Shown here: positions 1-64,000 of the stretch, in pieces | Layout: every line of letters starts with the position of its first letter | Numbering within the stretch: the first letter of the stretch is position 1 | Sequence record: OP557969.1 | Origin: Escherichia phage ph0011 | Length of the DNA stretch: 64,000 nt | Strand: one strand, 5' to 3' | The notes under the pieces: generated by a model | What the model was told of the DNA's origin: nothing | What the model saw: the letters and a program-made list of their open reading frames with translations, nothing else | Database searches by the model: none | Program-made: the position numbers and the translations under genes

Positions 1-2
1 TG

Positions 3-212
3 CATTTCAAGTACCAAGATGAAGAGGCAGACAATTATCCTTTACCTAATTTAGTACAAATACAGGAAGAGGAATTATTCCAGTACAGTTTAGTATACGA
101 CATTGATATTTGCACGATGCCAGTATTAATTAATATACAAAAAGTGATGCTCGATATGTATGATAAGCTAATACAAGGTATGTCAGGGAGGATCATTGAA
201 ATCGATATATAA
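3..212 (+). CDS. FamA (FQxS) paralog, 5'-truncated by window edge
   Basis: Frame 3 open from window start, stop 210-212; core EEELFQYSLVYD. Confidence 0.6.
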   Translation, partial: HFKYQDEEADNYPLPNLVQIQEEELFQYSLVYDIDICTMPVLINIQKVMLDMYDKLIQGMSGRIIEIDI

Positions 213-408
213 GAATTTACCTAATGCATATATGTTGAAGTACAAAGAGTTTATTAAAGATGTATATGTAGATCCTTTCAATATAAAATTATCAGAGTTC
301 GATGTATTATTTTATCTAGGGACAATAGTACAGGACCAATACGTTAATAATCTAATAAGGTGTTTGAAAAAGGAGATACAATGCAGACCCAAATGTACAA
401 AAAAATAA
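196..408 (+). CDS. small hypothetical protein, FamB (LFYLGT)
   Basis: TTG start 5 nt after GGGAGG; core LSEFDVLFYLGTIVQDQ; paralogs at 381, 11717, 11913. Confidence 0.55.
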   Translation: MKSIYKNLPNAYMLKYKEFIKDVYVDPFNIKLSEFDVLFYLGTIVQDQYVNNLIRCLKKEIQCRPKCTKK

Positions 409-644
409 ACCGTTATTTGTATGCATCAAAGTACAGGGATTTTTGTTTACAAGGAGGTGAGGACGATTTCGGTCTGAGGTTATCGGAATTTAATATGTTA
501 TTTTATCTTGGTACATCCGTACAAGAAGAAATGGTTCAGAAATTTCTCAATAACCTTGTACAAAAAATTAATATTCAAATTATGATGCATAAATTACAGA
601 ATGAGATAAATGAATATGAATCTAGAAATAGTTCAGGATCTTAA
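381..644 (+). CDS. small hypothetical protein, FamB (LFYLGT)
   Basis: ATG 5 nt after AGGAG (track ORF 360..644); core LSEFNMLFYLGTSVQEE. Confidence 0.6.
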   Translation: MQTQMYKKINRYLYASKYRDFCLQGGEDDFGLRLSEFNMLFYLGTSVQEEMVQKFLNNLVQKINIQIMMHKLQNEINEYESRNSSGS

Positions 645-1005
645 AAAAGTAATATTTCTTTTGAATACAAGAAGCTCTTTATATAAGGAGTTCAAAGATA
701 AGGATAGTTCTTTTAAACCAGTATGTATAGAATTCAATGATTTAATTACAGATGCATTGTTTGAATTTTCCGAGAAATATCAAGATACAGTGTTTGGTGT
801 TAGGAATGCTATTCATCCAATTACAGGCACAAGGAAGATAACGTTATCTCATTTTACATTTGACAATAAAGATTTATTCAGTTATAATCCCAGTACATCT
901 TTATATTTTATTCCAAAAGGAGACAAGAATAGTCCGATTCATTACGGATGGATTATATCTTATGTAGTGCAAGGAAAGGAGTATCCTATCAAATGGCACG
1001 ATTAG
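610..1005 (+). CDS. hypothetical protein, possibly decayed FamA member
   Basis: 131-aa ORF; N-terminal helix LEIVQDLKKVIFLL like FamA N-termini; no intact F-Q core. Confidence 0.45.
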   Translation: MNMNLEIVQDLKKVIFLLNTRSSLYKEFKDKDSSFKPVCIEFNDLITDALFEFSEKYQDTVFGVRNAIHPITGTRKITLSHFTFDNKDLFSYNPSTSLYFIPKGDKNSPIHYGWIISYVVQGKEYPIKWHD

Positions 1006-1145
1006 GACAGGAAGATTATAGTTTAAATATATTATTAAGAAATATTAATGCGGATTATTGTGTATGGGTTAAGAATCGAGACATGATGTATTATGATTTT
1101 TATTTAGATTATGCCATCAAACGCTTTTTAAGAGAAGAATATTAA
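948..1145 (+). pseudogene. possible frameshifted 3' part of 610..1005
   Basis: Overlaps upstream ORF by 58 nt in another frame; QEDYSLNILL resembles a FamA core lacking F-Q. Confidence 0.3.
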
Positions 1146-1321
1146 TGAAAGTGGTTAATACAAAAGCAATAAATGATTTAAATGATTCTTTATTAGTAAG
1201 TATTAAGTTGTATTATAATATTCATTTAAAGGGTGGTATTAACGATTTTAGTTATTACTTAAGTGCAATATCACAAGAGCATTTAAATTATCAAGATCAT
1301 TTATTACATCCAAATCATTAA
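1145..1321 (+). CDS. small hypothetical protein (58 aa)
   Basis: Hand-translated ORF below track cutoff; TAATG overlap with upstream stop; fills gap before 1330. Confidence 0.3.
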   Translation: MKVVNTKAINDLNDSLLVSIKLYYNIHLKGGINDFSYYLSAISQEHLNYQDHLLHPNH

Positions 1322-1329
1322 GGCAAATT

Positions 1330-1890
1330 ATGAATGAGATAGAGTTATTATCACACAAGATTAGTACAATAGCTACAGTACTGAACAACAAAAATAAAGT
1401 ACATAGTTCCTTTTTAAGAATTAATAAAGTTGGTAGTAGTTTATATTTGGAAGTAAAAGCGGGTTTTGCAGGACAGTACAATGATAAAATCAAAGAAGAA
1501 GTTAAGGGAAATGAAGATGCTTTCATTGAGGTTTGTGCAACAGTTGGTTCAAATCCAATTTCAGTATCACCGTTAATGCGAAATGAAAATTCAGAATTTG
1601 ATTCCAGTTTCGAAGGTTATTTGTGGTACAATTATGGTGATAATTATTTTATATATCAGAATTCCAAAACGAATTATAGTGAAGAAGGTATAAAATTCAT
1701 TGATCCTTACAATGAAGCAGAAGTATTTCAGAAATCCCTAATATACAATACAAATCAAATGAAGTATCTTATGTTGTTTAGTACAATGCATTTGAATCCA
1801 TTGAAAGATAATTTAAAATTTTTCATTCGTTTAGAATTAGTTGATATTACTTATGATCTTTTAATCCAAGGAAGTAGTTATGAAGTATAA
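1330..1890 (+). CDS. FamA (FQxS) paralog
   Basis: 186-aa ORF; core EAEVFQKSLIYNTN. Confidence 0.75.
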   Translation: MNEIELLSHKISTIATVLNNKNKVHSSFLRINKVGSSLYLEVKAGFAGQYNDKIKEEVKGNEDAFIEVCATVGSNPISVSPLMRNENSEFDSSFEGYLWYNYGDNYFIYQNSKTNYSEEGIKFIDPYNEAEVFQKSLIYNTNQMKYLMLFSTMHLNPLKDNLKFFIRLELVDITYDLLIQGSSYEV

Positions 1891-2194
1891 AATGATGTAT
1901 ACACCATCATTAGTATATGTAGAATTAGAATCAAATGATAATGGGTGGAATTTCATTAAACATATCGATACCAATACATGGTACATGGCTCACTTGGATA
2001 ATAATGTGGTATCAGACCATTTTATGGATTTCAATATCTTAGATGAAGATGAATTTTTCCAAATGCAATTGGTGCTTGACACAAATGGTTTTGATATGGT
2101 ATTATTAAAGAATATACAGAAAGCTGTTGATGAATTAATAGCTGAACATAATTTGAGCGAAATAAGGATTAGTTATGACCTCGAAGTACTGTGA
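1880..2194 (+). CDS. FamA (FQxS) paralog, short variant
   Basis: 104-aa ORF; core EDEFFQMQLVLDTN. Confidence 0.7.
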   Translation: MKYKMMYTPSLVYVELESNDNGWNFIKHIDTNTWYMAHLDNNVVSDHFMDFNILDEDEFFQMQLVLDTNGFDMVLLKNIQKAVDELIAEHNLSEIRISYDLEVL

Positions 2195-2525
2195 GTTTGA
2201 AATTAATAAGTTAAGAGAATGGTTTTATAATATTGAAATTGAGGCCATTCCTTATCATACATATGAACAAAGTGATTTACAATGTATTGATATTAGGGAG
2301 TTGTACAAATATTATCAAAGTGCGTTAGAGATGCATAAATTATTTTTGAGTACGGATTTCTTTATGCAGTATAATTTTGAGGAATATAATAATTATAACT
2401 TAGTACAGAAATACGTAGTAGCAAAGTACATGTACATTCAAGGTATTAAAGGTTGTATTGAATTCAATACTGTTCTTGCTTTAGTTGAGGTAATTTTATG
2501 TACAGCATGTGCATATCTAATTTAG
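2175..2525 (+). CDS. hypothetical protein
   Basis: 116-aa ORF in gene chain; only weak FamA-like bits (YQSALEMHKLF, DFFMQYNF). Confidence 0.5.
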   Translation: MTSKYCEFEINKLREWFYNIEIEAIPYHTYEQSDLQCIDIRELYKYYQSALEMHKLFLSTDFFMQYNFEEYNNYNLVQKYVVAKYMYIQGIKGCIEFNTVLALVEVILCTACAYLI

Positions 2526-3016
2526 AGTTTAGTTTAGATGCAGCCTTTAAATTTGCACATAAGATAGAAACAATATATAGTTTTTTTAGTGAAGTTTATG
2601 AAGTTTGTGCTAAACGATATATCGATACAATAGACATTAGCAATAAGTTCGATGTATGGCACAAAACAATCCAAAGCAAAAAGCAGTGTGCAGCAGTTTT
2701 TAGTGTTTTATCATTTAATCCCAGCAATTGTTACCCAGAGAAGCATGAACGTTATCCCAATGACGACATGTGGTTTGTGTACAAAGAAGATGCTGATATG
2801 TCGTCATTTGAAGTTCCTGATAATTTTGATATCAGTGATTTAACAGAAGAGTGGTGGTTCCAGCAGAATTTAGTACATGATGATATTGATTTATTTTTCT
2901 ATATCGTGTTCAAAATACTTTATCACAACAATATAGTTAAAGATAGTGTATCGTTTTCATGTCTATATATTGATGAGTTGTTCGAAGATATCAAAAATCT
3001 CAAGCCTGTATCGTAA
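2498..3016 (+). CDS. FamA (FQxS) paralog
   Basis: GAGG RBS; N-term FSLDAAFKFAHKI; core TEEWWFQQNLVHDD. Confidence 0.75.
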   Translation: MYSMCISNLEFSLDAAFKFAHKIETIYSFFSEVYEVCAKRYIDTIDISNKFDVWHKTIQSKKQCAAVFSVLSFNPSNCYPEKHERYPNDDMWFVYKEDADMSSFEVPDNFDISDLTEEWWFQQNLVHDDIDLFFYIVFKILYHNNIVKDSVSFSCLYIDELFEDIKNLKPVS

Positions 3017-3031
3017 GATATGGGCTTTTTT
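3002..3031 (+). terminator. weak hairpin + T-run
   Basis: aagcc(3002-3006)/ggctt(3023-3027), large loop, then tttttt. Confidence 0.4.
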
Positions 3032-3033
3032 GT

Positions 3034-3062
3034 TTGACTCAAGTACAAATGAATGGTACAAT
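3034..3062 (+). promoter_or_regulatory. sigma70-type promoter
   Basis: TTGACT - 17 nt - TACAAT, 25 nt upstream of the 3088 start. Confidence 0.55.
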
Positions 3063-3087
3063 GTGAAATCATTTTAAGGAGAACCCT

Positions 3088-3636
3088 ATGGAAAATTTTC
3101 AAATACCACAAGATTACGATACAGCGAAAGAGATGGTACACAAGGTTCATTACATTTTTAATGAATTAATTATTGCAAATTCATCCTGTATGCAAATTGA
3201 GTTAAAGGGTATTAATAGTGAAGAAGTTTTTTTGGCTTCTCCAAGTTCAATTATTCCGTTGTATGGTATGGACCGTTTATGGTTCATGAGAGATGCACCA
3301 ATTGACAGGTACAAAATACAAAAAAAATCAGAGAATGATTTTCTTTATGATTATTTTAATATTTCATTACAAGCACACGATATAAGTACAATGAGTGCAG
3401 AGGAATATTTTCAGCACAGTACAGTGTATAGTCCAGAAGAAATCTTTGTTGTTATGCTTGTTGCAAAATTGAGTACTGTTGATTTTGGGACGTACCCAAA
3501 TAAATCATTCAAGATTATTATTCCTGCATTTGTTGATCTTTATGATTTCATTGTGCACAAGAAAGAAAGTACAGTGTACGATATGCAGCGTTCAAATATC
3601 AGTTTAATTGCAGTAAGTGCAGGGGAATTAAAATGA
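3088..3636 (+). CDS. FamA (FQxS) paralog
   Basis: AAGGAGA RBS; core SAEEYFQHSTVYSPEE. Confidence 0.8.
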   Translation: MENFQIPQDYDTAKEMVHKVHYIFNELIIANSSCMQIELKGINSEEVFLASPSSIIPLYGMDRLWFMRDAPIDRYKIQKKSENDFLYDYFNISLQAHDISTMSAEEYFQHSTVYSPEEIFVVMLVAKLSTVDFGTYPNKSFKIIIPAFVDLYDFIVHKKESTVYDMQRSNISLIAVSAGELK

Positions 3637-4241
3637 ACATAGACCAATTAATGAAGTACAGTAAAAGTACAGTTCCAGTACTAAGTAAAGTGTTAGATGC
3701 CTTCACTGCTAAGTACCCTGAAGGTTCAGAGTTAAATATTCCTTTTACTACACCAGGGATTGATGATACTTACATGGTACACATTGGTAGTTCAGGTATT
3801 GTTTTGAAGCAAAAGTACAGTGATAGTGAATATTATGGTTTGAAACTGGATAAAATTTCAGGAGAGAAGACACCTTTTGAGTTTTGGATTCCGAATAGTA
3901 TTGAATCATGGAATACACATATTAATAAGAGAGACGAAGGTAATATTTCTCTTGTAAATTATAAGGAAAAAAGATTTGACGTATTTTATTATTACAGTAC
4001 AGATACGTTTCCAGAAGAGATTTATTTAAATTCAGAGATGTATGAAGATATTGAATCATTTTTCTTTCAGTTATCATTGGTACATGATATCATGCCATTG
4101 CAAGCGTTCAGGGATGAAATAAATTTAGCGAAAGAGATTTCGGATATGTTACCTGAATTTAGTGTTCTTTATGGTAGTAGAGCTTTACCTGAAAATGTGT
4201 ATATAGAATTTATTTCTTGTGTTCAAGGATTGAATATATAA
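3633..4241 (+). CDS. FamA (FQxS) paralog
   Basis: ATGA overlap; core IESFFFQLSLVHD. Confidence 0.75.
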   Translation: MNIDQLMKYSKSTVPVLSKVLDAFTAKYPEGSELNIPFTTPGIDDTYMVHIGSSGIVLKQKYSDSEYYGLKLDKISGEKTPFEFWIPNSIESWNTHINKRDEGNISLVNYKEKRFDVFYYYSTDTFPEEIYLNSEMYEDIESFFFQLSLVHDIMPLQAFRDEINLAKEISDMLPEFSVLYGSRALPENVYIEFISCVQGLNI

Positions 4242-4242
4242 T

Positions 4243-4437
4243 ATGAACGAAGATGATATCAAAAAAAGGCATACGAAGTTTGAACTGCTCCCTGACGAAA
4301 TCCACATTGATATAGTTAATTTTAACATCAAAGCGTCCTTGCATCCTATATCACAAGATGATTTTGACAACAGAGTGCTTAACATAGTGGTGATTTTGTG
4401 CTATAATCATTTCAGTGAATATTTTAACAAAAGATGA
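4243..4437 (+). CDS. small hypothetical protein
   Basis: 64-aa ORF fitting exactly between neighbours. Confidence 0.45.
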   Translation: MNEDDIKKRHTKFELLPDEIHIDIVNFNIKASLHPISQDDFDNRVLNIVVILCYNHFSEYFNKR

Positions 4438-4444
4438 GGTACAT

Positions 4445-4966
4445 ATGTATCAGCACACGTACAATACATCATATGAGTATGGGTACAGCATTTTGAAGAT
4501 TATCAAAGCGTTAGAGGGTGGATTGCTTAGTCATAAGTACACCAGAGTAGGTGACAATTGGTTCAGAAATGATGATGATGAGTTCAGAAGTCATAAAATC
4601 GTTTACAGTAATAATTACAGTGCTAATTATCTTCAGGATGTGGTTATGTGCTTTGAATACGTGTTACAGTTCAGGGGTTCCATCAGACCAGAGTTAAGAG
4701 AACACATGTACATTCGATACCTACCAATGCTTGAGGATGAGAAATCAATATTCAATTCAGTACACCACAGAGTACGAGATAGAACATTCAGGAATATTTT
4801 GGAAGATGAAGCTGCCTATTTTCAGCGATCATTGATTGATGCTCCTGATGTGTTACAGATGCAGAATTTGTATAATGTATTAGATGCGAACATCGATACT
4901 GATATCTTTTTTTCCTTAAGTGATTATGAAACATGTTTGGAAGATTTAAAGGAAATAGGATTATGA
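4445..4966 (+). CDS. FamA (FQxS) paralog
   Basis: ATG after GAGGT (track ORF 4415..); core DEAAYFQRSLIDAPD. Confidence 0.75.
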   Translation: MYQHTYNTSYEYGYSILKIIKALEGGLLSHKYTRVGDNWFRNDDDEFRSHKIVYSNNYSANYLQDVVMCFEYVLQFRGSIRPELREHMYIRYLPMLEDEKSIFNSVHHRVRDRTFRNILEDEAAYFQRSLIDAPDVLQMQNLYNVLDANIDTDIFFSLSDYETCLEDLKEIGL

Positions 4967-5307
4967 GTGGATTTACAGTATATATAGTAAACGTCAGTAC
5001 AGATGGTAGTTTAATTGAATTTGATGTAGTTGATGACGATGATAATGCATATGGTATTAAGGTGCAAGACAATGTTGTGCAGTTCAGTACAAGAACAAAT
5101 TACGAAAATCCAGTTCCTGTTCCTAATTTCATAGAAGACGAAGCTGTACGATTCCAATACGAAACTGCCTTTGACAATATAGCGATGCATATTATTATGC
5201 AACACAGTTTAGTTCAATTAGTTCCTTTATTTAGACAAAATGTATATGTACATGAATTGTCGATTAATAACGTTCAAAGTTCCGTTTTGTTCGGCACAAA
5301 TATGTAA
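4963..5307 (+). CDS. FamA (FQxS) paralog, variant
   Basis: ATGA overlap (track ORF 4933..); core EDEAVRFQYETAFD. Confidence 0.65.
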   Translation: MSGFTVYIVNVSTDGSLIEFDVVDDDDNAYGIKVQDNVVQFSTRTNYENPVPVPNFIEDEAVRFQYETAFDNIAMHIIMQHSLVQLVPLFRQNVYVHELSINNVQSSVLFGTNM

Positions 5308-5316
5308 GGAAGGATA

Positions 5317-5859
5317 ATGAGTTTATTAGATACCATAGAAAAAGACAGAAGTGCCATTAAGAGATTAAAAAATCTGGTTCTGTGTATTGTGAACAACGTT
5401 GAAAAGTTTGAAGTCCAAGGAAGAATTGGTGATATTTCACATACAGGAATAAAATCCCTGAAGTCAGATTTATTAATTCATAAGGAAGATAAATTATTAT
5501 TTGTATTGAGTTCAGATTTATTGGTTGCAAGTAATGGTTTCAATTCGGTATCAACACAAGATGGTAGTACTGGATTATATCTATCACAGGGTGTACAGAC
5601 GAATGAACATAAGTGTTTTAGTTCAAGAGTACAGAATCCCTTTAAGTTTAATACAGAACAAGCTACAGAGCTTTTTGAGGCTTCAGAAGAGATGTTATTT
5701 CAGTACAAAATGGTCTATACAGATTTTGAAATACGATGCCTATACGCTGTTAAGCATTATGTACAAGAGTTCGAAGATTTAAATTATCTTTTAGTTCGAA
5801 CGAATACGAAGAACATTGACATATTAGAAGATTACATTTCAACAGTTGTTAGTGTGTAA
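5317..5859 (+). CDS. FamA (FQxS) paralog
   Basis: AAGGAAGG RBS; core SEEMLFQYKMVYTD. Confidence 0.75.
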   Translation: MSLLDTIEKDRSAIKRLKNLVLCIVNNVEKFEVQGRIGDISHTGIKSLKSDLLIHKEDKLLFVLSSDLLVASNGFNSVSTQDGSTGLYLSQGVQTNEHKCFSSRVQNPFKFNTEQATELFEASEEMLFQYKMVYTDFEIRCLYAVKHYVQEFEDLNYLLVRTNTKNIDILEDYISTVVSV

Positions 5860-5863
5860 TGGG

Positions 5864-6034
5864 ATGTTGCTTATGAAGGAGTTATTTGATGAACAGTTCA
5901 ATGTATTAATGGATAATATTCTTTTTTATAGCCTTGGTAGTAAACGAGGAAATCGTGCTTACAATATAGATTACATATTAACTGTGTTGAGTTCACAGTA
6001 CACATATGCTGTGCAGAGGACATATTATGAATAG
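5864..6034 (+). CDS. small hypothetical protein
   Basis: Track ORF 5846..6034 trimmed to first ATG after upstream stop. Confidence 0.35.
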   Translation: MLLMKELFDEQFNVLMDNILFYSLGSKRGNRAYNIDYILTVLSSQYTYAVQRTYYE

Positions 6035-6212
6035 TTATAGTGGTGTTGCTAAGGAGAAGTTAAATTGTAGTTTAGATTTTGGCTTAAATGATTTTCTTAC
6101 GTGCACAATGTTCAGGAATGATGATTATGAACAATCCGTAATTTCGTTGTATAGATATTTTGAAATAATTTACACAAGATACCTTAGAAGGTTAGAGGGA
6201 TTGGAATTATGA
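6027..6212 (+). CDS. small hypothetical protein
   Basis: Track ORF 6006..6212; ATG after AGAGGA. Confidence 0.4.
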   Translation: MNSYSGVAKEKLNCSLDFGLNDFLTCTMFRNDDYEQSVISLYRYFEIIYTRYLRRLEGLEL

Positions 6213-6427
6213 TTTATGAACAAAAAGTACCAAGTGGTTATAGTGTTGATGGTTTTGAATTCATGATGGATTTGGTTTTAAAGAATACATTAGTAGTACA
6301 CCGTGCATTACCGGACCATGTAGATAGTGCGGTTCAACGAATAATGAATGTATACGAGATGACGAGTCGAAAGCTTTGTGCAATGAAAAGGATTGAAGAA
6401 ATCAAGCGTTCTAGGATGAATAATTAG
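6209..6427 (+). CDS. small hypothetical protein
   Basis: ATGA overlap with upstream ORF; 72 aa. Confidence 0.5.
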   Translation: MIYEQKVPSGYSVDGFEFMMDLVLKNTLVVHRALPDHVDSAVQRIMNVYEMTSRKLCAMKRIEEIKRSRMNN

Positions 6428-6567
6428 AGACGTTTCGTATGATGTATTCAAACGTACAATAAAACAATACTATATAACTTTTTATAATTGATATTTTTTA
6501 AAAAATACACAATCACAACGTGCTCCTTTTATTGGAATTTACCTTATTAATTATAGTTGAGGGGAAG

Positions 6568-6945
6568 ATGGAAATGAAATATAAAGATTTTCATATAGGG
6601 ACATGGATGTACACTGGTGAGTTTATTACGTGCTGTAATTTATACAAGCGTGATTTAAACTACTCAAGGGAGAAGGTTATAAAGTTCGCAGATTCACAAT
6701 TTTATTTTATGGAGTTAAGTACTGGAATTCGTGTTAAATCAACCGTTATGCTGGATTATACAGTTCTGGATGAGGCACAATTATTTCAGGAGTCATTAGT
6801 ATTTGATAAGAAGTACAACTGTACATTAGAAGAGATAGTTGAAATCCAGCGTAGGATCAAATTTATTCACAAGGATTGTATCGATAAATGGTGTAAAACT
6901 GGTGAAACTAATTTTAGTAATTATTTCAATCTAGGGGAAGAGTGA
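6568..6945 (+). CDS. FamA paralog, short FDKKY subclass
   Basis: ATG after GAGGGGA (track 6520..); CCNL.K.D; core DEAQLFQESLVFDKKY. Confidence 0.8.
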   Translation: MEMKYKDFHIGTWMYTGEFITCCNLYKRDLNYSREKVIKFADSQFYFMELSTGIRVKSTVMLDYTVLDEAQLFQESLVFDKKYNCTLEEIVEIQRRIKFIHKDCIDKWCKTGETNFSNYFNLGEE

Positions 6946-7301
6946 TGGAATTTGATTTTGTAATATCAGTACATTCTTTCAAGAATAGTTTTCAGTACTT
7001 TTGTAATTTAAACAAAGGTGATTTAATGCACAGTGCAAATGAGTATATTCATTACACTGCTGGTAAATTTACATTTATTGATTACGATTCATTACAGTAT
7101 CCACATCAGGATATGCCGGACTTTACATTAATGGATGAGGCCGAACTATTCCAAGCTGCATTAGTATTCGATAAGAAGTACTTGTGTACACTAGAAGAAG
7201 TAATTGCCATACAAAATGAAATAAAAGAGTATGCTGCTTTGAATAAATCCAATGTAAGTATTAATCAAGAATACAAATTCAATATAGGAATTACAGAATG
7301 A
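6945..7301 (+). CDS. FamA paralog, short FDKKY subclass
   Basis: TGATG overlap; core DEAELFQAALVFDKKYLCTLEEV. Confidence 0.8.
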   Translation: MEFDFVISVHSFKNSFQYFCNLNKGDLMHSANEYIHYTAGKFTFIDYDSLQYPHQDMPDFTLMDEAELFQAALVFDKKYLCTLEEVIAIQNEIKEYAALNKSNVSINQEYKFNIGITE

Positions 7302-7663
7302 CATTTGATTATTCGATATACGTTTGCAAGTCCAGAACGGGGTGGGATTTGTGCTGTAATCTTGTCAAGGGTGACTCGGAACATGAGTTGAGTTTATATA
7401 TTCAGTACTCGGATTTGTGTTTTAATTTTATTGATGTATTGTATGATGACTTCGACTATAACTCTGAAAGTATTACAGATTATACAGTACTGGATGATGC
7501 TGAACTATTTCAAGCTTCTTTGGTGTTTGACAAGAATAAGTACTCATGTACAATAGAAGATATGATTTTTATACAAAATGAAATGAAGAGATATGTCAAA
7601 GAAAACACCTTTGATACATCTACACCAACAACAAGTAATTATTATTTCAATACAGGTGAGTAA
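7298..7663 (+). CDS. FamA paralog, short FDKKY subclass
   Basis: ATGA overlap; core DDAELFQASLVFDKNKY. Confidence 0.8.
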   Translation: MTFDYSIYVCKSRTGWDLCCNLVKGDSEHELSLYIQYSDLCFNFIDVLYDDFDYNSESITDYTVLDDAELFQASLVFDKNKYSCTIEDMIFIQNEMKRYVKENTFDTSTPTTSNYYFNTGE

Positions 7664-7664
7664 T

Positions 7665-8006
7665 ATGGAATATGATTTTTCTATTTATATGCCTATAATT
7701 AGTTCACAAGATGTGTATTGTAATCTTAATAAAGGTGATTACGAACACAAAATGGATCAGTACATTAAATTTAATGGTGCGTACTTTAGCTTCATTGATT
7801 ATCAGGCCAAAGGATCAGTTGTAGAAAATATGAAAGACTATACAACAGTACATGGTGAGGCTGAAATATTTCAAGAGTCATTAATATTCGACAAGAAGTA
7901 CTTGTGTACTCTAGAGGAAGTAATTGAACTCCAACAGAAGATGAAAGAATATAGAAGAATCTACACAGAGACTGGTTCCAAAGATAGGTATCGTTTTAAG
8001 CTATGA
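7665..8006 (+). CDS. FamA paralog, short FDKKY subclass
   Basis: ATG after AGGTGAG (track 7593..); core GEAEIFQESLIFDKKYLCTLEEV. Confidence 0.8.
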   Translation: MEYDFSIYMPIISSQDVYCNLNKGDYEHKMDQYIKFNGAYFSFIDYQAKGSVVENMKDYTTVHGEAEIFQESLIFDKKYLCTLEEVIELQQKMKEYRRIYTETGSKDRYRFKL

Positions 8007-8188
8007 ATAAAAAAGAACAAATGGAATCATTCATGAATACAATACTTCGACGATTCGTAATTGATATTAGACATAACAACATTACCAGGAATGACATGTG
8101 CTTCGGTACATATAATATTAGTGAATTGTATATAGCTAATATTCACATGGTGTACCGAGATTATATCCAGACACTACACGGGAGTTGA
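8003..8188 (+). CDS. small hypothetical protein
   Basis: ATGA overlap; 61 aa. Confidence 0.45.
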   Translation: MNKKEQMESFMNTILRRFVIDIRHNNITRNDMCFGTYNISELYIANIHMVYRDYIQTLHGS

Positions 8189-8189
8189 T

Positions 8190-8660
8190 ATGAGTTTTGA
8201 AAGAGCATTAGAAATTGCTAAGTTAATTGATGTATGTAAAAAAGAAATAGTGCTCAACAGACTCAATGGGTATCTATTCAAGGAAGGTAAATCTTATTGC
8301 CGAATGATATACGATGACAGTAGTGAATATATTCACATGTATGAAGAAAATCTTGATGAATCTGAAACAACACTCACTGGGTGTGATGTTAATCTGGAAG
8401 ATAATTACATGTACTTCTGTCGTGATGCTGATATTTTAATACAAGAAACATCATATCAAACTGGGAATCCAGAGGTATATCTTCCATATTCAGTACTGGA
8501 TAATGACTGGGGAAGTGAAGAGTTCTACTTCCAGCAGAATACTATCTACGATGAAGATGTACTTGACAAGCTTGTCATTCTGTGGTACTTTAAGAACACT
8601 GATACTCCTAACTTCTATATAGATTTGGATCTACTAAGAGTTATTAATGAGGATATATGA
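8190..8660 (+). CDS. FamA paralog, ~150-aa SALE/WYFK subclass
   Basis: N-term MSFERALEIAKLI; core SEEFYFQQNTIYDEDVLD; WYFK. Confidence 0.8.
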   Translation: MSFERALEIAKLIDVCKKEIVLNRLNGYLFKEGKSYCRMIYDDSSEYIHMYEENLDESETTLTGCDVNLEDNYMYFCRDADILIQETSYQTGNPEVYLPYSVLDNDWGSEEFYFQQNTIYDEDVLDKLVILWYFKNTDTPNFYIDLDLLRVINEDI

Positions 8661-9097
8661 GTTTAGTAAGTGCACTTGAACTGGCACACAAAATACACAA
8701 CTTCCATGATAAAATAAAAAGTGGGTTTTATGGTGATAACGTAAGTGAATTTGGTAATGAGTATTATCTATCAAGTTCAAATACATACGCTGATGATATT
8801 TTACTTATGGGTCATGATAAAGACAATACTATACAGTACTCTTCATGTAGTCAATATGCTAGTTTTATGGTATATATTCCAGGAACTAAGATTACTTTTG
8901 ACACATCAAATACACCTGTTGACTTCGGGGTACTTGATGGTCCATGGGGTACTGAAGAGTATTACTTCCAACAGAGTCTTATTTTTAGCCAAGAGATGCT
9001 TGATACCTTGGTTGTGTTGTGGTACTTTAAAGAATTGAATTTTGAACCATTCTTTCTTGACTGGGGAGCATGTGAGTATTTAAGTTCAGGAGAATAA
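8657..9097 (+). CDS. FamA paralog, ~150-aa SALE/WYFK subclass
   Basis: ATGA overlap; MSLVSALELAHKI; TEEYYFQQSLIFSQEMLD; WYFK. Confidence 0.8.
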   Translation: MSLVSALELAHKIHNFHDKIKSGFYGDNVSEFGNEYYLSSSNTYADDILLMGHDKDNTIQYSSCSQYASFMVYIPGTKITFDTSNTPVDFGVLDGPWGTEEYYFQQSLIFSQEMLDTLVVLWYFKELNFEPFFLDWGACEYLSSGE

Positions 9098-9099
9098 TA

Positions 9100-9567
9100 A
9101 TGTCATTGCGAAGTGCATTGAAAGAAGCAAAGAAGATCCATAATTACATGATTATGGTACAAGAAGGTTCCGTGCCTGGTGTATATAAAACATCTGATAC
9201 TGAATTTTTCGTAAAAGATCGAGATGATTATGATGAGTCAGAGATATGTGCAGAAACGTTAGTACTGCACATTGATACGGATGATACTGATGACTGTGAA
9301 TATCAGATGCACAATCAATACCTTAGTTATTATAGGGATGAAGATATTATAATTTACACTCCTGATTACGATGATGATAACATAATCATTCCGTATTCAG
9401 TTCTGGAAGGTCCATGGGATAGTGAAGAATATTATTTCCAGCAAAGTACTGTGTATAATGAAGATGTTTTAGATGTTATTGTAATTATGTGGTACTTTAA
9501 AAGTATTGATTCTGACAGTTTCTATTTCGATTATGAATACGTAGAGAATACTGTAGGGGGAAGATAA
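9100..9567 (+). CDS. FamA paralog, ~150-aa SALE/WYFK subclass
   Basis: MSLRSALKEAKKI; SEEYYFQQSTVYNEDVLD; WYFKSID. Confidence 0.8.
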   Translation: MSLRSALKEAKKIHNYMIMVQEGSVPGVYKTSDTEFFVKDRDDYDESEICAETLVLHIDTDDTDDCEYQMHNQYLSYYRDEDIIIYTPDYDDDNIIIPYSVLEGPWDSEEYYFQQSTVYNEDVLDVIVIMWYFKSIDSDSFYFDYEYVENTVGGR

Positions 9568-10010
9568 TGTCATTACAAAGTGCTCTTGAAAAAGCAAAAG
9601 AACTTCATGCATATATTGAAGATATTAAGGCTGGGAAGTTCGAAGAAATATACAAAGCCGAGAATGGTAACTACTACAAGGATAGTGATTTTGCTACAAC
9701 TACAGTTATTCTTGGGTTGAATTCCAAAAGTCCAGTAGACTTTTCTCAATACAATCCAGATGCAGAATTTATTAGTTATGCTTATGGTGGCGAAATCCGT
9801 TTTTATAATCGCAGCAGACCTTTAAAATTGAACTTTGAAGTACTGAAAGGTCCGTGGGATAGTGAAGAGTACTACTTCCAGAATAGAACTTTGTATGATG
9901 ATGAAGTTCTAGATACTTTAGTTATTATGTGGTACTTTAAAAGTATTGATAGTACAAGATTTTATTTGGATTATGAATATGTACGTGAAGTTTATAAGGG
10001 TAAACGATGA
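9567..10010 (+). CDS. FamA paralog, ~150-aa SALE/WYFK subclass
   Basis: TAATG overlap; MSLQSALEKAKEL; SEEYYFQNRTLYDDEVLD; WYFKSID. Confidence 0.8.
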   Translation: MSLQSALEKAKELHAYIEDIKAGKFEEIYKAENGNYYKDSDFATTTVILGLNSKSPVDFSQYNPDAEFISYAYGGEIRFYNRSRPLKLNFEVLKGPWDSEEYYFQNRTLYDDEVLDTLVIMWYFKSIDSTRFYLDYEYVREVYKGKR

Positions 10011-10321
10011 AATTCTTATACAATATTCAGTACATTCCGGGTACAATTAGTTTAATGTATTTCTTCGACCATGATAATTTCCAACATCTTGCAGTTAGGA
10101 GATGTAATGAATCTTTAATGATCGAATATCTTCACGATTGTGATTATCTTCCTGACTTACTTGAATGTGATTACAGAGATGAGCATGAATCATTTCTGTT
10201 TCAGGAATCACTTGTATGGGACAAGAGAATAAATTTTTATGTTTTACTTGAGATACAAAAACAAGTAAAGTACTACTGGGATTACTTAATCACCCAAGAC
10301 TATATAGAGATTGAAATATAA
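10007..10321 (+). CDS. FamA paralog, short subclass
   Basis: ATGA overlap; core EHESFLFQESLVWDKR. Confidence 0.75.
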   Translation: MKFLYNIQYIPGTISLMYFFDHDNFQHLAVRRCNESLMIEYLHDCDYLPDLLECDYRDEHESFLFQESLVWDKRINFYVLLEIQKQVKYYWDYLITQDYIEIEI

Positions 10322-10764
10322 TGTACGAAAGTGATCTTAAGCACGCTGAAGAATTAGTTAATATAGTAAAGTTCTTTCAAAATAATGTAAAGTACTTAGA
10401 CTATAAAGGGGCTTATATTAGTACTATAAGTGTTGGTACAGATATTCTAGGATTAGGCAATGAATATAAGTACGAGTCCCATGATTATGACTTGGAATTC
10501 AAGTACTTCGTATGGGATTCTGGAACTTTCTATTCTATAGATGAAGATGGCAAATATTTTGAATTCACAGAAGAAGAAGTTCTATTCTTAAATTCAGAAG
10601 ATGCTTACTTTCAATATAGTACTATATACCCAAACGCGGCGTTAAGAGCTTTAGTAGTTTTTAATGCATTTCTGAAAGAGAACTTTAACAATTCTATATT
10701 CATTGATTTAGATTATGTATATGAACTAAATCAGGTGATATATATGGAGTCCAGAAAAGAATGA
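10321..10764 (+). CDS. FamA paralog
   Basis: TAATG overlap; MYESDLKHAEELV; core SEDAYFQYSTIYPN. Confidence 0.75.
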   Translation: MYESDLKHAEELVNIVKFFQNNVKYLDYKGAYISTISVGTDILGLGNEYKYESHDYDLEFKYFVWDSGTFYSIDEDGKYFEFTEEEVLFLNSEDAYFQYSTIYPNAALRALVVFNAFLKENFNNSIFIDLDYVYELNQVIYMESRKE

Positions 10765-11216
10765 GTTATGAAAGTGCACTAAAAAAGGCTAATGATATTC
10801 TACGCGTTGTTCAGTTCTTAAAGGACTATCCTGTTTATGTAGATGATGAACGCAGAGAAGTTTCTAATGGCACGAAGATTACAATTGATTCTTTATTTGA
10901 CACTAGCAGCAACAACTGTAGTACTATTGAATTAGCATACGATTATATTTCATTGAACAGAAAATATGATGAAGTTACGATAGAGCGTCATGAGGATGAA
11001 GAATCTTTTAAAATTTCTGATATTTTATCCCTGAGTACTGAAGAAGGGTACTTCCAGGGAAGTACTCTTTATAATGAAGAAACACTTGACAATCTATGTA
11101 CATTTAGTGTACTATATCAGAAGTCAGTACTGGATATATTTTATCTAGACACTGAAAAACTTGATAGGTTAGTTGATTTCGTTACTATAGAAGAGGCATC
11201 CTTTGAGAAAAATTAA
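10761..11216 (+). CDS. FamA paralog
   Basis: ATGA overlap; MSYESALKKANDI; core TEEGYFQGSTLYNEETLD. Confidence 0.75.
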   Translation: MSYESALKKANDILRVVQFLKDYPVYVDDERREVSNGTKITIDSLFDTSSNNCSTIELAYDYISLNRKYDEVTIERHEDEESFKISDILSLSTEEGYFQGSTLYNEETLDNLCTFSVLYQKSVLDIFYLDTEKLDRLVDFVTIEEASFEKN

Positions 11217-11739
11217 CATTAATGATTATGATGCATTACAAGATTTATCAAAAAAGATTCGCACTATCGTACCAGTACTGAAGAAATGCAGTACTGGATT
11301 AATCGATCCTAGTACAGTTATTAGTGAGAAGTACAATTTTCATAAACTGTTACAAGGGAATGGTGCATTCCAGAAGTGTGAGATACGTGAGACACACGTA
11401 ATTGATACATCATTGTTTTCTATTGGTGCACCTGTGTCGAATAATACTATTTTCCTAGACAACGCTGGAAATATTCAACAATTAACATTTAAGAAAAGGA
11501 AAAAGAACAATAACATTGGTGTGTATGCGATGAAGTGGGGTCAACCTGATTTGAAGCGTGAAATTCACATCCCTAAGTACAATTACAATGCATTTGACGA
11601 ACAGTGTTTTCAACTATCGTGTACTGACCCTGACTATGCTATCATTCAGTTCTATATGGAATTGCAGATTGCATTTAACAGTAATTTGTATATTAACTTA
11701 TTGGCGATGAACATCGATGAAGTATTCAAAAACATTTAA
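11203..11739 (+). CDS. FamA paralog
   Basis: TTG start after GAAGAGG; core FDEQCFQLSCTDPD. Confidence 0.65.
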   Translation: MRKININDYDALQDLSKKIRTIVPVLKKCSTGLIDPSTVISEKYNFHKLLQGNGAFQKCEIRETHVIDTSLFSIGAPVSNNTIFLDNAGNIQQLTFKKRKKNNNIGVYAMKWGQPDLKREIHIPKYNYNAFDEQCFQLSCTDPDYAIIQFYMELQIAFNSNLYINLLAMNIDEVFKNI

Positions 11740-11935
11740 TCGAATTGAATACATGAGAACTGTGAGTGCAGTGTGGGACATATGGTTCACTACTAAACCA
11801 AAAATGGATTACCATGACTTTAAGCTATTGTTCTTCGTTGGCTCTAACAAACAGGATGTTGCAATGAAGGGTTATATTCAGCACTTACAGGAACTAATCC
11901 AGAAGAGAATATATGAAAATAATAGACCAAGATGA
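11717..11935 (+). CDS. small hypothetical protein, FamB (LFYLGT)
   Basis: 72 aa; core HDFKLLFFVGSNKQDV..IQHLQELIQK. Confidence 0.55.
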   Translation: MKYSKTFNRIEYMRTVSAVWDIWFTTKPKMDYHDFKLLFFVGSNKQDVAMKGYIQHLQELIQKRIYENNRPR

Positions 11936-12104
11936 TATTGCTAAACTATTCAATATATATTCTTCTAAAATGATGCAAATCGACTCATATAGTACTGAAT
12001 TCAAAGAATTAAAAGTACTGATGTATTTGGGTACACAACATCAGGAACAAGTTGTTAAAGAATATATTGATTCATTACAGAAGGATATACGTTATGTACA
12101 ATGA
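11913..12104 (+). CDS. small hypothetical protein, FamB (LFYLGT)
   Basis: 63 aa; core EFKELKVLMYLGTQHQEQVV..IDSLQKDI. Confidence 0.55.
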   Translation: MKIIDQDDIAKLFNIYSSKMMQIDSYSTEFKELKVLMYLGTQHQEQVVKEYIDSLQKDIRYVQ

Positions 12105-12648
12105 GCTTGACTTAGCATTTGAACGTGTAAAAATCTTCATTGAAACTTATCTTATGCACAAAACTATATTGAAAACAAAAGGAATATGGTTCACTGATAA
12201 ATTTCTTACTATGGCTAAGAGAGATGGAATGGAACATCTTTACTGTACAGATAGTGCCAGAATTTCAGTACTGAATTATGATGAAAGTGTATCATCTGGT
12301 ACTAGTTTAATTTCGACATATAATGATAATATTACTAGTATTATGTATACTAAAAATTGTTCAAATGTTTCTGTATATAAAAACTGTGATAGTTCATTAT
12401 CGTACAATATCGATCAGTACTTTTATCCTAATACAGAAGAAAACATCTTTCAAAATAGTCTTATATTGGATGATACATCTAATAAATGTATATATCTTTA
12501 TAATAAATTAAAAGAGTACATTGATAACAGTTCAATTAGAACTAATACATTCAGTGTTTCTGTTTTAAATTATAATAAGGAAGATGTGTTTTATTATACA
12601 GAAATTGAAAGAATACATACAATGTATAAGGAACTACTATGTTATTAA
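12094..12648 (+). CDS. FamA paralog
   Basis: ATG after AAGGA (track 12052..); ELDLAFERVKIF; core TEENIFQNSLILDD. Confidence 0.7.
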   Translation: MYNELDLAFERVKIFIETYLMHKTILKTKGIWFTDKFLTMAKRDGMEHLYCTDSARISVLNYDESVSSGTSLISTYNDNITSIMYTKNCSNVSVYKNCDSSLSYNIDQYFYPNTEENIFQNSLILDDTSNKCIYLYNKLKEYIDNSSIRTNTFSVSVLNYNKEDVFYYTEIERIHTMYKELLCY

Positions 12649-13241
12649 ATGCAAATAAATGTTGTAGTGCTGATGTTCATGTATATTTTAAGAAATTAGT
12701 CAATGATATCATCTATATGCAAGAAATCATTTATCACAAAAGAATGGACTTAGAAAAAGCATTAGCTCAGTTCTCTTTTAATCTAGATGGTGATATATCT
12801 TTAGATGGTGATGGGTTACGTATAACATTAGACAGCAATTCCAATAGAGTTTTCTTTTGGATAGATAATAAATTATGTTCCTCAATTTGTCGCACTTTTT
12901 ATAACCCTATTTCGGACTTGTATCAATTGGTTTATTCGAAAGGTGCGGTTGAAGCATCATATGGTGATAGTTTTGCACTAGGGAAGTCCATTCCATATAT
13001 GCAAACATTTGATATTGAATTAGTCAGTACTGATGAAGATGTAATGTTCACAAATGATCTAACGATGCAGCGTGAATCTGCAATGAGATATATAACAAAT
13101 TCAATGCATACCTTCTTTAAAATAGCAGAATTTGATAATGTATATATATCAAATGTAAATATTTTCACTGACTTGTGTCAGTTTTTGAGAAATATTTTTG
13201 ATTTTGATGAAAGATATTCTAAGTTTTATACTGAGGTTTAA
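12639..13241 (+). CDS. FamA-like, decayed core
   Basis: 200-aa ORF; DEDVMFTNDLTMQ at the expected position. Confidence 0.6.
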   Translation: MLLNANKCCSADVHVYFKKLVNDIIYMQEIIYHKRMDLEKALAQFSFNLDGDISLDGDGLRITLDSNSNRVFFWIDNKLCSSICRTFYNPISDLYQLVYSKGAVEASYGDSFALGKSIPYMQTFDIELVSTDEDVMFTNDLTMQRESAMRYITNSMHTFFKIAEFDNVYISNVNIFTDLCQFLRNIFDFDERYSKFYTEV

Positions 13242-13246
13242 ATCAA

Positions 13247-13606
13247 ATGAATACCATTAGTATTACGTACTACACAACTAAAAAATACGTTTGTTGTTTA
13301 CTTTCTTTGAAGACTAATGATGATATGTTCAATAATGTGGCATATACATTAGAATTGTCAGAAGATGGTTTTCAATGTCATGAAGCATACTCAAATACAC
13401 GTGAAGATACAATTGATACTACGCTCATGCAAGAGGATGAATTATTTCAAGAAAGTTTAGTATGGGATAAAAAGTACTATTGTGATTTTGATTTTCTATG
13501 TTTAATCCAGAAAGAAATGAAAAGGATCTTCGACAATTATCCAGTGAAGAGATTAAGTTCTGGACCAGAGCAGTACAGGAGGATGATATTCCGATATGAA
13601 GACTAG
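13247..13606 (+). CDS. FamA paralog, short subclass
   Basis: core QEDELFQESLVWDKKYY. Confidence 0.75.
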   Translation: MNTISITYYTTKKYVCCLLSLKTNDDMFNNVAYTLELSEDGFQCHEAYSNTREDTIDTTLMQEDELFQESLVWDKKYYCDFDFLCLIQKEMKRIFDNYPVKRLSSGPEQYRRMIFRYED

Positions 13607-13931
13607 ATTAGTAAAAGTAATGTATGCTACACATATTAAACTACTTCTTGTGAAATTTGATTATAATAAAAAACACAATGAGTTTTATACTTTAATTCGT
13701 AATGAAGAATCATTTTCATTGAGATGTAATAATATACCAATGAAAATAAACGATTACACCACATTAGATGAGGGAGAACTATTCCAAGAATCATTAGTTA
13801 TTGATAGTAATATAAAAATAGATATAGAAATTATTAAGCAGTACCAGACGTTATTAAACAAAATTATGAATTGTTATCCCTGTAGAATAGAAGGTAATAT
13901 GCAATTTAAATCGAAAATGTACGAGTTGTGA
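13596..13931 (+). CDS. FamA paralog, short subclass
   Basis: core DEGELFQESLVIDS. Confidence 0.75.
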   Translation: MKTRLVKVMYATHIKLLLVKFDYNKKHNEFYTLIRNEESFSLRCNNIPMKINDYTTLDEGELFQESLVIDSNIKIDIEIIKQYQTLLNKIMNCYPCRIEGNMQFKSKMYEL

Positions 13932-13938
13932 GGTTTTT

Positions 13939-14475
13939 ATGTTAGATAAAATAATCAATACTGGAACACCATACAACCATCTTAAGTTGGATACATTTGA
14001 GTCAGCATTAAGTACTGCCCAAGATATAATTGATATTATTAAGTACATTAAAGAAAATAAGATAAAATGTTTAAAAAAGATAAATCATTCAATGTACAAA
14101 GATGACGACATTCATGTATCAGTTCTAAAGCCAAAAGATAAAGTAAATGGGAGAGATTTTTATAATAATAGTGGACAGTATGAATGCGAATATGACCCAG
14201 AATTTCGTGGCGGGTTCATGTGCTACAGTAAAAATGACACATCACATATTGAGATACGTACAATAAACGGTGGTATAACTAGATTGGAGTTCATTGATAT
14301 AGTTTTAAATCAGGAAAATTACTTCCAACAAACATTAATTTATCCTTCTTATTATGTAGGAGTACTATTCATGTACAAGTACTTCTATGTGCACTTAAAT
14401 GAAGATTTCTATATAGACTTAGAAGATTACCAATTAGTATGGGAAGAAATGATAGAACTTCGCAATAACACTTGA
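13939..14475 (+). CDS. FamA paralog
   Basis: GTGAGG RBS; FESALSTAQDIIDI; core NQENYFQQTLIYPS. Confidence 0.75.
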   Translation: MLDKIINTGTPYNHLKLDTFESALSTAQDIIDIIKYIKENKIKCLKKINHSMYKDDDIHVSVLKPKDKVNGRDFYNNSGQYECEYDPEFRGGFMCYSKNDTSHIEIRTINGGITRLEFIDIVLNQENYFQQTLIYPSYYVGVLFMYKYFYVHLNEDFYIDLEDYQLVWEEMIELRNNT

Positions 14476-14501
14476 CCCCCACCAAATCTTTGTGATATAA
14501 T
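14472..14501 (+). promoter_or_regulatory. early-type sigma70 promoter (TGTGATATAAT class)
   Basis: TTGACC ... tgTGtGATATAAT; -10 at 14496-14501. Confidence 0.65.
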
Positions 14502-14534
14502 CTCTTTAAATTAATTGTAAAGGGTTATATCGCA

Positions 14535-15008
14535 ATGTCACCAGACCTCAATTTCGATAATGCACAAAAAATCGCACAATATATCATTAAACTTCATAAG
14601 TTTCTCATAACAGTTAAAGAGGATATAATTCTACCCAAAGGTAAACTTTATGTGGGCAAAAATTATTTGTCATATCGTGGAAATTTATTGTATACTACAG
14701 ATGAAAATTTCTGTGGTATTCGTGTAATTGACGATGTACCAACAGGAAACTTTATCTCATATTGTTTCCGTACATCTAGTCGTTTTAAGTACTATCATCC
14801 TAGATATGATGATGAACATGACACATTTGATGTTAGGACAGAAGAAGATTTTTTCCAGAACAGTACTTTACACGATGAGAGAATTGTGTTGAGTTCTACA
14901 ATTTTTACAGTTCTTAAAGATGAACTCAACGACGCAAATGATAGATTCTATATGGATTTAAACTTCGTAGATGAAATTATGGAGTACATGGAGACGAATG
15001 GTTTATGA
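14535..15008 (+). CDS. FamA paralog
   Basis: LNFDNAQKIAQYI; core TEEDFFQNSTLHDE. Confidence 0.75.
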   Translation: MSPDLNFDNAQKIAQYIIKLHKFLITVKEDIILPKGKLYVGKNYLSYRGNLLYTTDENFCGIRVIDDVPTGNFISYCFRTSSRFKYYHPRYDDEHDTFDVRTEEDFFQNSTLHDERIVLSSTIFTVLKDELNDANDRFYMDLNFVDEIMEYMETNGL

Positions 15009-15475
15009 TTACAACAACATATGATTACGATGGTGTTTTGGAATTTGCATCTAACATTCATCGCATTGCTAAGGAGTTCAGAAGTCCCGAACCGTTTGGT
15101 GGAATGTTCCATTATGACATGTTCAGTTCACCCAAAGGAAAACTTGCCTATAAAAATAATAAGGGTAATCAAGTATATGCTGAAATCTTTGACGATAATG
15201 ACTTTCACTACAAAGCCGAATACATTTCATATTGTCCTGGGTCTGATTTGAAGATTTATATTGATAGGGATAAAGAAAATGTATTTGTTCCATATACTGA
15301 TTTAGTCTTCATGTCAGAGGAAATGTACTTTCAGGAATCATTGATTCATGATATAAAAGTTCTTAATGCTATATTATTATATGGTACACTACTTAATTAT
15401 TACAAATACAATCAAAGATTCTTTTTAGATTTAGAAGTATACTATATATGCGTGGATTATTTGAATGCAAAATAA
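15005..15475 (+). CDS. FamA paralog
   Basis: ATGA overlap; core SEEMYFQESLIHD. Confidence 0.75.
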   Translation: MITTTYDYDGVLEFASNIHRIAKEFRSPEPFGGMFHYDMFSSPKGKLAYKNNKGNQVYAEIFDDNDFHYKAEYISYCPGSDLKIYIDRDKENVFVPYTDLVFMSEEMYFQESLIHDIKVLNAILLYGTLLNYYKYNQRFFLDLEVYYICVDYLNAK

Positions 15476-15827
15476 GAAAACAATTCAGTACATCACTGAT
15501 GGCAATGAATACTTTGCTTCAAGATATGAATTCAGTGAGGGTCATTTCGTAACTTATATACCTGAATATAATCAGTTTTATCTCCAGATTTACCAAAAAG
15601 ATTCCAATATAAATGAATTATATACCGAAATAAAAATCCCAGATTATAGTACTTTATCAGAAGAGGAATTGTTTCAGGAGAGCACGATCAGTACTGAAGA
15701 TGTATACGAACTAATTGAATATCAGAAGGTACTTAAATATTTCCATAAATCACATGATATAGAAATGGATATGGTTAAACCGTGGCGTTATAATACATAT
15801 GAGGTAAATTATGTTAGAAATGATTAA
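15465..15827 (+). CDS. FamA paralog, short subclass
   Basis: core SEEELFQESTISTED. Confidence 0.75.
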   Translation: MQNKKTIQYITDGNEYFASRYEFSEGHFVTYIPEYNQFYLQIYQKDSNINELYTEIKIPDYSTLSEEELFQESTISTEDVYELIEYQKVLKYFHKSHDIEMDMVKPWRYNTYEVNYVRND

Positions 15828-16224
15828 AATCATACAACGCTGTCTTGTTGACAAATATGGTATATATGGATATAGTTTAAGTGCTCCTATTGACAAAAAC
15901 AAAACAACCTATGTAAGCTATAATGCAGTGCGTGGGTTTGATATATTCATTAGTACTAATCATCAAATTAAACAAGCTAAAGATGTGTCTATGATGGCCC
16001 CTGACGAGTTGTTTCAGTACAGCTTAGTTCTTCCTACATGTATCGATATACATCGTCTAGGAGCTATACAGAAGGTTTTACGTGAACATAAAATACTACC
16101 TAATAAAATTACACACATCCCAGAAACAATCTTCAAAACCATAGAAGTAGAAACCCCTGATTATATGTTAAGTGATGATGAGTTCTACGAGAAGCACTTC
16201 CCTGGTAAAGTTTGGAGAGACTAA
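15811..16224 (+). CDS. FamA paralog
   Basis: GAGG RBS; core APDELFQYSLVLP. Confidence 0.7.
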   Translation: MLEMIKIIQRCLVDKYGIYGYSLSAPIDKNKTTYVSYNAVRGFDIFISTNHQIKQAKDVSMMAPDELFQYSLVLPTCIDIHRLGAIQKVLREHKILPNKITHIPETIFKTIEVETPDYMLSDDEFYEKHFPGKVWRD

Positions 16225-16691
16225 TGAACCGAAAGTACAGAGAAACTATGAAGTTCACTAAGGAGTGTTTAGAGGTAGTTGATTTCATTTTCGATAACAA
16301 AGACTCTCTGGGTCATCACTTCGTAATTACAAAGAAAGAAGATAAGAGATACAAGTGTCAAAGACTAGGATACAGTATTGAGTTCTCCTTAATGAGTGAT
16401 GGAATGATTAACTCCTTATATGAATGTGGGAAGACTGATTACATTTCATTTAGATCATGGAGTGATAATATAATGTTCTTGAGTCCTAATGGAAGTAAAT
16501 ATCCATTTCTTAATGATTTATCAGAAGAAAGTTACTTTCAAAATAGTTTAATTTACACAGAAAAAGAACTCAAGATGCTATTCATTATGTCGTACTTTAA
16601 AAAGTACTGCAAATTTAAATTATTATCTTTTGAGATTTCATCAATGAAAGTATTCATTAAAAATGTAAAAGAATTAAAGAGGGTTTTTTGA
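16224..16691 (+). CDS. FamA paralog
   Basis: TAATG overlap (track 16212..); core SEESYFQNSLIYTEKE; SYFKK. Confidence 0.75.
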   Translation: MNRKYRETMKFTKECLEVVDFIFDNKDSLGHHFVITKKEDKRYKCQRLGYSIEFSLMSDGMINSLYECGKTDYISFRSWSDNIMFLSPNGSKYPFLNDLSEESYFQNSLIYTEKELKMLFIMSYFKKYCKFKLLSFEISSMKVFIKNVKELKRVF

Positions 16692-17233
16692 TGTACATAG
16701 AAAATGATAATGTAAAATGCATTTCTGACATTTGTATAAAATTAATGAAAATTTTCATTAACCCAAAATACAAGACTCGTTTATTACGTCATAACATTGA
16801 TGAACATTGTGTAATTACTATTTTAGGTAGTATGCTTGATGTAAAGTACGATGGAAAAATTCTTTTTGGTATAAGAGAAGAAAAGATTGAAGATTCCTTC
16901 TTTACTCCTAAAGATAAATTTGAACCTTCTGATTATAAAGTAATTATTCGTGATGATACACTATACATTAGTAGTGATTATTCCAACTTTTTGGACCAAA
17001 TATATACTGAAAATGTTGACTACTATCATGAATTATTAGATTTACCAAAAACTGACATAGATATGGAGAGAATTAAATTTTCATTATCATATAATGAGTT
17101 CTTAGGTATACAAACATATTATTCACTCAAAGGAAAGATTCCACCTTCTATGTATATAAGGATTGAGATTGGTAATGTATTCAATGAAAAAGTTCTATCA
17201 ATTGCTGATAAAATATTGAGGGTTGAATTATGA
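16691..17233 (+). CDS. FamA-like, decayed core
   Basis: TGATG overlap; ENVDYYHELLDLP at the expected position. Confidence 0.55.
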   Translation: MYIENDNVKCISDICIKLMKIFINPKYKTRLLRHNIDEHCVITILGSMLDVKYDGKILFGIREEKIEDSFFTPKDKFEPSDYKVIIRDDTLYISSDYSNFLDQIYTENVDYYHELLDLPKTDIDMERIKFSLSYNEFLGIQTYYSLKGKIPPSMYIRIEIGNVFNEKVLSIADKILRVEL

Positions 17234-17802
17234 ATATTATGAATTTTACAAATTACCAATTTCATAGGCTTGAATTTCGTCATTGTGTTGCATTTGCAAA
17301 AACATTGATGTGTATCATTGACACTCTTTCAAACAAATCATTTCTAAAGGATAATGATTTATTTCTGAAAAAAAATCGTGTGGCATCATCCGATGTCGGT
17401 GTCGAACTATATGTTGAGATCAGTGTTGATACGGAAGATAGTTCAAGAGTGGGGTGTATTGGCACTATTGGTACACATTGTTTTACATGGAATCCAAATA
17501 CAAGTCAAGTTCGTATTGATAGAAACAATTCACGTTGGGTTAATCTTAGTACTGAACCCGATTTAGAATCAGTAATGTTTCAGTTGAGTTTAATACACGA
17601 ACCTAATGAACTTCTTTATATTATTGTATTCAGTTATCTTTCACAAAATTACGATAAACCAACAGGGTTTTTCATAGAATCGGATATAGATGAAATTATG
17701 GAAGAGATTCCTAGTTTAAAGCATATTTTAGTACAGAAAGATTTCTATGAAGACTTCAGAGATTTATATGACATGCACTTAGGGTTATTTAAGAATGGAT
17801 AA
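17230..17802 (+). CDS. FamA paralog, long subclass
   Basis: ATGA overlap; core LESVMFQLSLIHEPNE. Confidence 0.75.
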   Translation: MNIMNFTNYQFHRLEFRHCVAFAKTLMCIIDTLSNKSFLKDNDLFLKKNRVASSDVGVELYVEISVDTEDSSRVGCIGTIGTHCFTWNPNTSQVRIDRNNSRWVNLSTEPDLESVMFQLSLIHEPNELLYIIVFSYLSQNYDKPTGFFIESDIDEIMEEIPSLKHILVQKDFYEDFRDLYDMHLGLFKNG

Positions 17803-18313
17803 AGATGGTATTCTAATTAGACTAATTAAGAGTTTGATGAAGTTCACAAATAATGATGTCGATACATACAAAGTTGGGGATATTGAATTCAAATCATTTG
17901 GTATGTACGGTGAAGCCAAAACATATTATGCATCAATAAAATTACAAGAATCACACGAAATGTTAATATCGTTATCATACGAAGATGTTGACCCAAGATG
18001 GAGTTCCAGTATCTCGTTATCGAGAATGGTAATTCGTAATAATCACCGATACATTTCGTCAAGGAATACTCCTAACTTGTTTGATATTGTTTTGAATGAA
18101 AATACCAACCCTATATCTAAACATGATATCGTACCTTTAACTGATGAAGTTCGTTTTCAGTTGAGCACCATTTGTGACGAAGATGTAATATCATGTATGA
18201 AAATTTACGAGAAGGTTGGGAGTGATATTCCCATGAACTATTACCTAACCATCGATGGAACGTACATCCGAGATGATGTTCTTGTGTACATTGACAGTGT
18301 TTTACCAAAATAA
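17795..18313 (+). CDS. FamA paralog, long subclass
   Basis: core TDEVRFQLSTICDEDV. Confidence 0.75.
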   Translation: MDKDGILIRLIKSLMKFTNNDVDTYKVGDIEFKSFGMYGEAKTYYASIKLQESHEMLISLSYEDVDPRWSSSISLSRMVIRNNHRYISSRNTPNLFDIVLNENTNPISKHDIVPLTDEVRFQLSTICDEDVISCMKIYEKVGSDIPMNYYLTIDGTYIRDDVLVYIDSVLPK

Positions 18314-18334
18314 AGACCCGTATGGGTCTTTTTG
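18312..18334 (+). terminator. Rho-independent terminator
   Basis: agaccc-gtat-gggtct then ttttt, directly after stop 18311-18313. Confidence 0.75.
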
Positions 18335-18344
18335 TGTTTTAGGC

Positions 18345-18373
18345 TTTACATAAGCATTCAGGTGTGTTATACT
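18345..18373 (+). promoter_or_regulatory. sigma70-type promoter
   Basis: TTTACA - 17 nt - TATACT with upstream TG. Confidence 0.6.
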
Positions 18374-18400
18374 TGATTTTAAATAAAATTGGAGGAATAT

Positions 18401-18964
18401 ATGAGTACTGAATTAATTAAAGAAGTCACATTACTTCTGAAACATTGTTTTAAGTACATTCCTGATACTGGTTCACGCCAGTACATTAAAGTTAATGAGA
18501 AATATAACATTAATGTCTTAAAGAATGAAACCGTTAACAGTTATGCAAACATTGAGTTAGATGTTGAGGACAAATACACAGCATTACACATCATTTCGTC
18601 AGGCGATAGAAAACAAGATTATCGTTCTACATTTTATGATGAGAGTGTTACTGTTGGTTATAACTTTCATAAAAATAAAATTGCGTACAAGAATACATAC
18701 ACACATGAAGTAATTGAAGAGTACAATTATAAAATTAAAAAAGACGAGTACGATGTACTTTTATTCAATGCGAACCTCATACATAATGCTTGCACAGTTC
18801 GCAATCTTATGTTAGCATATGAAATTCCAAAGGTGATAGAAAGAAATGAATTGATAATCTTCAAAACTATTTTAAAATTCAGTACAGAAGAATTAGAAGA
18901 ACTAGTACTGGCTCTTAAGATGTTCATCAATGAATATGTGCCTGTTAAATTAGAGGACTTATAA
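18401..18964 (+). CDS. FamA-like, decayed core
   Basis: ATG after GGAGG (track 18389..); DEYDVLLFNANLIHN. Confidence 0.6.
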   Translation: MSTELIKEVTLLLKHCFKYIPDTGSRQYIKVNEKYNINVLKNETVNSYANIELDVEDKYTALHIISSGDRKQDYRSTFYDESVTVGYNFHKNKIAYKNTYTHEVIEEYNYKIKKDEYDVLLFNANLIHNACTVRNLMLAYEIPKVIERNELIIFKTILKFSTEELEELVLALKMFINEYVPVKLEDL

Positions 18965-19548
18965 TGCAAGCTGAACACATTCAAATTATGAATTTGATGC
19001 ATGACATTGCGGAACTATCTGATAAGTACGATATTACTGTTCATGAGTCTATTGGAAATTATCGACTTAAAGTTGAAAACAAATCACCACATCGTTTTGG
19101 TTCTGTGACACTGGAGTCTTATAAAGATTACGGTTATGGAACGGCAAAAAAGGGTTTCTGGGATACTATGGCAATGTATATACGTACATCAAGACGTAGA
19201 GAACAAATCGGTTCAATTACGCCAAATATGATATTTGTCAATGCTGTACACAGTGATATTAATCGAATTGTTGAATCTAATTTTGGTGACGTTGAGAACG
19301 ATACATATTTGGAAATTCCACCAGAACTAGACCAATGTGAAGACATTCGTGAAGCATACATTTTCCAGAGATCATTACTTAACAACTTCAATGAGTTTCA
19401 GTACTTGATGCTTTGTTATGAAGCTGCAAAAGCTATTAAGACTGGTGAATTGGTAATGTATAATAATTTCATTAACTGCAAATCCGATACACTTAAAGAG
19501 TTACACACTGCCATCAAAAACATCAAGGATACATATGAACGCTTATAG
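18964..19548 (+). CDS. FamA paralog, long subclass
   Basis: TAATG overlap; core IREAYIFQRSLLNN. Confidence 0.7.
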   Translation: MQAEHIQIMNLMHDIAELSDKYDITVHESIGNYRLKVENKSPHRFGSVTLESYKDYGYGTAKKGFWDTMAMYIRTSRRREQIGSITPNMIFVNAVHSDINRIVESNFGDVENDTYLEIPPELDQCEDIREAYIFQRSLLNNFNEFQYLMLCYEAAKAIKTGELVMYNNFINCKSDTLKELHTAIKNIKDTYERL

Positions 19549-20113
19549 TTATATGACAGAACGTCATCAGATATTATATGATATCAGTACTAAAATGTTA
19601 TCAATCGTTAATAGTGGAAAAGAAATTGAAAAACAATACCTCATCCGTGATGTAGCAATTTCATCTAAATGTTGGTCCAATGAATATTACAACCACGGTA
19701 TTCTTACGATTTCTGGTGCTAGAAATATTTGTATTGTAAAAAATAAAAACAAAAGTAATGAAGAGTGTGAGATTAGAACCGATATACAAATTAAGGATGA
19801 TGGAAGTTTTTCACACTACCCATTTCATATTAGTACTATTGGTGTTTTATATAATATTAAAGTACTATTCGGTGATGAAGAGTATAAGTTAAAATATATC
19901 GACCCAGAATCGAGTACAGTCCAAGAAGACCTGTTTCAGATGAGCACAATTATGCCCGAAGAAGTTCTTAGTACTGTTGTTTTTTGTAGTTTAATTTATC
20001 ACGAATACAAAAAGAACCAATTCGATTTCCACATGATAGGAACGTACATCTTCAATAATTTGAATGTAGATCGTTTAAAAGCATTAAATTCAGCAATGGA
20101 TAAGGTGCTATAA
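19535..20113 (+). CDS. FamA paralog, long subclass
   Basis: AAGGA RBS; core VQEDLFQMSTIMPEE. Confidence 0.7.
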   Translation: MNAYSYMTERHQILYDISTKMLSIVNSGKEIEKQYLIRDVAISSKCWSNEYYNHGILTISGARNICIVKNKNKSNEECEIRTDIQIKDDGSFSHYPFHISTIGVLYNIKVLFGDEEYKLKYIDPESSTVQEDLFQMSTIMPEEVLSTVVFCSLIYHEYKKNQFDFHMIGTYIFNNLNVDRLKALNSAMDKVL

Positions 20114-20541
20114 TGACAAGAGATGATTGTTTGTACATATGGGATGTAGTTGAAAATACACTTTCAAATCCAGAAAAATATAAAACACAAAAAAGACAGC
20201 GACATAAAACATGGATAGATTTGTTCGTTGAGGACATACACGCAGTGACTATTTGGGATTCACCGAGGGCATCAGCATCTACTCTATTGGACAATGAATG
20301 TATTGATTGCATTAATTCCACTTTTCATCTACACGGTTCTACAATTTTCGGTACATTTCTGGATATTGAAAATAAAGATGATATTGATTCACTTGCGTTA
20401 CAATATCAAGTACTGTATAATACTAAATTAATTTATGATTTAGTTCTAGCTTCTTATGTGTATAAATTAATGAAGAAATATAATTATATTTCTGTTTCAG
20501 TTTATACTAAGGATATTCTTTCATTAAGAGACAAAACATGA
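20113..20541 (+). CDS. FamA-like, decayed core
   Basis: TAATG overlap; DSLALQYQVLYNTK. Confidence 0.55.
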   Translation: MTRDDCLYIWDVVENTLSNPEKYKTQKRQRHKTWIDLFVEDIHAVTIWDSPRASASTLLDNECIDCINSTFHLHGSTIFGTFLDIENKDDIDSLALQYQVLYNTKLIYDLVLASYVYKLMKKYNYISVSVYTKDILSLRDKT

Positions 20542-21047
20542 ATTTATTAAATGCACGCGAATTGGTTGAGATGTATGAGATATTGTCTACATATAAAAAT
20601 TCACCTGACGATGTAATTATCAACAAAAAGTTCCATGTCAGTGTTGATCATATGACAAATATAGATATGATTTCTTTGGTTGAAAGTAATAAGTCAGGTC
20701 TTGAACGTGATATCATGCGTTTGATTTATATTCCCAAACCATCATATCCTAATGATAGTTCAATTAGTAATGAGACTTTTATATATAATCCTTATACTGA
20801 TTGTACTTTAGTTTCGGTATCGAATCAGAAACAAGATACTTTTCAATTCATCTATACCAGTACTGATAACCTTGAAGAAATCGAATTCCAAAATAATACA
20901 TTAAGTCCATGTGGAAGTATTATTGCATTCATGTCATATCTGTGGTCAATCAAATCAGATACCATAGTATATAGTTCAAATTATACACAGGATTGTATTG
21001 TTGAATCATTTAAAGTTCTAAAGGAATACTATGAAAATAACAAATGA
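20538..21047 (+). CDS. FamA paralog
   Basis: ATGA overlap; core LEEIEFQNNTLSP. Confidence 0.7.
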   Translation: MNLLNARELVEMYEILSTYKNSPDDVIINKKFHVSVDHMTNIDMISLVESNKSGLERDIMRLIYIPKPSYPNDSSISNETFIYNPYTDCTLVSVSNQKQDTFQFIYTSTDNLEEIEFQNNTLSPCGSIIAFMSYLWSIKSDTIVYSSNYTQDCIVESFKVLKEYYENNK

Positions 21048-21612
21048 TTTTATTAAAAGTTTAGTACACCCTATGCTTAGTGTTATGAAAAAATCACAGT
21101 CTCTACCTGAAGATAACGATTACAAGTATAATCGTTTTGATTCAGATGTGTTTTGTATTGAAATGGAAATTAATAACAATCGTGATTTTTATTTAAAATT
21201 CAAAGAATCTTCAAGTTCGTACTACAATTTTGACATGAATTTCAAAATGGACACAAATATTGAAGAAAACGCAATTTCAAATCATATTAGTAGAAATGGT
21301 TTTATGTATAGATCTAATATGCATAATAATAAAAAAAGTGTTAGATCTAAATGGAACCAGCAATTCACTAAAATTTGTGAAATTGATAGCAGTACTTTTG
21401 GTGAAGAACAATATTTTCAATTAAGCACAATTCATGAACTACCACCATATGATTTTGTTAAAACATGGTTTGATATTCATAATATAATTGATGAAACAAT
21501 TGAACTTCCATTTAGTTTATCAATATCATATACTGCAACTAAAACGTTTATTTTTACTGAAGATATGATTATGAAAAAAATATGGGCAATGCTCCCTCTT
21601 ATGAGTGATTAA
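21031..21612 (+). CDS. FamA paralog, long subclass
   Basis: core GEEQYFQLSTIHELP. Confidence 0.75.
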   Translation: MKITNDFIKSLVHPMLSVMKKSQSLPEDNDYKYNRFDSDVFCIEMEINNNRDFYLKFKESSSSYYNFDMNFKMDTNIEENAISNHISRNGFMYRSNMHNNKKSVRSKWNQQFTKICEIDSSTFGEEQYFQLSTIHELPPYDFVKTWFDIHNIIDETIELPFSLSISYTATKTFIFTEDMIMKKIWAMLPLMSD

Positions 21613-21624
21613 CGGAGAAACTAC

Positions 21625-22176
21625 ATGAATCAAAGTCATGATCTTTTTAAATTATGTGCATCCAAAGATGTTGAAGGATGGACAGATAAAGTCAATACAA
21701 TCATCAATAGATTCCGAGTCTTTAGTGCTCGTGCACGAAGTGATGGTTCTATGAATTTCAAATATTCAATGACAATTGATGGTGTTGTAATTCATGTAGA
21801 TGAAGAAAAACTATCTATTAATCTACATGATTCATGTGTATTTGCTATTCATCAAAAGATGGGTTCAGGATGGGGTTGCAACAACATGAACTCAAAAGCA
21901 TTCTTTTGGGTTGGTCATTACAATACAGTTCTTGATCCTTCCATCAAATCCAATCTATTAGTTAATAATATCGTTTATGATTTATCGTATCCAGAAGAGT
22001 CACATTTTCAATTGAGTACATTACATAATTTAGTCAAATATGAAGATTGTGTCAAAGCATTAGAATTATGTCATTCAATTGATCTTAAAGATAAGTTGAT
22101 ACAAATTTACCCGTTGTTCTTCCATGAAGAAGTACAATGCACACTTGAACATATTTTATATGGGTACGATAAATGA
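21625..22176 (+). CDS. FamA paralog, long subclass
   Basis: ACGGAG RBS; core PEESHFQLSTLHN. Confidence 0.75.
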   Translation: MNQSHDLFKLCASKDVEGWTDKVNTIINRFRVFSARARSDGSMNFKYSMTIDGVVIHVDEEKLSINLHDSCVFAIHQKMGSGWGCNNMNSKAFFWVGHYNTVLDPSIKSNLLVNNIVYDLSYPEESHFQLSTLHNLVKYEDCVKALELCHSIDLKDKLIQIYPLFFHEEVQCTLEHILYGYDK

Positions 22177-22775
22177 GAAAAAGTTACCAAGAAGCTATTG
22201 ACCTAATTCGAGAAGTTATTAAGGTTGCACCAGGTGCAATAGCATTCAAGAAGTCTCTATATAAGAAATATGGTCCCATGTCAAGTATGTGCTGTCAAAA
22301 GAAACGTAGTAAATTCACTACGCAGTACTGGCATGACTCTATTATCTTGAGTAATGAACATCAGCGTATTTTAACAATCGAATCAGTAGATAATCAATAT
22401 GGGGAAGGATTGATTTGTATTCCTGACTATGATGAAATTAATTTCAATTGTGGGGATTATGAGACAACATTATTATTACACGAGGGTTATCCTGAAGGTG
22501 ATGTAATGGCAGAGTATAATCCAAAAACAAAAATACTGAAACGTGGTATACAGTTCAAAATCGATAACAAAGATGATGTGGAAGCTGCACTAATGCAACT
22601 GAGTACAAGCGAACCTATCTCTATTGATGTAGAAGAGTTATGGGGAATCATTTCAGTACTTAATGAGTGTTATAAAATTAAATCATTGCATAAGTACTCT
22701 ATAATTTTACATACTAATTGTGCAATGATAAAATGTAAGAACATACAAGAGATGGTGGTTCCAGATGAACTTTAA
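22173..22775 (+). CDS. FamA-like, decayed core
   Basis: ATGA overlap; VEAALMQLSTSEP. Confidence 0.6.
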   Translation: MRKSYQEAIDLIREVIKVAPGAIAFKKSLYKKYGPMSSMCCQKKRSKFTTQYWHDSIILSNEHQRILTIESVDNQYGEGLICIPDYDEINFNCGDYETTLLLHEGYPEGDVMAEYNPKTKILKRGIQFKIDNKDDVEAALMQLSTSEPISIDVEELWGIISVLNECYKIKSLHKYSIILHTNCAMIKCKNIQEMVVPDEL

Positions 22776-23349
22776 AGAAATAGAAAGTAAAATTAAGTAC
22801 TTCAAAGATATCAAAAAACTTTGGGAAAAGTATAAAATTGTTTATCAATTCCAAGATGATGATACTGTTCAAACCATTGATATTAGTATTCGTGTGAAGT
22901 TCAAGAATGGTAGTTATGGTGAAGTTAAATTGAATTCTATGGGTGTATATCTTAGAGACTATGATGGTTCCACTCTTGCACAATTTGACTTCACACCTGA
23001 CCCTGATGATATGTTACTGAGTGAAATCAATGCGTATGACCTTGAGATGTTTGGTGGGAAACCTTTATTATTCCGCTTATCAGATGAATGGGATGAGGTT
23101 TACTACACATACAAAGATGGAGTGATTCGAGACGTGAATGATGAGGTTGTAAATGATATGGAAGAACGTCTATTCCAAGAATCATGTGTGTCATCTGAGT
23201 CATATACATACCAATACCTACTTGACATGTTCGATTTGTATAGTAAAATAGATTCAGAAATGGGTACATTGGGTATTCATTATCTCACAATAAATGACTA
23301 TGCTCAACTCGAAACCGCAGTGAAAGCATTATCTAAAGTTCTGAAATAG
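22765..23349 (+). CDS. FamA paralog, long subclass
   Basis: core MEERLFQESCVSSES. Confidence 0.7.
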   Translation: MNFKEIESKIKYFKDIKKLWEKYKIVYQFQDDDTVQTIDISIRVKFKNGSYGEVKLNSMGVYLRDYDGSTLAQFDFTPDPDDMLLSEINAYDLEMFGGKPLLFRLSDEWDEVYYTYKDGVIRDVNDEVVNDMEERLFQESCVSSESYTYQYLLDMFDLYSKIDSEMGTLGIHYLTINDYAQLETAVKALSKVLK

Positions 23350-23358
23350 GAATGAATT

Positions 23359-23772
23359 ATGAAACTGTATCATGCGAGTACTGTAAAAATTGATAACTTT
23401 TATATCCCGTATGGTGGCCTTCATATGGGAGGTAAACACAGTGCACTTGAAGCTGCATTACGCAAGCTAAGAAGCCCACTGAACGTTGTTGCCGCTGATA
23501 CAGTATACTTGCATACTTTAGAAGTTGATGTTGACAACGTGCTTCTATGGGAGGATTTGGGTAGTGATGATGAGTGGCGTTCACTAATTGAACATTGTAA
23601 TTCTAAAGGTTACGATGCTGTTCAATACACAAATGAATACGAGCCGGATAATGTTCCTAGTTATATGATTTGGGATACGTCTAAGGTTCGCATTGTCGAA
23701 GTTGATGCTATGCATATGGATGATGCAGAAATGATCATCGAAGATTTCCTTGATGAATATGAAGGTGTATAA
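23359..23772 (+). CDS. hypothetical protein, not FamA (interrupts the array)
   Basis: 137 aa; MKLYHAS..GGLHMGGKHSALEAA; locally higher GC; acidic C-terminus. Confidence 0.6.
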   Translation: MKLYHASTVKIDNFYIPYGGLHMGGKHSALEAALRKLRSPLNVVAADTVYLHTLEVDVDNVLLWEDLGSDDEWRSLIEHCNSKGYDAVQYTNEYEPDNVPSYMIWDTSKVRIVEVDAMHMDDAEMIIEDFLDEYEGV

Positions 23773-24290
23773 TGATTGAACCTATGACAGTACTAGCACG
23801 TACTAAATTATTATTGAAGATTGGTGAGATATTAACTGATATTTTGTACAGTGAGATTGATATACATGAATTATGCATTATACAACCATGGGAATTAACC
23901 AAATTCTCTGCGTTCTATCGTTTATCATATAAAGGGGAAACAGTTCTGGACTGGAACCCCAAAGCCAGATTTATGGAGTATGCAGCTTTATATGGAACAT
24001 GTGGTGGAATAACAAATGATTTTAAAGAAATTAAAACTCAAACAGCGTCACATGAATTTAATGATTTATTATATCCAGAATTTAAGTTAACAGAAGAATC
24101 ATTATTCCAGCACTCATTAATTTTAAAAGATCTTAATGATTTAGAGTACTACAAAGAATTAGTAGATATTTTTATGAATACACGACTTTCAAAAGATATT
24201 GTGATATTCTGGTATACAGAGCATGTTACGGAGGAATTGCTTACTGAATTTCTTCTAAATATGACAGCTATAAAGGAGAAGTTATGTTAG
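23772..24290 (+). CDS. FamA paralog
   Basis: TAATG overlap; core TEESLFQHSLILKD. Confidence 0.75.
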   Translation: MIEPMTVLARTKLLLKIGEILTDILYSEIDIHELCIIQPWELTKFSAFYRLSYKGETVLDWNPKARFMEYAALYGTCGGITNDFKEIKTQTASHEFNDLLYPEFKLTEESLFQHSLILKDLNDLEYYKELVDIFMNTRLSKDIVIFWYTEHVTEELLTEFLLNMTAIKEKLC

Positions 24291-24757
24291 ATATTTTAGG
24301 AAACATCGATACTGCAAATTATTTTATCCAAGACGCACTGTTTAATACACTACAAAAAGGTTTAGAAGTTCGTCACAATGTATACCAAGGTGATGGTTAT
24401 TTCGTTGATATTATTGAGGCACGAAAGAATACGTTTAATCTTAACGTTACGACGCTTGGAAGACAGAACATTGCACGAATTTTAGTAAGTAAAGATGAAA
24501 TTGTATTAAGATACAGTGCTAAGTTTATGCTGACTTACAAGAAAAAAACTGACATGTTCAGTACTAATTTATTTGATGAGCCATTTGACCTTGAAGATAT
24601 TGAAGCTACTTTCTTCACTCAAAGTACTATGGTAAAATACACTGATGTTCAATTTTCAGCAGACGTTATGTCTGAAACATTACAAATGATCAAGGTATTA
24701 TTTTATGCTTTTGAGCAATTTAGAGAAGAAAGAAATAAGGTTAACAACCACAGATGA
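24284..24757 (+). CDS. FamA-like, decayed core
   Basis: AAAGGAGAAG RBS; IEATFFTQSTMVKY. Confidence 0.6.
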   Translation: MLDILGNIDTANYFIQDALFNTLQKGLEVRHNVYQGDGYFVDIIEARKNTFNLNVTTLGRQNIARILVSKDEIVLRYSAKFMLTYKKKTDMFSTNLFDEPFDLEDIEATFFTQSTMVKYTDVQFSADVMSETLQMIKVLFYAFEQFREERNKVNNHR

Positions 24758-25118
24758 ACTAATAGAGGCGATTACTAAGGATTCAAAATACCATAAAGGG
24801 ATTCGTCTATACTTTATAGATACTGGCTCAATGGAAGGTACATACATTTATGGCTCACAATCTTTGTCTTATGTTGTAATACCAAATAAAAATGTAAAAA
24901 TCTTTTTAGGTTCAAGTAAAAAAGCGTTCTTGACAGTTAATGACAACAGTGTTATTATGAATTCCTTGGGTCATGACAAGGTAGAAATTGATCTAAACAC
25001 ATTAGAAGAAATGGATTTTTTTCAGTACGAGTGTTTAGGCGTTGACTTACATGGTATCAGTAGTGATATGATAAAATCATTAATTAAATATTTCAAGGGT
25101 GTTTATAAATGTATCTAA
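24705..25118 (+). CDS. FamA paralog
   Basis: core LEEMDFFQYECLGVD; start uncertain (53-nt overlap). Confidence 0.6.
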   Translation: MLLSNLEKKEIRLTTTDELIEAITKDSKYHKGIRLYFIDTGSMEGTYIYGSQSLSYVVIPNKNVKIFLGSSKKAFLTVNDNSVIMNSLGHDKVEIDLNTLEEMDFFQYECLGVDLHGISSDMIKSLIKYFKGVYKCI

Positions 25119-25606
25119 CAAAATCGATGAAAAATTCATTTGATAAGATCAAGAGTGTTCTTGGTGGTGAGCATATTACTAGTGTGACTCAAACGGCTGA
25201 CCAAATTCAATGCAGTTCAAATGATTATACTGTAATTCTAGGTTTACATAGTCTACGTTTGACAATAGTAAATAATATTGACAACACTGCAATTGTAATA
25301 ACACCATGCCATATCAAAAATGAAAATGGTGTATATCTTCATCATATGGGAACAGTATTTCATATTTTTAATACAAATGAAAATATTGTTAAAGAATACA
25401 ATACACTTAATATTGATTCAGGTGAATTATTTCAAATGAGCACGTTGTACTCATGTAATTTTACAGATACTTCACGTATTTTACCATTCTTCTTAGAAAT
25501 TATTAAGAAAATGGAAAATTTAAAACGTGAATACAATAAAGAAATGGTTCCTGAAGCTATATTAAATATTACTAATGCTATAGAGAAGTATAATTCAGTG
25601 ACTTAA
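25109..25606 (+). CDS. FamA paralog
   Basis: core DSGELFQMSTLYS. Confidence 0.7.
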   Translation: MYLTKSMKNSFDKIKSVLGGEHITSVTQTADQIQCSSNDYTVILGLHSLRLTIVNNIDNTAIVITPCHIKNENGVYLHHMGTVFHIFNTNENIVKEYNTLNIDSGELFQMSTLYSCNFTDTSRILPFFLEIIKKMENLKREYNKEMVPEAILNITNAIEKYNSVT

Positions 25607-25648
25607 TAAAAACGCACATGGAGTGCATGAGAAGATCAAGGATAGATC

Positions 25649-26122
25649 ATGGAGATTAAAACCGTTGAAAATGGGGAAATTGATGACATTTTAGAGTTGG
25701 ATGCCTTCAAAGTTCATGATATAATGTTCAATGTGAAAGACATTATTCAATGTCTGTTTTTGTGCAGCAAGACTATGCATGACTTTTTTCACAACCCAAA
25801 TACAAATGTTTTTATACTAACAATCAGTACTGAAAGCTCGTTCATCATGGGTATGCCTATGAGTACGAATGAACAGTATATTGATTGTGTTATTCGCAAT
25901 AACGATAGTATTACACCTCAATCTGAAGTACGTAAAAAGAAAAACACTTACACAATCAAAGATGATAAAATTATGATGTGCTGTAGTAAGGGGTTTATAT
26001 TAGATAATTTTATTGTCAAAGATAGTTATCATGACTTTAAAGTTTCCGAAAACCAATCTAATGTAGTTCTTTATGCAAGTGACATAGAAAGTCTAACAGT
26101 AAAAGATCCCAGTTTGGAGTAA
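25649..26122 (+). CDS. hypothetical protein
   Basis: 157-aa ORF, AAGGA RBS; no FamA core seen. Confidence 0.6.
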   Translation: MEIKTVENGEIDDILELDAFKVHDIMFNVKDIIQCLFLCSKTMHDFFHNPNTNVFILTISTESSFIMGMPMSTNEQYIDCVIRNNDSITPQSEVRKKKNTYTIKDDKIMMCCSKGFILDNFIVKDSYHDFKVSENQSNVVLYASDIESLTVKDPSLE

Positions 26123-26124
26123 TT

Positions 26125-26256
26125 ATGTCGAAGAAAGTTAATAATTTCGTACAGAAACACATGAATGAGTTTAATAAACCTCAAACACATGTGGATCGTA
26201 AAAAAGAAATGAAAAATGGTAAAGTAAAACATAAGTCGAGATTTATTCTCGACTAA
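26125..26256 (+). CDS. 43-aa lysine-rich peptide
   Basis: Hand-translated MSKKVNNFVQKHMNEFNKPQTHVDRKKEMKNGKVKHKSRFILD; GGAG 5 nt upstream; last 7 codons form the terminator stem. Confidence 0.45.
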   Translation: MSKKVNNFVQKHMNEFNKPQTHVDRKKEMKNGKVKHKSRFILD

Positions 26257-26262
26257 TTTTTT
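26235..26262 (+). terminator. Rho-independent terminator overlapping the peptide 3' end
   Basis: GTCGAGA-tttat-TCTCGAC (26235-26253), stop TAA 26254-26256, then tttttt. Confidence 0.7.
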
Positions 26263-26285
26263 GTCCAAATTTATGGAGATTGTAT

Positions 26286-27134
26286 ATGTTAGATAGTACA
26301 GAATTTCGCAACTTCAAAAAGTATTCAGTACTTGAACATATCAACGAATTTCTGAATTCTCCAACACCATTTGGTATCAGTACATCAGATTCATACGATG
26401 GATATAGAATCTTCACATGTAATGACTTTCAAATTTCTGTCAAAAAAGGTACTTCAAAAGAAGTTGCAATTCGTGATGTAGTACTGTATAGCGATTCTTC
26501 CATTTCTTACTGTCATGATGTGAACAATTTTGAATCTCTTTCAACACCTAATTGTTCATACTACAAATCCCATGACACGATGATGTATAAAGAACAACAT
26601 ATCAATGGCGTTTCGTTCTATAAAACTAGCAGTGATAAATCATATACATCTAGAGATGATTTTGGAAAATACACATGTACTATGTACACGGATAATGAAA
26701 AAACAAATTACACTCATTCATTCGAGTCCAAATTCAAAGAAAGTGAAGTTTCAAATATCACTATACAAGAACAGGTATCAGAAGGCATTGTTTATCGTAG
26801 CACTGCATTCTTTCGCATGAAAGATATTGAATCTGGTAGGCCAATGATGTATAATATTGATATATACATGCAAGGTGAAATATCTGAAGTAGTGATTAGT
26901 GTTGGATATCGTACTAGCTTCACATTTACGATAAACTCACCAGATGCATCATTGGTACACCTCTTTGACAAATTGTATACATTCCAAGTTGAGTTTTGTC
27001 TCAATTCAAACGAATATCAAATATTCGATATATTAAAAAGTAATATCATTAATAAATTAGAATATTACTATAAGTTGGGTGGGAAGATGAGTATAGTTAA
27101 TACAATGATACATAATATAAAAGAAACATTATAA
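26286..27134 (+). CDS. hypothetical protein, divergent FamA-like C-terminus
   Basis: ATG 7 nt after GGAG (track 26280..); 282 aa; DKLYTFQVEFCLNS near C-terminus. Confidence 0.6.
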   Translation: MLDSTEFRNFKKYSVLEHINEFLNSPTPFGISTSDSYDGYRIFTCNDFQISVKKGTSKEVAIRDVVLYSDSSISYCHDVNNFESLSTPNCSYYKSHDTMMYKEQHINGVSFYKTSSDKSYTSRDDFGKYTCTMYTDNEKTNYTHSFESKFKESEVSNITIQEQVSEGIVYRSTAFFRMKDIESGRPMMYNIDIYMQGEISEVVISVGYRTSFTFTINSPDASLVHLFDKLYTFQVEFCLNSNEYQIFDILKSNIINKLEYYYKLGGKMSIVNTMIHNIKETL

Positions 27135-27150
27135 ATCTGGAGGATTTGGT

Positions 27151-27444
27151 ATGGATACTAAATTCAAAATTATTTTTAAAACGAAGCCGTATATACCATA
27201 TACTGCCGAACGTTTTATACCACCTGGTGCAGAGGAAATTATTCACCAAGATGGTACAAAGTTATATCTAGTTCCATGTTCATATGAACGTGCAGTAGAA
27301 ATGCTACTCATGAATTCTAAACTATGCACAAATAAGTATATTAGTTACCTATATAATGAACATATCTTAGAGTTCAATGATGAAAATATGTTTATTCTTG
27401 CAATTGAAGATTTTAATAAATGGTTTGAATTTATTAAAGTCTAA
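27151..27444 (+). CDS. hypothetical protein
   Basis: 97-aa ORF, TGGAGGA RBS. Confidence 0.6.
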   Translation: MDTKFKIIFKTKPYIPYTAERFIPPGAEEIIHQDGTKLYLVPCSYERAVEMLLMNSKLCTNKYISYLYNEHILEFNDENMFILAIEDFNKWFEFIKV

Positions 27445-27457
27445 TGAAAAAAATAAT

Positions 27458-27486
27458 GTGGACAAATTAAATCCCTGTGATATAAT
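27458..27486 (+). promoter_or_regulatory. early-type sigma70 promoter (TGTGATATAAT class)
   Basis: GTGGAC - 17 nt (..ccctgtga) - TATAAT. Confidence 0.65.
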
Positions 27487-27516
27487 GTTCGCATCTTTTT
27501 GATAACGGAGATATAG

Positions 27517-27903
27517 ATGAATACAAGTTCAATCCTAAAAGCAATTGGTGGTGTTTTACTCATTGAGGTGAAAGGTGAACCAAAACTATGCTGTTTAGAA
27601 GATATGAAGAACACAAAACACTTCAGTACTGGTCAGATTTTCAATGCAATTCGCGTTCTGAATGACAAATCCATTGCTGATTATGGTAAAGTTTGGCCTG
27701 TATATCAAAATTCTGATGGTGAGATCAGTTCTGATTGGAAAACAATTGAAGAAGTTCGACAAAATTGTGATTGTGATTGGGACTTTATCGTTGAAGTATG
27801 TGACCAACTACAAGAAGATGTACCAGAAATCGTAGAACGAAAGGAAGTTCTGGCAAATCTAGAAAAATTCCGTAATGGAACACTCCAATACGACACAATC
27901 TAA
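27517..27903 (+). CDS. hypothetical protein
   Basis: 128-aa ORF, ACGGAG RBS. Confidence 0.65.
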   Translation: MNTSSILKAIGGVLLIEVKGEPKLCCLEDMKNTKHFSTGQIFNAIRVLNDKSIADYGKVWPVYQNSDGEISSDWKTIEEVRQNCDCDWDFIVEVCDQLQEDVPEIVERKEVLANLEKFRNGTLQYDTI

Positions 27904-27952
27904 TCTGCTTATTTAAAAATAGCTAGTTAACATTATATAAAAGGAATTTAAA

Positions 27953-28258
27953 ATGGAAGACAATGGAATGAAATTTGATATGTTTGAGGGTGTGCCTGAG
28001 TTTGATTTTAACAAACTTGAAGAAGGTGAAGCCACTGAACTTGTCAGTGTTACGCTTAAAGCTGATACTAAAAAGAAATATTCACCATCAGTTCGTGCAC
28101 GCTCAAAAGAAGAATATGAAACATTTATTGAGAGTATTCATTATGAAACATTCTATCACAAAGATGGAACTCCATATGAAGTACGTGTAACAGTTCTGAA
28201 GCCTGAAGTAAACCCAATGGAAAATCTACGTCCTGTTTACTGCTGGGCAAGCCACTAA
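27953..28258 (+). CDS. hypothetical protein
   Basis: 101-aa ORF, AAAGGA RBS. Confidence 0.6.
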   Translation: MEDNGMKFDMFEGVPEFDFNKLEEGEATELVSVTLKADTKKKYSPSVRARSKEEYETFIESIHYETFYHKDGTPYEVRVTVLKPEVNPMENLRPVYCWASH

Positions 28259-28266
28259 TAAACCAT

Positions 28267-28298
28267 AGGACGGGATATAATATCTCGTCCTTTTTTTT
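28267..28298 (+). terminator. Rho-independent terminator
   Basis: aggacgggata-taa-tatctcgtcct stem (~11 bp) then tttttttt. Confidence 0.8.
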
Positions 28299-28310
28299 GT
28301 CTGGAGATAT

Positions 28311-29159
28311 ATGAAACTTTATCTAATCGTTGACTACAGTAAGGGTTATTATGACTACGCAGAAGAATCTGAAGGGTATTGCTCGTCTACTAATGTCAAT
28401 GTACGCACCAGTAGTACACATGAGCATGAATCTATTACAAATCTAAAAGATTTTATTGCATATCGAGCATTTGAAAAGAATTTCTGTCGTAGTAGATATT
28501 CGAAGTTTGAGTACCCGTTAATTGATGTTCCTGATGAATTGATGTTCCAGTTAATGCTCACTGGAGTACAAGATTATGATTACATTGCGTACAATCACAT
28601 TACTAAGAAAATTTATATCGGTACGTCAACGCATGACATTTCTATGTATGCATCATGCCCCGATGATCGAATGAATGATAGAAAATCATACTATAGTGGT
28701 TCAGTTGGTTCAAATGTTCCATCAAATAAAAATTTATTCTTTGAGTACGAGTTTGATAATCATCGAGGGAAAACAGACCGAGAAGATTATTGTACTGAAA
28801 TTAATAGTTCAAATGGATATGAAGAAGTGAAAGAAGCAATAATGCCATATATCCTAGACAAGTACTACAAAGATTTTCAGTACTGTAGTAATTTTCTAAT
28901 CCGAAATTCTATCAAAATCGGTCGTCAAAGCACTGCATTCTCTAAGTACTACAATGATTCCCCTGTTGCTGAAAATGAATACTGTAATGTTCTCTCAATC
29001 CCACGTGAAGATATGGTATTCATGTTCACATCTTTCATTGAAGATGATGAGTTGTATGTAAAAAACAAGCACAGGTTCATGCTAAGTAATATTGAGGTTA
29101 TGAGAAGCTTAAGTGCAGATATATTAACGAATTTCACTGAAAAAACAGAATACAACTGA
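28311..29159 (+). CDS. hypothetical protein with two FamA-like cores
   Basis: 282 aa, TGGAG RBS; PDELMFQLMLTGVQD (aa ~85) and PREDMVFMFTSFIEDD (aa ~235). Confidence 0.65.
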   Translation: MKLYLIVDYSKGYYDYAEESEGYCSSTNVNVRTSSTHEHESITNLKDFIAYRAFEKNFCRSRYSKFEYPLIDVPDELMFQLMLTGVQDYDYIAYNHITKKIYIGTSTHDISMYASCPDDRMNDRKSYYSGSVGSNVPSNKNLFFEYEFDNHRGKTDREDYCTEINSSNGYEEVKEAIMPYILDKYYKDFQYCSNFLIRNSIKIGRQSTAFSKYYNDSPVAENEYCNVLSIPREDMVFMFTSFIEDDELYVKNKHRFMLSNIEVMRSLSADILTNFTEKTEYN

Positions 29160-29185
29160 GACATACCATAAGTTTATGATATAAT
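29157..29185 (+). promoter_or_regulatory. early-type sigma70 promoter (GATATAAT class)
   Basis: TGAGAC - 17 nt - TATAAT; same -35 as the 44595 promoter; overlaps the stop of 28311..29159. Confidence 0.55.
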
Positions 29186-29189
29186 ATAA

Positions 29190-29220
29190 GGTGACAGCAG
29201 AATATGTTGTCACCTTTTTT
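29190..29220 (+). terminator. Rho-independent terminator
   Basis: ggtgacagca-gaata-tgttgtcacc (10 bp, one G-U) then tttttt. Confidence 0.8.
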
Positions 29221-29840
29221 AATCCTGAAAGGTTCCTTTAAAGGAAACGTTTAAAACCTAATCCACTCGAAAATGTAGAGGGTAGATGAGTAGTCCTTTC
29301 AGTACGAACAGCAGATGAAACCCGTTAGATGATGGCATAGTTTGAACCACTCACGGCAATGCGGCTGTATAAAGAACTCCAATAGGATAAAGAGAGTTCC
29401 TCGATAGACATATAAGGATCGCACCTTACCAATTATCTAAGGGAGATTTCATGAGAAATATGCGGTCGGAATTATACAATATAGTTGCGTCCAAATTTTG
29501 TGAAATCAAATACAAGTACTGGTCATATGGTATTTGTATTATGTGTTGGGATGTTTAAGACCAACGACCGTTGCTACAAGAACCGCGATAGAGAGAAACC
29601 GAGCAACCCGCTTTCGTCTCGTATGAGAATTCGTGATATGAACTATGTGAAGACCACCAGCGTCAAATTTTTTTGTTCTTTCCCCTGCGGGGGGATGAAA
29701 TATGCTCAAACAAACCTCGTCAATATTAATTAAAAGAATTATTATTACTTGTAGAATTTGACATGCGTAGCATGGATAATTCTACTGGTGTTGATGTAAT
29801 CAACATCACGTATATATTCATTGAAGTTTCCACAGGAATA
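29221..29840 (+). ncRNA. candidate structured non-coding RNA (unclassified)
   Basis: ~620 nt without a credible ORF; three 60-nt lines counted at 43-48% GC vs ~33% around; nested complementary segments; promoter at 29157. Confidence 0.35.
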
Positions 29841-30386
29841 ATGATGGCATTTATTAAAAAACAAAAAACATTTACCTATAAGACTTTGGATTTTATTGAT
29901 TGCGAAAATCAAACACAGAATGAAGATAACTTTACTGGATTTGTTGTTATTAAAGAAAAAGGATGTATTTCGTATATCAAGGAATTACAAAATGGAATTG
30001 AAGTAACGTCGGTTAAATTACTTCCTACACAAAAGCCAACAATATCCAAAGCACAATATGGTAATTATTTTGAGGAAAGATATAGTAATAATTTAATAAG
30101 TGTTAAGGCTCATATTATAAAAGGAGAACTAGAAGGAGAATATAGAAAATTCAATCCACAAGGAAAATGTGTTTGGGTTAAATACTTCAATTCAGGAAAT
30201 GATGTAACATCTGAAATAATTGAGTTTTTAGGTTTAACATGTACCCCTGAAACTCTTCATGACTACAAATTTAATGCTGAAGAAGAGTTTAATCTGATGA
30301 TGCGTTATGGAACACATTTTAAATTTTTATATGAATATAACATTGACAGTGGTGTTTTTGATAGGATAGTACAAAACTGTCTTTAA
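29841..30386 (+). CDS. hypothetical protein (possible MORN/YwqK-like repeats)
   Basis: ATG after AGGA (track 29763..); GELEGEYRKFNPQGKCVWVKYFNSGND repeat-like segment. Confidence 0.5.
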   Translation: MMAFIKKQKTFTYKTLDFIDCENQTQNEDNFTGFVVIKEKGCISYIKELQNGIEVTSVKLLPTQKPTISKAQYGNYFEERYSNNLISVKAHIIKGELEGEYRKFNPQGKCVWVKYFNSGNDVTSEIIEFLGLTCTPETLHDYKFNAEEEFNLMMRYGTHFKFLYEYNIDSGVFDRIVQNCL

Positions 30387-30402
30387 CAAAAGGATTTATA
30401 AC

Positions 30403-30927
30403 ATGTCGAAGAAGGATACTTCGAAGAAAAAGCAATCAGTACATTTCAGTACTGGAAAAGATAACTGGACAACTCCAAAGGATTTCTTTGAAGAGTTGGA
30501 TGAGTTATGGGGATTCACACTTGATGCTGCTTGTGTTGATGAGACGGCATTATGTGAAAATTATTTTACACCAAATGACGATTCTCTATCACAGGATTGG
30601 GGAAAGAATATAGTTTGGTTAAACCCGCCATATAGTGATTTGAAAACATGGTTATCTAAAGCAGTAGATGCGTATAATAAAGGAGCAACAGTCGTAATTC
30701 TAGTTCCATCACGAACTGATACAATAGCCTTCCATGAATATGCTGCAAAAGTTTGTGATTGTATTTGTTTCATTAAAGGAAGATTACGATTTGGTATCCC
30801 AGAAGAACCAGAGAAGAAGACAGATTCAGCACCATTTCCTTCATGTCTTATAGTTCTTGATAATTACTTAACTACTGCTAAAATAAATTATCTTAAATCT
30901 ATTGGGTTGGTAATGAAGAAACTATGA
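30403..30927 (+). CDS. DNA N6-adenine methyltransferase (phage Dam-family type)
   Basis: 174 aa; DWGKNIVWLNPPYS catalytic (D/N)PPY motif; FTLDAAC upstream. Confidence 0.75.
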   Translation: MSKKDTSKKKQSVHFSTGKDNWTTPKDFFEELDELWGFTLDAACVDETALCENYFTPNDDSLSQDWGKNIVWLNPPYSDLKTWLSKAVDAYNKGATVVILVPSRTDTIAFHEYAAKVCDCICFIKGRLRFGIPEEPEKKTDSAPFPSCLIVLDNYLTTAKINYLKSIGLVMKKL

Positions 30928-31457
30928 AAGAAACATGTATTTTATCATTTATGAGATGTAACCCTGTACATAATGGACATGGTTTAGTTTTTGAAAAGGC
31001 CAAAACATTACAAGAACAGTACAATGCTGATTTGAAAATATATCTAAGTACCAGTACTGACAATATAAAAAACCAACTCCCACCTGAACTAAAAATGTAT
31101 TATACAGAGGGATTTTATCCTTCAGTACAAGAGAACATCTACACCGAAGACAATCTATTTGATATAATGAGAGAACTGGATGGAAAATACTTAGATGTAT
31201 TTTTCATATGTGGTTCAGACCGTATTGAATCTTTTCAGAAAACTCTTGACAGTTACAATGGGAAATTATATAATTTTTGTAATATAAAAGCAATTCAAGC
31301 AGGTATTGATCGCCAATCAAGTCAATATAGTTCAACACAAATGCGTAACTTCGCAAAAAATGAAGATTTTGATAATTTTCGAGAATTTTTACCAGGTAAT
31401 GATGAGGACTTAAAAATTCAATTATTTGAAGATGTTATCAAATACATGAGGAAATAA
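30924..31457 (+). CDS. HxGH nucleotidyltransferase (NMN adenylyltransferase-like)
   Basis: ATGA overlap; RCNPVHNGH and YSSTQMRN (ISSTxxR-like) motifs. Confidence 0.55.
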   Translation: MKETCILSFMRCNPVHNGHGLVFEKAKTLQEQYNADLKIYLSTSTDNIKNQLPPELKMYYTEGFYPSVQENIYTEDNLFDIMRELDGKYLDVFFICGSDRIESFQKTLDSYNGKLYNFCNIKAIQAGIDRQSSQYSSTQMRNFAKNEDFDNFREFLPGNDEDLKIQLFEDVIKYMRK

Positions 31458-31459
31458 CT

Positions 31460-31753
31460 ATGACAGTACTGTTCAAAACTAATCCAGTTCTTTGGGAACA
31501 AAATGAGCAAGCAGGATTCCGTTCTATCCATGTTGAATACAAGGGTAACACGGTAGTTGCAATTATTGCTAATAAAACTTTAGGAAAATGGACTGCACAA
31601 GTTGTTCCTATGGGATATTCTTATACATCTGATGAGGTAGAATTTTTGGCTGATCTTTATCGTCAAATGCCTTTTATCATTAATGTTCTAGAACAAAGTG
31701 ATACATTAACACATGAAGATGTAATCAACTTTCTTGGAAACTTACATGTGTGA
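31460..31753 (+). CDS. hypothetical protein
   Basis: 97-aa ORF abutting the upstream stop. Confidence 0.6.
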   Translation: MTVLFKTNPVLWEQNEQAGFRSIHVEYKGNTVVAIIANKTLGKWTAQVVPMGYSYTSDEVEFLADLYRQMPFIINVLEQSDTLTHEDVINFLGNLHV

Positions 31754-32033
31754 TGTGATTAATCTTACTGGATATTTTTTACAAGAATCAATGATTAAAT
31801 TTAGTGAACACTTTCCAGTACTGGATGGTATAGAAATGTGGCATGTTAAGCCACTTTTCAACTCTTTCAGTAAAGAGCACAAAATGTTATTGACAGAAGC
31901 GAGTAAATCTAATAACATATGTGAAATCAAGATTGGTGTGAATGTCTATAAAGGGTTGGTAATCTTTTTTGACAATAACAGCAATTATTTTTATATTGTT
32001 AAGGAGCATTACGTTGACAAATACAAATACTAA
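31746..32033 (+). CDS. hypothetical protein
   Basis: Track ORF 31734..32033 trimmed to first ATG. Confidence 0.5.
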   Translation: MCDVINLTGYFLQESMIKFSEHFPVLDGIEMWHVKPLFNSFSKEHKMLLTEASKSNNICEIKIGVNVYKGLVIFFDNNSNYFYIVKEHYVDKYKY

Positions 32034-32625
32034 TACATACTTTAGATATCTTCGCCTTGGTCTTTCCCTACGTCCTATTCGTGGTAAGTGTGATTCGCTT
32101 ACAGATCTTGATTATGCATATGCATTACATCATGAAGGTGTACAGTATGTATTAGGTGATTATGGCGAATTTGAAGAAACAAATGACAGTACTGCTATTA
32201 ATGCAGGTGTTGAAAATCTTAACAACATTGCTAATAGTTCTCGTCATGATATTGTGTTACAAATCCAGAACTTTATTGAACAACACACAGGTAAACGTGT
32301 TTGGTGCTATGTAGGCACTGATGCACAAATGTCAATTTCCTTCGGGAACGATGAAGGATATGTTGCACAGCTTATTATGGATTTTGAATCTGAAGAGAAG
32401 TTTTTAGAATTTAAAGAGAAAATCATCCAGTCACTCGTTGATATGGGTATCCCAGAAGATAAAATGCCAGAAGTTCAAAACATCGATGAATTTGTTTTGA
32501 TTCCATCTGATGAAAAGTATGATGCAATGTTTACTGCTCTTAATATTCCCGGAGTTATTGTGGAGTACTTTGATGATGGTGATGATAGTATCTATATCGA
32601 CCTAGATGATGATGATGATGAATAA
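32014..32625 (+). CDS. acidic hypothetical protein (poly-Asp tail)
   Basis: TTG 7 nt after AAGGAG (track 31969..); C-terminus YFDDGDDSIYIDLDDDDDE. Confidence 0.55.
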   Translation: MTNTNTNTYFRYLRLGLSLRPIRGKCDSLTDLDYAYALHHEGVQYVLGDYGEFEETNDSTAINAGVENLNNIANSSRHDIVLQIQNFIEQHTGKRVWCYVGTDAQMSISFGNDEGYVAQLIMDFESEEKFLEFKEKIIQSLVDMGIPEDKMPEVQNIDEFVLIPSDEKYDAMFTALNIPGVIVEYFDDGDDSIYIDLDDDDDE

Positions 32626-32632
32626 TGCAAAC

Positions 32633-32659
32633 AGCCCGACATAAGTTCGGGCTATTTTT
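32633..32659 (+). terminator. Rho-independent terminator
   Basis: agcccga-cataagt-tcgggct then atttttg. Confidence 0.75.
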
Positions 32660-32671
32660 GTAAGGAAAAAT

Positions 32672-32941
32672 ATGAATTACAAAAATATACAATTCACTTA
32701 TATGGAATTATTTAAATTACACCATAAAAACAGAAGTTCTAACACAATTATTAAAAATGCGTTTACCCATAAACTATGGACAAATTACCTAGAAGAATTG
32801 CGTGAATATTTTGTTGATACTGAAATTTTCATTGGTGGTAAAAAACGAAAAATACTTAGAGTCGATAGTTTTGGTGGTCGATTAGTTCTTTCATATAAAC
32901 TTAATAACGATCTATGTTCTGTGAATTTGGTAGATTTATGA
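32672..32941 (+). CDS. FamC (IQFTY) small protein
   Basis: MNYKNIQFTYMELFKL; ..LEELREYF..; C-terminal GGRLVLSY. Confidence 0.65.
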   Translation: MNYKNIQFTYMELFKLHHKNRSSNTIIKNAFTHKLWTNYLEELREYFVDTEIFIGGKKRKILRVDSFGGRLVLSYKLNNDLCSVNLVDL

Positions 32942-33198
32942 ATTATAAAGATTTCCAATTTACATTCAAATATATTCGTAGTATAGCAGATAAAAATAAT
33001 AGTGTGTTTTTAGAAGACACATGTTCTGAAATGATTAATACTGTTCGTGATAGGATTAAAGAAAAATTCAGTACTGTTATTATTAACGATGAACATGCAG
33101 AATTTTCAGATATAATAATTCGACGAGATGGTAAAGTTGAGGTTCAGTACTACACTGATTTTGGATTTACCAGTGTTACGTTGGAGATATTCCCTTGA
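32938..33198 (+). CDS. FamC (IQFTY) small protein
   Basis: ATGA overlap (track 32914..); MNYKDFQFTFKYIRS. Confidence 0.65.
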   Translation: MNYKDFQFTFKYIRSIADKNNSVFLEDTCSEMINTVRDRIKEKFSTVIINDEHAEFSDIIIRRDGKVEVQYYTDFGFTSVTLEIFP

Positions 33199-33506
33199 GA
33201 TTAAATTTAAATGATATTCAATTTACATATAAAAATATATACGATTTGTATGATATGTATCTTTTTAGTGGGAAGATTGGTAACCATACTGAATCAAAAG
33301 AATCACCATTTATCCAAAATTACTTTGATTACTTAGATGCAGTTGGTGAATATATAAAAAAGAATTACAGTACTTACACTGATGGAGATGATATGTTTGA
33401 ATATTCAGGTATAAAATCTTATCAAGGAATTATCCATGTTGAGTTTCTTGAAAAAACTGATAGGGAGTTTATAGAGATCAAAGTGATGAAGTTAACGGAC
33501 CTGTAA
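33195..33506 (+). CDS. FamC (IQFTY) small protein
   Basis: TTGA overlap, TTG start; LNDIQFTYKNIYDLY. Confidence 0.6.
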   Translation: MRLNLNDIQFTYKNIYDLYDMYLFSGKIGNHTESKESPFIQNYFDYLDAVGEYIKKNYSTYTDGDDMFEYSGIKSYQGIIHVEFLEKTDREFIEIKVMKLTDL

Positions 33507-33516
33507 GGATTGACAT

Positions 33517-33807
33517 ATGATTCTTAATGATATACAATTCACATATAGAGTTTTATACATGGAGTACTCTCATACTGATCCTAAAGACTATCACTATTAT
33601 GAAACCTTTCGAACGATATGGATTGAATTTTTAGATGAATTAAAAGCGTATTACGGTAGTGTTCGTATTGTTCGTGATGGTAGAATTTACACTTGTAAAG
33701 ATGTTGTCAGTCATAGTGGTAAGCTACGATTAGAATTATATACAGAAGGACATGGTTGGATTGGTGTAAATTTACTGGATTTAGATAATGAAACACAACT
33801 TAAATGA
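33517..33807 (+). CDS. FamC (IQFTY) small protein
   Basis: TAAGGA RBS; MILNDIQFTYRVLYMEY; SHSGKLRLEL. Confidence 0.65.
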   Translation: MILNDIQFTYRVLYMEYSHTDPKDYHYYETFRTIWIEFLDELKAYYGSVRIVRDGRIYTCKDVVSHSGKLRLELYTEGHGWIGVNLLDLDNETQLK

Positions 33808-34066
33808 CATACAAGTGTTCTATAGCTTCGTATATGAATCTTATGCATCAGAAGGTTACTATGAAAGTGTGTATTATTTTTTATGGCAACAATACCGTAC
33901 TATAGTACGAGATTTATATATAGGAAAATATATAACATACTGTGATAGTAGAATGATGTGCACAGATGTTCTTAGTTATCATGGTAGGTTGGTATTCCAG
34001 TTCGAAGACAGTGAAGGTAGTATGTCTTTAAATGTAAGAGATTTAAAAGGAGTGCATTTTGAATAA
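33788..34066 (+). CDS. FamC (IQFTY) small protein
   Basis: LNDIQVFYSFVYESY; SYHGRLVFQF. Confidence 0.65.
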   Translation: MKHNLNDIQVFYSFVYESYASEGYYESVYYFLWQQYRTIVRDLYIGKYITYCDSRMMCTDVLSYHGRLVFQFEDSEGSMSLNVRDLKGVHFE

Positions 34067-34259
34067 GTGTCCATATTGTAACAGTACTCAATTAGCTCGT
34101 TTCCGTTTAGATTCAGACTGGGCCACTGGTGCTGGTGATTTCTTTCCTATCAATGATGATGCAGAATATACAGAAGAACAGCACAAAGATTTTGATAAAT
34201 CATGGCGACCTGACATTGAGTGCATTTATTGTCTTAATTGTGAGCGTATACATGACTAA
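34059..34259 (+). CDS. zinc-ribbon protein
   Basis: TTG after AAGGAG; CPYCNS ... CIYCLNC. Confidence 0.5.
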   Translation: MNKCPYCNSTQLARFRLDSDWATGAGDFFPINDDAEYTEEQHKDFDKSWRPDIECIYCLNCERIHD

Positions 34260-34515
34260 AGCTGAACTGATCGTACAAACACTGCGTTTATTGAGGGATT
34301 TAGATATCCCACGCATGGATGTGAAACTTGAAGATATCTACATTGAATCTCTTAGTGAAGATTACACCGATACCGTAATGATGCTGAATGACGTGCTTTA
34401 TCGTATAGATAGCATCAGTCGTCTTGGAAGTACTTTAAAAGTGAATATGGAAAGAGTTGATAAACTTTATGTACATATATATAGTCTACCTATTTCAATA
34501 TTAAACTATAGATGA
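34252..34515 (+). CDS. small hypothetical protein, FamC/D-like
   Basis: Track ORF 34129.. trimmed to the ATG at the upstream stop; 87 aa. Confidence 0.5.
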   Translation: MTKAELIVQTLRLLRDLDIPRMDVKLEDIYIESLSEDYTDTVMMLNDVLYRIDSISRLGSTLKVNMERVDKLYVHIYSLPISILNYR

Positions 34516-34802
34516 ATATTATATTGATACAAAAAACATATGCGTTATTGATGAAAGAATATACTAATACTTATGATGAAAAGTGCAGTGCAAATCATAA
34601 TATGTATAAATTCATTACCCAAGAGTACAGGGATTATATATATGCTGCGTTAGTGGGTAGATATTTCAGTACTAAAAAACGTAAAGAACTCAAAGTTGTA
34701 GATATTACTTTTTTCTACAACGGGCATATAACAATTCATGGTGTTGAACATAATTCACAAATATATCGTAACTATTCATTCAATGAGGTAACAATTATAT
34801 GA
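34512..34802 (+). CDS. FamC (IQFTY) small protein, variant
   Basis: ATGA overlap; MNIILIQKTYALLMKEY. Confidence 0.6.
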   Translation: MNIILIQKTYALLMKEYTNTYDEKCSANHNMYKFITQEYRDYIYAALVGRYFSTKKRKELKVVDITFFYNGHITIHGVEHNSQIYRNYSFNEVTII

Positions 34803-34981
34803 GAGTAGTATTTTTTATCTGGAGTCTTTTCTCACTAGCAGTACTGACAGTTTCAGGTGCTTATTCTTTTTTAACAATGAACACATGGTATGTTAATTTA
34901 CTATTCCCAATTGTTGGTGTCGGTTTAGGATTTACTTTACATAGTGTATGTAAGGATTACAATGACAAATACAACAAATGA
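34799..34981 (+). CDS. small membrane protein (2 TM)
   Basis: ATGA overlap; two hydrophobic stretches FFIWSLFSLAVLTVSGAY / LLFPIVGVGLGFTL. Confidence 0.55.
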   Translation: MRVVFFIWSLFSLAVLTVSGAYSFLTMNTWYVNLLFPIVGVGLGFTLHSVCKDYNDKYNK

Positions 34982-35240
34982 AGTTCTTATTGCTGAAACA
35001 ATGAATATGATTTATTTTATTACTACGGCACAGGATTTGTCTTATCCAGTGAAATCGTTACTTAGGTCAATGTATATTGATATTGTAAAAGAATATTATA
35101 AATCTAAACACAGAAGTATTATTAGTGTTTATCGTGATTATGAAAGGATTCGTATTTTATTCTGGAACAAGAACCGAGTTCGTGAGGAATGTGATCTAGT
35201 AGATTTTAAATTAGAGAATCTTTATTGTTACAAAATTTAA
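34962..35240 (+). CDS. small hypothetical protein, FamC/D-like
   Basis: ATG after AAGGA (track 34944..); 92 aa. Confidence 0.5.
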   Translation: MTNTTNEVLIAETMNMIYFITTAQDLSYPVKSLLRSMYIDIVKEYYKSKHRSIISVYRDYERIRILFWNKNRVREECDLVDFKLENLYCYKI

Positions 35241-35296
35241 AAGATGATAAATATTTTACAAAAGAATGTTTTTTTAGAAAAAAAAGGATTTTGTAA

Positions 35297-36781
35297 ATGA
35301 AAGTATGTACGAATTTAAATGTTACTGGTGATATAACGTCTAATGGGATGACGTTAAGCAAGAATCATAATTATGAGAATTTTAGTGACCTACAAGAAAG
35401 ATGTACTAAAATGCTTTTACAATTTGATAAACCTGAAGTATACGATCCTGATATTACTATTACAATAACTACTAAAAATGTAAATTATACATATAAAGGA
35501 CCAATTGATGGTATGTGTGATATAGAAAATCCTTCATTGTATAAAATTTCCATGTATGTATACACTGACAAAGAGTATTTTATAAACGATGTACAATTAT
35601 CAGATGATGGTAGTTTTCATTTTTCTAAAACGAATAATGGCTCAAAACAATTTAGACTAATTAGAATATCTGATAATAAATGGATTGATACATTAGAATA
35701 TGCATTATTGACTAGAAGTTATATAATACCAGAAACTGAAGATTCGCAAGTTAGAAATACAATGAAAGATCGTTGTTACACATATGATCAAGCGGCAGTT
35801 GCTATTGCATTAATGGTACAAAACCACCCAGAGATGGATAGATATGTATATGGTTTGTGTCAATTGGTTGAGGAAAATGGTGGAATAAAATTTTTTGTTA
35901 ATAGGATATCGGCATTTTCCAATAGAGCATACTATAGAATGGGTAATGCTGCATGGGTATTATATGGATTAGCTTTTTACTTATGGAAATTCCCAGATGG
36001 GGTATATGCGAATTTGGCCCGTGAAAAACTTTTGTTAGGGTTAGAATGGGTATCAACTTTTAAAGTAACTACACCCGGTGATAAAAGAGAAGGTTTATAT
36101 ATGGGTGGAAAAGGAAAATTTATCAATAATGGTTCTCAATTTGACCCGAATTACATTGCTAGTTGGTGTGCAATGGAACACAATTTAGATCTTTGGTTTT
36201 TATTTGATCTATGCTCTGTTATTGGAATTCAGAATTATGATACAATAGCAAAGGAATTACATAATAATATAAATGATAAATTGTGGATAGAAAGTGAAGG
36301 ACGTTTTCGTCAAGGTGTACATGAAACAACAGATGATAATGCTGCTGCATTAGATCAATCATCATGGGGTGGTTTGTATTCTTTATATGCAGATGGTAAT
36401 GATACAAAAGCAGTAAAATGTCACAAATATATGGAACGTTTTATGTTTGGTACGTTGGAATGTGAGGGATATACGCCTTATAATAAATTATTTGGTTATC
36501 CAAATGCAGTACAAGGTGTATGGACTGAAGGAACTGCTGGTGTGGCTTTGTTTGAACGTGCATTGGGTAATGACAGAACTGCCGCAAAATTAATTGCTAA
36601 TTTGAAGCCTATATGTGACCCAGTTTATGGATATCGTGACTCATGTGATGACCCAGATTACGATGTTCTTCCAGATTGGCCTTCCTCGTGTAATACAGCA
36701 TGGATTATTCTGGCTATTAACCCACAAGGTTTCTGGAAAGTTGAAGCCCCACTGATGGATATTGGGCTTGTGAAATATTAA
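35297..36781 (+). CDS. 494-aa protein, possible (alpha/alpha)-barrel glycan-degrading enzyme with fibre-like N-terminus
   Basis: N-term LNVTGDITSNG; repeated W/aromatic helix pattern (AAWVLYGLAFYLW, SWCAMEHNLDLWFLF, DQSSWGG, VWTEGTAGVALF); pattern-level only. Confidence 0.35.
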   Translation: MKVCTNLNVTGDITSNGMTLSKNHNYENFSDLQERCTKMLLQFDKPEVYDPDITITITTKNVNYTYKGPIDGMCDIENPSLYKISMYVYTDKEYFINDVQLSDDGSFHFSKTNNGSKQFRLIRISDNKWIDTLEYALLTRSYIIPETEDSQVRNTMKDRCYTYDQAAVAIALMVQNHPEMDRYVYGLCQLVEENGGIKFFVNRISAFSNRAYYRMGNAAWVLYGLAFYLWKFPDGVYANLAREKLLLGLEWVSTFKVTTPGDKREGLYMGGKGKFINNGSQFDPNYIASWCAMEHNLDLWFLFDLCSVIGIQNYDTIAKELHNNINDKLWIESEGRFRQGVHETTDDNAAALDQSSWGGLYSLYADGNDTKAVKCHKYMERFMFGTLECEGYTPYNKLFGYPNAVQGVWTEGTAGVALFERALGNDRTAAKLIANLKPICDPVYGYRDSCDDPDYDVLPDWPSSCNTAWIILAINPQGFWKVEAPLMDIGLVKY

Positions 36782-36793
36782 TTATAATAAAAA

Positions 36794-36826
36794 ATGAACA
36801 TATAAAAATATATGTTCATTTTTTTA
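36794..36826 (+). terminator. Rho-independent terminator
   Basis: atgaacatata-aaaa-tatatgttcat (11 bp) then ttttttt. Confidence 0.75.
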
Positions 36827-36854
36827 TGGACATTATTAATATTTGTGATATAAT
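36826..36854 (+). promoter_or_regulatory. early-type sigma70 promoter (TGTGATATAAT class)
   Basis: ATGGAC - 17 nt (..atttgtga) - TATAAT. Confidence 0.65.
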
Positions 36855-36894
36855 ATTGGATAAGGAACAATAACTAACACAAGGAGTGTGGAAA

Positions 36895-37623
36895 GTGCTT
36901 GACCGTATCCGTTTTGCCACAGAGATGGCGAATGAATTAAACATGGCAAATTTTCAAATGTTAACATCAGTGATGGCTGAACATGCATGTGCTTATTCTG
37001 TAAGTGGTGTGCAGTGTGGTCAGGAGAATATGTTAGCAGATGTATATAGCGAAGTTCAAAGTAAACAATACAGTGTAAAGACGTACAAGGATAAGTTCGT
37101 TAGTCTTTATATGAATGAAGACATTTCAGAAGACCGCAAATATACTGATTTTATTATTGAACGAAGAGTATCAGGTGTATCTAATCCTAACGCACCAAGT
37201 GATGAAGTTTTTTCAGAAGTACTGAAAGATATATACGAAAATGAATTGAAAAGTAAGAATCATTACAATGTACGTGAAACTAACACTGTGCTCTTGGGAT
37301 ATGATGAAGACGATCAATATTATTATTTCCGTATGACAGAAGTCCCTTTTGAATACAAATCACCAAGTACTACTGCTGTAAAAGAATTTACCGAGAAAAG
37401 CAAGAACTACAAGAAACATGAAGGCAACCGTTGTAGTATAAATGGTTATAATGAAGATGGTGTTCATATATATGAATGGGTTCATCCTAATTGCCAGACA
37501 TATACCCGTTGCTTGAAGAAACGTTATAATTTAGAAGACAATGAATCCTTCTACTTTAAAGTTAAGAAACAAAGCTATACTCGCCCTGAAGATTCAGAAT
37601 TGATGGGTATGGTATATTTCTAA
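36895..37623 (+). CDS. hypothetical protein
   Basis: GTG 8 nt after AAGGAG (track start 36886 overlaps the RBS); 242 aa. Confidence 0.6.
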   Translation: MLDRIRFATEMANELNMANFQMLTSVMAEHACAYSVSGVQCGQENMLADVYSEVQSKQYSVKTYKDKFVSLYMNEDISEDRKYTDFIIERRVSGVSNPNAPSDEVFSEVLKDIYENELKSKNHYNVRETNTVLLGYDEDDQYYYFRMTEVPFEYKSPSTTAVKEFTEKSKNYKKHEGNRCSINGYNEDGVHIYEWVHPNCQTYTRCLKKRYNLEDNESFYFKVKKQSYTRPEDSELMGMVYF

Positions 37624-37632
37624 GGAACTGTT

Positions 37633-37914
37633 ATGGATTTTTACCTACACACATGGTCATACGAACAATACATTACATTATATCTTGAGATTATTAATAC
37701 TGATCCCAGATATGGTTGTGATTTTGCTGATATTATAAAAGAGTATGCAGATGAGTTTGAGTTTGTATATCTTGGCTCTGACCTATTCGTGAAGAGTGTA
37801 GGTAAAACCGGACGCATCACTGAGATTGATTATGATACTGTTAGTGTGAATTTCTATGTTGATTTTCCTTGTGATGGCGTTGATGGTGTATATTGTCTAT
37901 ATGAAATAATTTAA
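37633..37914 (+). CDS. small hypothetical protein, FamD-like
   Basis: TAAGGA RBS; ..EYADEFEFVYLGSDLFVKSVGKTGRITEIDYD. Confidence 0.55.
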   Translation: MDFYLHTWSYEQYITLYLEIINTDPRYGCDFADIIKEYADEFEFVYLGSDLFVKSVGKTGRITEIDYDTVSVNFYVDFPCDGVDGVYCLYEII

Positions 37915-37921
37915 ATTTTTA

Positions 37922-37945
37922 GGCCAGCGTTTGCTGGTCTTTTTT
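37922..37945 (+). terminator. Rho-independent terminator
   Basis: ggccagc-gttt-gctggtc then tttttt. Confidence 0.8.
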
Positions 37946-37958
37946 CGCAGGTACAAAG

Positions 37959-38258
37959 ATGATTAGTATAGATTTAATTAACAGTACTATAAAGTTGTTG
38001 GCTGATGTAGTGAGAGAATCCAATGGAACTGTATACCCATCAATGTATAAAATCTTTGAACGATACATCAAGGATTGTAACATATCCTTATATGGACTGG
38101 CGGTTGATATAGACGACCACTATGAAATTAATACTTCATATAAAACAGGAATGTTAATTGGTATTAATATGATGGGATATTTTCCTTATTACTGTATAGG
38201 ATTACCAGATAGTACTATGGTAGATTACCCAGCCAGTACTATTAAATTAAGAGGATAA
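37959..38258 (+). CDS. small hypothetical protein
   Basis: 99-aa ORF after the terminator. Confidence 0.5.
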   Translation: MISIDLINSTIKLLADVVRESNGTVYPSMYKIFERYIKDCNISLYGLAVDIDDHYEINTSYKTGMLIGINMMGYFPYYCIGLPDSTMVDYPASTIKLRG

Positions 38259-38265
38259 AACTAAA

Positions 38266-38844
38266 ATGAATGTATTAGAATTAAGTACTAAGCTTATTAG
38301 TATGCGTAATGAGTGGTACGATTGGTTTTATAAAGGCACTGATATGGATTTTTCAAAATATCCATTTATGGAATCAGGATGTGATGCAAACTACCGCTGG
38401 TTGAGCAAAAGTGATTCTGGTTTATTCATTCGAATTGATGATAGTGGTCAAGGAATTTTAAAAGATTTAATTCGAGTTGAAGAACTCGTCCATGACAATT
38501 GGTGTGATAATGATCCATACCTTGGAAATATGATTTATGTAAGTGAAAATGATTGCATATTCGTTATCCAGCGTCATGGTGATTCTATGTTTTATGTAGC
38601 AGACAACAGTACACCTGACGGTGCGGCAGCCAGTGAACTTATGCCTAAGATTGGTATATTGGAATTTGGATTACCTGAGCACTTTCAGATTAGTACTTTA
38701 TACGATATTCCACCACTTGAGTTCTTTGAAGAATTTAAATTATACTACAATGATCTTCAAAAATTGAGTTCTGAACATCGAATTGAAATAATAGTCAAGT
38801 ACATGGATGGGACAAAATTAACCGATACGGGGATAGAATTTTGA
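38266..38844 (+). CDS. FamA paralog (outlier copy)
   Basis: core LPEHFQISTLYDIPPLEFF. Confidence 0.7.
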   Translation: MNVLELSTKLISMRNEWYDWFYKGTDMDFSKYPFMESGCDANYRWLSKSDSGLFIRIDDSGQGILKDLIRVEELVHDNWCDNDPYLGNMIYVSENDCIFVIQRHGDSMFYVADNSTPDGAAASELMPKIGILEFGLPEHFQISTLYDIPPLEFFEEFKLYYNDLQKLSSEHRIEIIVKYMDGTKLTDTGIEF

Positions 38845-39530
38845 TTAAAGATTTAGATAGAATTTTATATGTACTAAGGGGTGTGATTACATTGCATCCA
38901 CAGATTAATCGCATGGAGCGTGTATTTGAATTAAAATCAATAGAAACTCCATATTCACATATATCAAATGTAGTTGGATCATTCAGTACTGAAGACTCTC
39001 CATATGATATTTGTGTATGTGAAGTACAACCAAGTTCGGATATTGGATTTGCTATTTTTGATAAAAATCGAAATCTTATTAGTATGTTTCAGTGCAATAA
39101 TCCTTTTTGGAAAACATGCCTGTATCCAGAGTGGGCTATGCTTGATCCAACAAAGAGTAACATTAAAGTGTACGACTCTAAAAACAAAGAAGTCGTTATT
39201 GATTTGGATGAGTCAATGACTGAGGAAGAACACTTTCAGTTAATGATGTTGCGAGCTATGCCTGAATACAATGCAATGATTAACACTGTGAAATATATTA
39301 ATGATACTATGCAATCATTGCGTACACATGAGTTTTGTCATCCAGTATTGTATGAAAATTTAGATTTAGACTTCAGTACTATTAAATTTAAAGATAATGT
39401 TGTAAATTACATTCAAGAGAATGTTAAATTTGATTTTATTAATACTATGAATAATAATCCAAAAACAAATTTCAGGCATCAGTATAATGAATCGCTCTCT
39501 AATGGACGCGATACCAGTTGGTGGAAATAA
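38841..39530 (+). CDS. FamA paralog (outlier copy)
   Basis: TTGA overlap, TTG start; core TEEEHFQLMMLRAMPE. Confidence 0.65.
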   Translation: MIKDLDRILYVLRGVITLHPQINRMERVFELKSIETPYSHISNVVGSFSTEDSPYDICVCEVQPSSDIGFAIFDKNRNLISMFQCNNPFWKTCLYPEWAMLDPTKSNIKVYDSKNKEVVIDLDESMTEEEHFQLMMLRAMPEYNAMINTVKYINDTMQSLRTHEFCHPVLYENLDLDFSTIKFKDNVVNYIQENVKFDFINTMNNNPKTNFRHQYNESLSNGRDTSWWK

Positions 39531-39531
39531 T

Positions 39532-39795
39532 ATGAATATCCAAGATAGATTACAATTGTTGTGCACACTTGAACAAGCTGCTTATGAACTTGTTAATAAA
39601 ATCTCTGAAGAACTTCCCAAAGGAACTAGAGTTCGTGTTCGTGAAATGGATTATGTAACGGGTGAAATTGAAGAAAAAGTTTTAACAGTGGTTAAAGTAA
39701 CATACTATGAGTCAGAGCTATCAATTCAATGTAAGTCAGATAATGGTTACATTTCCTACTATGGCACTGATATAGAGATGGAGGTAATCAAATGA
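39532..39795 (+). CDS. small hypothetical protein, FamD
   Basis: ATG just after upstream stop (track 39487..); LEQAAYELVNKISEELPKGTRVRVREMD. Confidence 0.55.
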   Translation: MNIQDRLQLLCTLEQAAYELVNKISEELPKGTRVRVREMDYVTGEIEEKVLTVVKVTYYESELSIQCKSDNGYISYYGTDIEMEVIK

Positions 39796-40934
39796 CCCTT
39801 TTACAAATATATGAAGATTTGATGCACTTATGTAATACCCGTGAGGCTTTCTTTTATGTAGATCATAAAAGTCCTGCTGGTGGCACATATCGTGTATTCA
39901 GTTATCGACTAGCATCATATACTGATTTCATGCAACCGAATGCATTGGAAACCCGTGGTTCTATGTGGGAAATCGATGACGATGGCAACATGATACGTTG
40001 TGCATCACGTTGTATGAAAAAGTTCTTTAATGCTTACGAAAATCCTGCTACGATGTTCCCTGCTGATACCAAATGTGATGACATTGCAGTAGTGATGCCT
40101 AAGTTGGATGGTTCAATTATCAGTTCTTACCGTGATAATGATGGTATTATTCGTTGTAAATCACATACCTCATTGTATTCTGACCATGCAATTAACAGTA
40201 CTCGACTAATTAACGAGAACCAGAATTTGTATCAGTACATTGATGAAGCTGAACGTTTGGGTTACACGGTTAACATGGAGTACACAAGCCCAGAGTACCG
40301 AATCGTATTGCCATATCAGGTAGAACAACTATTTGTTCTAAACGTCCGTCATCGTGTAAGTGGTGAATTGTTGTGTGGTAAAGCATTACGCGAAAAGTTT
40401 CCTTGTCTTTCACAGTACAGCACCAATATGACAGGTAAAGATATTCATCACACGTTTCCGGTAAGAAATACATTTCGTGAAAGTGTTGAAGAAGTTCATA
40501 AAATGCTTGATATTGAGGGTTTTGTTTGTATTCTAAAAGATGGGACAATGTGTAAAATAAAGACGGATTGGTATAGTTCATTACATCTAACAAAAGACAG
40601 TATCATTATTGATTCACATTTGTTCGAAGCTGTGTTAAATGGTTCAAGTGACGACTTGAAACAATTATTCAGTACTGACGAATATGCTATGCAAAAGATA
40701 TTGAGAATGGAACAATTGGTATTTTCGTGCTATAATTCATTACAAGATGAGGTAGAAAACTTCGTCAATACACACAAGCACTTGGGACGAAAGGAATTCG
40801 CAATGAAGGTTCAGGAGTGTTTGACTAATGAACTAAATCGTCAGGGCTTGGCCTTTGCAATGTATAACAATAAGTATGTTGATTATAAAGAAACTCTTAT
40901 CAAATACATGAAAGTAGTACTAAAGGACTTTTAG
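39792..40934 (+). CDS. rnlA: RNA ligase 1 (T4 gp63/RnlA-like)
   Basis: 380 aa; N-term ..FFYVDHKSPAGGTYRVFSYRLASYTDF..ALETRG and KLDGS adenylation lysine collinear with T4 Rnl1 as I recall it. Confidence 0.85.
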   Translation: MTLLQIYEDLMHLCNTREAFFYVDHKSPAGGTYRVFSYRLASYTDFMQPNALETRGSMWEIDDDGNMIRCASRCMKKFFNAYENPATMFPADTKCDDIAVVMPKLDGSIISSYRDNDGIIRCKSHTSLYSDHAINSTRLINENQNLYQYIDEAERLGYTVNMEYTSPEYRIVLPYQVEQLFVLNVRHRVSGELLCGKALREKFPCLSQYSTNMTGKDIHHTFPVRNTFRESVEEVHKMLDIEGFVCILKDGTMCKIKTDWYSSLHLTKDSIIIDSHLFEAVLNGSSDDLKQLFSTDEYAMQKILRMEQLVFSCYNSLQDEVENFVNTHKHLGRKEFAMKVQECLTNELNRQGLAFAMYNNKYVDYKETLIKYMKVVLKDF

Positions 40935-40966
40935 TATAATCTATAGCCTAAGCACAAGGAGAAGTG

Positions 40967-41221
40967 ATGGCTAAACCTAAGTATAGAAATGACGGTTCCC
41001 TTTCTCCAACAGAGTTCAGGAAGATACAAGAAGAAATCGATACATTACAGCACAAACGCTCTAAGAAAGGTGTGAAGATTAGTAAGAAACGAATCGAGAA
41101 TACTTTCGGTTGTAGTAGTACTGAATATAAAAAGAAAAGGAAACCGAAAGATGTTAGACCGAGAATATATGATATTACTCGTTATACATCAAGACGTGAA
41201 AATAAGTTTGATCCACTATAA
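40967..41221 (+). CDS. basic (Lys/Arg-rich) hypothetical protein
   Basis: ATG after AAGGAG (track 40964..); 84 aa. Confidence 0.55.
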   Translation: MAKPKYRNDGSLSPTEFRKIQEEIDTLQHKRSKKGVKISKKRIENTFGCSSTEYKKKRKPKDVRPRIYDITRYTSRRENKFDPL

Positions 41222-41230
41222 GGAGTTCAT

Positions 41231-41461
41231 ATGAAAGTTGAAGTTCAGCATAGTATTGTTCAAGATATGTCGGTAGTGAAATTTCATTCTCTGAAAGATT
41301 ACTTCAGGTGTATCAAGTTTCTAGAAGAATCTCATTTACAGTGGACTCCATTGAAATACAGTTCATTTAATGATACAGCTAGTATTCGTTGTGATGAATC
41401 TGTACTTGTAAAAATTACAAAACGATTTGGGTTAGGTAAAATTAATGAGCACAGTAAATGA
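41231..41461 (+). CDS. small hypothetical protein
   Basis: TAAGGAG RBS; 76 aa. Confidence 0.6.
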   Translation: MKVEVQHSIVQDMSVVKFHSLKDYFRCIKFLEESHLQWTPLKYSSFNDTASIRCDESVLVKITKRFGLGKINEHSK

Positions 41462-41699
41462 CCTAAAATACTACAACCAAACTGCGGATACCTTTATTAC
41501 CCATTTATATGAAGAATTCAGTCGTATCCGCAATGAATATACTGGTAAATGTATTTTATATAGCTTTTATCATAGTGGTGAAATTGAACTTGCTTACATT
41601 ACTAAAGTGAAGTTTTCAGATGACTATCAATTACTCTTTGAATTAGACAATAGTTTCGTTATTGAAGCTAATTTGATAGTTGATGTACTAGATAAGTGA
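41445..41699 (+). CDS. small hypothetical protein, FamD
   Basis: ..THLYEEFSRIRNEYTGKCILYSFYH.. Confidence 0.55.
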   Translation: MSTVNDLKYYNQTADTFITHLYEEFSRIRNEYTGKCILYSFYHSGEIELAYITKVKFSDDYQLLFELDNSFVIEANLIVDVLDK

Positions 41700-41705
41700 G
41701 GACAC

Positions 41706-42020
41706 ATGAATAAAGAACTTGCTCAAAAAGGCATTGATCAGTTAAAGTACATTGAAAAGGAACTAATAGAATCAGTTGAATTAATGGTCGAAGATTTCGT
41801 GTTTGATTTTAAGAAAACATTGATTGGATGTAAAGTCAAATGCTGGGACCATACTATCAGGGAATGGTTTAGTACTATAATCCTTGATGTTAAAGTATCG
41901 CGTACTGCTTTTGGTAACTTAGTAAATGGTGAATGCTTTGTATACACTGAATACAATAACGGAACAAGACACCTTTCAAAAGGATGGCACAGACTCGAAG
42001 ATGTAGAATTCATTGAGTAG
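41706..42020 (+). CDS. small hypothetical protein, FamD
   Basis: GTGAGG RBS; ..LKYIEKELIES..KKTLIGCKVKCWDH. Confidence 0.6.
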   Translation: MNKELAQKGIDQLKYIEKELIESVELMVEDFVFDFKKTLIGCKVKCWDHTIREWFSTIILDVKVSRTAFGNLVNGECFVYTEYNNGTRHLSKGWHRLEDVEFIE

Positions 42021-42032
42021 TAAGGAGTAATA

Positions 42033-42965
42033 ATGCCGACTATCACACTAACAGTTGGTTTACCTGGATGTGGTAAAACAACATGGGCAGTACAAGAGAT
42101 TAAAAAAGCCAAATCCAAGACTATCAATATCAACCGTGATGATATTCGTGAATCGATGGCTGGGTCACATGATGCTTACAAATTCAATGATGCTAATGAG
42201 AAGTACGTAACTAATTTACAGTTCAGTGCAGCAAAATTAGCAGCAGAGAATGGTTGGAATATTATTGTATCCGACACAAACCTTAAACCACATTTCCGTG
42301 AACAATGGAAAATGTGGGCTAAAGATAATGGTTATGATTATAAAGAAAAGAACTTCTATGATGATTTTGTACCAAAGGAAGACCGTGGTGCAGATGTTCA
42401 TGAATTCTTTAAGATTAAAGAGTTTGTAAAACTTTGTAAGAAATATAACCTCCAGCGTGAGCGTTCAGTACAAGATAATATCATTGACACAATGGCAGAT
42501 ACGTACTATTATAGTAAGGCATTGCATATTGGTTACTATGGTAATTCTCGTGAAGAAGCGATTATCGTTGATATCGATGGAACTCTTGCTCATAAATGGA
42601 ACCGCAATCCATTTGATGAAAGTACAGTTCTCCAAGATACACCAGACGAAGAAGTTATTTTGTCTGTTATCGCCGAAGCAGTTTTTCATAAACGCAAGAT
42701 TATTGTCATGAGTGGTCGTACTGAAGGGTGTCGTGCTGACACAGAACAGTGGTTGAAGAATTGGGGTGTTCCCTACGATGCATTGTTTATGCGAGGCATT
42801 GATGATAAACGTCCCGATGATGTTGTTAAATTCGACCTGTACATGAAAAATGTGGTTGATCATTACGATGTTAAAAAAGTATATGATGACAGAGCACAAG
42901 TCGTATTCATGTGGCGTAAACTACTTGGATTGAAAGTGATGCAAGTTGCGGAAGGAAATTTTTAG
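42033..42965 (+). CDS. pseT: polynucleotide 5'-kinase / 3'-phosphatase (T4 PseT-like)
   Basis: GLPGCGKTT P-loop; DIDGTLA HAD motif; C-terminal ..MWRKLLGLKVMQVAEGNF like the T4 Pnkp end. Confidence 0.85.
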   Translation: MPTITLTVGLPGCGKTTWAVQEIKKAKSKTININRDDIRESMAGSHDAYKFNDANEKYVTNLQFSAAKLAAENGWNIIVSDTNLKPHFREQWKMWAKDNGYDYKEKNFYDDFVPKEDRGADVHEFFKIKEFVKLCKKYNLQRERSVQDNIIDTMADTYYYSKALHIGYYGNSREEAIIVDIDGTLAHKWNRNPFDESTVLQDTPDEEVILSVIAEAVFHKRKIIVMSGRTEGCRADTEQWLKNWGVPYDALFMRGIDDKRPDDVVKFDLYMKNVVDHYDVKKVYDDRAQVVFMWRKLLGLKVMQVAEGNF

Positions 42966-42972
42966 TACAAAA

Positions 42973-42997
42973 AGGGATCAGTATATGATCCCTTTTT
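42973..42997 (+). terminator. Rho-independent terminator
   Basis: agggatc-agtatat-gatccct then ttttt. Confidence 0.75.
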
Positions 42998-43015
42998 CTT
43001 TTAAGGTACATTATA

Positions 43016-43192
43016 GTGAATGTAACAACACAAATGTTATTACGAAAAGATTATTTAGAAAATATAGAAAGATTCTATAGAATGTCTTTGTATGAAAATA
43101 AGCATAAAAATTATAATTTTGATAAACTGCTAAATTCCAGTACTGATGATTATTTATTTTCATCAATGTTTTATGTGAGAGGATTATTGTAA
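43016..43192 (+). CDS. small hypothetical protein (58 aa)
   Basis: Hand-translated GTG ORF (or ATG 43034); TAATG overlap with 43192. Confidence 0.35.
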   Translation: MNVTTQMLLRKDYLENIERFYRMSLYENKHKNYNFDKLLNSSTDDYLFSSMFYVRGLL

Positions 43193-43452
43193 TGGATAAA
43201 TTTCATACAGATATAACACAGATAGGTAACCTTATCAATAGTCTAATTACTGATTTAGAAGAAAAGTACTTAGGGCGAAATGTATACGTAGAAATGTATG
43301 AAACATATGGTGTTATTGATATGATTTATTATAGTGCATTGAAATATGAAATACGTTTAACTGTATGTTTATATGAAAAAGGTACATTTAAAAGAAGTTC
43401 TGCAATCCGTCAAGTCGGAGTTGACGACATTGAATTATACGAGGAACAATGA
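43192..43452 (+). CDS. small hypothetical protein, FamD
   Basis: ..IGNLINSLITDLEEKYLGRNVYVEMYE.. Confidence 0.6.
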   Translation: MDKFHTDITQIGNLINSLITDLEEKYLGRNVYVEMYETYGVIDMIYYSALKYEIRLTVCLYEKGTFKRSSAIRQVGVDDIELYEEQ

Positions 43453-43703
43453 TGTTTGAGCAGGACTTAGAGCTATTCAAAAGTTATATTGAGTACTTAG
43501 TTACTTTAGAAAAAGAGCTAACTGCAAAGTACAAGGGTGTTCGTGTTCAGTGCTGGTATGACGATTGTGATTATAAACGTGAACTTATTATTGACCGAAT
43601 ATATTTCATCGATGGTGTATTGAATGTACATGGTGTTAATGATTTTGGACATTCATATACTTATTCAAATAATGCAAAATTCAAGAGGATTGACAATGAA
43701 TGA
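43449..43703 (+). CDS. small hypothetical protein, FamD
   Basis: ATGA overlap; ..YIEYLVTLEKELTAKYKGVRVQCWYDD.. Confidence 0.6.
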   Translation: MMFEQDLELFKSYIEYLVTLEKELTAKYKGVRVQCWYDDCDYKRELIIDRIYFIDGVLNVHGVNDFGHSYTYSNNAKFKRIDNE

Positions 43704-43998
43704 GTATTATCAAAATTTATTCAAATACATAAAACTAATAGATGATCTTGCTTTTGATTTTCTTAGTACTGATAAAGTTGATGAGCCTTTATATTATGAT
43801 TGTATTGGTTCACTTTGTTCATATGAAAAAGAAATATTAGAAAACAATTTACCATCAACGCTCTGTATTATCAATGGTTCTAAAGCGGTGGTGGTAGATG
43901 TTAATTTTTATAAATCACTTAATACAATTGTTTACAAGTTTGATAACACTGGGTTTAATCATATAACAGGTAATATTAAATCTGTGAGGTTCTTATGA
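43696..43998 (+). CDS. small hypothetical protein, FamD-like
   Basis: ATG after AGAGGA (track 43624..); MNEYYQNLFKYIKLIDDLAFDF. Confidence 0.55.
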   Translation: MNEYYQNLFKYIKLIDDLAFDFLSTDKVDEPLYYDCIGSLCSYEKEILENNLPSTLCIINGSKAVVVDVNFYKSLNTIVYKFDNTGFNHITGNIKSVRFL

Positions 43999-44291
43999 AT
44001 TTAAAACATTTGTTAGAACAGGCTCATTTATTGTATAGCTGTGCTGATGGTTCTGGTAAGGAGTATAGTGAAGTTTATTTAGAACTGTTTAGAACGGAAA
44101 TACACATAATTAGAAGATACTTAATTGATAATAAAACTGAAGTAAAAGTTAGATACCATAATGGTACTTTAAAGAATGGTATAATTATTGGATTGATAGT
44201 TTCACGAATGTCTAGTAATATTAAAGTTGCAATTAGATTAATGACTGATGATGGTGTCTACACCATAGAAGTAAGTGAGATTATATATTAA
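43995..44291 (+). CDS. small hypothetical protein, FamD-like
   Basis: ATGA overlap; 98 aa. Confidence 0.55.
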   Translation: MNLKHLLEQAHLLYSCADGSGKEYSEVYLELFRTEIHIIRRYLIDNKTEVKVRYHNGTLKNGIIIGLIVSRMSSNIKVAIRLMTDDGVYTIEVSEIIY

Positions 44292-44597
44292 ATGGATATA
44301 CAAACATTCAATAAACTTAAGTACTACGACAATGGTTTTACTATTATTATTAATGAACTGGATGGGATACCATATGAGTATCATAATGGTGTAATGAAAA
44401 TATTAAAAAGTATTTGTGATGATTTAAAAACTATATTTGAAAATGAATATGTTTACGACTTAGGCATAAACAATAAAAAATTATACATAAAGAAATTCAG
44501 TGGGACGCATTGTGGGCTGATGGTTAATTTGGGTTTATGTGCTGACAATAATTTTGAAGCATGTAGTTTATATCTGGATGAAATGCGAATCTCATGA
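44292..44597 (+). CDS. small hypothetical protein, FamD-like
   Basis: 101-aa ORF directly after upstream stop. Confidence 0.55.
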   Translation: MDIQTFNKLKYYDNGFTIIINELDGIPYEYHNGVMKILKSICDDLKTIFENEYVYDLGINNKKLYIKKFSGTHCGLMVNLGLCADNNFEACSLYLDEMRIS

Positions 44598-44623
44598 GAC
44601 ATATCTTGAATCGGTGATATAAT
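44595..44623 (+). promoter_or_regulatory. early-type sigma70 promoter (GATATAAT class)
   Basis: TGAGAC - 17 nt (..tcggtga) - TATAAT. Confidence 0.6.
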
Positions 44624-44655
44624 TTCATTACAACACTGACAATGGAGTAGATGTT

Positions 44656-44985
44656 GTGGATGACGATTTTTTTAAAACGTTGGATAAAACGATAGTTATT
44701 CTATCTAGTTCATTAATGCACATTTTCAGTACTGATAATTCTTATAGTTCACATACATTTGATTTAATATGTAATAACTATGTAAATGGTATATCAGATG
44801 ATTTATGTCCATTTATTGCATATTTACTCGATGATAGTGAAGAATTTAATATATGCAACATTAGTTGTGGATTTGGTGATTGGATTGTGTTAAATGAACG
44901 TGGTGGGATCTGTTTATACACCGAAGATATTGGTAAATTTATATATAAAGGAGTAGAATATGTTAACAATCGCAGCAGTTATTAG
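44656..44985 (+). CDS. hypothetical protein
   Basis: GTG 8 nt after GGAG; 109 aa. Confidence 0.55.
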   Translation: MDDDFFKTLDKTIVILSSSLMHIFSTDNSYSSHTFDLICNNYVNGISDDLCPFIAYLLDDSEEFNICNISCGFGDWIVLNERGGICLYTEDIGKFIYKGVEYVNNRSSY

Positions 44986-45550
44986 TGTACTAGGCGTAGC
45001 CATTACAGGTATGCTTGCTTACAATTACAACCGTAGTGTTATCGGTTATGTACTACTTAGTCTAGTACTAACACCAGTACTAGCCATCGTTACTTTATTA
45101 GTATTAGGTGAACGTAAAATCAACTTCATTATTAATGATAAACGTGATCAAGTTACACCCGAACCCGAAAAAGTTATCAATGAAGAACGAGAAGAGCAAA
45201 AAGTTGAAGTTCAAATGAAAGTGAATGTTCACAACGCACTTGATGAAACTGACCCTAAAGTTAATATTACTGTTGTTCCTAAAGTCAATGAAGTAAAGCC
45301 TAAAACAGCAACAAAAAGTTCTAAATCAAAGAAAAGCACCAAGACCACAAAGAAAGCTCGCAACACAAAAGGTAAGAATAAAAACAAAGTTCAAGATGAA
45401 CCACAACAAGACACACATGATCATACTTCCCATATTATTACAGCAGCTACAACCGCAGCAGTTGTGACACCATATATCTCTTCTGCTGATACTGGTTCAT
45501 ATGATAGCTCTAGCTGTGATTCAAACACTAGTTCTGGAAGCGGTGATTAA
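44960..45550 (+). CDS. membrane protein with Lys-rich and Ser-rich tail
   Basis: AAAGGAG RBS; two N-terminal TM segments; KSSKSKKSTKTTKKARNTKGKNKNK. Confidence 0.65.
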   Translation: MLTIAAVISVLGVAITGMLAYNYNRSVIGYVLLSLVLTPVLAIVTLLVLGERKINFIINDKRDQVTPEPEKVINEEREEQKVEVQMKVNVHNALDETDPKVNITVVPKVNEVKPKTATKSSKSKKSTKTTKKARNTKGKNKNKVQDEPQQDTHDHTSHIITAATTAAVVTPYISSADTGSYDSSSCDSNTSSGSGD

Positions 45551-45552
45551 CA

Positions 45553-45885
45553 ATGAAACATCTTGTACAATATAATCAGTACTTGATTTCATTACACAAA
45601 ATGAAAGATGATTTCTTTAGAAGTGCTGAGATTGAACTCGTTGGTAAGATAGTAAAATTTACTGACGAGTATATCAAAAGATACACTGACATAGATGATG
45701 ACCCAGAGTATGAATCATACTACCAGTACATAAATCAATATACTAGAATGCGAATTGTTGGAATTTTAAAATTCGGTATACGATTAGTTGCACATGTGGA
45801 ATTCATCAATTACGAAGCAATTGATGCAGCAGCCTTTGGGGATGAAATTAGTTTAGATCATCTTATACTAGTTGATGAGGAATAA
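45553..45885 (+). CDS. small hypothetical protein, FamD
   Basis: ..YLISLHKMKDDFFRSAEIELVGKIVKFTDE.. Confidence 0.6.
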   Translation: MKHLVQYNQYLISLHKMKDDFFRSAEIELVGKIVKFTDEYIKRYTDIDDDPEYESYYQYINQYTRMRIVGILKFGIRLVAHVEFINYEAIDAAAFGDEISLDHLILVDEE

Positions 45886-45887
45886 TA

Positions 45888-46103
45888 ATGATTACATTTT
45901 TTGCAATATATGGGTTTGTTGCGTTTTGTTCATTTATATGTAACTTTCTAGTACTAAATTGGAATTGTTTCAAAGATGAAATCATAACTGCAATGAGTCT
46001 GCAATCAGCAGCACTAATGGCTATAATTTGGCCTGTAACTATGGTGTATCTTTTTATCTCAATAATAAAAGATATCACATCCCACTTCAAGAGAAAGAAA
46101 TAA
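45888..46103 (+). CDS. small membrane protein (2 TM)
   Basis: 71 aa, hydrophobic FFAIYGFVAFCSFICNFLVL / AALMAIIWPVTMVYLFISII. Confidence 0.55.
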   Translation: MITFFAIYGFVAFCSFICNFLVLNWNCFKDEIITAMSLQSAALMAIIWPVTMVYLFISIIKDITSHFKRKK

Positions 46104-46354
46104 TGTTTAACACAGACTATTCACATTTACGATATCTTATGTCTTTGGCTGATGATTTTATTAATGATTTGAAGCCTAAGTATATTGGACAGGAAGTAAG
46201 TTTGATAAACTCTAGGGGTTATGGAAAGTACATTATTACTGATATGTATATTAGCGGTGGAGAATGGCGTTTCAAAGTTAATACGTATCTTAAAGATGGT
46301 TCTTTTGCAGGTACACAAGTTACAAAACACACTAACATTATATGGTTGAAATAA
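46103..46354 (+). CDS. small hypothetical protein, FamD
   Basis: TAATG overlap (track 46028..); ..LRYLMSLADDFINDLKPKYIGQEVSLIN.. Confidence 0.6.
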   Translation: MFNTDYSHLRYLMSLADDFINDLKPKYIGQEVSLINSRGYGKYIITDMYISGGEWRFKVNTYLKDGSFAGTQVTKHTNIIWLK

Positions 46355-46356
46355 TA

Positions 46357-47100
46357 ATGAAACATTTCTTAGAAGTTACAGTACCGGATGATAAAGATTT
46401 ATATATTGTTGGTGATTTACATGGTAATGGAAAACTGTGGGACGCGACTAAGAAAGAGTTCGGTGTCACCAACGAAGATTACGTGTTTTCTGTTGGTGAT
46501 GTTATTGACCGTGGTGACCAGAACTCTAAGCTTCTATTTGAATTCCTTTTCGGTGAAAACCGTTTTATGATTACTGGGAACCACGAGATGATGTGTGTTG
46601 ATTCTGAAACTCATCGTGACTGGTATCACTGTTGGGTCCAAAATGGTGGAGATAAGTTCATTGATGAAGTTGGGGTAACAGGCATTCAATTCTTTCGTCA
46701 GTACTTAAATGATCTCCCTATGATTATCCAAATCAATCACCGAGGATTGAAGATTGGGTTAGTTCATGCAGGTGTTCCATTGGAATATACAACATGGGAA
46801 CGTTTCGTTAATGGGACAAAATCACTTAGTGCTGATATAATTGAGAAGTGCTTGTGGGAACGTGATACATTTGACTACTGCAAGAAAAATAACACATATT
46901 ACGCCCCTAGACTTGATGGTATCCATTGCGTATTTAGTGGTCATACCGCAGTATCTGACCCACTCATTTATGGTAATCGTATTTGGATTGATAGTCAGTT
47001 TTTAACAGGTGATTTGACTCTTGCAACTCCACAAAGCGGTGGGATGAGATACTTACGTAAAGAAAAAGATGAGTACTCATTCAATCGTTTCAAAAGGTAA
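46357..47100 (+). CDS. Ser/Thr protein phosphatase-type metallophosphatase (lambda PP / PrpA-like)
   Basis: GDLHGN, GDVIDRGD, GNHE motifs; start moved to the ATG after the upstream stop. Confidence 0.8.
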   Translation: MKHFLEVTVPDDKDLYIVGDLHGNGKLWDATKKEFGVTNEDYVFSVGDVIDRGDQNSKLLFEFLFGENRFMITGNHEMMCVDSETHRDWYHCWVQNGGDKFIDEVGVTGIQFFRQYLNDLPMIIQINHRGLKIGLVHAGVPLEYTTWERFVNGTKSLSADIIEKCLWERDTFDYCKKNNTYYAPRLDGIHCVFSGHTAVSDPLIYGNRIWIDSQFLTGDLTLATPQSGGMRYLRKEKDEYSFNRFKR

Positions 47101-47105
47101 TAATT

Positions 47106-47366
47106 ATGCATGACGTAATTAAAAAATACTTAAATGATAGATATGTCCTGACAAAATCTATTAATTCTATACTAAAAGACCATGCTAATCAAATACATGA
47201 GATTCTATCCGAGAAACTTATTGGTTGTTCAGTTGAATTTGACTACAAAAAGAATATCGGAGTTATTCGACGTGTAGTTGATGTTTATGAACAAAATGTA
47301 TATGTTGAAATTGTATATGATGGTAAATTATTACAACTAAGTACTGAAGATTTGACATTTTTATAA
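47106..47366 (+). CDS. small hypothetical protein, FamD
   Basis: ..SINSILKDHANQIHEILSEKLIGCSVEFDYKK.. Confidence 0.6.
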   Translation: MHDVIKKYLNDRYVLTKSINSILKDHANQIHEILSEKLIGCSVEFDYKKNIGVIRRVVDVYEQNVYVEIVYDGKLLQLSTEDLTFL

Positions 47367-47376
47367 GGAAATAGAA

Positions 47377-47604
47377 ATGAAAGTAATTCAAGTTATGGTA
47401 GAAAAATACCAAACTGAAGATGGTCGCATTTTTGATTCAGCAAAACAAGCTGAACATCATGAACGTATTATTTCTGGTACACGTAAAGTGTGTCCTACAT
47501 GTAATGGAACACAACAAGTACCGTCAGAGGATTACCGCAGCTTTTATGCTTGTCCACAGTGTGACGGTAAAGGTTACGTAGAAAAACAAGAGGTATGGAA
47601 ATGA
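47377..47604 (+). CDS. DnaJ-type zinc-finger small protein
   Basis: TAAGGAAA RBS; CPTCNGTQ ... CPQCDGKG (CxxCxGxG x2). Confidence 0.6.
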   Translation: MKVIQVMVEKYQTEDGRIFDSAKQAEHHERIISGTRKVCPTCNGTQQVPSEDYRSFYACPQCDGKGYVEKQEVWK

Positions 47605-48014
47605 AATTATATTGCTTAACTAATATGTATTGTCAAGGTGTCCAAGCTGGTATTCAAGCATTTCATGCTGGAGTTAAACTAATCAAAGAATATGAAGGTT
47701 CTTCGTTCAGTACTATGATTGATGAATGGTACAATGAGCATGAAACTATTGTAGTACTAAATGCGGGTGGACATGATAAATTAAATTCTTATTATAAAGA
47801 CCTTAACAAACAGGGAACAGTTCCGTTTGCCAAATTCAATGAAGCTGGATTGAATGATGCTATTACATGTATAGCAGTACTGTGTACATCTGAAATGGTT
47901 GAAGATATGTCTATTATGCGTATGAATCTTCCTGCTGGTGATCAGTTAATGCAGGTGAAATATGGATCATTATTTGACACATTAAAAGCAATTAGTACTA
48001 TGAGGACTATTTGA
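47601..48014 (+). CDS. hypothetical protein (weak PTH2/DUF2000-like pattern)
   Basis: ATGA overlap (track 47595..); ..GVQAGIQAFHAGV..W..ETIVVLNAG..; pattern-level impression only. Confidence 0.3.
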   Translation: MKLYCLTNMYCQGVQAGIQAFHAGVKLIKEYEGSSFSTMIDEWYNEHETIVVLNAGGHDKLNSYYKDLNKQGTVPFAKFNEAGLNDAITCIAVLCTSEMVEDMSIMRMNLPAGDQLMQVKYGSLFDTLKAISTMRTI

Positions 48015-49213
48015 TGGATTTTCCAGAGAAGTTATTTGTTGCACGTTCCTATATAAACCACAACCAAGTTAATGGTTATATTATCGATGCAACAAAATCA
48101 CACACAAAAGCATTCGAAACAAAGAAAGAAAGAGCTGAGTACTGGGCCAACAAGAACAAACTCCCATCGTTGTATATTGATAATGTACCAACTACAGGTT
48201 TTTGTGTAGTTGATAAATTGACAATTCATGCACGTGAAACATATTTCACTATCCGACATCCTGAAGGATTTGAATTTATGATTAGTTCCAAAAACATGAA
48301 TGATTTGATTATTAATAATGATATAATTAAAGGTGTTTTTGTTGACCCAATGTTTTTCAATAATAACTTAGAGTTGATCAATGGTAAAACAAAAGCATTT
48401 GCTAAGTTGGTTGATAAAGAAAATAAAAAAGAAAAACAAAAAGAAATTGTAGCAGGACTCAAAGTTGGTGATGGCTTCACTTATAACAAAGAAGATTACT
48501 ATTACTGTGGTAAAGTACATGCAATTTGTATAAAGAAAACTAAAGAATTTGCATACCCAGATAAAAGTTCAGTATATCATTTAGTGTTTAATAGTTCTCG
48601 TGGAACTTATGCTTTGAATCAACGTTTGGATAATTACAAACTGGAACCTCGTGCTCTTTTGAATAAGAAGACTACAACAGATGAAGAAATTAAACTTGCT
48701 AATGAATTTTGGCAAAGCTATAGAACAAACAGACATAACCCATTAGGTGAATCTAACATTCCAGTACTGGTACACAATAAATCATTTAAAGCAAAAGACC
48801 TTAAAATTAAATACGAAGAAATAAATGTTGATGATCTTATGAACAATGGACGTTTCAACGAAAACGTACCATTCATGACTAAAGATAATGAACAATCTTA
48901 TCGCGTATTTTTTGGTGTAAGTAATAATACAACACGTAGTTATTACGGGCGTAGTGGAGATTACACTATCCATTACAATGATAAATTTGAACGATTTAGT
49001 GCATATCCAGTTCAAATAGATGATAATGGAATTATGGTAATGGATGTTGATATTAACACACACTCTTCATTCAGTACATGGAATGGTCATCGTTCTCCAT
49101 TCTTTCCACCAAATGAACGCAAAACATCAAGTACTCGTTACTATCAAGATAAGCCGTGTCACGTACAACTAGCAATCAGCAATCCACTTTACATTGGAAA
49201 GTATTATCTATAA
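48014..49213 (+). CDS. hypothetical protein (399 aa)
   Basis: TGATG overlap; long ORF, no motif recognised. Confidence 0.7.
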   Translation: MDFPEKLFVARSYINHNQVNGYIIDATKSHTKAFETKKERAEYWANKNKLPSLYIDNVPTTGFCVVDKLTIHARETYFTIRHPEGFEFMISSKNMNDLIINNDIIKGVFVDPMFFNNNLELINGKTKAFAKLVDKENKKEKQKEIVAGLKVGDGFTYNKEDYYYCGKVHAICIKKTKEFAYPDKSSVYHLVFNSSRGTYALNQRLDNYKLEPRALLNKKTTTDEEIKLANEFWQSYRTNRHNPLGESNIPVLVHNKSFKAKDLKIKYEEINVDDLMNNGRFNENVPFMTKDNEQSYRVFFGVSNNTTRSYYGRSGDYTIHYNDKFERFSAYPVQIDDNGIMVMDVDINTHSSFSTWNGHRSPFFPPNERKTSSTRYYQDKPCHVQLAISNPLYIGKYYL

Positions 49214-49224
49214 AGGAATATACA

Positions 49225-50643
49225 ATGAGCATTTTAGCAATTATTGAAAGCATTAAAAATACTAGTAGTACACTAGGCAAAAAAGCTATCCTTGAACAAA
49301 ATAAAGATAACTTAACTTTACAAAAAGTACTGAAATATACTCTCGACCCTTCAATTGTAAGTGGCTATAAGAAACTCCCTGCCGCTGATGACGTAGATCA
49401 ACATATGACGTTAGATGAAGCAATTGATAAGCTAGAATGCATTTACAAGCGTAGCTTGACAGGAAATGCGGGGCGTGATTTCATTGCTTCAGTACTGGGT
49501 TCAGTATCAGAAGATGATCAGGAAGTTCTCCGTAAAATGCTCACTAAGAACCTTGATTGTGGTATCCAAGAAAAGAACTGCAATGATGTGTTTGGTAAAG
49601 GATTCATCAAAGACGAACCATATATGCGTTGTTCTTTGATTGACAAAAAGACTGCAAAGAACATTAACTTCAAAGACTATGGCTATGCAGTCTCTGAGGT
49701 GAAAATGGATGGTCAGTACTTGAACCACGTTGTCATTAATGGTTCATTAACTTCTACATCCCGTAATGGTAAACTCTACGACTTCCTGGGTTGTCGTGAT
49801 GGTGAGATGGCAGGTCTTGCTCACATCATCCAAAGTAAAGATGAACGTTTTAGTAGTGGTGTAGTCTTTATGGGTGAAGGTGTAGTACTGGATACTGATG
49901 GAGAAACCATTCTCCCGCGTACTACAGGTAATGGTATTATTCAGAAAGCTGGAAAAGATTCAATCACTCAAAGTGAAGCAATGCGTACTGTATTCGTTCT
50001 ATGGGATGTTGTTCCATATGATGCATTCAGTGAAGGTGTATGGAATGTAAAACGTAAAGAACGCCGCGAGATCTTAGTTGGTGCAATCAATGAACTCGGT
50101 AGTGAATTTGTTCGTATGGTTGGGTTCCGTAAAGTTAACAACATCAAAGAAGCATTTGAGTACAACAGTGAACTGATGAACAAAGGTGAAGAAGGTTCAG
50201 TACTGAAATGTGAAGATGGTATCTGGAAATCTCATACTTCTCCTAAGCAGTTGAAAATGAAACTTAAGATGCAATTGGATTTGCGTATTGTTGGTTTCAA
50301 TGAAGGTGAAGGTAAGCGTAAAGGTAGCCTTGGTTCTTTACAACTGGAAAGTGCATGTGGTACACTAAAAGTAAATGTAGGTACAGGTATCCGTGAAAAA
50401 GATGCCGAATGGACGTTTAAAACCATTTGGGAAAGAATGCAAGAACTCATTGGTAAAGTAGTAACCGTGGAGTGCAATGATATAGTACAAGATAAGCGTA
50501 CTGGCGAACCATCACTATTTTTACCTGTGTTTATTGAATTTAGATTTGACAAAAACACTTGCGACGATTATACTCGTATCTTAGAAATTCGTGATAGTGC
50601 AGTTGAAGTGTTTTCAAACAGTATTATTGAAGTTTTAGGTTAA
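49225..50643 (+). CDS. 30: ATP-dependent DNA ligase (T4 gp30-like)
   Basis: KMDGQ adenylation motif (SEVKMDGQYL); N-term MSILAIIESIKNTSSTLGKKAILEQNKDN resembles the T4 ligase N-term; ATG after AAAGGAA. Confidence 0.85.
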   Translation: MSILAIIESIKNTSSTLGKKAILEQNKDNLTLQKVLKYTLDPSIVSGYKKLPAADDVDQHMTLDEAIDKLECIYKRSLTGNAGRDFIASVLGSVSEDDQEVLRKMLTKNLDCGIQEKNCNDVFGKGFIKDEPYMRCSLIDKKTAKNINFKDYGYAVSEVKMDGQYLNHVVINGSLTSTSRNGKLYDFLGCRDGEMAGLAHIIQSKDERFSSGVVFMGEGVVLDTDGETILPRTTGNGIIQKAGKDSITQSEAMRTVFVLWDVVPYDAFSEGVWNVKRKERREILVGAINELGSEFVRMVGFRKVNNIKEAFEYNSELMNKGEEGSVLKCEDGIWKSHTSPKQLKMKLKMQLDLRIVGFNEGEGKRKGSLGSLQLESACGTLKVNVGTGIREKDAEWTFKTIWERMQELIGKVVTVECNDIVQDKRTGEPSLFLPVFIEFRFDKNTCDDYTRILEIRDSAVEVFSNSIIEVLG

Positions 50644-50662
50644 CCATTTATTGGAGGTAATT

Positions 50663-51454
50663 ATGAAATTTGTCGTAACATCTGATGTACACGGTAGTAC
50701 TGATTACCTCCATAGTGGGGATTACAGCGATACAGTACTGATTATTGCGGGAGACTTCGATGAAGTTAAACGAAGTCGTTATCGTACTGGTATTGAATCA
50801 CTGTGTAAGCAGTTCAAGAATGTAGTTCTGGTTCCAGGAAACCATGAGTATTATGGTTCAAACATTCACAAAACGCATCGAGTACTGTCCGATATGCAAG
50901 ATGAGATTCCAAATTTCATCTTTTTGCAAAACAAATTTGTATGGCTGGATGGTGTACTGCTCGTTGGTAGCACACTATGGACTGACTTTGATAAAGGCAA
51001 TGCACTGGTTAAGTTTGATGCTCAACAAAAGATGAATGATTATAAACACATTCGTCATGGAACAACATCAGAACCGTGGAAACGTAAACTCAAACCTGAT
51101 GATGTTGAGTTCATGCATTATCAGGATAAACAATTTATCAAAAATTCAGTTGATACAGTTCGTCTAATGAATGATAATGATATCAAGGTTGTGGTGGTAA
51201 CACATCATGCACCAAGTTATCAGAGTGTATCTCCGAGATACAAGAATGACTCACTGAATGGATGTTATTGTTCTGATATGGACCAGTACATCGAAGATTT
51301 GGGTGCTGATGTTTGGATTCATGGTCACGTTCATAGTAGCTTTGACTACCACATTGGTAAGACACGTATCATTTGTAATCCACGAGGCTATGAATCGTAC
51401 AGTGGTGCTTGTGAGAATTTTGATTACAATCCAAAATTTGTAGTTGAAATCTAA
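50663..51454 (+). CDS. calcineurin-like metallophosphoesterase
   Basis: ATG after GGAGG (track 50651..); SDVHGS, AGDFDE, GNHEYYG, VVTHHAP, GHVH. Confidence 0.8.
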   Translation: MKFVVTSDVHGSTDYLHSGDYSDTVLIIAGDFDEVKRSRYRTGIESLCKQFKNVVLVPGNHEYYGSNIHKTHRVLSDMQDEIPNFIFLQNKFVWLDGVLLVGSTLWTDFDKGNALVKFDAQQKMNDYKHIRHGTTSEPWKRKLKPDDVEFMHYQDKQFIKNSVDTVRLMNDNDIKVVVVTHHAPSYQSVSPRYKNDSLNGCYCSDMDQYIEDLGADVWIHGHVHSSFDYHIGKTRIICNPRGYESYSGACENFDYNPKFVVEI

Positions 51455-51463
51455 GGTAAGGTT

Positions 51464-51859
51464 ATGATACATACATTTCACATTGATGATAAGATGCTTG
51501 TTATATTGAGTTGCTGTCATATGTTTCAACGATTGGGTATGCGTATGCTATACTCTTGTGACAAAATCCAATACTACAATCCTGATGGTACTGGTACAGT
51601 GATGAAAGATAGATATAACTTCACCCGTGATGTAAAACGAGCAGACGATTTAGATTCATTTGTGGGAAAGGCGTATGTTCTTGTTCATGATGACAGTCGT
51701 GGTGATGTGTTACCATTCAGCACTTTATCAATTAATATGTTCTTTAAATATGAACAATTTTCAAATACACTAAGAATGATTGAGATTGATTTTGATAACA
51801 TTCCTGTTGGTACACGTTATGAATTTCTTTATGCCCTTACCACAATAGGGGTGTACTGA
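51464..51859 (+). CDS. hypothetical protein
   Basis: TAAGGTAAGG RBS; 131 aa. Confidence 0.6.
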   Translation: MIHTFHIDDKMLVILSCCHMFQRLGMRMLYSCDKIQYYNPDGTGTVMKDRYNFTRDVKRADDLDSFVGKAYVLVHDDSRGDVLPFSTLSINMFFKYEQFSNTLRMIEIDFDNIPVGTRYEFLYALTTIGVY

Positions 51860-52242
51860 TGGAAAATGTCGTTGTATATGTATTTGAGATCAATAATGAA
51901 ATCAAGTACGTAATTAATGGTTATAAACATTACACAAGAGCAGACCGAAAGCTGGAAATATATTCAAAAGAAGCAAGAAACTACTGCTTAGGTGATGATT
52001 CAGTTGAGGTTTGGATTGATGGAAATGCAGAGTATTTTGATGCTGACTTCTATGATGATCTTGACAAATCAAATGACTTGTACATTTATGTAGAAAATGA
52101 ACATTATTACACAAATTCTTTGTTTGACATTACCGACAGTACAGTATATGATACTGCTATGGTTAAGTTACTAAAGATTGACCACGATATGTTTAATAAA
52201 CATACAATTTGTGGTTTATTAGATTTTTTCAGAAACTTGTAG
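51859..52242 (+). CDS. hypothetical protein
   Basis: TGATG overlap; 127 aa. Confidence 0.6.
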   Translation: MENVVVYVFEINNEIKYVINGYKHYTRADRKLEIYSKEARNYCLGDDSVEVWIDGNAEYFDADFYDDLDKSNDLYIYVENEHYYTNSLFDITDSTVYDTAMVKLLKIDHDMFNKHTICGLLDFFRNL

Positions 52243-52267
52243 ACAAATACGATCACTGTGATATAAT
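52239..52267 (+). promoter_or_regulatory. early-type sigma70 promoter (TGTGATATAAT class)
   Basis: GTAGAC - 17 nt (..cactgtga) - TATAAT. Confidence 0.65.
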
Positions 52268-52301
52268 ACTCACATAAATGAAACAATAGAGGAAAATAAC
52301 A

Positions 52302-52997
52302 ATGGTTGAACAATTCAATTTTGGTGGTTATGCTAATGGTGAAGTAAGTAACATTTCTATTCCATATGTAGTTGAGAAAGTTAATGGTTCAGAACGTACA
52401 TATGATCTAGCATCTCGTATGATGCAAGACCGTATCATTTTCCTTGATACTGACTTCAATGACCAAATGGCACATATCATCAAACAACAATTGGTGTGGT
52501 TAGACTCACAAGGTGATTCCCCTATTACATTCTATATTAGCTCACCGGGCGGTTCAGTACACGCAGGATTGGGTATTGCAGATGTTGCCAAGTCTTGTGT
52601 TTCACCAATTCGTACTGTAGTAATGGGTTATGCAGCTTCAATGGGGTGTTATACTCAATCGGTAATTGGTACTAAAGGTTTTCGTTTAGGTGGTAAGCGT
52701 TCTTACTTTATGTGTCATCAAGTAAGTTCTGGCACACAAGGTTTAATTACCGACCAGAAGATTTCACTTAAACATTCTGATGAATTGAATACACTATTGA
52801 CCAAAGAAATCGCAGAAGCAGTAGGTGTTTCTCATGAACAACTACTGAAAGATGCAGACCGTGATTTGTGGTTGAATGCTGAAGAAGCACTCGAATATGG
52901 TGAAAAAGGATTTATCGATGGTATTATCCTTGGACCACGCAACGAGAAAGGTCAATACCTAGTCAAGCGTCGTGGTGGTGTTGAAGAGTGGGTGTAA
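52302..52997 (+). CDS. ClpP-family (S14) serine protease
   Basis: ISSPGGSV, catalytic-type GYAASMG and FMCHQ; 231 aa. Confidence 0.8.
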   Translation: MVEQFNFGGYANGEVSNISIPYVVEKVNGSERTYDLASRMMQDRIIFLDTDFNDQMAHIIKQQLVWLDSQGDSPITFYISSPGGSVHAGLGIADVAKSCVSPIRTVVMGYAASMGCYTQSVIGTKGFRLGGKRSYFMCHQVSSGTQGLITDQKISLKHSDELNTLLTKEIAEAVGVSHEQLLKDADRDLWLNAEEALEYGEKGFIDGIILGPRNEKGQYLVKRRGGVEEWV

Positions 52998-53009
52998 AAT
53001 AGTTTTATT

Positions 53010-53036
53010 GATACCCCAAATGGGGTATCATCTTTT
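53010..53036 (+). terminator. Rho-independent terminator
   Basis: gatacccc-aaat-ggggtatc (8 bp) then atctttt. Confidence 0.75.
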
Positions 53037-53045
53037 GGAGATTAT

Positions 53046-53336
53046 ATGAAAGTTCTAGTTCGTAATAATACTGAAGTGGAAAGTGTATTAGATGATTCCG
53101 ATTTTATTAATGTTGCATTCGACCAAATGAGCACAGTAGTGCTTGAATTAAAAAATATAGATGAAGCCGAACGTGTACTGAATGGATTTGCAATTGTGCT
53201 TGAATTAATGAAAGAAGTATTAATTAAAAAGAACATGAATCCAGGTGATGTGGTTAAACATGCAGAAGCTGAGCGTAAAGAACACGGGTCATTCTCTGAT
53301 AAAAAATACATTCAAACTGATGAGGTAAAAGAATAA
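53046..53336 (+). CDS. hypothetical protein
   Basis: TGGAG RBS; 96 aa. Confidence 0.6.
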   Translation: MKVLVRNNTEVESVLDDSDFINVAFDQMSTVVLELKNIDEAERVLNGFAIVLELMKEVLIKKNMNPGDVVKHAEAERKEHGSFSDKKYIQTDEVKE

Positions 53337-53337
53337 T

Positions 53338-53784
53338 ATGTCCAATGCACAATATAAAGATGGTTATGACGCATACAAAGCAAAAGTAGTTCTAAGTGCT
53401 GAACAACTAAAAATGCAGCACCCATTGTATCGTCAGGGTTATCGTGCAGCACAAGCAGAATCGATGAAGAAAAATAATGTAACTTTCCCTACGACGTTAT
53501 ATGATATTCCAAAACGCCCACACATTTTTAAAGCAGAATGGACTGATATTATGGCAGCAACTAAACGTCCTCGTTTTGCTAAACTTCACACTGATGAAGG
53601 TCGATGGCTACTAATGGGTATTATGAAAGCAGTTGAGAATCAATCTCACAAAATCGTTCGTTATAAAGATGTTGTGGCTATGGTTGATAAAGCATTTGAT
53701 CTCGTGCTACAATACGGCTATGAAGAAGGCGTATTAACTGTTGCAGATTGTGAACAATATCAGTACACACCTTTTCAAAAATAG
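53338..53784 (+). CDS. hypothetical protein
   Basis: 148-aa ORF directly after upstream stop. Confidence 0.6.
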   Translation: MSNAQYKDGYDAYKAKVVLSAEQLKMQHPLYRQGYRAAQAESMKKNNVTFPTTLYDIPKRPHIFKAEWTDIMAATKRPRFAKLHTDEGRWLLMGIMKAVENQSHKIVRYKDVVAMVDKAFDLVLQYGYEEGVLTVADCEQYQYTPFQK

Positions 53785-53793
53785 TATAACAAA

Positions 53794-53819
53794 AAGGAAT
53801 CCAGATCTGGATTCCTTTT
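53794..53819. terminator. palindromic (potentially bidirectional) terminator
   Basis: aaggaatccaga|tctggattcctt perfect palindrome flanked by an A-run and a T-run. Confidence 0.7.
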
Positions 53820-53875
53820 CTTATTACTGTATACTTAAATGAATATATGAAATTAGTTCTGGTTTAGAGGACATA

Positions 53876-54400
53876 ATGAAATATACACAACTAAACAACA
53901 ATGATACTAATATATGGTTAGGAAATATATCTAAAACACTTGAATTGGTTAAATTCACACTACAAAAATCGGTCGATATTGAAATTAATATTAAGAAAGA
54001 AATATTAAAACATTATCATAAAAATAAATTTTACAAGTTTATTTCTAAATTAATCTATGGGTTATATGATATTGAAGATATTTGTATTGGGTACAGTACT
54101 GGTATTTGTTTCACTACTGATGGTATAATGAATGATTTAAATTTTCGACTAACCCGCGAAGAACAAGATTTTCGTATATTTTGTGATAATATCATGAATG
54201 AAGATAAAATCCAATTTGTGATTGAATTGAGTCAGATATGGTCTGTATATGCAGACAAACCATTCGAAATTAATGAATCAGATATATTAAACTATATTCG
54301 AATAATGAAAATTCATGATTTATGTAAAAACGCATTACTAAGTATTGGAGCCTATGATGAAGCATACGACGTGGTTAAAGATAGCAGAAGTGGTTGCTGA
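53876..54400 (+). CDS. hypothetical protein
   Basis: AGAGGA RBS; 174 aa. Confidence 0.6.
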   Translation: MKYTQLNNNDTNIWLGNISKTLELVKFTLQKSVDIEINIKKEILKHYHKNKFYKFISKLIYGLYDIEDICIGYSTGICFTTDGIMNDLNFRLTREEQDFRIFCDNIMNEDKIQFVIELSQIWSVYADKPFEINESDILNYIRIMKIHDLCKNALLSIGAYDEAYDVVKDSRSGC

Positions 54401-54836
54401 AGAAAGTAAATGTCTTTCTCAAAAAGTTGGGTGTGTGATTGTTAAAAATAACCGAGTATTGAGTACTGGTTATAATGGTACTCCATCTAAACAACCTAAT
54501 TGTTGTGATGTTAATCAACATTTAGTTAAGAATGGTCGTTTTCAAGACTGGATTAGTGATGAAGCAAAGCATGAACACCATGAGTGGAGTAATATTCATG
54601 AAATACATGCAGAAATGAATGCACTGTTATATAGTTCTCCGACTGAGCGTCAAGGTTCAACACTTTACACAACACTCCAACCGTGTTATACTTGTTCTAA
54701 ATTGATAGCGGGGAGTGGTGTTTCTCGTGTAATTTATCAAAAAAGTTATCCTCGTACTCCACCAGAGGCTATTAAAGTACTGGAAGATGCTGGGATTATT
54801 GTAAATTGCATTTATGATAAGGATCTTGACAAATGA
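54357..54836 (+). CDS. cd: dCMP deaminase (T4 Cd-like)
   Basis: HAEMNAL and PCYTCSKLI zinc motifs; N-term ..IAEVVAEESKC..KVGCVIVKNNRVLSTGYNG like T4 Cd; start 54354/54357. Confidence 0.85.
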   Translation: MKHTTWLKIAEVVAEESKCLSQKVGCVIVKNNRVLSTGYNGTPSKQPNCCDVNQHLVKNGRFQDWISDEAKHEHHEWSNIHEIHAEMNALLYSSPTERQGSTLYTTLQPCYTCSKLIAGSGVSRVIYQKSYPRTPPEAIKVLEDAGIIVNCIYDKDLDK

Positions 54837-55090
54837 CATTATTGGCAATCGCTGGTTTTTTGTTTATATTAGTTTTCTTGTTATTATTGGTAATGTTTGT
54901 TATTGATGATAACGATGGATATTTCAGAAATTATAAAGTACGCTTTTCTGCACAAAATAATAAGTATTATATTGTGAATTGTATTAAACATCGTGAAAAG
55001 AATGTAACAAATAGATTTGGATTTACAATTTATTACAAAGACCGCGTAGAGGCTGATATGATTTGTCAAAAACTTAACACAGTAGAATAA
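54833..55090 (+). CDS. small membrane protein (1 TM)
   Basis: ATGA overlap; LLAIAGFLFILVFLLLLVMFVI. Confidence 0.55.
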   Translation: MTLLAIAGFLFILVFLLLLVMFVIDDNDGYFRNYKVRFSAQNNKYYIVNCIKHREKNVTNRFGFTIYYKDRVEADMICQKLNTVE

Positions 55091-55094
55091 AAAA

Positions 55095-55117
55095 AGGAGC
55101 CATATGGCTCCTTTTTT
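55095..55117. terminator. bidirectional-type terminator
   Basis: aaaaa-aggagcc-atat-ggctcct-ttttt. Confidence 0.75.
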
Positions 55118-55311
55118 ATGTTTTTACGTAAGATGTATAGATCATTATTCAATTTGATTTTGTGAATCATATACATAGAACAAAAACCTCCAACACCTGC
55201 TTTTTCATCTTTTAATTTAATGAAGAAAGTATCATCTCTTAGACTTTCATCTGAATTTTCGATACTATCAATAGAAAAAGGAAGTCTTCCGGTTAATGCA
55301 ATTATGCTACT

Positions 55312-55342
55312 CTAAGGAAAGTGCATGATAATTATCATGCAC
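55312..55342 (-). terminator. hairpin downstream of the minus-strand gene
   Basis: gtgcatgata-at-tatcatgcac (10 bp); on the minus strand followed by tttcctt (weak U-tract). Confidence 0.45.
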
Positions 55343-55356
55343 TATATTATTAAAAA

Positions 55357-58029
55357 TTAAGCACTGATTGTTACAGTTGCAGTATCTTTTTTATTACCAT
55401 CCACTGTAGTCACTGTAATGATTACAGAACCTTCTTCTAGAGCAGTTACTAATCCATCATCACTAATAGATACTTTAGTAGGTTTATCTGCACTATAAGT
55501 TACTGATTTGTTAGTTGCTTTAGCTGGTAGAACTTCTGGAACTAGTTGAACTGTTTTAGTTCCTGATAGTGAAAGTTCAGTAGTTTTAGGTGTTAAACTA
55601 ACACTGGATACTGGAACTGGAATATTAACGATTACTGATGTTTGACCAGTAACATCACTACCATCAGCGGCAGTAGCGATAATATTTGCAGTACCATTAG
55701 TTAGTGCAGTTACGATACCAGTATTAGCATCTACTTTAGCAATTTCTGGAGCACTGGATGACCAAATTACATTTTTATTGGTTGCATCACTTGGGGTAAT
55801 TGCAGCAGCCATTTGTTTAGTTGCATTCAATGTAGTCAAAGTTTGATCTTTAGGAGTTACATCAATTGCAGTTACTGGCACTGGAATATTAACAGTAATA
55901 ACACCTTGACCTGTTTTACCACTTCCATCAGCAGCAGTTGCGATAATGTTTGCAGAACCGTTAGTTAACGCAGTTACAACACCAGTACTAGCATCTACTT
56001 TCGCTACAGCAGGTTTACTGGAAGACCATGTTACAGATTTATTTGTTGCGTTAGTTGGAAGAACTTCAGCAGCCATTGCTTGAGTTGCGTTAACAGCAGT
56101 CAATGTTTTAGTTGCTGGAGTAACATTAATAGATGCGACTGGAACTGGAATTGCTACAGTTACCGCACATTTTGCAGTTTTTGCTCCATCAGCAGTTGTT
56201 ACTGTGATATCAGCAGTGCCATTTGCTACAGCAGTGATTAAACCAGTTGGACTAACAGTTGCCACTCCATCAGCAGAAGTACTATAAGTTACTGCTTTGT
56301 TGGTAGCATTAGGTGGTAGTACAGTTGGTGTTAGTTGTTGAGTATCACCGACTGAAGTTAATTTAGCACTTGTTGGAGATACTGATACACTTGCAACAGG
56401 AACTGGAATGTTAACAGTTACCACGCAAACTTTAGAAAATCCACCATCAGATGTGGTTGCTGTAATATTTGCAGTACCGTTTGCAACAGCAGTGATTAAA
56501 CCAGTTGGACTTACCGTTGCGACACCCTCAGCAGAAGTAGTGTATGAAATATCTTTACGACGAGCGTTATCTGGAATAACAGATGCAGTTAGTTGTTGAG
56601 TAGCACCTACAGAAGTTAGGGTTGCTGTCAACGGAGTCATATTAATTCCAGTTACTGGGATCGTTACATCAATCACTGATTCAGCAGTTTTAGCACCATC
56701 ATCAGTGGTAACAGTAATAGTTGTAGTACCGTTATCAACCGAAGTTACTAGACCAGTATTACTAACTTTTGCTACGTCTGGATATGAAGAAACATATGAA
56801 ACTGCTTTATTGGATGCAGTTGCAGGAGCAACGGTTGTTTCTAATTGTTTAGTATCACCTAATGTTGAGAATGTATAAGTACTAGGAGTCATTGTGACAC
56901 CAGATACTGGTGTTTTCACTGTGATTGTAGTAGTGTCCGTTTTAGCACCATCTTCGGTTGTAGCTGTAATCACCACTGTGCCGTTAGCCACACCAGTTAC
57001 TAGACCAGAAGTAGGGTTAACAGTTGCTATATCAGGTGTTGCTGAAGACCACGTGACGTTTTTATTAGTTGCATCATCAGGAGATATTGTAGCAGTTAAT
57101 TGTTGAGTACTGCCAACGTTAATTGATGCAGTTTTAGGAGAAACAACAACACCACTAACTGGAGTTGTTACAGTAACAGTACATTTTGAAACAAATGAAC
57201 CATCAACTGTAGTTGCAATTACATCAGTACTGCCATCTGCAATACCAGTTACCATACCAGTTGGACTTACAGTTGCGAAGCGTGGTATACTGGATGACCA
57301 AATAACACTTTTATCACTTGCATCATCGGGTGATACGGTAGCTGTTAGTTGATGAGTTTTACCAACACCAAGAGATAGAGTTGAAGGAGAAACAACAACA
57401 CCACTAACTGGAGTTGTTACAGTAAATGCACAAACATCGGTGAAACCACCATCATGAGTAGTAACTGTTACATTTGCATTACCATTAGCACGGGCAATTG
57501 CTAAACCAGTTTGAGCATCAACTTCAACTATTGTTGGAGCAGAGGAACTATAACTTACTGTTGGATCATTTGCATAATCTGGATTAATTGTAGCTGATAG
57601 TTGTTGTGTGCTACCAACTTTAAGTGCTACTACTTTGGGTGAAATAATAACACCATTAACTGGTGTAGTATAATCACGTTTAACCACACGACCATTGTTC
57701 AATTTAATAATACGACCCATATAAAGAGTAGCATATCCCTTACTAATCCCATCATCTACATAAATCATAAATGAATTGTCTTGAACCATATTAATTGCGT
57801 CTACTGGCTTAACAGTATTTGGAATGTCGATACCACGGGTATCATACCAACACATGGAAACTTTGTAATATATATCACCATTATCATTGATGAGATCATA
57901 CACGTTACTGGAACGTTGACGGTTAATATATAAAGTTTCGGTTAATACCTTACCATCGATTTTAGCGACAGAAACTTTAATACCACCAATACCAAATGGC
58001 AATTTACCTTCACTAGATATTGCTTTCAT
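55357..58029 (-). CDS. Ig-like (Big_2) repeat virion-surface/adhesin-type protein
   Basis: 890 aa; ~121-aa N-domain then 9 repeats starting (T/I)PV..V..P....L..G.TQQL..; AAAGGAAAG RBS; only minus-strand gene. Confidence 0.8.
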   Translation of the reverse strand: MKAISSEGKLPFGIGGIKVSVAKIDGKVLTETLYINRQRSSNVYDLINDNGDIYYKVSMCWYDTRGIDIPNTVKPVDAINMVQDNSFMIYVDDGISKGYATLYMGRIIKLNNGRVVKRDYTTPVNGVIISPKVVALKVGSTQQLSATINPDYANDPTVSYSSSAPTIVEVDAQTGLAIARANGNANVTVTTHDGGFTDVCAFTVTTPVSGVVVSPSTLSLGVGKTHQLTATVSPDDASDKSVIWSSSIPRFATVSPTGMVTGIADGSTDVIATTVDGSFVSKCTVTVTTPVSGVVVSPKTASINVGSTQQLTATISPDDATNKNVTWSSATPDIATVNPTSGLVTGVANGTVVITATTEDGAKTDTTTITVKTPVSGVTMTPSTYTFSTLGDTKQLETTVAPATASNKAVSYVSSYPDVAKVSNTGLVTSVDNGTTTITVTTDDGAKTAESVIDVTIPVTGINMTPLTATLTSVGATQQLTASVIPDNARRKDISYTTSAEGVATVSPTGLITAVANGTANITATTSDGGFSKVCVVTVNIPVPVASVSVSPTSAKLTSVGDTQQLTPTVLPPNATNKAVTYSTSADGVATVSPTGLITAVANGTADITVTTADGAKTAKCAVTVAIPVPVASINVTPATKTLTAVNATQAMAAEVLPTNATNKSVTWSSSKPAVAKVDASTGVVTALTNGSANIIATAADGSGKTGQGVITVNIPVPVTAIDVTPKDQTLTTLNATKQMAAAITPSDATNKNVIWSSSAPEIAKVDANTGIVTALTNGTANIIATAADGSDVTGQTSVIVNIPVPVSSVSLTPKTTELSLSGTKTVQLVPEVLPAKATNKSVTYSADKPTKVSISDDGLVTALEEGSVIITVTTVDGNKKDTATVTISA
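55360..57666 (-). repeat. 9 tandem ~255-270-bp coding repeats (Big_2 domains)
   Basis: Adjacent units near-identical at DNA level, e.g. 56210-56280 vs 56470-56540 (..cagcagtgattaaaccagttggac..). Confidence 0.75.
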
Positions 58030-58066
58030 ATACTTTCCTTTATAAAATTGTATTGTATTGTTATAT

Positions 58067-58074
58067 TATTTATA
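58067..58074 (-). promoter_or_regulatory. T4-late-type promoter TATAAATA
   Basis: Plus strand tatttata = minus strand TATAAATA, ~38 nt upstream of the Big_2 ATG. Confidence 0.5.
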
Positions 58075-58265
58075 TTATAACAAAATTATTTTAGTATTAA
58101 AAAGGTGTTCGAATGCTTCTTGAAATCTGGCTTGGACAGGTCAATCTTTGCTTTTAAAATGGAATTGTAAACTGCCTCCTGATATGATATCATAGTTTAA
58201 ATGGTAAATCAATAAACTTAACAAAAAAAACTTGCTACTACAGTCATAATTGTTCAATTTTGTAC

Positions 58266-58294
58266 TTGACATAATTAATCAATTATTGTACTAT
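58266..58294 (+). promoter_or_regulatory. sigma70-type promoter
   Basis: TTGACA - 17 nt - TACTAT upstream of 58330. Confidence 0.55.
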
Positions 58295-58329
58295 TGTTAA
58301 TGTTCCTTAACTCAAATCCGAGGTAATCA

Positions 58330-58935
58330 ATGAAACTATTCTTGAAAGAGATTGTACAAACCGTTGTTTTAATCGCTGCATTAAATTTTCCAGCAGCGGC
58401 AGAAGTTTCAAAAAAAGCATCTGTTCTTCTATTAAATGAACAGGTTGTATCAATGGATGGTGAACTAAATGATAATACGGTACAAGAAGTAGAGCAGTTG
58501 TGGAAAGAAAAAAGATTTAAAATTTTAACAATTACATCACCTGGGGGTGATTTTGATGCTGGTATTAAAATGGCAAATTTTGTTAGAGACAATGGTATAA
58601 ATTTAATTGTTTCTAAATATTGCAATTCGGCATGTACTGTGGTATTCTTTAGTGTATCCCCAGAAAAGCGATATATGACAAATCAATCAGTACTGGGATT
58701 GCATAATATTTCAATCAAAAGTAACGTTAAAGATATGGATCATACTTTCGTATCTGTTAGACAACTATCATCATTTACTGAAGAAATGGCAACAAAAGTA
58801 GGATTTTTATTTACACTATATTCAGCTAATGGTATTCCACCTAGCATTCTATATAAAGTTAGTCGTTCACGTGGTGAAGATGTTGTTATCTTAACAAAAA
58901 CAGACCTAATAAATTACGGTTCAGTCAATCCATGA
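58330..58935 (+). CDS. secreted ClpP/NfeD-fold serine-protease-like protein
   Basis: Signal peptide ..VVLIAALNFPAAAE; ITSPGGDFDAG, CNSACTV, GLHNIS resemble the ClpP-class layout. Confidence 0.55.
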   Translation: MKLFLKEIVQTVVLIAALNFPAAAEVSKKASVLLLNEQVVSMDGELNDNTVQEVEQLWKEKRFKILTITSPGGDFDAGIKMANFVRDNGINLIVSKYCNSACTVVFFSVSPEKRYMTNQSVLGLHNISIKSNVKDMDHTFVSVRQLSSFTEEMATKVGFLFTLYSANGIPPSILYKVSRSRGEDVVILTKTDLINYGSVNP

Positions 58936-59003
58936 AAATAATTATAATAACAGGATGATTATGTTGTTCTTCCTTTGTTATTAACTATATCGGAAATATA
59001 ACC

Positions 59004-59264
59004 ATGACAAACATCCAGAATTTGACATCTATTATTTTTTATGCTACAGTGGTGATATATGCTATTGTACTTATTTTAACAGTTTTTATATACAAAGATT
59101 ACAAAAAAGGCTTTATTAATAGCACAACAATCAAGTTCAATTCTAAATTTAAAGAAATTATATTTTATGTTTTGACAACATCATATTTGTTGTGTATATT
59201 GTTACTAGGGCCATTGATTTATATTTTATATACAACATTATTTGCAATTGGAGCTATTTTATGA
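59004..59264 (+). CDS. small membrane protein
   Basis: 86 aa, 2-3 hydrophobic segments. Confidence 0.55.
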   Translation: MTNIQNLTSIIFYATVVIYAIVLILTVFIYKDYKKGFINSTTIKFNSKFKEIIFYVLTTSYLLCILLLGPLIYILYTTLFAIGAIL

Positions 59265-59857
59265 CATGTATTATTGCACACACTAACGGTGTAACTTCAT
59301 TTATTGCAGGGGACAAGATGGGGAGTGATGGTTTTACGAAATCAATCCAAACAGAGCCGAAAGTGTTTGAGAAAGAATTCGTAAAGATTAGTGGTGATGA
59401 CGGCTTGACTCGTACAAAAGATGTTATGACTTTTGGATTCACTACATCATTTCGTATGGGGCAACTGCTAACTTACAATTTAAATTTACCAGACCAAAAT
59501 TCAAATGAGACGTTTCTACAGTACTTAGTACTGAAAGTTATTCCTATTATTCGCCAAATGTTTAAAGACGAATGGGGTGCACGTGATACATCACAAGATG
59601 TTGGTGGTGGTCAATTTATTATTTTACACAATCATAAGATTTATGAAATTCAGGAAGATTTTTCAGTTCTCCAGTCAAAATCAAGTATTGCATCAGTTGG
59701 TAGTGGTACATATCATGCAATTGCAGCGATGCAAGCATACATTGAACTCGAAAAAGAAACTAACGTACAACTTCATGAACGTATCAAATCTATTTTCAAA
59801 ATTGTCAGTGATAATGTGTCGAGTGTAAGTGAAGAGTTTGATGTATTAAAATATTAA
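59261..59857 (+). CDS. HslV/proteasome-beta-like Ntn hydrolase
   Basis: ATGA overlap (track 59192..); Met-Thr start (MTCIIAHT..), ..GDKMGSDG.., ..SVGSGTYHAIAAMQAY like the HslV GSG..A motif. Confidence 0.55.
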   Translation: MTCIIAHTNGVTSFIAGDKMGSDGFTKSIQTEPKVFEKEFVKISGDDGLTRTKDVMTFGFTTSFRMGQLLTYNLNLPDQNSNETFLQYLVLKVIPIIRQMFKDEWGARDTSQDVGGGQFIILHNHKIYEIQEDFSVLQSKSSIASVGSGTYHAIAAMQAYIELEKETNVQLHERIKSIFKIVSDNVSSVSEEFDVLKY

Positions 59858-59872
59858 AATTATAAGAGAGAA

Positions 59873-60067
59873 ATGATGGCATACACAATTTATGAATGGA
59901 TTTTGAGTTTTATTATAGTATTTTTTATGGTTGTAATTTACAATAATGCTAAATGCTTATATAGAGATTTAAAATCCAATGGTTATCATGCAAACAATAA
60001 TTTAATGTATGCCTATCATATTGGAATCATTCTATTATTATCAATATATTTAATTGGCTTTATATAA
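59873..60067 (+). CDS. small membrane protein (2 TM)
   Basis: 64 aa; WILSFIIVFFMVVIY / IGIILLLSIYLIGFI. Confidence 0.55.
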   Translation: MMAYTIYEWILSFIIVFFMVVIYNNAKCLYRDLKSNGYHANNNLMYAYHIGIILLLSIYLIGFI

Positions 60068-60076
60068 GGATTACGT

Positions 60077-60829
60077 ATGATATCAGAAAAATTCATAAGT
60101 AATGAGGGAAACAAGAGATTACTTATCATCTCAGGAGCAGGTCTTTCCGTTGAAAGTGGTATGGACCCATTTCGTTTCGATGATGGCCTATGGGATACAT
60201 TTAAAATTAATGATGTATGTAATATTGCAAATTTAGATACAAAATATCATATTGTTCATTCGTTTTATAACACGCTGCGTGTTAAACTGGGTCAATGTGA
60301 ACCAAATGCAATGCATTATTTTATAAAATCATTAGAGGAACAATATGGTGATTGTTTCCTTCATATGACTTCAAATATGGATGATCTTTACACCCGTATT
60401 GGCGGTAAAGAACTTAAACTTCATGGTAATTTATGTGAAGTGATAGAAAATTATAGTATTAATGGTGATGATTACAACATTGTTAACTGTGGTTATGAGC
60501 CATATATCCCAAAACATGATATTTTTGCTAAACCAAATGTAGTGATGATTGGTGAGTATCATCGTTATGTAGATGGTGTACGCCTACCAATATATGAAGA
60601 ACGAAATAATGTCTTGAAATCCCTTGATGAAAATGATACAGTTATTGTTATTGGTAGCAGCGATACTGTTCTTGTATGGTCCCGATTGGTAGCATCATTG
60701 CCATGTTATAGTGTCAATGTTAATATTAGAAAGAATGATAATGATTTTTTGTTTAATGAAAAAATTATCAAGCCAGCAACCAAAGCAATACCACAACTAG
60801 AGACTATAATTAAGGAACGTATGAAATGA
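60077..60829 (+). CDS. Sir2-family NAD-dependent deacylase/ADP-ribosyltransferase
   Basis: ISGAGLSVESGMDPFR, LHGNL, KPNVVMIGE, VIGSSDTV motifs; no 4-Cys zinc module seen. Confidence 0.8.
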   Translation: MISEKFISNEGNKRLLIISGAGLSVESGMDPFRFDDGLWDTFKINDVCNIANLDTKYHIVHSFYNTLRVKLGQCEPNAMHYFIKSLEEQYGDCFLHMTSNMDDLYTRIGGKELKLHGNLCEVIENYSINGDDYNIVNCGYEPYIPKHDIFAKPNVVMIGEYHRYVDGVRLPIYEERNNVLKSLDENDTVIVIGSSDTVLVWSRLVASLPCYSVNVNIRKNDNDFLFNEKIIKPATKAIPQLETIIKERMK

Positions 60830-61377
60830 GTGTTAAAGAAGTTCCCTTTGGTGAATATGGTTCACGTGCAAATTTTGTATTCTGCTATTTCTTTGCAAGA
60901 GGATGTAATCCCTACGAAAACTATGAGTTGAATGATATACCAGAAGTAAATTTAGTATTACTTCAACTACGATGGGATGGCCTTCTGGGTGGATGTGGTG
61001 GTACAGTTGAAAGTACTGATATCTCATTAGAAGATGCGTTGCGTCGTGAAATACAAGAAGAAATGAACTACTATATTTTTGTTTCTCACCTAAAACCACT
61101 TAAAACGTTTGAAATTTACCCAGGTGCAAACAGTCATAGTTTCAGTTATGAAGTAACATATGATGAGTTAAAATACATTCGTGATGGGTATACAACTGCC
61201 AAACATGCAAGTGCCGAAGTTGCTGGTGTAAATTTATGTCACATTTCTCGTTATTCTAAGGGACAAAATCGAGAAGCGGGATATAATAATCTTATGACAC
61301 AGAACTTCATCGGTACAGCAAAACACGAATTAGCGTATCTGGTACAAAAAGAGAACTTACTAATTAGCTATCTATAG
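60826..61377 (+). CDS. Nudix hydrolase
   Basis: ATGA overlap with Sir2; GGTVESTDISLEDALRREIQEEMN (REUxEE signature, non-canonical spacing). Confidence 0.6.
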   Translation: MSVKEVPFGEYGSRANFVFCYFFARGCNPYENYELNDIPEVNLVLLQLRWDGLLGGCGGTVESTDISLEDALRREIQEEMNYYIFVSHLKPLKTFEIYPGANSHSFSYEVTYDELKYIRDGYTTAKHASAEVAGVNLCHISRYSKGQNREAGYNNLMTQNFIGTAKHELAYLVQKENLLISYL

Positions 61378-61387
61378 GAGTTTAAAA

Positions 61388-61708
61388 ATGTCTTACTCTA
61401 TGTTTTTGGATGACATTCGTGATGCAAAACAATATTACCCTAATCAAGATATGGTAGTATGTCGTGATTTTAACAGTGCGTGTGAATATGTTGTTAAAAA
61501 TGGAATTCCAGCATTTGTATCATTTGACCATGACTTGGGTGATATGAGTGGAGACGAAAAAACTGGATATTCTTTTGCTAAATTTCTTATTGATTATATG
61601 TTTGATAATAATATTAAAGAACCGTTTGAGTACTTTGTGCACAGTAGTAACCCAGTTGGTAAAGTTAACATTGAAACATACTTAAACAATGGATTTAATG
61701 CATTATGA
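61388..61708 (+). CDS. receiver-like (cyclic-phosphate-processing REC-like) domain protein
   Basis: MFLDDIRD ... VSFDHDLGD ... EKTGYSFAKFLIDY; matches my memory of that phage domain, unverified. Confidence 0.45.
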   Translation: MSYSMFLDDIRDAKQYYPNQDMVVCRDFNSACEYVVKNGIPAFVSFDHDLGDMSGDEKTGYSFAKFLIDYMFDNNIKEPFEYFVHSSNPVGKVNIETYLNNGFNAL

Positions 61709-62007
61709 TTCAAACACATATTAAAAGTATCATTTGCACTATACTACTAGGTGTAGGAGTTCTATGGTTCAGTAATTATCACGAGAACACTAAGCGTACA
61801 AATATTCACTATAATACCGCAGAAGTTGTAAGTTTAGGACAATGTAGTGAGTACAAATGTTCGTTTATGTACAAAACCAGTAATGGTGAAGTACGTAATG
61901 GACTATCTAGTGAACCAGTTTCGATTGGTCAAATTGTTTACCAGGAGTGCTGGGAAGAAAAGGTTCGAGGTTCACGATGTTATGTTGAATACGAACCAAA
62001 AATGTAA
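61705..62007 (+). CDS. small membrane-anchored protein (1 TM)
   Basis: ATGA overlap; IICTILLGVGVLWF. Confidence 0.55.
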   Translation: MIQTHIKSIICTILLGVGVLWFSNYHENTKRTNIHYNTAEVVSLGQCSEYKCSFMYKTSNGEVRNGLSSEPVSIGQIVYQECWEEKVRGSRCYVEYEPKM

Positions 62008-62034
62008 TAATAACATGAGTCAATAATAATAGCC

Positions 62035-62052
62035 GAGTACAAGGATGTACTC
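62035..62052 (+). promoter_or_regulatory. hairpin in the phoH leader
   Basis: GAGTACA-agga-TGTACTC perfect 7-bp stem, no U-tract; 19 nt before the ATG. Confidence 0.3.
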
Positions 62053-62070
62053 ACAATTCAAGGATGTTTT

Positions 62071-63510
62071 ATGAAAAAATATACAATTGACACAAACGTA
62101 CTACTATCTGATCCAAATGCATCTGTTGCTTTTGATGGTGCTGCAATCATTCTACCATTTACAGTACTGGAAGAATTGGATTCGATTAAGAGTCGCAATG
62201 TTGATGTTTCACGTGATGCTCGTGTTGCGATTCGTAACATTGAAGCAATTATTGCAGAGGCATCACATAATGAGATTAGTTGTACTGGTGTTAATATTGC
62301 TGATGTTCATACCAATATGAGTCCTGAAAGCAAATTGTTTGTTATTACAAACGAAGAAGCTGAAGCACTAATTCGTACTAAGGCAATTGAAGATAAAGTT
62401 CAAACACTTCTCAAAAGTTCTGTACCAGATGATAAAATTATCTTAGTCGCTTTAGCAACTGATTCAGTACTGGTTACCCGTGATATCAATATGCGTATCA
62501 AGGCTCTTAGTTATGGAGTTGAAGTACAGGATTATCGTCATGATGTGGTTATCGGTGATAGCGATCTAATGCACGTAGGTCAACATCATCTCGATATCGA
62601 TTTCTGGGCAGAATTCAGTGGGATTGAAAATGCTGAAATTAAATCTGAAAAAACAGGTCGCCGCCTGTATCATTATATCCCAACACATCTAATCAAAGAT
62701 CTTCTTCCACAAAATCTTTGTATTGGTGACTATCTATATGATAATGCTGATGTGCTCTTTGTTTACGAAGGTCAGTCTGCAATCGAAGAAGATGATGGTA
62801 GTCTAACACCAGAAGATATTTTGGTCTTCCAAGATATTGGTCAATCTGTTGCATTACGTGCTAATGTATGGGATATTAAAGCTAAGAATGTCAAACAAGC
62901 ACTAGCTATTAATAGTATTCTCGATCCCGATGTACATCTAACAGTTCTACTAGGTTCTGCTGGGACAGGAAAAACACTAATTACGATTGCTACTGCACTA
63001 GAGTTAGTTCTGGAAAAACGTAAATACGACCGTATTATCTTCTCTAAAACACAAGATTCACAGTTTGAAGATATCGGATTCTTGCCTGGTTCAGAGGCCG
63101 AGAAAGTGATTCCATTTTGTGGTCCAGCGATTGACGCACTAGAGTACCTACATAAAGATGATGCAAATCCACAAGGTAGCATTGAGGAAATCATGAAACG
63201 TAATGTTATCCAGTTCAAAGCATTGAACTTTATTCGTGGTCGTTCTTTTGCCAATACAATTCTAATTGTGGATGAAGCACAGAACTTAACACCAGCCCAG
63301 CTAAAAACTGTCTTGACAAGAGCCGGAGAAAACTGTAAAGTAATCATACTTGGTAACCTAGCACAGATCGATAACAAGTTTATCAGTCCAGTAAACAGCG
63401 GTCTAACTTATGTAACTGAGAAATTTAAAAATTGGTCTGGTTGTCGTATCATTGAATTGGAAGGTGTTGTTCGTTCACCACTTGCTGAATTTGCTGAAGA
63501 AAATATGTAA
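62071..63510 (+). CDS. phoH: PIN-domain PhoH-like ATPase
   Basis: N-term PIN-like (YTIDTNVLL..), Walker A GSAGTGKT, Walker B IVDEAQN; 479 aa. Confidence 0.85.
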   Translation: MKKYTIDTNVLLSDPNASVAFDGAAIILPFTVLEELDSIKSRNVDVSRDARVAIRNIEAIIAEASHNEISCTGVNIADVHTNMSPESKLFVITNEEAEALIRTKAIEDKVQTLLKSSVPDDKIILVALATDSVLVTRDINMRIKALSYGVEVQDYRHDVVIGDSDLMHVGQHHLDIDFWAEFSGIENAEIKSEKTGRRLYHYIPTHLIKDLLPQNLCIGDYLYDNADVLFVYEGQSAIEEDDGSLTPEDILVFQDIGQSVALRANVWDIKAKNVKQALAINSILDPDVHLTVLLGSAGTGKTLITIATALELVLEKRKYDRIIFSKTQDSQFEDIGFLPGSEAEKVIPFCGPAIDALEYLHKDDANPQGSIEEIMKRNVIQFKALNFIRGRSFANTILIVDEAQNLTPAQLKTVLTRAGENCKVIILGNLAQIDNKFISPVNSGLTYVTEKFKNWSGCRIIELEGVVRSPLAEFAEENM

Positions 63511-63514
63511 TATT

Positions 63515-63547
63515 GTATGGGACAATATGTCCCATACATGATATAAT
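63515..63547 (+). promoter_or_regulatory. early-type promoter whose -35 lies inside a 9-bp hairpin
   Basis: GTATGGGAC-aatat-GTCCCATAC (63515-63537); TGGGAC - 18 nt - TATAAT (63542-63547). Confidence 0.55.
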
Positions 63548-63579
63548 GCTGTTATCATAATACAGAAGGAGATAGTAAA

Positions 63580-63768
63580 ATGGCTAAACAACCTAAGAAA
63601 AAAGAACCAGTAGCTAAAGTTAAAAAAGCAAAAGTTATTACATCCACAGAACAACGTATGTACGAACAACGTAAGAGTGAAACACTTTCTGGTCTACAAG
63701 CTCTTCGCAAACAAGGAGTCCTAACTCGTGCACAATATCGTAAGTTGGTAACACAAAAAGGTTATTGA
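63580..63768 (+). CDS. small basic hypothetical protein
   Basis: GAAGGAG RBS; MAKQPKKKEPVAKVKKAK..; 62 aa. Confidence 0.6.
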   Translation: MAKQPKKKEPVAKVKKAKVITSTEQRMYEQRKSETLSGLQALRKQGVLTRAQYRKLVTQKGY

Positions 63769-63870
63769 TACATTTGAAGTAATATTATGGGGTTCTTAAT
63801 AAATAACCTTATAAGAATAATAATACTTTTTATTAAATTAAAAAGAACTCCATGTGTTATTTCAGTTTTT

Positions 63871-63897
63871 ATCCCTGTCGGTTGGCAGGGATTTTTT
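63871..63897 (+). terminator. Rho-independent terminator
   Basis: atccctg-tcggttgg-cagggat then tttttt. Confidence 0.75.
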
Positions 63898-64000
63898 CTA
63901 TCTATGTATTGACAAAAGGATTAATTTATGAGAACATGTATAAAAGGCCGTATGACATTCCATTAGGTTAGTTTTTAACTTAAAGGAGATATATATGTTT

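Follow-up and report, generated by a model that had tools for sequence, protein, structure and literature searches.

RNAs that are both large and intricately folded are rare in bacteria and phages, and new biology has repeatedly come from the known examples ROOL, GOLLD, OLE, raiA, and HEARO. Most known large ornate RNAs live in organisms that are hard to handle. ROOL and GOLLD belong to Firmicutes and to rumen and lake lineages, and they often adjoin tRNA genes in phages and prophages. ColE1 RNA II, a transcript of ~550 nt made by the host polymerase from a strong promoter, has a fate decided by its folding and, along with the T4 origins oriF and oriG, is a model for origin priming, and known antitermination RNAs are about 70 to 120 nt long. 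By cryo-EM, ROOL, GOLLD, and OLE are RNA-only homo-oligomeric assemblies (PMC12286853). OLE is encoded on the chromosomes of extremophilic Bacillota, next to the genes of the OLE-associated proteins with which it functions (PMC12054373). In phage PA5oct, RNA-seq revealed four regions termed "putative lncRNA" (ncRNA001 to ncRNA004) that are ORF free, promoter driven, and 236 to 619 nt long, with two of the four accounting for 1.2 to 5% of phage reads (PMC7318152).

The locus compared here with these systems lies in a 64-kb stretch of phage DNA, referred to as a whole as the window. A preliminary description of the window, made from the sequence, had proposed an ORF-free, GC-elevated island encoding a large structured RNA with its own promoter.

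Limits and transcription signals of the locus

An ORF scan of the gap at 29160-29840 detected only short overlapping ORFs on both strands, none of which is conserved, and no conserved ORF was found over 29158-29810. GC content, calculated over 200 nt at a time, was 0.375 to 0.43 across 29200-29799 relative to 0.265 to 0.36 in the flanks, a modest but real rise. The island proposed earlier therefore stands; the extent given to the RNA was too small, as the RNA fills the whole gap. An intact protein gene here in relatives, which the preliminary description had named as the sign of a decayed gene, was looked for and not found. The start that it had assigned to the next gene, ATG 29841, is also annotated in phage G17, and AGGA lies 5 nt upstream. 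This segment (29835-29843) is outside the RNA and marks its downstream limit. The longer annotation of 121Q gp416 starts at the equivalent of 29763, which would place its first part on the conserved 3' domain of the RNA; it is probably too long. On the other side of the gap, the upstream ORF has its own stop codon at 29159. The features below draw on an alignment of 47 nonredundant copies (A1) and on a wider profile and scan of 65 copies.

29158-29185 (+), promoter: -35-like GAGACA at 29158-29163, 16-nt spacer, TG at 29177-29178, and -10 TATAAT at 29180-29185 (promoter scan)
29188-29216 (+), hairpin and U-run, terminator of the upstream gene (terminator scan; G17 terminator at the equivalent place)
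29192-29810 (+), predicted extent of the whole structured RNA, ~620 nt (both ends from the conservation profile and covariation)
29225-29232 (+), leader strand of pseudoknot PK2, CTGAAAGG, pairing with CCTTTCAG at 29295-29302 (covariation, 8 bp)
29233-29246 (+), small leader hairpin TTCC...GGAA (read from alignments)
29263-29282 (+), hairpin S1, 29263-29268 with 29278-29282, conserved GAAAAYGUA loop (5 of 5 pairs covary)
29290-29305 (+), hairpin S2, 29290-29292 with 29303-29305; its loop, 29295-29302, is the 3' strand of PK2 (covariation)
29308-29368 (+), domain closed by S3, 29308-29312 with 29364-29368 (100% paired, 4 of 5 pairs covary)
29374-29399 (+), hairpin S5, gaactc with gagttc (6 of 6 pairs covary, up to 4 pair types each)
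29413-29428 (+), hairpin S6, UAAGG at 29413-29417 with CCUUA at 29424-29428 (88% paired, 3 of 3 pairs covary)
29437-29445 (+), near-invariant unpaired block CUAAGGGAG, part of the feature at 29413-29445 (A1)
29445-29507 (+), variable peripheral domain V1, base stem 29445-29449 with 29503-29507 (base stem covaries)
29522-29642 (+), core 3' domain closed by S7, 29522-29528 with 29636-29642 (covariation)
29544-29549 with 29561-29566 (+), S8, within the core 3' domain
29570-29574 with 29603-29607 (+), pseudoknot PK1, within the core 3' domain (covariation)
29584-29588 with 29631-29635 (+), S9, within the core 3' domain
29591-29595 with 29611-29615 (+), S10, within the core 3' domain
29618-29620 with 29625-29627 (+), S11, within the core 3' domain
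29653-29674 (+), conserved block CCACCAGCGUCAA at 29653-29665 and U-run at 29668-29674 (terminator mapping, A1)
29676-29699 (+), hairpin S12, UUCUUUCCCC-UGCG-GGGGGAUGAA, closed as C(UGCG)G (99% paired)
29711-29723 (+), conserved unpaired block CAAACCUCGUCAA (profile 0.89, among the most conserved segments)
29751-29808 (+), 3' domain, stem GUAGAAUU at 29751-29758 with AAUUCUAC at 29778-29785 (read from alignments)
29835-29843 (+), start of the next gene, a homologue of 121Q gp416: ribosome-binding site AGGA at 29835-29838 and ATG at 29841 (sequence; G17 start)

The extended -10 promoter is conserved in the aligned copies, in agreement with the earlier proposal that the RNA has its own promoter, and conservation is high across 29153-29190 in the profile of 65 copies. 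Aligned jumbo-phage copies share the upstream layout (T/G)(G/A)(G/A)ACA, 13 to 15 nt, and TGnTATAAT. This promoter class has nine sites in the window, a related genome has 29, and every one of them is on the coding strand; the class matches the "TGAAACG -35" promoter class described for phage CBB (PMC5259590). The upstream terminator, previously placed at 29190-29220, was located by our scan essentially where expected. In the window copy, this hairpin comes after the -10 element, so that the RNA, which we infer to start near 29192, would have it at its 5' end as well; in the other copies examined, the terminator precedes the promoter. The arrangement in the window speaks against an RNA gene, considering that a terminator directly after the -10 element could curtail transcription from the promoter.

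Conservation among the 65 copies is high from 29153 to ~29735 and again at 29753-29782 and 29813-29827, and it is at background past ~29830. A terminator-like hairpin with a U-run occurs in 34 of the 65 copies, with the second CGUCA block following 49 to 58 nt later, and in one paralogue group the stem of this internal terminator shares sequence with the conserved CGUCAG block. In the window copy, the U-run is present and the internal hairpin is missing. About 150 nt past the internal terminator are conserved, which a simple model of a terminated small RNA leaves unexplained. Transcription may end at the internal hairpin and U-run (in about half of the copies) or past the 3' hairpin domain. 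In the window copy and many jumbo-phage copies, the RNA is physically also a 5' leader because no terminator separates it from the next codirectional gene, and in the window the ribosome-binding site of that gene starts ~25 nt past the last hairpin. We regard 29158-29810 (+) as a predicted transcription unit composed of promoter, leader, ~480-nt core, and 3' hairpin domain.

Folding and covariation of the RNA family

Across A1, 61 pairs in 13 helices, including one pseudoknot, had 97.8% of cells paired, relative to 77.5% in shuffles and 39 to 45% with partners slid. Compensatory changes on both sides were observed at 45 of the 61 pairs, with 554 both-sided-change cells relative to 141 in shuffles and at most 72 with partners slid, and the covariation score was 0.589 relative to 0.06 to 0.12 with partners slid. 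RNAalifold predicted 64 pairs, 42 of them with compensatory changes, and 87 columns are invariant across the 47 copies. The family has at least 13 covarying helices and two pseudoknots. Covariation, for which the preliminary description had suggested a check, was found in these pairing tests, and the large structured RNA that it proposed proved to be a conserved, multicopy family with very strong covariation. Because G-U pairs are frequent and correspond to A-C mismatches on the opposite strand, the folded strand is the plus strand. Thermodynamic stability was similar on both strands (z = -2.7 on the plus strand and -3.0 on the minus strand) and therefore cannot tell them apart.

The individual pairings proposed earlier fared differently. 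The segments gttgct and agcaac pair and covary as PK1, and gaactc with gagttc (29374-29378 with 29395-29399) was recovered as S5. The hairpin tcccc-tgcg-gggga (S12) is conserved, with changes that are one-sided only, from C-G to U-G (G-C to G-U). Pairing of cggtcg at 29463 with cgaccg at 29565 was unsupported; by eye, 29464-29471 pairs locally with 29485-29492.

In the 5' half of the RNA, PK2 joins the leader to a hairpin loop. Both-sided changes were present at 7 of its 8 pairs, 86 to 92.6% of cells were paired relative to 26 to 43% when slid, and the pairing scan of 65 copies also recovered it. The small leader hairpin varies in sequence between copies at a constant position. S1 lies between two conserved blocks, CCUGAU and CAGAUGAG, and the middle pair of S2 is UA in 24 copies, AU in 14, and CG in 9, with zero unpaired cells. 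The S3 domain contains S4 (CCGU at 29322-29325 with ACGG at 29353-29356), which is nearly invariant, along with an inner hairpin that varies and two conserved blocks, AGAUGAAACCCGUUAG and CACGGCAAUGCGGC. AAGGGA is invariant in 47 of 47 copies. V1 is absent or shorter in many paralogues, and its variable inner hairpin (29464-29471 with 29485-29492) is perfect in one paralogue, L007, as judged by eye in A1.

In the core 3' domain, S7, PK1, S9, and S10 are 99.7 to 100% paired, with 3 to 6 covarying pairs in each; pair types in PK1 include UA 23/CG 22/AU 1/GC 1 and GC 42/AU 4. Helices with covariation support span 29225 to 29642. The block at 29711-29723 is a near-repeat of 29653-29665, and pairing scans of the alignments found no covarying partner for it. 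The stem of the 3' domain encloses a hairpin, CAUGC-GUA-GCAUG (29762-29774), and the terminator scan placed a terminal hairpin at 29786-29808. Equivalent modules in other copies, GAAUU...AAUUC and GACAUUCG-AA-GAAUGGC, appear by eye to be conserved with compensatory variation; RNAalifold did not recover the 3' domain modules. A helix joining the 5' and 3' ends, tried with CCUGAU or GAUGAG and the two CGUCA blocks, was not adopted; these candidates are invariant or mismatched and thus yield no covariation either way.

Copies, genomic context, and possible function

The RNA matched 61 phage records, with 4 to 5 places per record. Asteriusvirus genomes contain four copies, other Rak2-like jumbo phages contain five, and RaK2 contains at least one; carriers are phages of E. 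coli, Salmonella, Klebsiella, Erwinia, Serratia, and Yersinia, among them 121Q, PBECO4, phAPEC6, G17, and RaK2. In an nhmmer search of IMG/VR, full-length copies were found only in contigs of jumbo-phage size, with the RaK2 copy in addition. Jumbo-phage copies are dispersed in the same orientation as surrounding genes, as in a close relative with four co-oriented copies at about 18, 128, 208, and 262 kb, and the paralogues form orthologous groups that are kept separate across phage genera. The 64-kb window contains no second copy, and the only other match in it is a 38-nt stretch at 45566-45602.

Full-length copies also occur in some enterobacterial prophages or islands, found in a few E. coli, Citrobacter, and Serratia. 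There, one promoter-plus-RNA module is flanked by an integrase gene and a convergent CI repressor gene. After clustering ORFs within 3.5 kb of 89 loci, we found no recurrent partner protein; integrase and CI repressor or paralogue-specific phage genes were the only recurrent neighbors, and the neighboring genes of different paralogues are unalike. At least 23 loci have a convergent gene downstream of the RNA, which encodes the CI repressor at 13 loci and a baseplate protein at 10. By tblastn, proteins flanking the prophage copies had no homologue in one jumbo genome, indicating that the RNA module is the only element common to the prophages and this jumbo phage.

This context favors an abundant trans-acting RNA over a cis-acting leader, an origin primer, or a decayed gene. 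With moderate confidence, we propose that the locus is an independent gene for a ~620-nt structured ncRNA, most likely trans acting and abundant; scaffold or decoy is the most likely class of mechanism, chosen by exclusion. The convergent CI repressor and baseplate genes, the variable neighbors, and the lack of a shared flanking protein suggest a stand-alone, trans-acting RNA, and the 4 to 5 copies behind strong promoters, along with retention of paralogues across genera, imply a large demand for it. Host σ70 RNA polymerase would transcribe the RNA from the conserved extended -10 promoter, which would place its synthesis early in lytic infection, and prophage copies would probably be transcribed during lysogeny as well. 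Once folded, the RNA most likely works in trans and in quantity, either providing a scaffold or titrating some factor of host or phage as a decoy or sponge, and control of the adjoining gene by the RNA is improbable.

It is possible, although rather unlikely, that the RNA is instead a 5' untranslated region controlling the downstream operon, either by antitermination in the manner of HK022 put RNA, which modifies the polymerase transcribing it, or by attenuation, with the internal hairpin and U-run as its site and the large fold as a sensor. The window copy occupies an operon-start position, in which it directly follows its promoter and the preceding unit's terminator and has no terminator before the next ribosome-binding site, and the fixed internal position of the terminator-like hairpin, whose stem in one group overlaps the CGUCAG block as in riboswitch expression platforms, would suit such a leader. 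GC-skew magnitude was also larger downstream than upstream for four of four copies in a related genome. However, the convergent loci lack this operon-start position, so nothing codirectional is left to control; the downstream genes of different paralogues are unrelated; the internal hairpin is missing from about half of the copies, including that in the window; and, at ~620 nt with two pseudoknots, the RNA is unlike the much shorter known antitermination RNAs.

More doubtful than such a leader is the idea that the RNA is a horizontally mobile, protein-free counter-defense or exclusion RNA of virulent jumbo phages and temperate Enterobacterales phages. Bulk RNA from four or five strong early promoters, or from a prophage in lysogeny, would work stoichiometrically and might titrate a component of host defense, such as an immune signaling nucleotide or an RNA-binding effector; alternatively, cargo might be sequestered in a hetero-oligomeric RNA particle built from the paralogues.

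We consider it improbable that each copy is an origin at which the RNA forms a persistent R-loop and is processed to a leading-strand primer. The dispersal of 4 to 5 copies around a ~350-kb genome resembles the several origins of T4, and the RNA is promoter driven, similar in size to RNA II, and has a G-run/C-run hairpin and a U-run near its 3' end; RaK2 also encodes an RNase H (PMC3622015). Against an origin, cumulative GC skew, which is dominated by gene orientation in these genomes, turns at no copy and changes sign only where the gene strand switches; prophage copies are between int and cI, outside the replication module; and the conserved tertiary-type structure and invariant unpaired blocks exceed known needs of a primer.

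Still less credible is that the sequence works as DNA (a recombination or packaging site or a protein-binding array) or is a mobile-element remnant, with an incidental RNA fold. Although the element is a dispersed repeat that has moved between unrelated phages and islands, pairing is kept by compensatory changes as the sequence drifts, the many G-U pairs could not form as pairs on the opposite strand, where they read A-C, the promoter is conserved in the same orientation, and neither terminal inverted or direct repeats nor a transposase was seen beside the copies.

Finally, a decayed or unrecognized protein-coding gene, such as orf82 (29485-29733) or orf35 (29451-29558), can be practically dismissed: the orf82 frame is intact in ~96% identical orthologues and a few hypothetical proteins are annotated over the stretch in some records, but these are not conserved, most records (121Q and G17 included) annotate nothing here, 7 of 8 orf82 substitutions relative to relatives are at codon positions 1 and 2, the ATG of orf35 is lost in the closest relatives, and many indels between paralogues are not multiples of 3 and break the frame. 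Since that start codon is not conserved, UAAGGGAG was also rejected as a Shine-Dalgarno sequence of orf35.

Comparison with known RNA families

We searched the 4,227 models of Rfam 15, which include ROOL, GOLLD, OLE, HEARO, raiA, group I and II introns, RNase P, tmRNA, 6S, and riboswitches. At gathering scores, none matched the whole window or four element-bearing bacterial loci. When the threshold was relaxed to E values of up to 10 for 29000-30000 and for six small divergent loci, the matches were scattered and low scoring; no family recurred at one place, and some matches clustered on both strands at terminator-like hairpins. ARAGORN detected no tRNA or tmRNA genes in the 64-kb window, and thus no tRNA is near the element. 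The preliminary description, which could neither fold a tRNA cloverleaf nor assign the element to tRNAs, ROOL, or GOLLD, was correct on both counts. Full-text searches, genome papers of the Rak2 group, and a 2026 review of jumbo phages yielded no description of the element.

A group I intron was rejected, as the upstream ORF ends at its own stop codon and is followed by a terminator. Intron_gpI had no match over 29000-30000 even at E values up to 10, and by inspection we take the helix order around PK1 to be unlike group I P3/P7, as the strands have no P4-P6 domain between them. Likenesses to a hammerhead core (CUGAUGA...GAAA), box C/D or K-turn motifs, the TPP thi-box (ACCUGAUC), RNase P conserved regions, and the 11-nt tetraloop receptor had no model match and were taken as chance.

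The RNA exceeds 400 nt and has many covarying helices, pseudoknots, and conserved unpaired nucleotides, as do large ornate ncRNAs, which are an operational class and not a homology family. It looks like an apparently uncatalogued family and a new class of large ornate phage RNA. Several paralogues held apart across phage genera, two pseudoknots in one phage RNA, and a bare promoter-plus-RNA module transferred between unrelated phage types are all unusual. Because the carriers are cultivable enterobacterial phages, genetics, RNA-seq, pull-downs, and cryo-EM are directly feasible. The family also corrects annotation, both for the hypothetical proteins placed over the RNA in several database records and for 121Q gp416, for which a shorter product is probable.

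Among described systems, the ncRNA regions of PA5oct, a jumbo phage related to the Rak2-like phages, are like the window RNA in size, promoter, and lack of ORFs; for the two regions compared (ncRNA001 and ncRNA002), we detected no nhmmer match and no conserved block. HK022 put/EAR is likewise found directly after a promoter and ahead of codirectional, terminator-containing genes, but the window RNA is five to ten times larger and many of its copies are followed by a convergent gene. ColE1 RNA II is similar in size and also promoter driven; in contrast to RNA II, we detected no antisense RNA I-like partner, no similarity, and no origin signal in GC skew here, and prophage copies are outside replication modules. 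OLE is also about 600 nt, highly structured, and conserved, but the window RNA matches no OLE model and has no associated protein genes. ROOL and GOLLD share with the window RNA a size class of ~500 to 800 nt, many conserved helices, pseudoknots, invariant unpaired blocks, carriage by phages or prophages, and the absence of a conserved protein partner encoded nearby. Multimers have been seen for ROOL and GOLLD; the window RNA matches neither covariance model. Unlike those RNAs, this family is found in Enterobacterales hosts, its neighbors are integrase and CI repressor or assorted phage genes instead of tRNA genes, and it is present as 4 to 5 distinct paralogues per genome in jumbo phages and at a fixed int-RNA-cI position in prophages.

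Coding potential, promoter, and extent of the RNA

The window belongs to an Asteriusvirus (a Rak2-like jumbo phage of the PBECO4/121Q type), and megablast of 29100-29900 returned slurp01, PBECO4, and 121Q at 93 to 95% identity. The gap at 29157-29840, which carries no annotation between its two flanking genes in the 121Q and G17 records, had been described preliminarily as a GC-elevated, ORF-free island with its own promoter. We observed GC content of 0.375 to 0.43 across 29200-29799 versus 0.265 to 0.36 in the flanks (200-nt windows) and solely short, overlapping ORFs on both strands, in agreement with that description. The ATG of orf35 (29451-29558) is absent from the closest relatives, and of the eight substitutions in orf82 (29485-29733), seven affect the first or second codon position. 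Judged from these sequence comparisons, both ORFs are without coding constraint, and the same two observations rule out a coding gene.

The proposed promoter corresponds to a promoter-like site (GAGACA, 16 nt, and TATAAT with TG) of a class with the pattern (T/G)(G/A)(G/A)ACA, 13 to 15 nt, and TGnTATAAT. We counted 9 sites of this class in the window and 29 in a related genome, in every case on the coding strand, and it is probably a major class of host-polymerase promoters in these phages. A "TGAAACG -35" promoter class resembling the promoter of the element has been reported for CBB and GAP32 (PMC5259590).

Features of the locus and same-class promoters
29159: stop codon of the 121Q gp415 homologue, upstream neighbor of the gap
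29158-29185: promoter-like site of the element
29188-29216: hairpin of the upstream gene's terminator
29786-29808: terminal hairpin, 3' of the 3' domain
29841: ATG of the 121Q gp416 homologue, preceded by AGGA, downstream neighbor of the gap
4379, 27459, 36827, 40709, 44596, 46813, 52240, and 63519 (+): eight further same-class promoters, all on the coding strand

The terminator noted earlier near 29190-29220 is the hairpin at 29188-29216. In the window copy, it lies directly 3' of the -10 element of the RNA promoter (29180-29185), so that a transcript from this promoter would start inside or just before the hairpin. The other copies that we examined instead have the terminator 5' of the promoter. 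Conservation extends from the promoter (29153) through a core to ~29735, resumes at 29753-29782 (the 3' domain), and is at background beyond ~29830. This profile indicates that the RNA occupies the gap, with predicted ends at ~29192 and ~29810, the latter ~25 nt 5' of the AGGA and ATG of the next gene. A terminator-like hairpin with a U-run occupies a fixed internal position in 34 of 65 copies, for which the window copy has the U-run only (29668-29674), and a few copies have a terminator 3' of the 3' domain.

The 121Q gp416 gene (43357-43968 in our 121Q sequence) is annotated from an ATG equivalent to 29763, yielding a 203-aa protein that overlaps the conserved 3' domain, and its G17 equivalent starts at the position of 29841, 3' of AGGA. 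The shorter start is the more plausible of the two.

Folded structure and pseudoknots

For an alignment of 47 copies with <97% mutual identity, RNAalifold predicted 64 pairs, and compensatory double changes are seen at 42 of these. On this alignment we then tested an explicit 61-pair structure with 13 helices, one pseudoknot among them, against shuffled controls and against partners slid by 1 to 3 columns.

Support for the explicit structure (observed; shuffled; slid by 1 to 3 columns)
Cells paired: 97.8%; 77.5%; 39-45%
Cells changed on both sides: 554; 141; 31-72
Covariation score: 0.589; 0.202; 0.06-0.12

Changes on both sides occurred at 45 of the 61 pairs, which, together with the multicopy family and the conserved promoter, bears out the earlier proposal of a large structured RNA. 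The gttgct/agcaac complementarity noticed previously is the pseudoknot of this structure, and scanning a 65-copy alignment with wider flanks revealed a second.

Pseudoknots
PK1: 29570-29574 with 29603-29607
PK2 (+): leader 29225-29232 with 29295-29302, the loop of hairpin 29290-29305

A separate alignment confirmed PK2, with seven of its eight pairs covarying and 92.6% of cells paired overall, versus 26 to 43% when slid. The frequency of G-U pairs, along with conservation of the promoter, indicates that the folded molecule is the + strand; folding energy did not separate the + and - strands.

Distribution in jumbo phages, prophages, and islands

With sensitive BLAST, 29221-29762 matched 61 phage records, every one a Rak2-like jumbo phage, with hosts in Escherichia, Salmonella, Erwinia, Yersinia, Serratia, Klebsiella, Cronobacter, Pectobacterium, and "Xanthomonas." Identity to phages of other genera was ~70 to 75% over ~480 nt, and each record matched in 4 to 5 places, mostly unannotated. 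Scanning IMG/VR with the conserved blocks, followed by nhmmer, yielded 65 hits (~59 full length), all located in jumbo-phage-sized contigs or in pieces of these. Yen9-04, GAP32, CBB, and several genomes from metagenomes each have five copies; BF has at least five and 121Q has four. Paralogues cluster as orthologous groups across genera, mostly with one member per genome, indicating that the duplications are old and that the copies are maintained separately.

The close relative OR844650.1 (350,000 of 351,992 bases covered) has four copies at ~18, 128, 208, and 262 kb, each co-stranded with the surrounding genes and preceded by a TGnTATAAT element; aligned, they show strongly conserved blocks separated by indel-rich stretches. 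At all four (~18.5, 128.5, 208.3, and 261.7 kb), GC-skew magnitude was larger in the 10 kb downstream than in the 10 kb upstream (for example, -0.16 versus -0.10, with no sign change), perhaps because the sequence 3' of the RNA promoters is more heavily transcribed.

RaK2 (Alcyoneusvirus) carries a divergent full-length copy (E = 2e-41) directly 3' of a sigma-factor gene, overlapped by an annotated "hypothetical protein." Small hypothetical proteins are drawn over the RNA in GenBank for RaK2 (ORF245, 1533-1739 in our RaK2 sequence), BAU.Micro_ELP-22, E9.1, JP4, SHEFM2K, WPEC3/5, and SD-series Salmonella phages, and some such records show "hypothetical protein (x4-x7)" beneath the BLAST match. 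These calls are probably spurious.

The window itself contains a single copy. A 38-nt match (84% identity) of 45566-45602 (- strand) to 29495-29532 may be chance or a fragment. Direct-repeat families at 55492-57684 (spacings mostly ~250 to 264 nt and multiples; 60 to 79% identity) may correspond to domains repeated in tandem within one large gene, and families with spacings of ~360 nt and ~440 nt (6760-7952 and 13421-13806; 8492-9983) may represent small paralogous genes in arrays.

A three-block pattern also occurred in 78 metagenome and 10 bacterial-genome stretches, and nhmmer identified full-length copies (E = 1e-64 to 1e-96) in Citrobacter, Serratia, Silvania, Enterobacter, Buttiauxella, and unclassified Enterobacteriaceae. 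These copies lie at the edge of integrated elements, adjoining host genes, in a consistent order of integrase (a large serine or tyrosine recombinase), RNA, and convergent CI-type repressor. Among 5426 complete E. coli genomes, two contain the RNA, in neither case annotated; one of these copies, which we examined, is in an island at ffs and adjoins an integrase. The jumbo genome encodes no homologue of any protein flanking the bacterial copies, indicating that the promoter-plus-RNA module itself moves between phage types.

Departing from the usual layout, the RNA in a Serratia fonticola island (L175, 61-3439) adjoins genes for a large serine recombinase and, in tandem, two ParB/RepB-like proteins, and its strand is opposite to that of all three. 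A 2.8-kb contig of a "Clostridium sp." MAG (DPOH01000171.1, 996-1525) holds a copy that barely differs from the one in enterobacterial prophages and is probably mis-binned or a contaminant.

Possible function and relation to known RNAs

The element is an RNA gene that is conserved, pseudoknotted, and equipped with a promoter; it is maintained in multiple copies and can be transferred alone. Host sigma-70 polymerase would transcribe the RNA early, and the RNA may have two 3' ends. Because at least 23 loci have a convergent gene next to the RNA and neighbors are unrelated between paralogues, the RNA would likely act in trans; the same observations make a cis-acting leader, operating through antitermination or attenuation, unlikely. 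An origin primer is more doubtful still, as nothing in the GC skew, which gene orientation dominates in these genomes, points to a replication origin, and a DNA-level repeat is highly improbable. A decayed gene can practically be dismissed given the lack of coding constraint in orf35 and orf82. The copy number, the strength of the promoters, and the absence of a partner gene are consistent with a bulk-RNA role for this putative trans-acting RNA; by exclusion, it may serve as a scaffold, or else sequester some factor of the host or phage as a decoy or sponge.

The element is not a tRNA or tmRNA. With either gathering or permissive thresholds, it matched none of the Rfam 15 families, both in the window copy and in nine other loci containing it, and it belongs to no catalogued RNA family. 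Similarity to the PA5oct RNA-seq "lncRNAs" ncRNA001 and ncRNA002 was undetectable. The published literature searched, including the RaK2 and CBB genome papers and a 2026 jumbo-phage review, holds no description of the family. Like ROOL and GOLLD, the element is a large ornate RNA carried by phages, but it is distinguished by its Enterobacterales hosts, its 4 to 5 conserved paralogues per genome, and its position between int and cI in prophages. We regard it as a new RNA class within the large ornate phage RNAs.

Follow-up and report, generated by a model that had tools for sequence, protein, structure and literature searches.

Three kinds of described enzyme lie closest to the genes considered here. 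Bacterial ClpP (MEROPS family S14; E. coli ClpP, PDB 1TYF/1YG6) has a Ser-His-Asp triad and ClpA as a partner. SppA (S49) and the N-terminal domain of NfeD have the ClpP/crotonase fold in a non-cytoplasmic location, with SppA using a Ser-Lys pair. HslV and BPH, together with the homologues PPH, AAH and CPH of Fuchs et al. (2021), are compact proteins of the proteasome-beta fold that lack a propeptide; proteasome-like proteins also include a ligase, connectase, which lacks helices H1 and H2. In phage 121Q, the GenBank notes for gp464, gp473 and gp475 read 'protease (ClpP-like)', 'protease (ClpP-like)' and 'protease (ClpYQ-like)', respectively. In this study, we describe the corresponding genes of Escherichia phage ph0011 (OP557969.1) in a window of 64,000 nucleotides, the whole stretch of DNA that was analysed.

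The window is part of the genome of a 121Q/PBECO4-group jumbo phage (Asteriusvirus) and is about 90% identical to phage UE-S1. A sequence-only reading of this DNA had proposed three protease-fold genes within 8 kb, and this was confirmed: ORFs A, B and C are present with their motifs on the plus strand, spanning 52302-59857 (7.56 kb), and all three fold assignments hold. Direct orthologues in identical gene order were found in 121Q (gp464, gp473 and gp475), and orthologues also in PBECO4, phAPEC6 and UE-S1. Identities to 121Q are 96.5% (ORF A), 68% (ORF B) and about 81% (ORF C), and those to UE-S1 are 99%, 88% and 96.5%. Sequence divergence is the only difference between these loci and that of ph0011, where the Ig-repeat gene lying between the orthologues is much longer. 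The three protease-type genes are thus real and, at the level of annotation, ordinary and already known from sister-phage genomes. The literature yielded no functional study of ORF A, B or C, and PADLOC gave no defence-system match for these ORFs, for a neighbouring 86-aa membrane ORF or for the nearby Sir2 gene. We consider it fairly probable that the three ORFs are accessory peptidase genes independent of one another, carried by a 121Q/PBECO4-type phage, rather than one system, ORF A being a ClpP with a probable phage ClpA-like partner, ORF B an exported Ser-His hydrolase and ORF C a Thr hydrolase.

ORF A (52302..52997) encodes a phage ClpP of 231 aa. It matched Pfam CLP_protease (PF00574) with 142.6 bits (E 1.6e-41; cut-off 20.2) and the ClpPs in the PDB at about 1e-36, and is 37% identical to E. 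coli ClpP. The AASMG and MCHQ motifs on which its ClpP layout had been proposed are both present, and S113, H139 and D188 align with E. coli ClpP S97, H122 and D171, leaving the Ser-His-Asp triad intact; the motifs of the E. coli sequence used here match those in the PDB alignments. As in bacterial ClpP, an SPGG oxyanion motif, an Arg-Asp pair preceding the catalytic Asp and a conserved N-terminal loop region are kept. Unlike E. coli ClpP, ORF A is phage-encoded, has an altered docking pocket and, relative to the mature protein, carries an extra 19 aa N-terminally and about 20 aa C-terminally. Its scores lie under the NCBIfam ClpP equivalog cut-offs (TIGR00493, 152.3 against 308.6 bits; NF001368, 156 against 249), so it is a divergent ClpP. 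Orthologues are kept across the Rak2-like clade at 66-99% identity (RaK2 ORF489, 72%). Judged by its conserved residues, ORF A is a genuine, catalytically complete ClpP. A sigma70-like site (TAGACA-16 nt-TATAAT with a TG extension, 11/12 positions) lies upstream at 52240..52267 on the plus strand, and a terminator-like hairpin with a T-run (9-bp stem, 5 GC pairs) directly follows the gene at 53009..53030 on the same strand. The early-type promoter claimed for ORF A therefore has a site to correspond to it, but as a consensus match only, since promoter-like sites are not enriched in the region (38 found against 43 expected from shuffles), which applies to every such match there.

A ClpA-like double-AAA+ gene (Clp_N + AAA + AAA_lid_9 + AAA_2 + ClpB_D2-small) is also encoded by the clade. 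Where E. coli ClpA has the ClpP-docking IGL loop, the protein reads IGM in UE-S1 and IGV in RaK2. The gene was seen in relatives, outside the 64-kb window, and in the closest of them lies about 86 kb from ClpP; the gene for this putative partner with an IG(M/V) loop is thus far off and not in the same operon. Copies occur in 32 Escherichia phage records, and Klebsiella, Salmonella, Erwinia and PA5oct-type phages have the gene as well, a distribution which parallels that of ClpP. At 4 of 11 mapped E. coli docking-pocket residues, ORF A shows non-conservative changes (Y60T, F82S, F112L and L114G), which fits a private partner. These comparisons suggest that the ClpP of the clade probably has a phage-encoded partner, that of ORF A most likely being the phage's own ClpA-like double-ring unfoldase. 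Paired in the cytoplasm, the two would make up an ATP-dependent ClpAP protease of phage origin, with host proteins and spent phage proteins both possible as substrates. Because the clade encodes this unfoldase, ORF A need not borrow host ATPases, and the dependence on host ClpX/ClpA suggested earlier is not required. A tblastn search with E. coli ClpX matched only 7 Escherichia records among the 30-plus Asteriusvirus records, and host DNA accounts for one or more of the seven. A weak match in RaK2, taken as a ClpX candidate, proved to be the ClpA-like gene.

ORF B (58330..58935, 201 aa) has the features of a ClpP-fold Ser/His hydrolase preceded by a signal peptide. A ribosome-binding site, GAGG, is located at about 58320, and a sigma70-like match (TTGACA-17-TACTAT; 58266..58294, plus strand, again a consensus match) lies between ORF B and the divergently oriented Big_2 gene, in the intergenic region common to both. 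The predicted signal peptide comprises residues 1-24 (58330..58401, plus strand), with an AxA site, A22-A23-A24, before E25. Export was judged by eye from the N-terminal sequence; F20, P21, A22 and A24 are invariant, and of the 16 distant relatives that were aligned, 15 have a hydrophobic segment at the N-terminus. The signal peptide and SPGG/NSAC/LHN elements put forward by the sequence-only reading were accordingly borne out as a hydrophobic N-terminus with an invariant FPAxA, and as invariant SPGG (S70-x-G72-G73), CNSAC (C98-x-S100-x-C102) and LHN (H125-N126) motifs.

The score of ORF B against PF00574 is marginal (23.6 bits; cut-off 20.2). Foldseek placed ClpP2 and ClpP at the top (E 3e-07, TM about 0.5) and also returned SppA, with a model that is confident for residues 29-124 only and has pLDDT below 50 at residues 125-187. 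In the HMM alignment, S100 and H125 fall on the Ser and His of ClpP, and both residues are unchanged across 17 relatives (24-47% identity) and a further 40 at greater distance. Among the 17, by contrast, there is no invariant Asp or Glu, E183 and D184 both being variable; D184 was considered as the catalytic Asp, as MAFFT pairs it with ClpP D171, but was rejected since the position is not conserved. Alignment thus supported the expected catalytic residues for Ser and His in ORFs A and B and for Thr1 in ORF C, but not for the acidic residue of ORF B. Against the NfeD N-terminal protease domain (PF25145, NfeD1b_N), ORF B scored 17.4 bits (cut-off 40), with weak matches in 8 of 40 distant relatives. 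The bacterial gene contexts of its relatives (Ferrimonas and one metagenomic contig) were uninformative.

ORF B shares with SppA and the NfeD domain the ClpP/crotonase fold, the position of the serine nucleophile and, as predicted, the non-cytoplasmic location. In contrast to the Ser-Lys pair of SppA, its family conserves Ser-His and no Lys. To our knowledge, CxSxC around the nucleophile is a described feature of neither the SppA nor the NfeD family. On its sequence, ORF B is a member of a large, so far uncharacterised family whose hallmarks are SxGG, CxSxC and H. The protein would be exported through a cleavable signal peptide and act as a ClpP-fold serine hydrolase using a Ser100-His125 pair, with protein or peptide cutting in the periplasm as its probable activity. 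A broader proposal, which we regard as tentative and rather doubtful, is that ORF B stands for an as yet undescribed family of Ser-His peptidases that have the ClpP fold and are exported, numbering about 2,000 members across bacteria and Rak2-like jumbo phages, in which the invariant C-x-S-x-C cysteines could form a periplasmic disulfide or redox switch; the phage copy, apparently heading a Sir2/Nudix operon, would cut host envelope or periplasmic proteins in the course of infection, such as receptors or defence components located in the envelope.

ORF C (59261..59857, 198 aa) begins M-T-C and contains VGSGTYHAIAAM, in agreement with the Met-Thr start and GSG..A..A motif reported for it. AF2 gave a model with pLDDT 94, for which HslV and BPH were the top Foldseek matches (E about 1e-9, TM 0.6-0.7). 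As in these enzymes, it has mature Thr1, Asp17 and Lys33, an oxyanion Gly (G59) and helices H1-H4, and GSG at 147-149. ORF C itself had no significant Pfam match (PF00227 none) and scored 17.5 bits on the HslV models TIGR03692/NF003964 (cut-off 157.75); it matched phrog_1040 'peptidase HslV family' at 1.3e-21, and its family profile matched HslV at 2.8e-07. D18, K34 and G59 are invariant in the family and T2 is found in at least 90% of sequences (D18, K34 and T2 being mature D17, K33 and T1). In contrast to this shared architecture, identity to HslV is just 15-18%, and the family is set apart by a TTSFRMGQLL motif and an invariant Cys after Thr1. There is also a clade-specific beta-hairpin insertion at about residues 37-56. 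Assignment to PPH (about 140 residues, without helix H2; Fuchs et al. 2021) was rejected, since family members typically have 175-200 aa and H2 is present (model helices H64-73 and H85-105). The family was found at 593 or more viral loci in many phages, including T5-like ones, and its gene context is uninformative, as for the phage-borne homologues of Fuchs et al. (2021). Judged by its predicted structure, ORF C is a proteasome-beta/HslV-fold hydrolase. Removal of Met alone would expose Thr1, and the protein probably self-assembles into a peptidase that works without HslU.

An 86-aa hydrophobic protein with 2-3 TM segments (59004..59264, plus strand) precedes ORF C, its stop overlapping the ORF C start (ATGA). 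The claimed translational coupling is consistent with this real overlap and with a GGAG 7 nt upstream, and the arrangement is kept in 121Q (gp474/gp475) and UE-S1. An upstream small membrane protein was rejected as a trait of HslV-like genes in general, being found at 3 of 81 loci, which equals background; it is lineage-specific. The suggestion that ORF C is possibly membrane-associated is unproven, as this coupling was its only basis.

A non-proteolytic role for ORF B, for ORF C or for the pair, either as pseudo-enzymes or as a ligase or amidase acting on a non-protein substrate, is in our estimate improbable. ORF B, with no invariant acidic residue and an unreliable C-terminal half of the model, could be inactive or perform a different chemistry, and its Pfam score is barely over threshold. 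For ORF C, a peptidase role is not guaranteed, as connectase shows that proteasome-like proteins can be ligases, and a weak Pfam match to the connectase N-domain was obtained (E-value 0.12). Helices H1-H4 are present in ORF C, however, where connectase lacks H1 and H2. Despite deep divergence, both families keep the motifs for the nucleophile, the general base and the oxyanion hole invariant, which is not expected of pseudo-enzymes.

The gene neighbourhood bears on whether the three genes form one unit. Downstream of ORF C lie a 64-aa hydrophobic protein (59873..60067), with no terminator predicted, and a Sir2 gene (60077-60829) overlapping by 4 nt a Nudt16-like Nudix gene (60826-61377), all on the plus strand; the Sir2/Nudix pair (60077..61377) is context and not protease. 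Sir2 and Nudix are probably co-transcribed with ORFs B and C, and the order from ORF B to Sir2-Nudix recurs in RaK2 and in locus L087. Between ORFs A and B lie a dCMP deaminase gene and the opposite-strand virion Ig-repeat gene (890 aa with nine Big_2 domains in ph0011).

That the three enzymes act in one coordinated programme, hijacking the host unfoldases ClpX, ClpA and HslU and remodelling proteostasis in cytoplasm, membrane and periplasm, is in our assessment unlikely. In its favour are the 7.6 kb that hold all three ORFs and the common strand of ORF B, ORF C, Sir2 and Nudix with no terminator predicted between them. Iyer et al. (2021) suggest that the patchily distributed jumbo-phage ClpP targets the host. 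In one T4-like metagenomic contig (L004), moreover, 24 nt separate an HslV-like gene from an NfeD-like ClpP-fold gene upstream of it. Against the programme, an iterated HMM search (82 loci) found only about 5 of 80 viral loci at which an HslV-like gene has a ClpP-fold neighbour within 8 kb, so a conserved pair was rejected as a general feature. The slot of ORF C is variable: RaK2 and metagenomic relatives have NAD-salvage NMNAT/NAMPT genes there, RaK2 and L087/L089 retaining ClpP and ORF B. The phage-encoded ClpA-like candidate partner, the lack of a ClpX-like match in most of the Asteriusvirus records, the low identity of ORF C to HslV and the lineage-specific membrane coupling count against the hijack and the membrane arm. 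The deliberate remodelling read into the co-occurrence of three peptidases implied a single module, which is unsupported given the promoter- and terminator-like sites of ORF A, the intervening genes and the variable ORF C slot. BLAST clustering of the neighbours of the HslV-like family, looking for a conserved partner, gave small unrelated groups only; these included portal, S78 protease, dCMP deaminase, ThyA, TK, ligase, methylase and HD.

If three independent accessory peptidases are present and act as proposed, the clade would build its own ATP-dependent ClpAP machine, export a second ClpP-fold enzyme and carry a proteasome-like peptidase, making it a rare instance in which a virus supplies several compartmentalised proteases of its own rather than inhibiting or borrowing those of the host. 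Smaller practical gains are a probable ClpP partner, a large uncharacterised exported family and the probable correction of a RefSeq label.

That label, 'head maturation protease', is carried by 121Q gp464, RaK2 ORF489 and CBB, and the corresponding role for ORF A, also favoured by its match to phrog_94 'head maturation protease' (3.4e-44) and by one peptide of CBB ClpP reported in virion mass spectrometry, is highly improbable, because 121Q gp601 is a T4 gp21-like Peptidase_S77 (9.9e-21) located between portal and gp22/gp23-like genes, phAPEC6 virion mass spectrometry listed the gp21-like gp227c with no other 'protease' entry in the virion table, ORF A scores about 155 bits on cellular ClpP models against 52.3 on NF045542 (ClpP-related phage head protease, cut-off 120), and its neighbours are ligase, phosphoesterase and deaminase genes, with a promoter-like site of its own. 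The gp21-like gene is known from relatives of ph0011 and lies outside the window. None of ORFs A, B and C is the head protease and all are accessory, as had been argued from the separate prohead protease of T4-type phages; the accessory status stands, but the phage itself is of the Rak2-like jumbo type, its head genes being T4-like, and is not T4-type in the narrow sense. In the ClpP orthologues, the RefSeq label was very probably transferred in error.

A megablast search with positions 52000-60100 of Escherichia phage ph0011 (OP557969.1) matched 42 phage records, all of them jumbo phages of the 121Q/PBECO4 group (genus Asteriusvirus) and their relatives, with Escherichia phage UE-S1 as the best match (90% identity over 90% of the query). 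Three genes in this region had been assigned in the sequence-only reading to protease folds, namely ORF A (52302-52997, 231 aa) to ClpP, ORF B (58330-58935, 201 aa) to the ClpP fold, and ORF C (59261-59857, 198 aa) to an HslV-like fold. The three genes were confirmed, and all three fold assignments are right. The orthologues in the 121Q record are labelled 'protease (ClpP-like)' (gp464 and gp473) and 'protease (ClpYQ-like)' (gp475), so that the assignments were already in public annotation, and the genes are nothing new in kind, as sister phages carry the same annotations. Identity to the 121Q orthologues was 96.5% for ORF A, far above that of ORF C (about 81%) and ORF B (68%). A literature search found no functional study of ORF A, ORF B or ORF C. 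Missing catalytic residues had been named as evidence that would count against the assignments; these residues are present in the alignments and the assignments therefore stand, except that ORF B has no conserved third residue.

ORF A gave a Pfam CLP_protease match of 1.6e-41 and reached about 1e-36 against dozens of bacterial ClpP structures. When aligned with E. coli ClpP (37% identity), the catalytic S97, H122 and D171 correspond to S113, H139 and D188 of ORF A, and the SPGG oxyanion motif and the R-D pair are retained. The NCBIfam ClpP models scored 152-156 bits, under their orthologue cut-offs. A consensus match to a sigma70-like site with an extended -10 was located 5' of the gene at 52240-52267, and a terminator-like hairpin with a T-run 3' of it at 53009-53030; this promoter-like and terminator-like pair fits a putative single-gene transcription unit. 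An early-type promoter of its own had been claimed for ORF A; the site is a consensus match, and promoter-like matches in the region were not commoner than in shuffled sequence.

A tblastn search with the AAA+ module of E. coli ClpX matched just 7 Escherichia phage records, of 30-plus Asteriusvirus records, and at least one of the 7 was a fragment of host DNA (100% identity, 3-kb record). A weak match in the related jumbo phage RaK2 was to ORF069 (769 aa), whose Clp_N, AAA, AAA_lid_9, AAA_2 and ClpB_D2-small domains make up the architecture of ClpA. Homologues of RaK2 ORF069, about 75% identical, were present in 32 Escherichia phage records, UE-S1 (UES1_530, at 283.8 kb) among them, and also in Klebsiella, Salmonella, Erwinia, Yersinia, Cronobacter and PA5oct-type phages; the ClpA-like gene and the ORF A-like ClpP are carried by the same set of lineages. 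The ClpA-like gene sits outside the window and is known from the relatives, and the window holds no ORF above 500 aa apart from the Ig-repeat gene. At the position that we take to hold the ClpP-docking IGL loop in E. coli ClpA, the phage proteins carry IGM or IGV loops (KRSIGMSGSE in UE-S1, KRSIGVSTVD in RaK2). Mapping of 11 residues presumed to line the docking pocket of E. coli ClpP gave four non-conservative replacements in ORF A (Y60T, F82S, F112L and L114G). From these comparisons we infer that the main partner of ORF A would be the ClpA-like unfoldase of the phage itself, one of the three protease genes thus having a probable phage-encoded partner. The proposed dependence on the host unfoldases ClpX, ClpA or HslU is unsupported as stated. 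The conservation of ClpA in Rak2-like phages was already remarked in the Atu_ph07 paper, and ClpP was listed by Iyer et al. 2021 as a patchy jumbo-phage peptidase, probably host-directed.

The RefSeq name of the ORF A orthologues is 'head maturation protease', which comes from phrog_94, and the sole hint that agrees with such a role is one ClpP peptide in a virion preparation of phage CBB. ORF A as the head protease is contradicted by gp601 of 121Q, a T4 gp21-like protein (Pfam Peptidase_S77, 9.9e-21) with the portal gene on one side and gp22-like scaffold and gp23-like capsid genes on the other, and by the annotation of phage Sharanji, in which the arrangement is the same. Virion mass spectrometry of phAPEC6 detected the gp21-like gp227c, the only entry of the virion table bearing the word 'protease', and the 'ClpP-related head maturation protease' model gave ORF A 52 bits against a cut-off of 120. 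The label is likely an annotation error spread through PHROG name transfer. Since a separate gp21-like head protease is found in the head block of 121Q and in phAPEC6 virions, the earlier conclusion that the three proteases are accessory holds. The label was seen on ClpP orthologues in NC_025447 (gp464), NC_019526 (ORF489), NC_041878 and NC_042116, genomes that each carry a separate T4 gp21-like Peptidase_S77 beside ClpP.

The CxSxC family of ORF B is the least understood of the pieces. A word-indexed search with ORF B returned only 11 close clusters, and an exhaustive profile search returned 2,026 relatives at an E-value of 0.001 or better. Residues S70, G72, G73, C98, S100, C102, H125, N126, Y164, G168 and P170 were invariant in 17 full-length relatives (24-47% identity); in 40 more distant ones SxGG, the Ser and the His were invariant, with both cysteines in at least 90%. 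S100 and H125 fall on the catalytic Ser and His of solved ClpPs in an HMM alignment, and no acidic residue was invariant among the aligned relatives. The AF2 model (mean pLDDT 60, confident for residues 29-124 only) retrieved ClpP2, ClpP and SppA despite its low confidence, and the Pfam matches to CLP_protease and NfeD1b_N were marginal for ORF B and its relatives alike. ORF B is predicted to be exported, because all close members have a hydrophobic segment at the N-terminus and share an invariant F-P-A-x-A. Homologues among cultured phages (48 records) were confined to Rak2-like jumbo phages, and the bacterial genes stand alone, in surroundings that are uninformative.

ORF C starts M-T-C, with GGAG 7 nt upstream, and the overlap behind its reported coupling to a small membrane protein is real, the ATG sharing bases with the stop codon (TGA) of the 86-aa hydrophobic ORF before it (59004-59264). 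Alignment of 51 family sequences showed M1, C3, D18, K34, G59, S63, F64, R65, Q68, G117 and G147 to be invariant and T2 to be present in at least 90%; after removal of Met, the conserved residues would be exactly the proteasome Thr1/Asp17/Lys33 and oxyanion Gly. The ORF C model (pLDDT 94) best matched HslV and the proteasome homologue BPH, and the family profile reached HslV at 2.8e-07; ORF C by itself scored under all the curated thresholds for HslV or proteasome models. Family members are plentiful in phages, with the SFRMGQ[LI]L motif on at least 593 viral contigs, and among isolates they occur in Asteriusvirus and in roughly 100 T5-like phages of Salmonella and E. coli. Structure predictions for phage proteins often show the proteasome fold, and Fuchs et al. 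2021 catalogued the phage-borne homologues PPH, AAH and CPH, with no context pointing to function. ORF C is not a PPH, as it is too long and has H2. In all family members the catalytic Thr is directly followed by an invariant Cys. In Asteriusvirus the protein carries about 18 additional residues (~37-56 of ORF C) that the rest of the family lacks and that form a beta-hairpin extension between Lys34 and the oxyanion Gly59. In 12 of 82 loci (L047 among them) a portal gene directly follows the HslV-like gene (median gap about 190 nt), with a Peptidase_S78 prohead protease about 2 kb downstream in 6 loci; therefore, in some phages, the proteasome-like gene is inside the head module.

A coordinated, three-compartment remodelling of host proteostasis, as proposed in the sequence-only reading, is unsupported as stated, the genes being separate and ORF C lying in a swappable slot. 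ORF A and ORF B are parted by unrelated genes (two hypothetical genes, a structural gene, a dCMP deaminase gene and, on the other strand, an 890-aa gene with nine Big_2 domains) and by three terminator-like sites. ORF B, the membrane ORF, ORF C, a second small membrane ORF, Sir2 and Nudix succeed one another on one strand with no terminator predicted between ORF B and Nudix, and would probably form one operon. The RaK2 order is ClpP, dCMP deaminase, minus-strand Ig-like gene, ORF B homologue, cytidylyltransferase, HNH gene, NAMPT, Sir2 and Nudix, without an HslV-like gene; two metagenomic relatives (L087 and L089) have this order plus Acb1. The spacing of ORF A and ORF B therefore reflects general clade colinearity, and ORF C occupies a variable slot. 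The neighbours of HslV-like genes were diverse across 82 loci, of which about 5 had a ClpP-fold gene within 8 kb. Immediately before the HslV-like gene, a small hydrophobic ORF was found in 3 of 81 loci, which equals background, and the suggested membrane link of ORF C is thus local only. The sole tight ClpP-fold/HslV-like pair seen outside Asteriusvirus was on a T4-like Logan contig (SRR10605998; L004, 5258-6558), where the gene for a 239-aa cytoplasmic ClpP-fold protein (ACSSAGS ... LMIHT, weak NfeD1b_N match) directly follows a PhoH gene and ends 24 nt before the HslV-like gene.

The slot after the ORF B homologue was compared between the window (59004-60067), RaK2 (L094, 5644-9302) and L087 (6697-10697). 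In Asteriusvirus it holds the HslV-like gene between two membrane ORFs, and in RaK2 and the metagenomic relatives an NMNAT/Nudix-type cytidylyltransferase and NAMPT (NAD salvage), with an additional Acb1-family gene in L087; Sir2 and a Nudt16-like Nudix then follow in all. The slot looks like a region for accessory or counter-defence genes. In the window (60077-61377) the Sir2-family and Nudix genes overlap by 4 nt (60826-60829), which probably couples their translation. Conservation of the pair extends to 121Q, RaK2 and L087, and neither gene gave a convincing match to PADLOC defence models.

At ~1300-26100, many consecutive ORFs of about 140-200 aa lie on one strand, and this run is presumably the 'FamA' of the sequence-only reading. 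The product of the minus-strand gene at 55357-58029 is 890 aa long and has nine Big_2 Ig-like domains in tandem; its N-terminal ~115 aa match a 'virion structural protein' PHROG. Its orthologues measure 126 aa in 121Q (gp471), 633 aa in UE-S1 and 211-560 aa in metagenomic relatives, and the number of Ig repeats therefore expands and contracts rapidly; in every case the gene is placed divergently beside the ORF B homologue.

Follow-up and report, generated by a model that had tools for sequence, protein, structure and literature searches.

A five-gene string in a Rak2-like jumbo phage, encoding a CobB-like sirtuin, a NUDT16-family Nudix hydrolase, a cREC domain protein, a small membrane protein and a PIN-PhoH protein, may constitute one co-transcribed, translationally coupled module that spends NAD+ on damaged RNA ends, a reading to which we give a probability of roughly 40%. 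The window, the whole 64,000-nucleotide stretch of DNA analysed here, is 87% identical at the nucleotide level to Escherichia coli phage 121Q. The five-gene set is a predicted system already published for Serratia phage BF, whose neighbourhood was interpreted as NAD+-dependent RNA repair with a sirtuin predicted to act like Tpt1/KptA (Iyer, Burroughs, Anantharaman & Aravind, Viruses 2022; PMC9503650), and the window adds another member to it. The initial annotation had recognized the NAD+ theme and missed this more specific published reading. Our literature searches found no biochemical or genetic tests of any phage sirtuin, any cREC or the Nudix of the window, and every substrate and reaction proposed below is predicted from sequence.

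All five open reading frames of the string as first annotated are present on the + strand across 60077-63510, each with a family match (Table 1). Both of the ATGA couplings proposed there can be read directly from the sequence, one at the Sir2 stop and Nudix start and the other at the cREC stop and membrane-protein start; the gap between the Nudix and cREC genes is 10 nt long and contains GGAG, and 63 nt separate the membrane-protein gene from PhoH. No + strand terminator-like site occurs within 60077-63510 and none in 57800-63871, the earliest being the hairpin at 63871-63892, so that the string does have the appearance of a single transcription unit, of which this hairpin is probably the 3' end. 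Two sigma-70-like sites (58133-58160 and 58266-58294, each with 10 of 12 matches) lie ahead of the co-directional block 58330-63768, and are a weak promoter candidate because the total of such sites does not exceed the shuffled expectation.

Table 1. Features of the five-gene string, its presumptive transcription signals and the RNA-repair genes of the window
Feature	Coordinates	Strand	Match or description
Candidate promoter region	58133..58294	+	sigma-70-like sites; divergent intergenic gap
Sirtuin (Sir2), CobB-like, 250 aa	60077..60829	+	PF02146, phrog_2162
NUDT16-family Nudix hydrolase, 183 aa	60826..61377	+	PF22327, PF00293
cREC (cyclic-phosphate-processing receiver-like) domain protein, standalone, 106 aa	61388..61708	+	PF20274
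Small membrane-anchored protein, 100 aa	61705..62007	+	phrog_14661
PIN-PhoH (PhoH2-type), 479 aa	62071..63510	+	PIN_4 + PhoH
Intrinsic-terminator-like hairpin, then TTTTTT	63871..63892	+	9-bp stem, 5 GC pairs, T-run
T4-type RNA ligase 1 (Rnl1)	39792..40934	+	PF09511, PF20819
Pnkp (polynucleotide kinase/3'-phosphatase)	42033..42965	+	HAD_PNKP, AAA_33

The sirtuin, first recognized by its motifs, is borne out by family matches (PF02146, E=1.1e-19, 71.5 bits against a gathering cut-off of 24; phrog_2162, E=2e-77) and by alignment with its best solved relatives, the CobB structures 6rxj and 1s5p (E~1e-21). It shares with E. coli CobB (PDB 1S5P) the GAGxSxxSG..FR motif, read here as GAGLSVESG..FR, followed by SNMDD and LHG; N100, D102 and H116, the last within LHG, align with the catalytic Asn, Asp and His, and G20, G22, S27, G28, N100, H116, E160, G193 and N216 are invariant in the alignment. 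With its NAD pocket, Asn100, Asp102 and His116 kept, the protein is, by these residues, catalytically intact. The zinc module suspected to be missing is indeed absent: none of the seven phage sequences aligned has a Cys at the CobB ligands (C...CxCC). Further differences from CobB are an 8-residue insertion and the replacement of QNID by SNMD, FGE by IGE and VYP by VLV, and Ile and Val occupy the positions of CobB F190 and P221, acetyl-lysine tunnel residues said to be strictly conserved (PMC5107563).

A defence role for the sirtuin, raised in the initial annotation, was not upheld. None of the PADLOC Sir2 effector models matched at E<=0.01, and no defence sensor domain (SLOG, HerA, Ago or similar) is fused or adjacent to the sirtuin, whose neighbours are the Nudix, cREC and PIN-PhoH genes; by its alignment the protein is CobB-like and not defence-type. 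NAD+ is central both here and in the defence sirtuins ThsA, DSR1/2, SIR2-HerA and SIR2-APAZ and the NARP2 system. A Tpt1/KptA-like fold was likewise rejected, since the protein is a sirtuin (PF02146) of Rossmann fold and no member of that family, which has an ART-like fold; the resemblance is one of functional analogy only.

These same features bear on a conventional alternative, in which the sirtuin is a lysine deacetylase or deacylase that reprograms host or phage proteins (by activating acetyl-CoA synthetase, for example), the Nudix clears O-acyl-ADP-ribose or ADP-ribose, and the remaining three genes are mere neighbours. We consider this fairly unlikely. Its appeal lies in the full catalytic set and in the closest solved and curated relatives, which are CobB/Sirt5-class deacylases, yet the protein scores only 85-93 bits with NCBIfam CobB models whose cut-offs are 243-320 (92.6 against 318 and 84.9 against 320 bits for the equivalogs), and no phage member retains any Cys of the zinc module, which shapes the peptide cleft. 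The same activity was proposed for Vibrio phage sirtuins, whose transcripts rise late, after those of NAMPT and NMNAT (PMC5107563), and the nicotinamide set free would be recycled by NAMPT, whose gene stands immediately upstream of the string in 13 of 14 relatives; set against this are the altered tunnel residues and the Ser in place of the Gln of QNID, and the proposal explains neither the Nudix-cREC fusion nor the recurrent links of Sir2 with cREC and RNA ligase, and with HAD_SAK, in unrelated phages described below. For the RNA-end reading, the Ile and Val at the tunnel positions are a point in favour and the kinship with protein deacylases a weakness; the sirtuin sequence itself carries no sign of RNA binding.

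The Nudix protein matches the Nudt16-like family PF22327 (E=2e-18, 67.3 bits against a cut-off of 27) as well as the Nudix family PF00293 (E=1.9e-6), and human NUDT16 (5wji) aligns with residues 38-179 at E=2.9e-12. The homology to human NUDT16 and Xenopus X29, which act in decapping and as IDP and ADP-ribose-conjugate pyrophosphatases, is full-length (E=3e-12) and includes the family-specific extended Nudix box, GGxV(E/D)..SLED..RExxEE, with R74-E75-x-x-E78-E79 aligned, and a C-terminal FIGxA motif, identifying the protein by homology as a true member of the NUDT16 family. It differs from NUDT16 in being phage-borne and only about 30% identical, in having a predicted substrate only, and in being fused to cREC in relatives. 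NUDT16 is the one Nudix family known to cleave ADP-ribose conjugates, taking ADP-ribose off proteins and RNA ends, including that placed by TRPT1 on RNA phosphate ends (PMC6582358). The coupling of a sirtuin to an ADP-ribose-linked Nudix, as initially suggested, is thereby given a likely family.

What had been called a REC-like protein is a cREC domain (PF20274 cREC_REC, E=1.5e-22, 80.5 bits against a cut-off of 27), an identity overlooked at the time. It has the receiver fold without an output domain, D8, D9, D47 and D49 (DD + DxD) are invariant in 72 sequences, no histidine-kinase partner is present among the neighbouring genes, and no solved or characterized relative was found. Published predictions assign cREC a cyclic-phosphate phosphoesterase activity (PMC9503650, PMC7824862), the original proposal being an enzyme that processes cADPR or cyclic nucleotides (PMC7824862). 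The next protein has the single TM helix first described, at its N-terminus, and matches the membrane family phrog_14661; a five-strand OB-like beta domain with four invariant Cys follows the helix, and this conserved protein is possibly exported. Both domains of the PIN-PhoH call were matched, an N-terminal endoRNase (PIN_4, E=2.9e-20) and a C-terminal P-loop ATPase/helicase (PhoH, E=2.8e-47) whose translation contains Walker A (GSAGTGKT) and Walker B (IVDEAQ) motifs. The protein is 66-79% identical to its counterparts in BF, CBB and RaK2, and has the two-domain architecture of mycobacterial PhoH2; with the NCBIfam model 'RNA 5'-3' helicase PhoH2' it reaches E=8.6e-49 and 167 bits, below the equivalog cut-off of 680.

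BF, CBB and RaK2 and all 14 of the Rak2-like IMG/VR loci examined share the five-gene order of the window, despite only 39-79% identity between the proteins across relatives. The BF neighbourhood (PMC9503650) has the same proteins in the same order (a distinct-clade sirtuin, Nudix, cREC and PIN endoRNase-PhoH), its gp112-115 being 44-67% identical to those of the window; neither the membrane protein nor the NUDT16 affiliation appears in that paper ('nudt16', 0 occurrences). Nudix and cREC, separate genes in the window, are fused in 9 of the 14 loci. The NUDT16-like Nudix occurs in only 70 phage records and, among the matches listed, these are all Rak2-like jumbo phages, with a Sir2 gene adjoining wherever annotated. 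The unity of the module rests on this fusion together with the ATGA overlaps, short gaps and identical order. Since Rak2-like phages are broadly syntenic, conserved order within the group is weak evidence alone, and the five genes might be a run of independent auxiliary genes with no single function, held together by collinearity and compact packing. The confinement of the 14 full strings to a single phage group fits such a view, as do the solitary occurrence of PhoH, Sir2 and cREC in many other phages, the possibly exported protein interleaved among them and the exchange between lineages, at the same site, of the genes 5' of Sir2. We nevertheless hold it to be decidedly unlikely, in view of the Nudix-cREC fusion, the stop-start overlaps, the phage-group restriction of the NUDT16-like Nudix beside Sir2 among the matches listed, and the recurrence of Sir2-cREC adjacency in unrelated rV5-like phages.

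The linkage of a sirtuin to Nudix, cREC and PIN endoRNase genes matches configuration 1 of Iyer et al., and related arrangements elsewhere point to RNA. In rV5-like phages an Rnl-cREC-Sir2 operon adjoins a kinase-only PNK and a metallophosphoesterase; a T5-like phage has Sir2 followed by an RNA-repair phosphatase (HAD_SAK_2, E=4e-20); and the gene order in Aeromonas phage 65 is CCA-adding enzyme, HD protein, cREC. These arrangements, which arose independently, support an RNA context. Within 8 kb of cREC, Rnl or PNK is encoded at 25 of 66 loci outside Rak2-like phages, rising to 38 of 66 when kinase and metallophosphoesterase genes are included, and RNA ligase and PNK are the commonest cREC neighbours there. 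The window itself encodes an Rnl1 (PF09511, E=2.2e-15; PF20819, E=4.9e-17; 94% identical to 121Q gene 438), a Pnkp (HAD_PNKP, E=6.9e-43; P-loop kinase domain AAA_33, E=4.7e-14) and a Pth2-like gene, all three missed initially. Rnl1, some 19 kb upstream, and Pnkp are probably partners of the string that lie outside it.

Directly upstream of the string, 12-13 of the 14 Rak2-like loci carry NAMPT and NMNAT-Nudix genes, and the relatives with this pair also encode an Acb1-family 2H protein at that site. The local NAD+ regeneration that had been suggested is thus apparent in relatives and lacking in the window, which has no NAMPT or NMNAT-Nudix homologue and none of BF gp110 (2H; tblastn, E<=1e-3), the latter being absent beside the 121Q string as well; ClpP-like and HslV-like genes precede Sir2 instead. 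The window and the 121Q lineage retain the string although these neighbours were lost or never present, so that it functions without them. An alternative role for the string is counter-defence within an NAD-centred anti-defence island, in which cREC opens cyclic phosphodiesters and the Nudix cleaves ADP-ribose conjugates or signals, destroying host immune signals or reversing host ADP-ribosylation of RNA, DNA or protein. The upstream pair corresponds in composition to NARP2, a system shown to counter NAD+-depleting defences, the 2H protein of BF is of the anti-CBASS Acb1 family and its counterpart is packaged in CBB virions, and both the first proposal for cREC (PMC7824862) and the activities of NUDT16 on proteins and RNA ends would suit. 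We regard this role as unlikely: an NAD+-consuming sirtuin has no obvious part in degrading signals, the string persists in the window and 121Q lineage without the NARP2 genes or the Acb1-like neighbour, RNA ligase and PNK prevail beside cREC elsewhere, and the anti-defence and defence models tested gave no match to any of the string proteins.

Under the RNA-end reading, host anticodon nucleases or toxin RNases would leave 2',3'-cyclic phosphate ends, and cREC would act as a phosphoesterase opening a cyclic phosphate, either that of the RNA>p end, to give a 2'-phosphate, or that of the by-product ADP-ribose 1'',2''-cyclic phosphate. By analogy with the Tpt1/KptA pathway, with its 2H cyclic phosphodiesterase and ADP-ribose>p processing, the sirtuin might transfer ADP-ribose from NAD+ to a phosphate oxygen, after which a His-activated ribose hydroxyl would expel the RNA as a 2'-OH through a cyclic-phosphate intermediate, a two-step chemistry common to Tpt1/KptA and sirtuin deacylation. 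ADP-ribose clean-up would fall to the Nudix, which may yield AMP by cleaving the pyrophosphate in ADP-ribose, either the product itself or that linked to RNA; PIN-PhoH would unwind or trim the RNA, and Rnl1 and Pnkp, 17-20 kb upstream, would perform sealing and conventional end healing. A stronger form of the proposal, which we put forward as a possible if rather doubtful one, makes the zinc-less protein the first sirtuin to act on nucleic acid and a case of convergence with Tpt1/KptA, working as an RNA 2'-phosphotransferase or an RNA-phosphate ADP-ribosyltransferase, with the Nudix and cREC as dedicated erasers or clean-up enzymes. If true, cREC would be the first receiver domain shown as a stand-alone enzyme.

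T4 Pnkp-Rnl1 tRNA repair would serve the same biological purpose and is ATP-dependent, with no need of NAD+. Several points count against the RNA-end scheme. Cyclic-phosphate ends are understood to be healed without NAD+ by Pnkp, which the phage already encodes, and this leaves the need for a second, NAD+-dependent route unexplained. PIN domains, which depend on metal, generate no cyclic phosphates, so the part played by PIN-PhoH remains vague. The membrane protein has no role in the scheme, and one link to RNA repair is loosened by the 2H gene, which the window lacks and whose product is Acb1-family in BF and a virion protein in CBB.

The NMNAT-like, NAD+-regenerating enzyme initially placed at 30924 was not confirmed. 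There is an ORF at 30924-31457, and it contains HxGH-like and SSTQMR motifs; as an NMNAT/NadD it was rejected on its scores with TIGR00482 (19.7 against 112 bits), NF000840 (20.4 against 150) and PF01467 (E=0.011, below cut-off) and on its lack of similarity to BF gp106, a genuine phage NMNAT (BLASTP, E=0.66), and no PDB relative was found. By its motifs the product is classed as a HIGH-motif nucleotidyltransferase only, and the ORF overlaps a Dam methylase gene.

The five + strand open reading frames that the initial annotation recognized between 60077 and 63510 are present exactly as described and encode a Sir2-family protein, a Nudix protein, a cREC protein, a membrane protein and a PIN-PhoH protein (see table). 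Stop and start codons overlap as ATGA at the Sir2/Nudix and cREC/membrane-protein junctions, 10 nt containing GGAG lie between the Nudix and cREC genes, and 63 nt precede the PhoH gene. The claim that no terminator interrupts the string also holds, the earliest + strand terminator-like hairpin from its start being at 63871-63892. Genes upstream share the same orientation back to 58330, where this co-directional block begins next to a divergent intergenic region; two sigma-70-like sites lie in that region, and a promoter scan gave a site count not above that of shuffled sequence and thus no enrichment. Judged from this layout, co-transcription of the string is plausible. Another hairpin, CGAGTACAAGGATGTACTCA at 62034-62053 (+), stands ahead of the PhoH gene, and the AAGGATG in its loop recurs 17 nt downstream, in the ribosome-binding site of PhoH. 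It is kept in the close relative 121Q only, being absent from the Rak2-like phages RaK2, BF and CBB, and may act as a translational operator or have arisen by chance. Rfam detected no structured RNA in scans of the full window and of 57.8-64 kb, and the window contains no tRNAs.

Features of the five-gene string, of other window genes and of the '2H' gene in two related phages
Feature	Location	Strand	Details
Dam-type N6-adenine methylase + 177-aa putative HIGH-motif nucleotidyltransferase	30403-31457	+	ATGA overlap; methylase PF05869 E=7e-33
Rnl1	39792-40934 (window)
Pnkp	42033-42965 (window)
Pth2-like peptidyl-tRNA hydrolase	47595-48014	+	PF01981 E=2.5e-6
Sir2-family protein, 250 aa	60077-60829	+	PF02146 E=1.1e-19; phrog_2162 E=2e-77
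Nudix, 183 aa	60826-61377	+	PF22327 'Nudt16-like' E=2e-18
cREC, 106 aa	61388-61708	+	PF20274 'cyclic-phosphate processing receiver domain' E=1.5e-22
Membrane protein, 100 aa	61705-62007	+	phrog_14661
PIN_4 + PhoH protein, 479 aa	62071-63510	+	PIN_4 E=2.9e-20, PhoH E=2.8e-47
'2H'/Acb1-like gene	L003 (BF locus) 2940-3386; L005 (CBB locus) 4273-4719		BF gp110; CBB_118

The locus is a further member of an already described, purely predicted system; relative to phage 121Q its gene content offers nothing new, and the concept has been published. Iyer et al., who also described rV5-type and T5-type variants, proposed that the sirtuin takes off RNA 2'-phosphates in a KptA-like manner and that the remaining enzymes open cyclic phosphates or break down ADPr>P (PMC9503650). 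Applied to the window, this RNA-repair reading, to which we assign a probability of about 0.4, would make the Sir2 product a 2'-phosphate remover and the other string enzymes cyclic-phosphate openers or ADPr>P degraders. It is chemically natural because the established sirtuin and Tpt1 mechanisms share a 1''-O-linked ADP-ribose followed by 2''-OH attack. If it is true, phages would heal RNA by an NAD+-fuelled route that parallels tRNA-splicing chemistry in eukaryotes, made of a sirtuin and a receiver-fold enzyme with novel activities for two much-studied folds, and phage and host would have one more cause to contest NAD+. An older proposal for phage sirtuins is protein deacetylation (PMC5107563); the literature searched yielded no experimental work on phage sirtuins or cREC for either proposal.

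The nearest solved structures to the window Sir2 are CobB deacylases (6rxj, E=4e-22; 1s5p, E=1e-21), and on NCBIfam CobB-type models it scores 85-93 bits, far below the cut-offs of 243-320. We aligned it with sirtuins of RaK2, BF, CBB and rV5-like, T5-like and KVP40-like phages and with CobB, the E. coli deacylase. N100, D102, H116, E160, G193 and N216 are invariant across the seven phage sirtuins and CobB, including the catalytic Asn and His on which the initial annotation depended, and the NAD+ loop is conserved outside RaK2; the catalytic core is therefore intact. The substrate-binding small domain, on the same alignment, is remodelled. CobB's four zinc cysteines are absent from all seven phage proteins, as the initial annotation had suspected for the window, and zinc-ligand replacement was previously noted in Vibrio phage sirtuins (PMC5107563). 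The Gln of the QNID motif is replaced by Ser, Ala or Thr in the aligned phage sirtuins, and in the window protein the Phe of FGE has become Ile and the Tyr-Pro of VYP Leu-Val, at positions whose CobB counterparts have been described as strictly conserved in the acetyl-lysine tunnel (PMC5107563). The affinity to deacylases counts against the RNA-end reading and fits a deacylase whose by-products the Nudix would clear, an explanation that we consider unlikely though it comes next in order. In the RaK2 Sir2 (3707-4444 of its locus, L004), GNG replaces GAG and the FR of the NAD-binding loop is missing, while every other aligned phage sirtuin retains GAG and the Arg, and most the FR; in the RaK2 protein, NAD+ binding may be weakened or otherwise changed. 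Homologues of the window sirtuin occur in 974 of 50,697 phage records, among them T5-like, rV5-like and Rak2-like phages that therapy work employs. Since its DNA ligase is ATP-dependent, the window shows no recognisable NAD+ consumer other than the sirtuin.

By sequence, the Nudix protein truly belongs to the NUDT16 family: its alignment with human NUDT16 (E=2.9e-12) spans residues 38-179 and takes in the extended GGxV(E/D)..SLED..RExxEE box. Such NUDT16-like proteins occur in 70 of the 50,697 phage records; every match listed comes from a Rak2-like jumbo phage and has Sir2 as a neighbouring gene wherever the listed records carry annotation. NUDT16 cuts the pyrophosphate of protein-attached ADP-ribose, and also strips the ADP-ribose that TRPT1, the human Tpt1/KptA, installs on phosphate ends of RNA (PMC6582358). 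The confinement of this Nudix type to Sir2-bearing phages is best explained by the RNA-end reading.

The cREC family was defined in 2021, with predicted processing of cyclic phosphates (PMC7824862). In a 72-sequence alignment D8, D9, R11, F46-D47-H48-D49-L50, S86, N88 and G91 are invariant, and AlphaFold confidently predicts four beta-alpha units (pLDDT 96.7). The window protein lacks both an output domain and a kinase partner, and matches no PDB sequence even at E<=10. We infer that the DxD which it carries at the phospho-acceptor position is reminiscent of HAD phosphatases, with their nucleophile and Asp+2 acid. The membrane protein, found in Rak2-like phages only, has four invariant Cys and, in two homologues, a lipobox-like LVSSC; its model (pLDDT 81) combines a TM helix with a five-strand OB-like barrel and gave only generic matches to known folds.

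Nucleotide identity of the string is 87% to Escherichia phage 121Q (genes 476-480) and to other Asteriusvirus jumbo phages, most of the window is collinear with 121Q, and the top protein identity, for Sir2 and Nudix alike, is 96% to phage UE-S1. Gene order is the same in BF (a Serratia phage), CBB and RaK2, with identities of 42-63% (Sir2), 46-53% (Nudix), 60-62% (cREC), 39-46% (membrane protein) and 67-79% (PIN-PhoH). An IMG/VR scan seeded with a 4-sequence cREC alignment returned 80 loci, 14 of them Rak2-like, and all 14 carry the full string. Synteny inside one phage group is weak evidence for the RNA-end reading, and PIN-PhoH has no clear role in its scheme; that the string genes have no common function is nonetheless improbable, the least favoured of the explanations, for in 9 of the 14 loci Nudix and cREC are fused into a single gene (a fusion read by Pfam in BF gp113), which the RNA-end reading explains best.

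Directly upstream of the string, 13 of the 14 Rak2-like loci carry NMNAT-Nudix and NAMPT genes, and 12 a small 2H protein at the upstream position. The sole locus without NMNAT-Nudix and NAMPT is 121Q, where, as in the window, ClpP-like and HslV-like genes occupy the syntenic site. This module swap spans window positions 58330-60067, with Sir2 on one side and an Ig-protein gene on the other: ClpP-like, TM, HslV-like and 64-aa TM open reading frames fill the site in the window and in 121Q, whereas BF, CBB and RaK2 have NMNAT-Nudix and NAMPT, with the Acb1-like 2H additionally in BF and CBB. Searches with the BF, CBB and RaK2 proteins (tblastn) found no NAD-salvage or 2H genes within the 64-kb window; the system thus stands in this lineage without these neighbours. 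The NAMPT/NMNAT pair of the relatives has the composition of NARP2, a system with demonstrated activity against NAD+-depleting defences. Pfam places the 2H protein in Acb1, an anti-CBASS family (E=3.6e-15), and mass spectrometry detected that of CBB in virions with 60% MS coverage (PMC5259590), which together suggest an injected anti-signalling nuclease, not an RNA end-healing enzyme. This resemblance weakens a published link to RNA repair and favours counter-defence, or reversal of signals and ADP-ribose, as the role of the string; the window Sir2 matched no PADLOC defence-Sir2 model, and we hold this role to be somewhat less probable than deacylation.

Outside the Rak2-like group, Sir2 and/or cREC recur in unrelated phages beside ligases, kinases and RNA-repair phosphatases, again best explained by the RNA-end reading. 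In an rV5-like phage, an RNA ligase-cREC-Sir2 operon faces genes for a kinase-only PNK and a metallophosphoesterase. In a T5-like phage, Sir2 precedes a HAD_SAK_2 phosphatase of RNA-repair type (E=4e-20), and PhoH lies 3 kb off. In Aeromonas phage 65 the order is CCA-adding enzyme, HD protein, cREC. The PNK of the rV5-like locus (L006, 3196-3606, -) is annotated '3'-phosphatase, 5'-polynucleotide kinase', yet is 136 aa long with the kinase domain alone, so that 3'-end healing must come from the adjacent metallophosphoesterase or cREC. Sir2 was not detectable in any of the 66 non-Rak2 cREC loci from IMG/VR. An Rnl1-type ligase or PNK lies within 8 kb of cREC in 25 of the 66, or 38 with kinase and metallophosphoesterase genes added, counts that are indicative only because many loci are related or incomplete. 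The window itself has a Pth2-like gene in one 12-kb stretch with Rnl1, Pnkp, two calcineurin-like phosphoesterases and the ATP-dependent DNA ligase, loosely an RNA/translation-rescue region; the presence of Pnkp is a further point against the RNA-end reading. Ten large unannotated window open reading frames yielded no additional NAD or RNA enzyme in Pfam.

The NAD/ADP-ribose logic of the initial annotation survives, but its defence-type Sir2 is set aside, the protein being CobB-like, and so is its NMNAT-like gene at 30924. That product, a HIGH-motif nucleotidyltransferase as judged by its motif, reaches 20 bits on NadD models (cut-offs 112-150) and at best E=0.011 on a cytidylyltransferase-like model, has no relative in the PDB and no significant similarity to the genuine BF NMNAT-Nudix; identification as NMNAT is unsupported, and there is no basis for a tie to the string. 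The gene and its methylase partner are kept in 121Q as genes 417 and 418, the counterpart being annotated just 'cytidyltransferase'.

Two ClpP-family genes lie on the + strand, one strong (52302-52997, E=1.6e-41) and one divergent (58330-58935, E=5.5e-5), the latter adjoining the HslV-like peptidase gene (59192-59857). The 890-aa protein encoded at 55357-58029 (-) contains nine Big_2 Ig-like repeats (E=9e-136); the syntenic counterparts in 121Q and BF have 125 and 301 aa, respectively, so this Ig-repeat structural or decoration protein is greatly expanded in ph0011.
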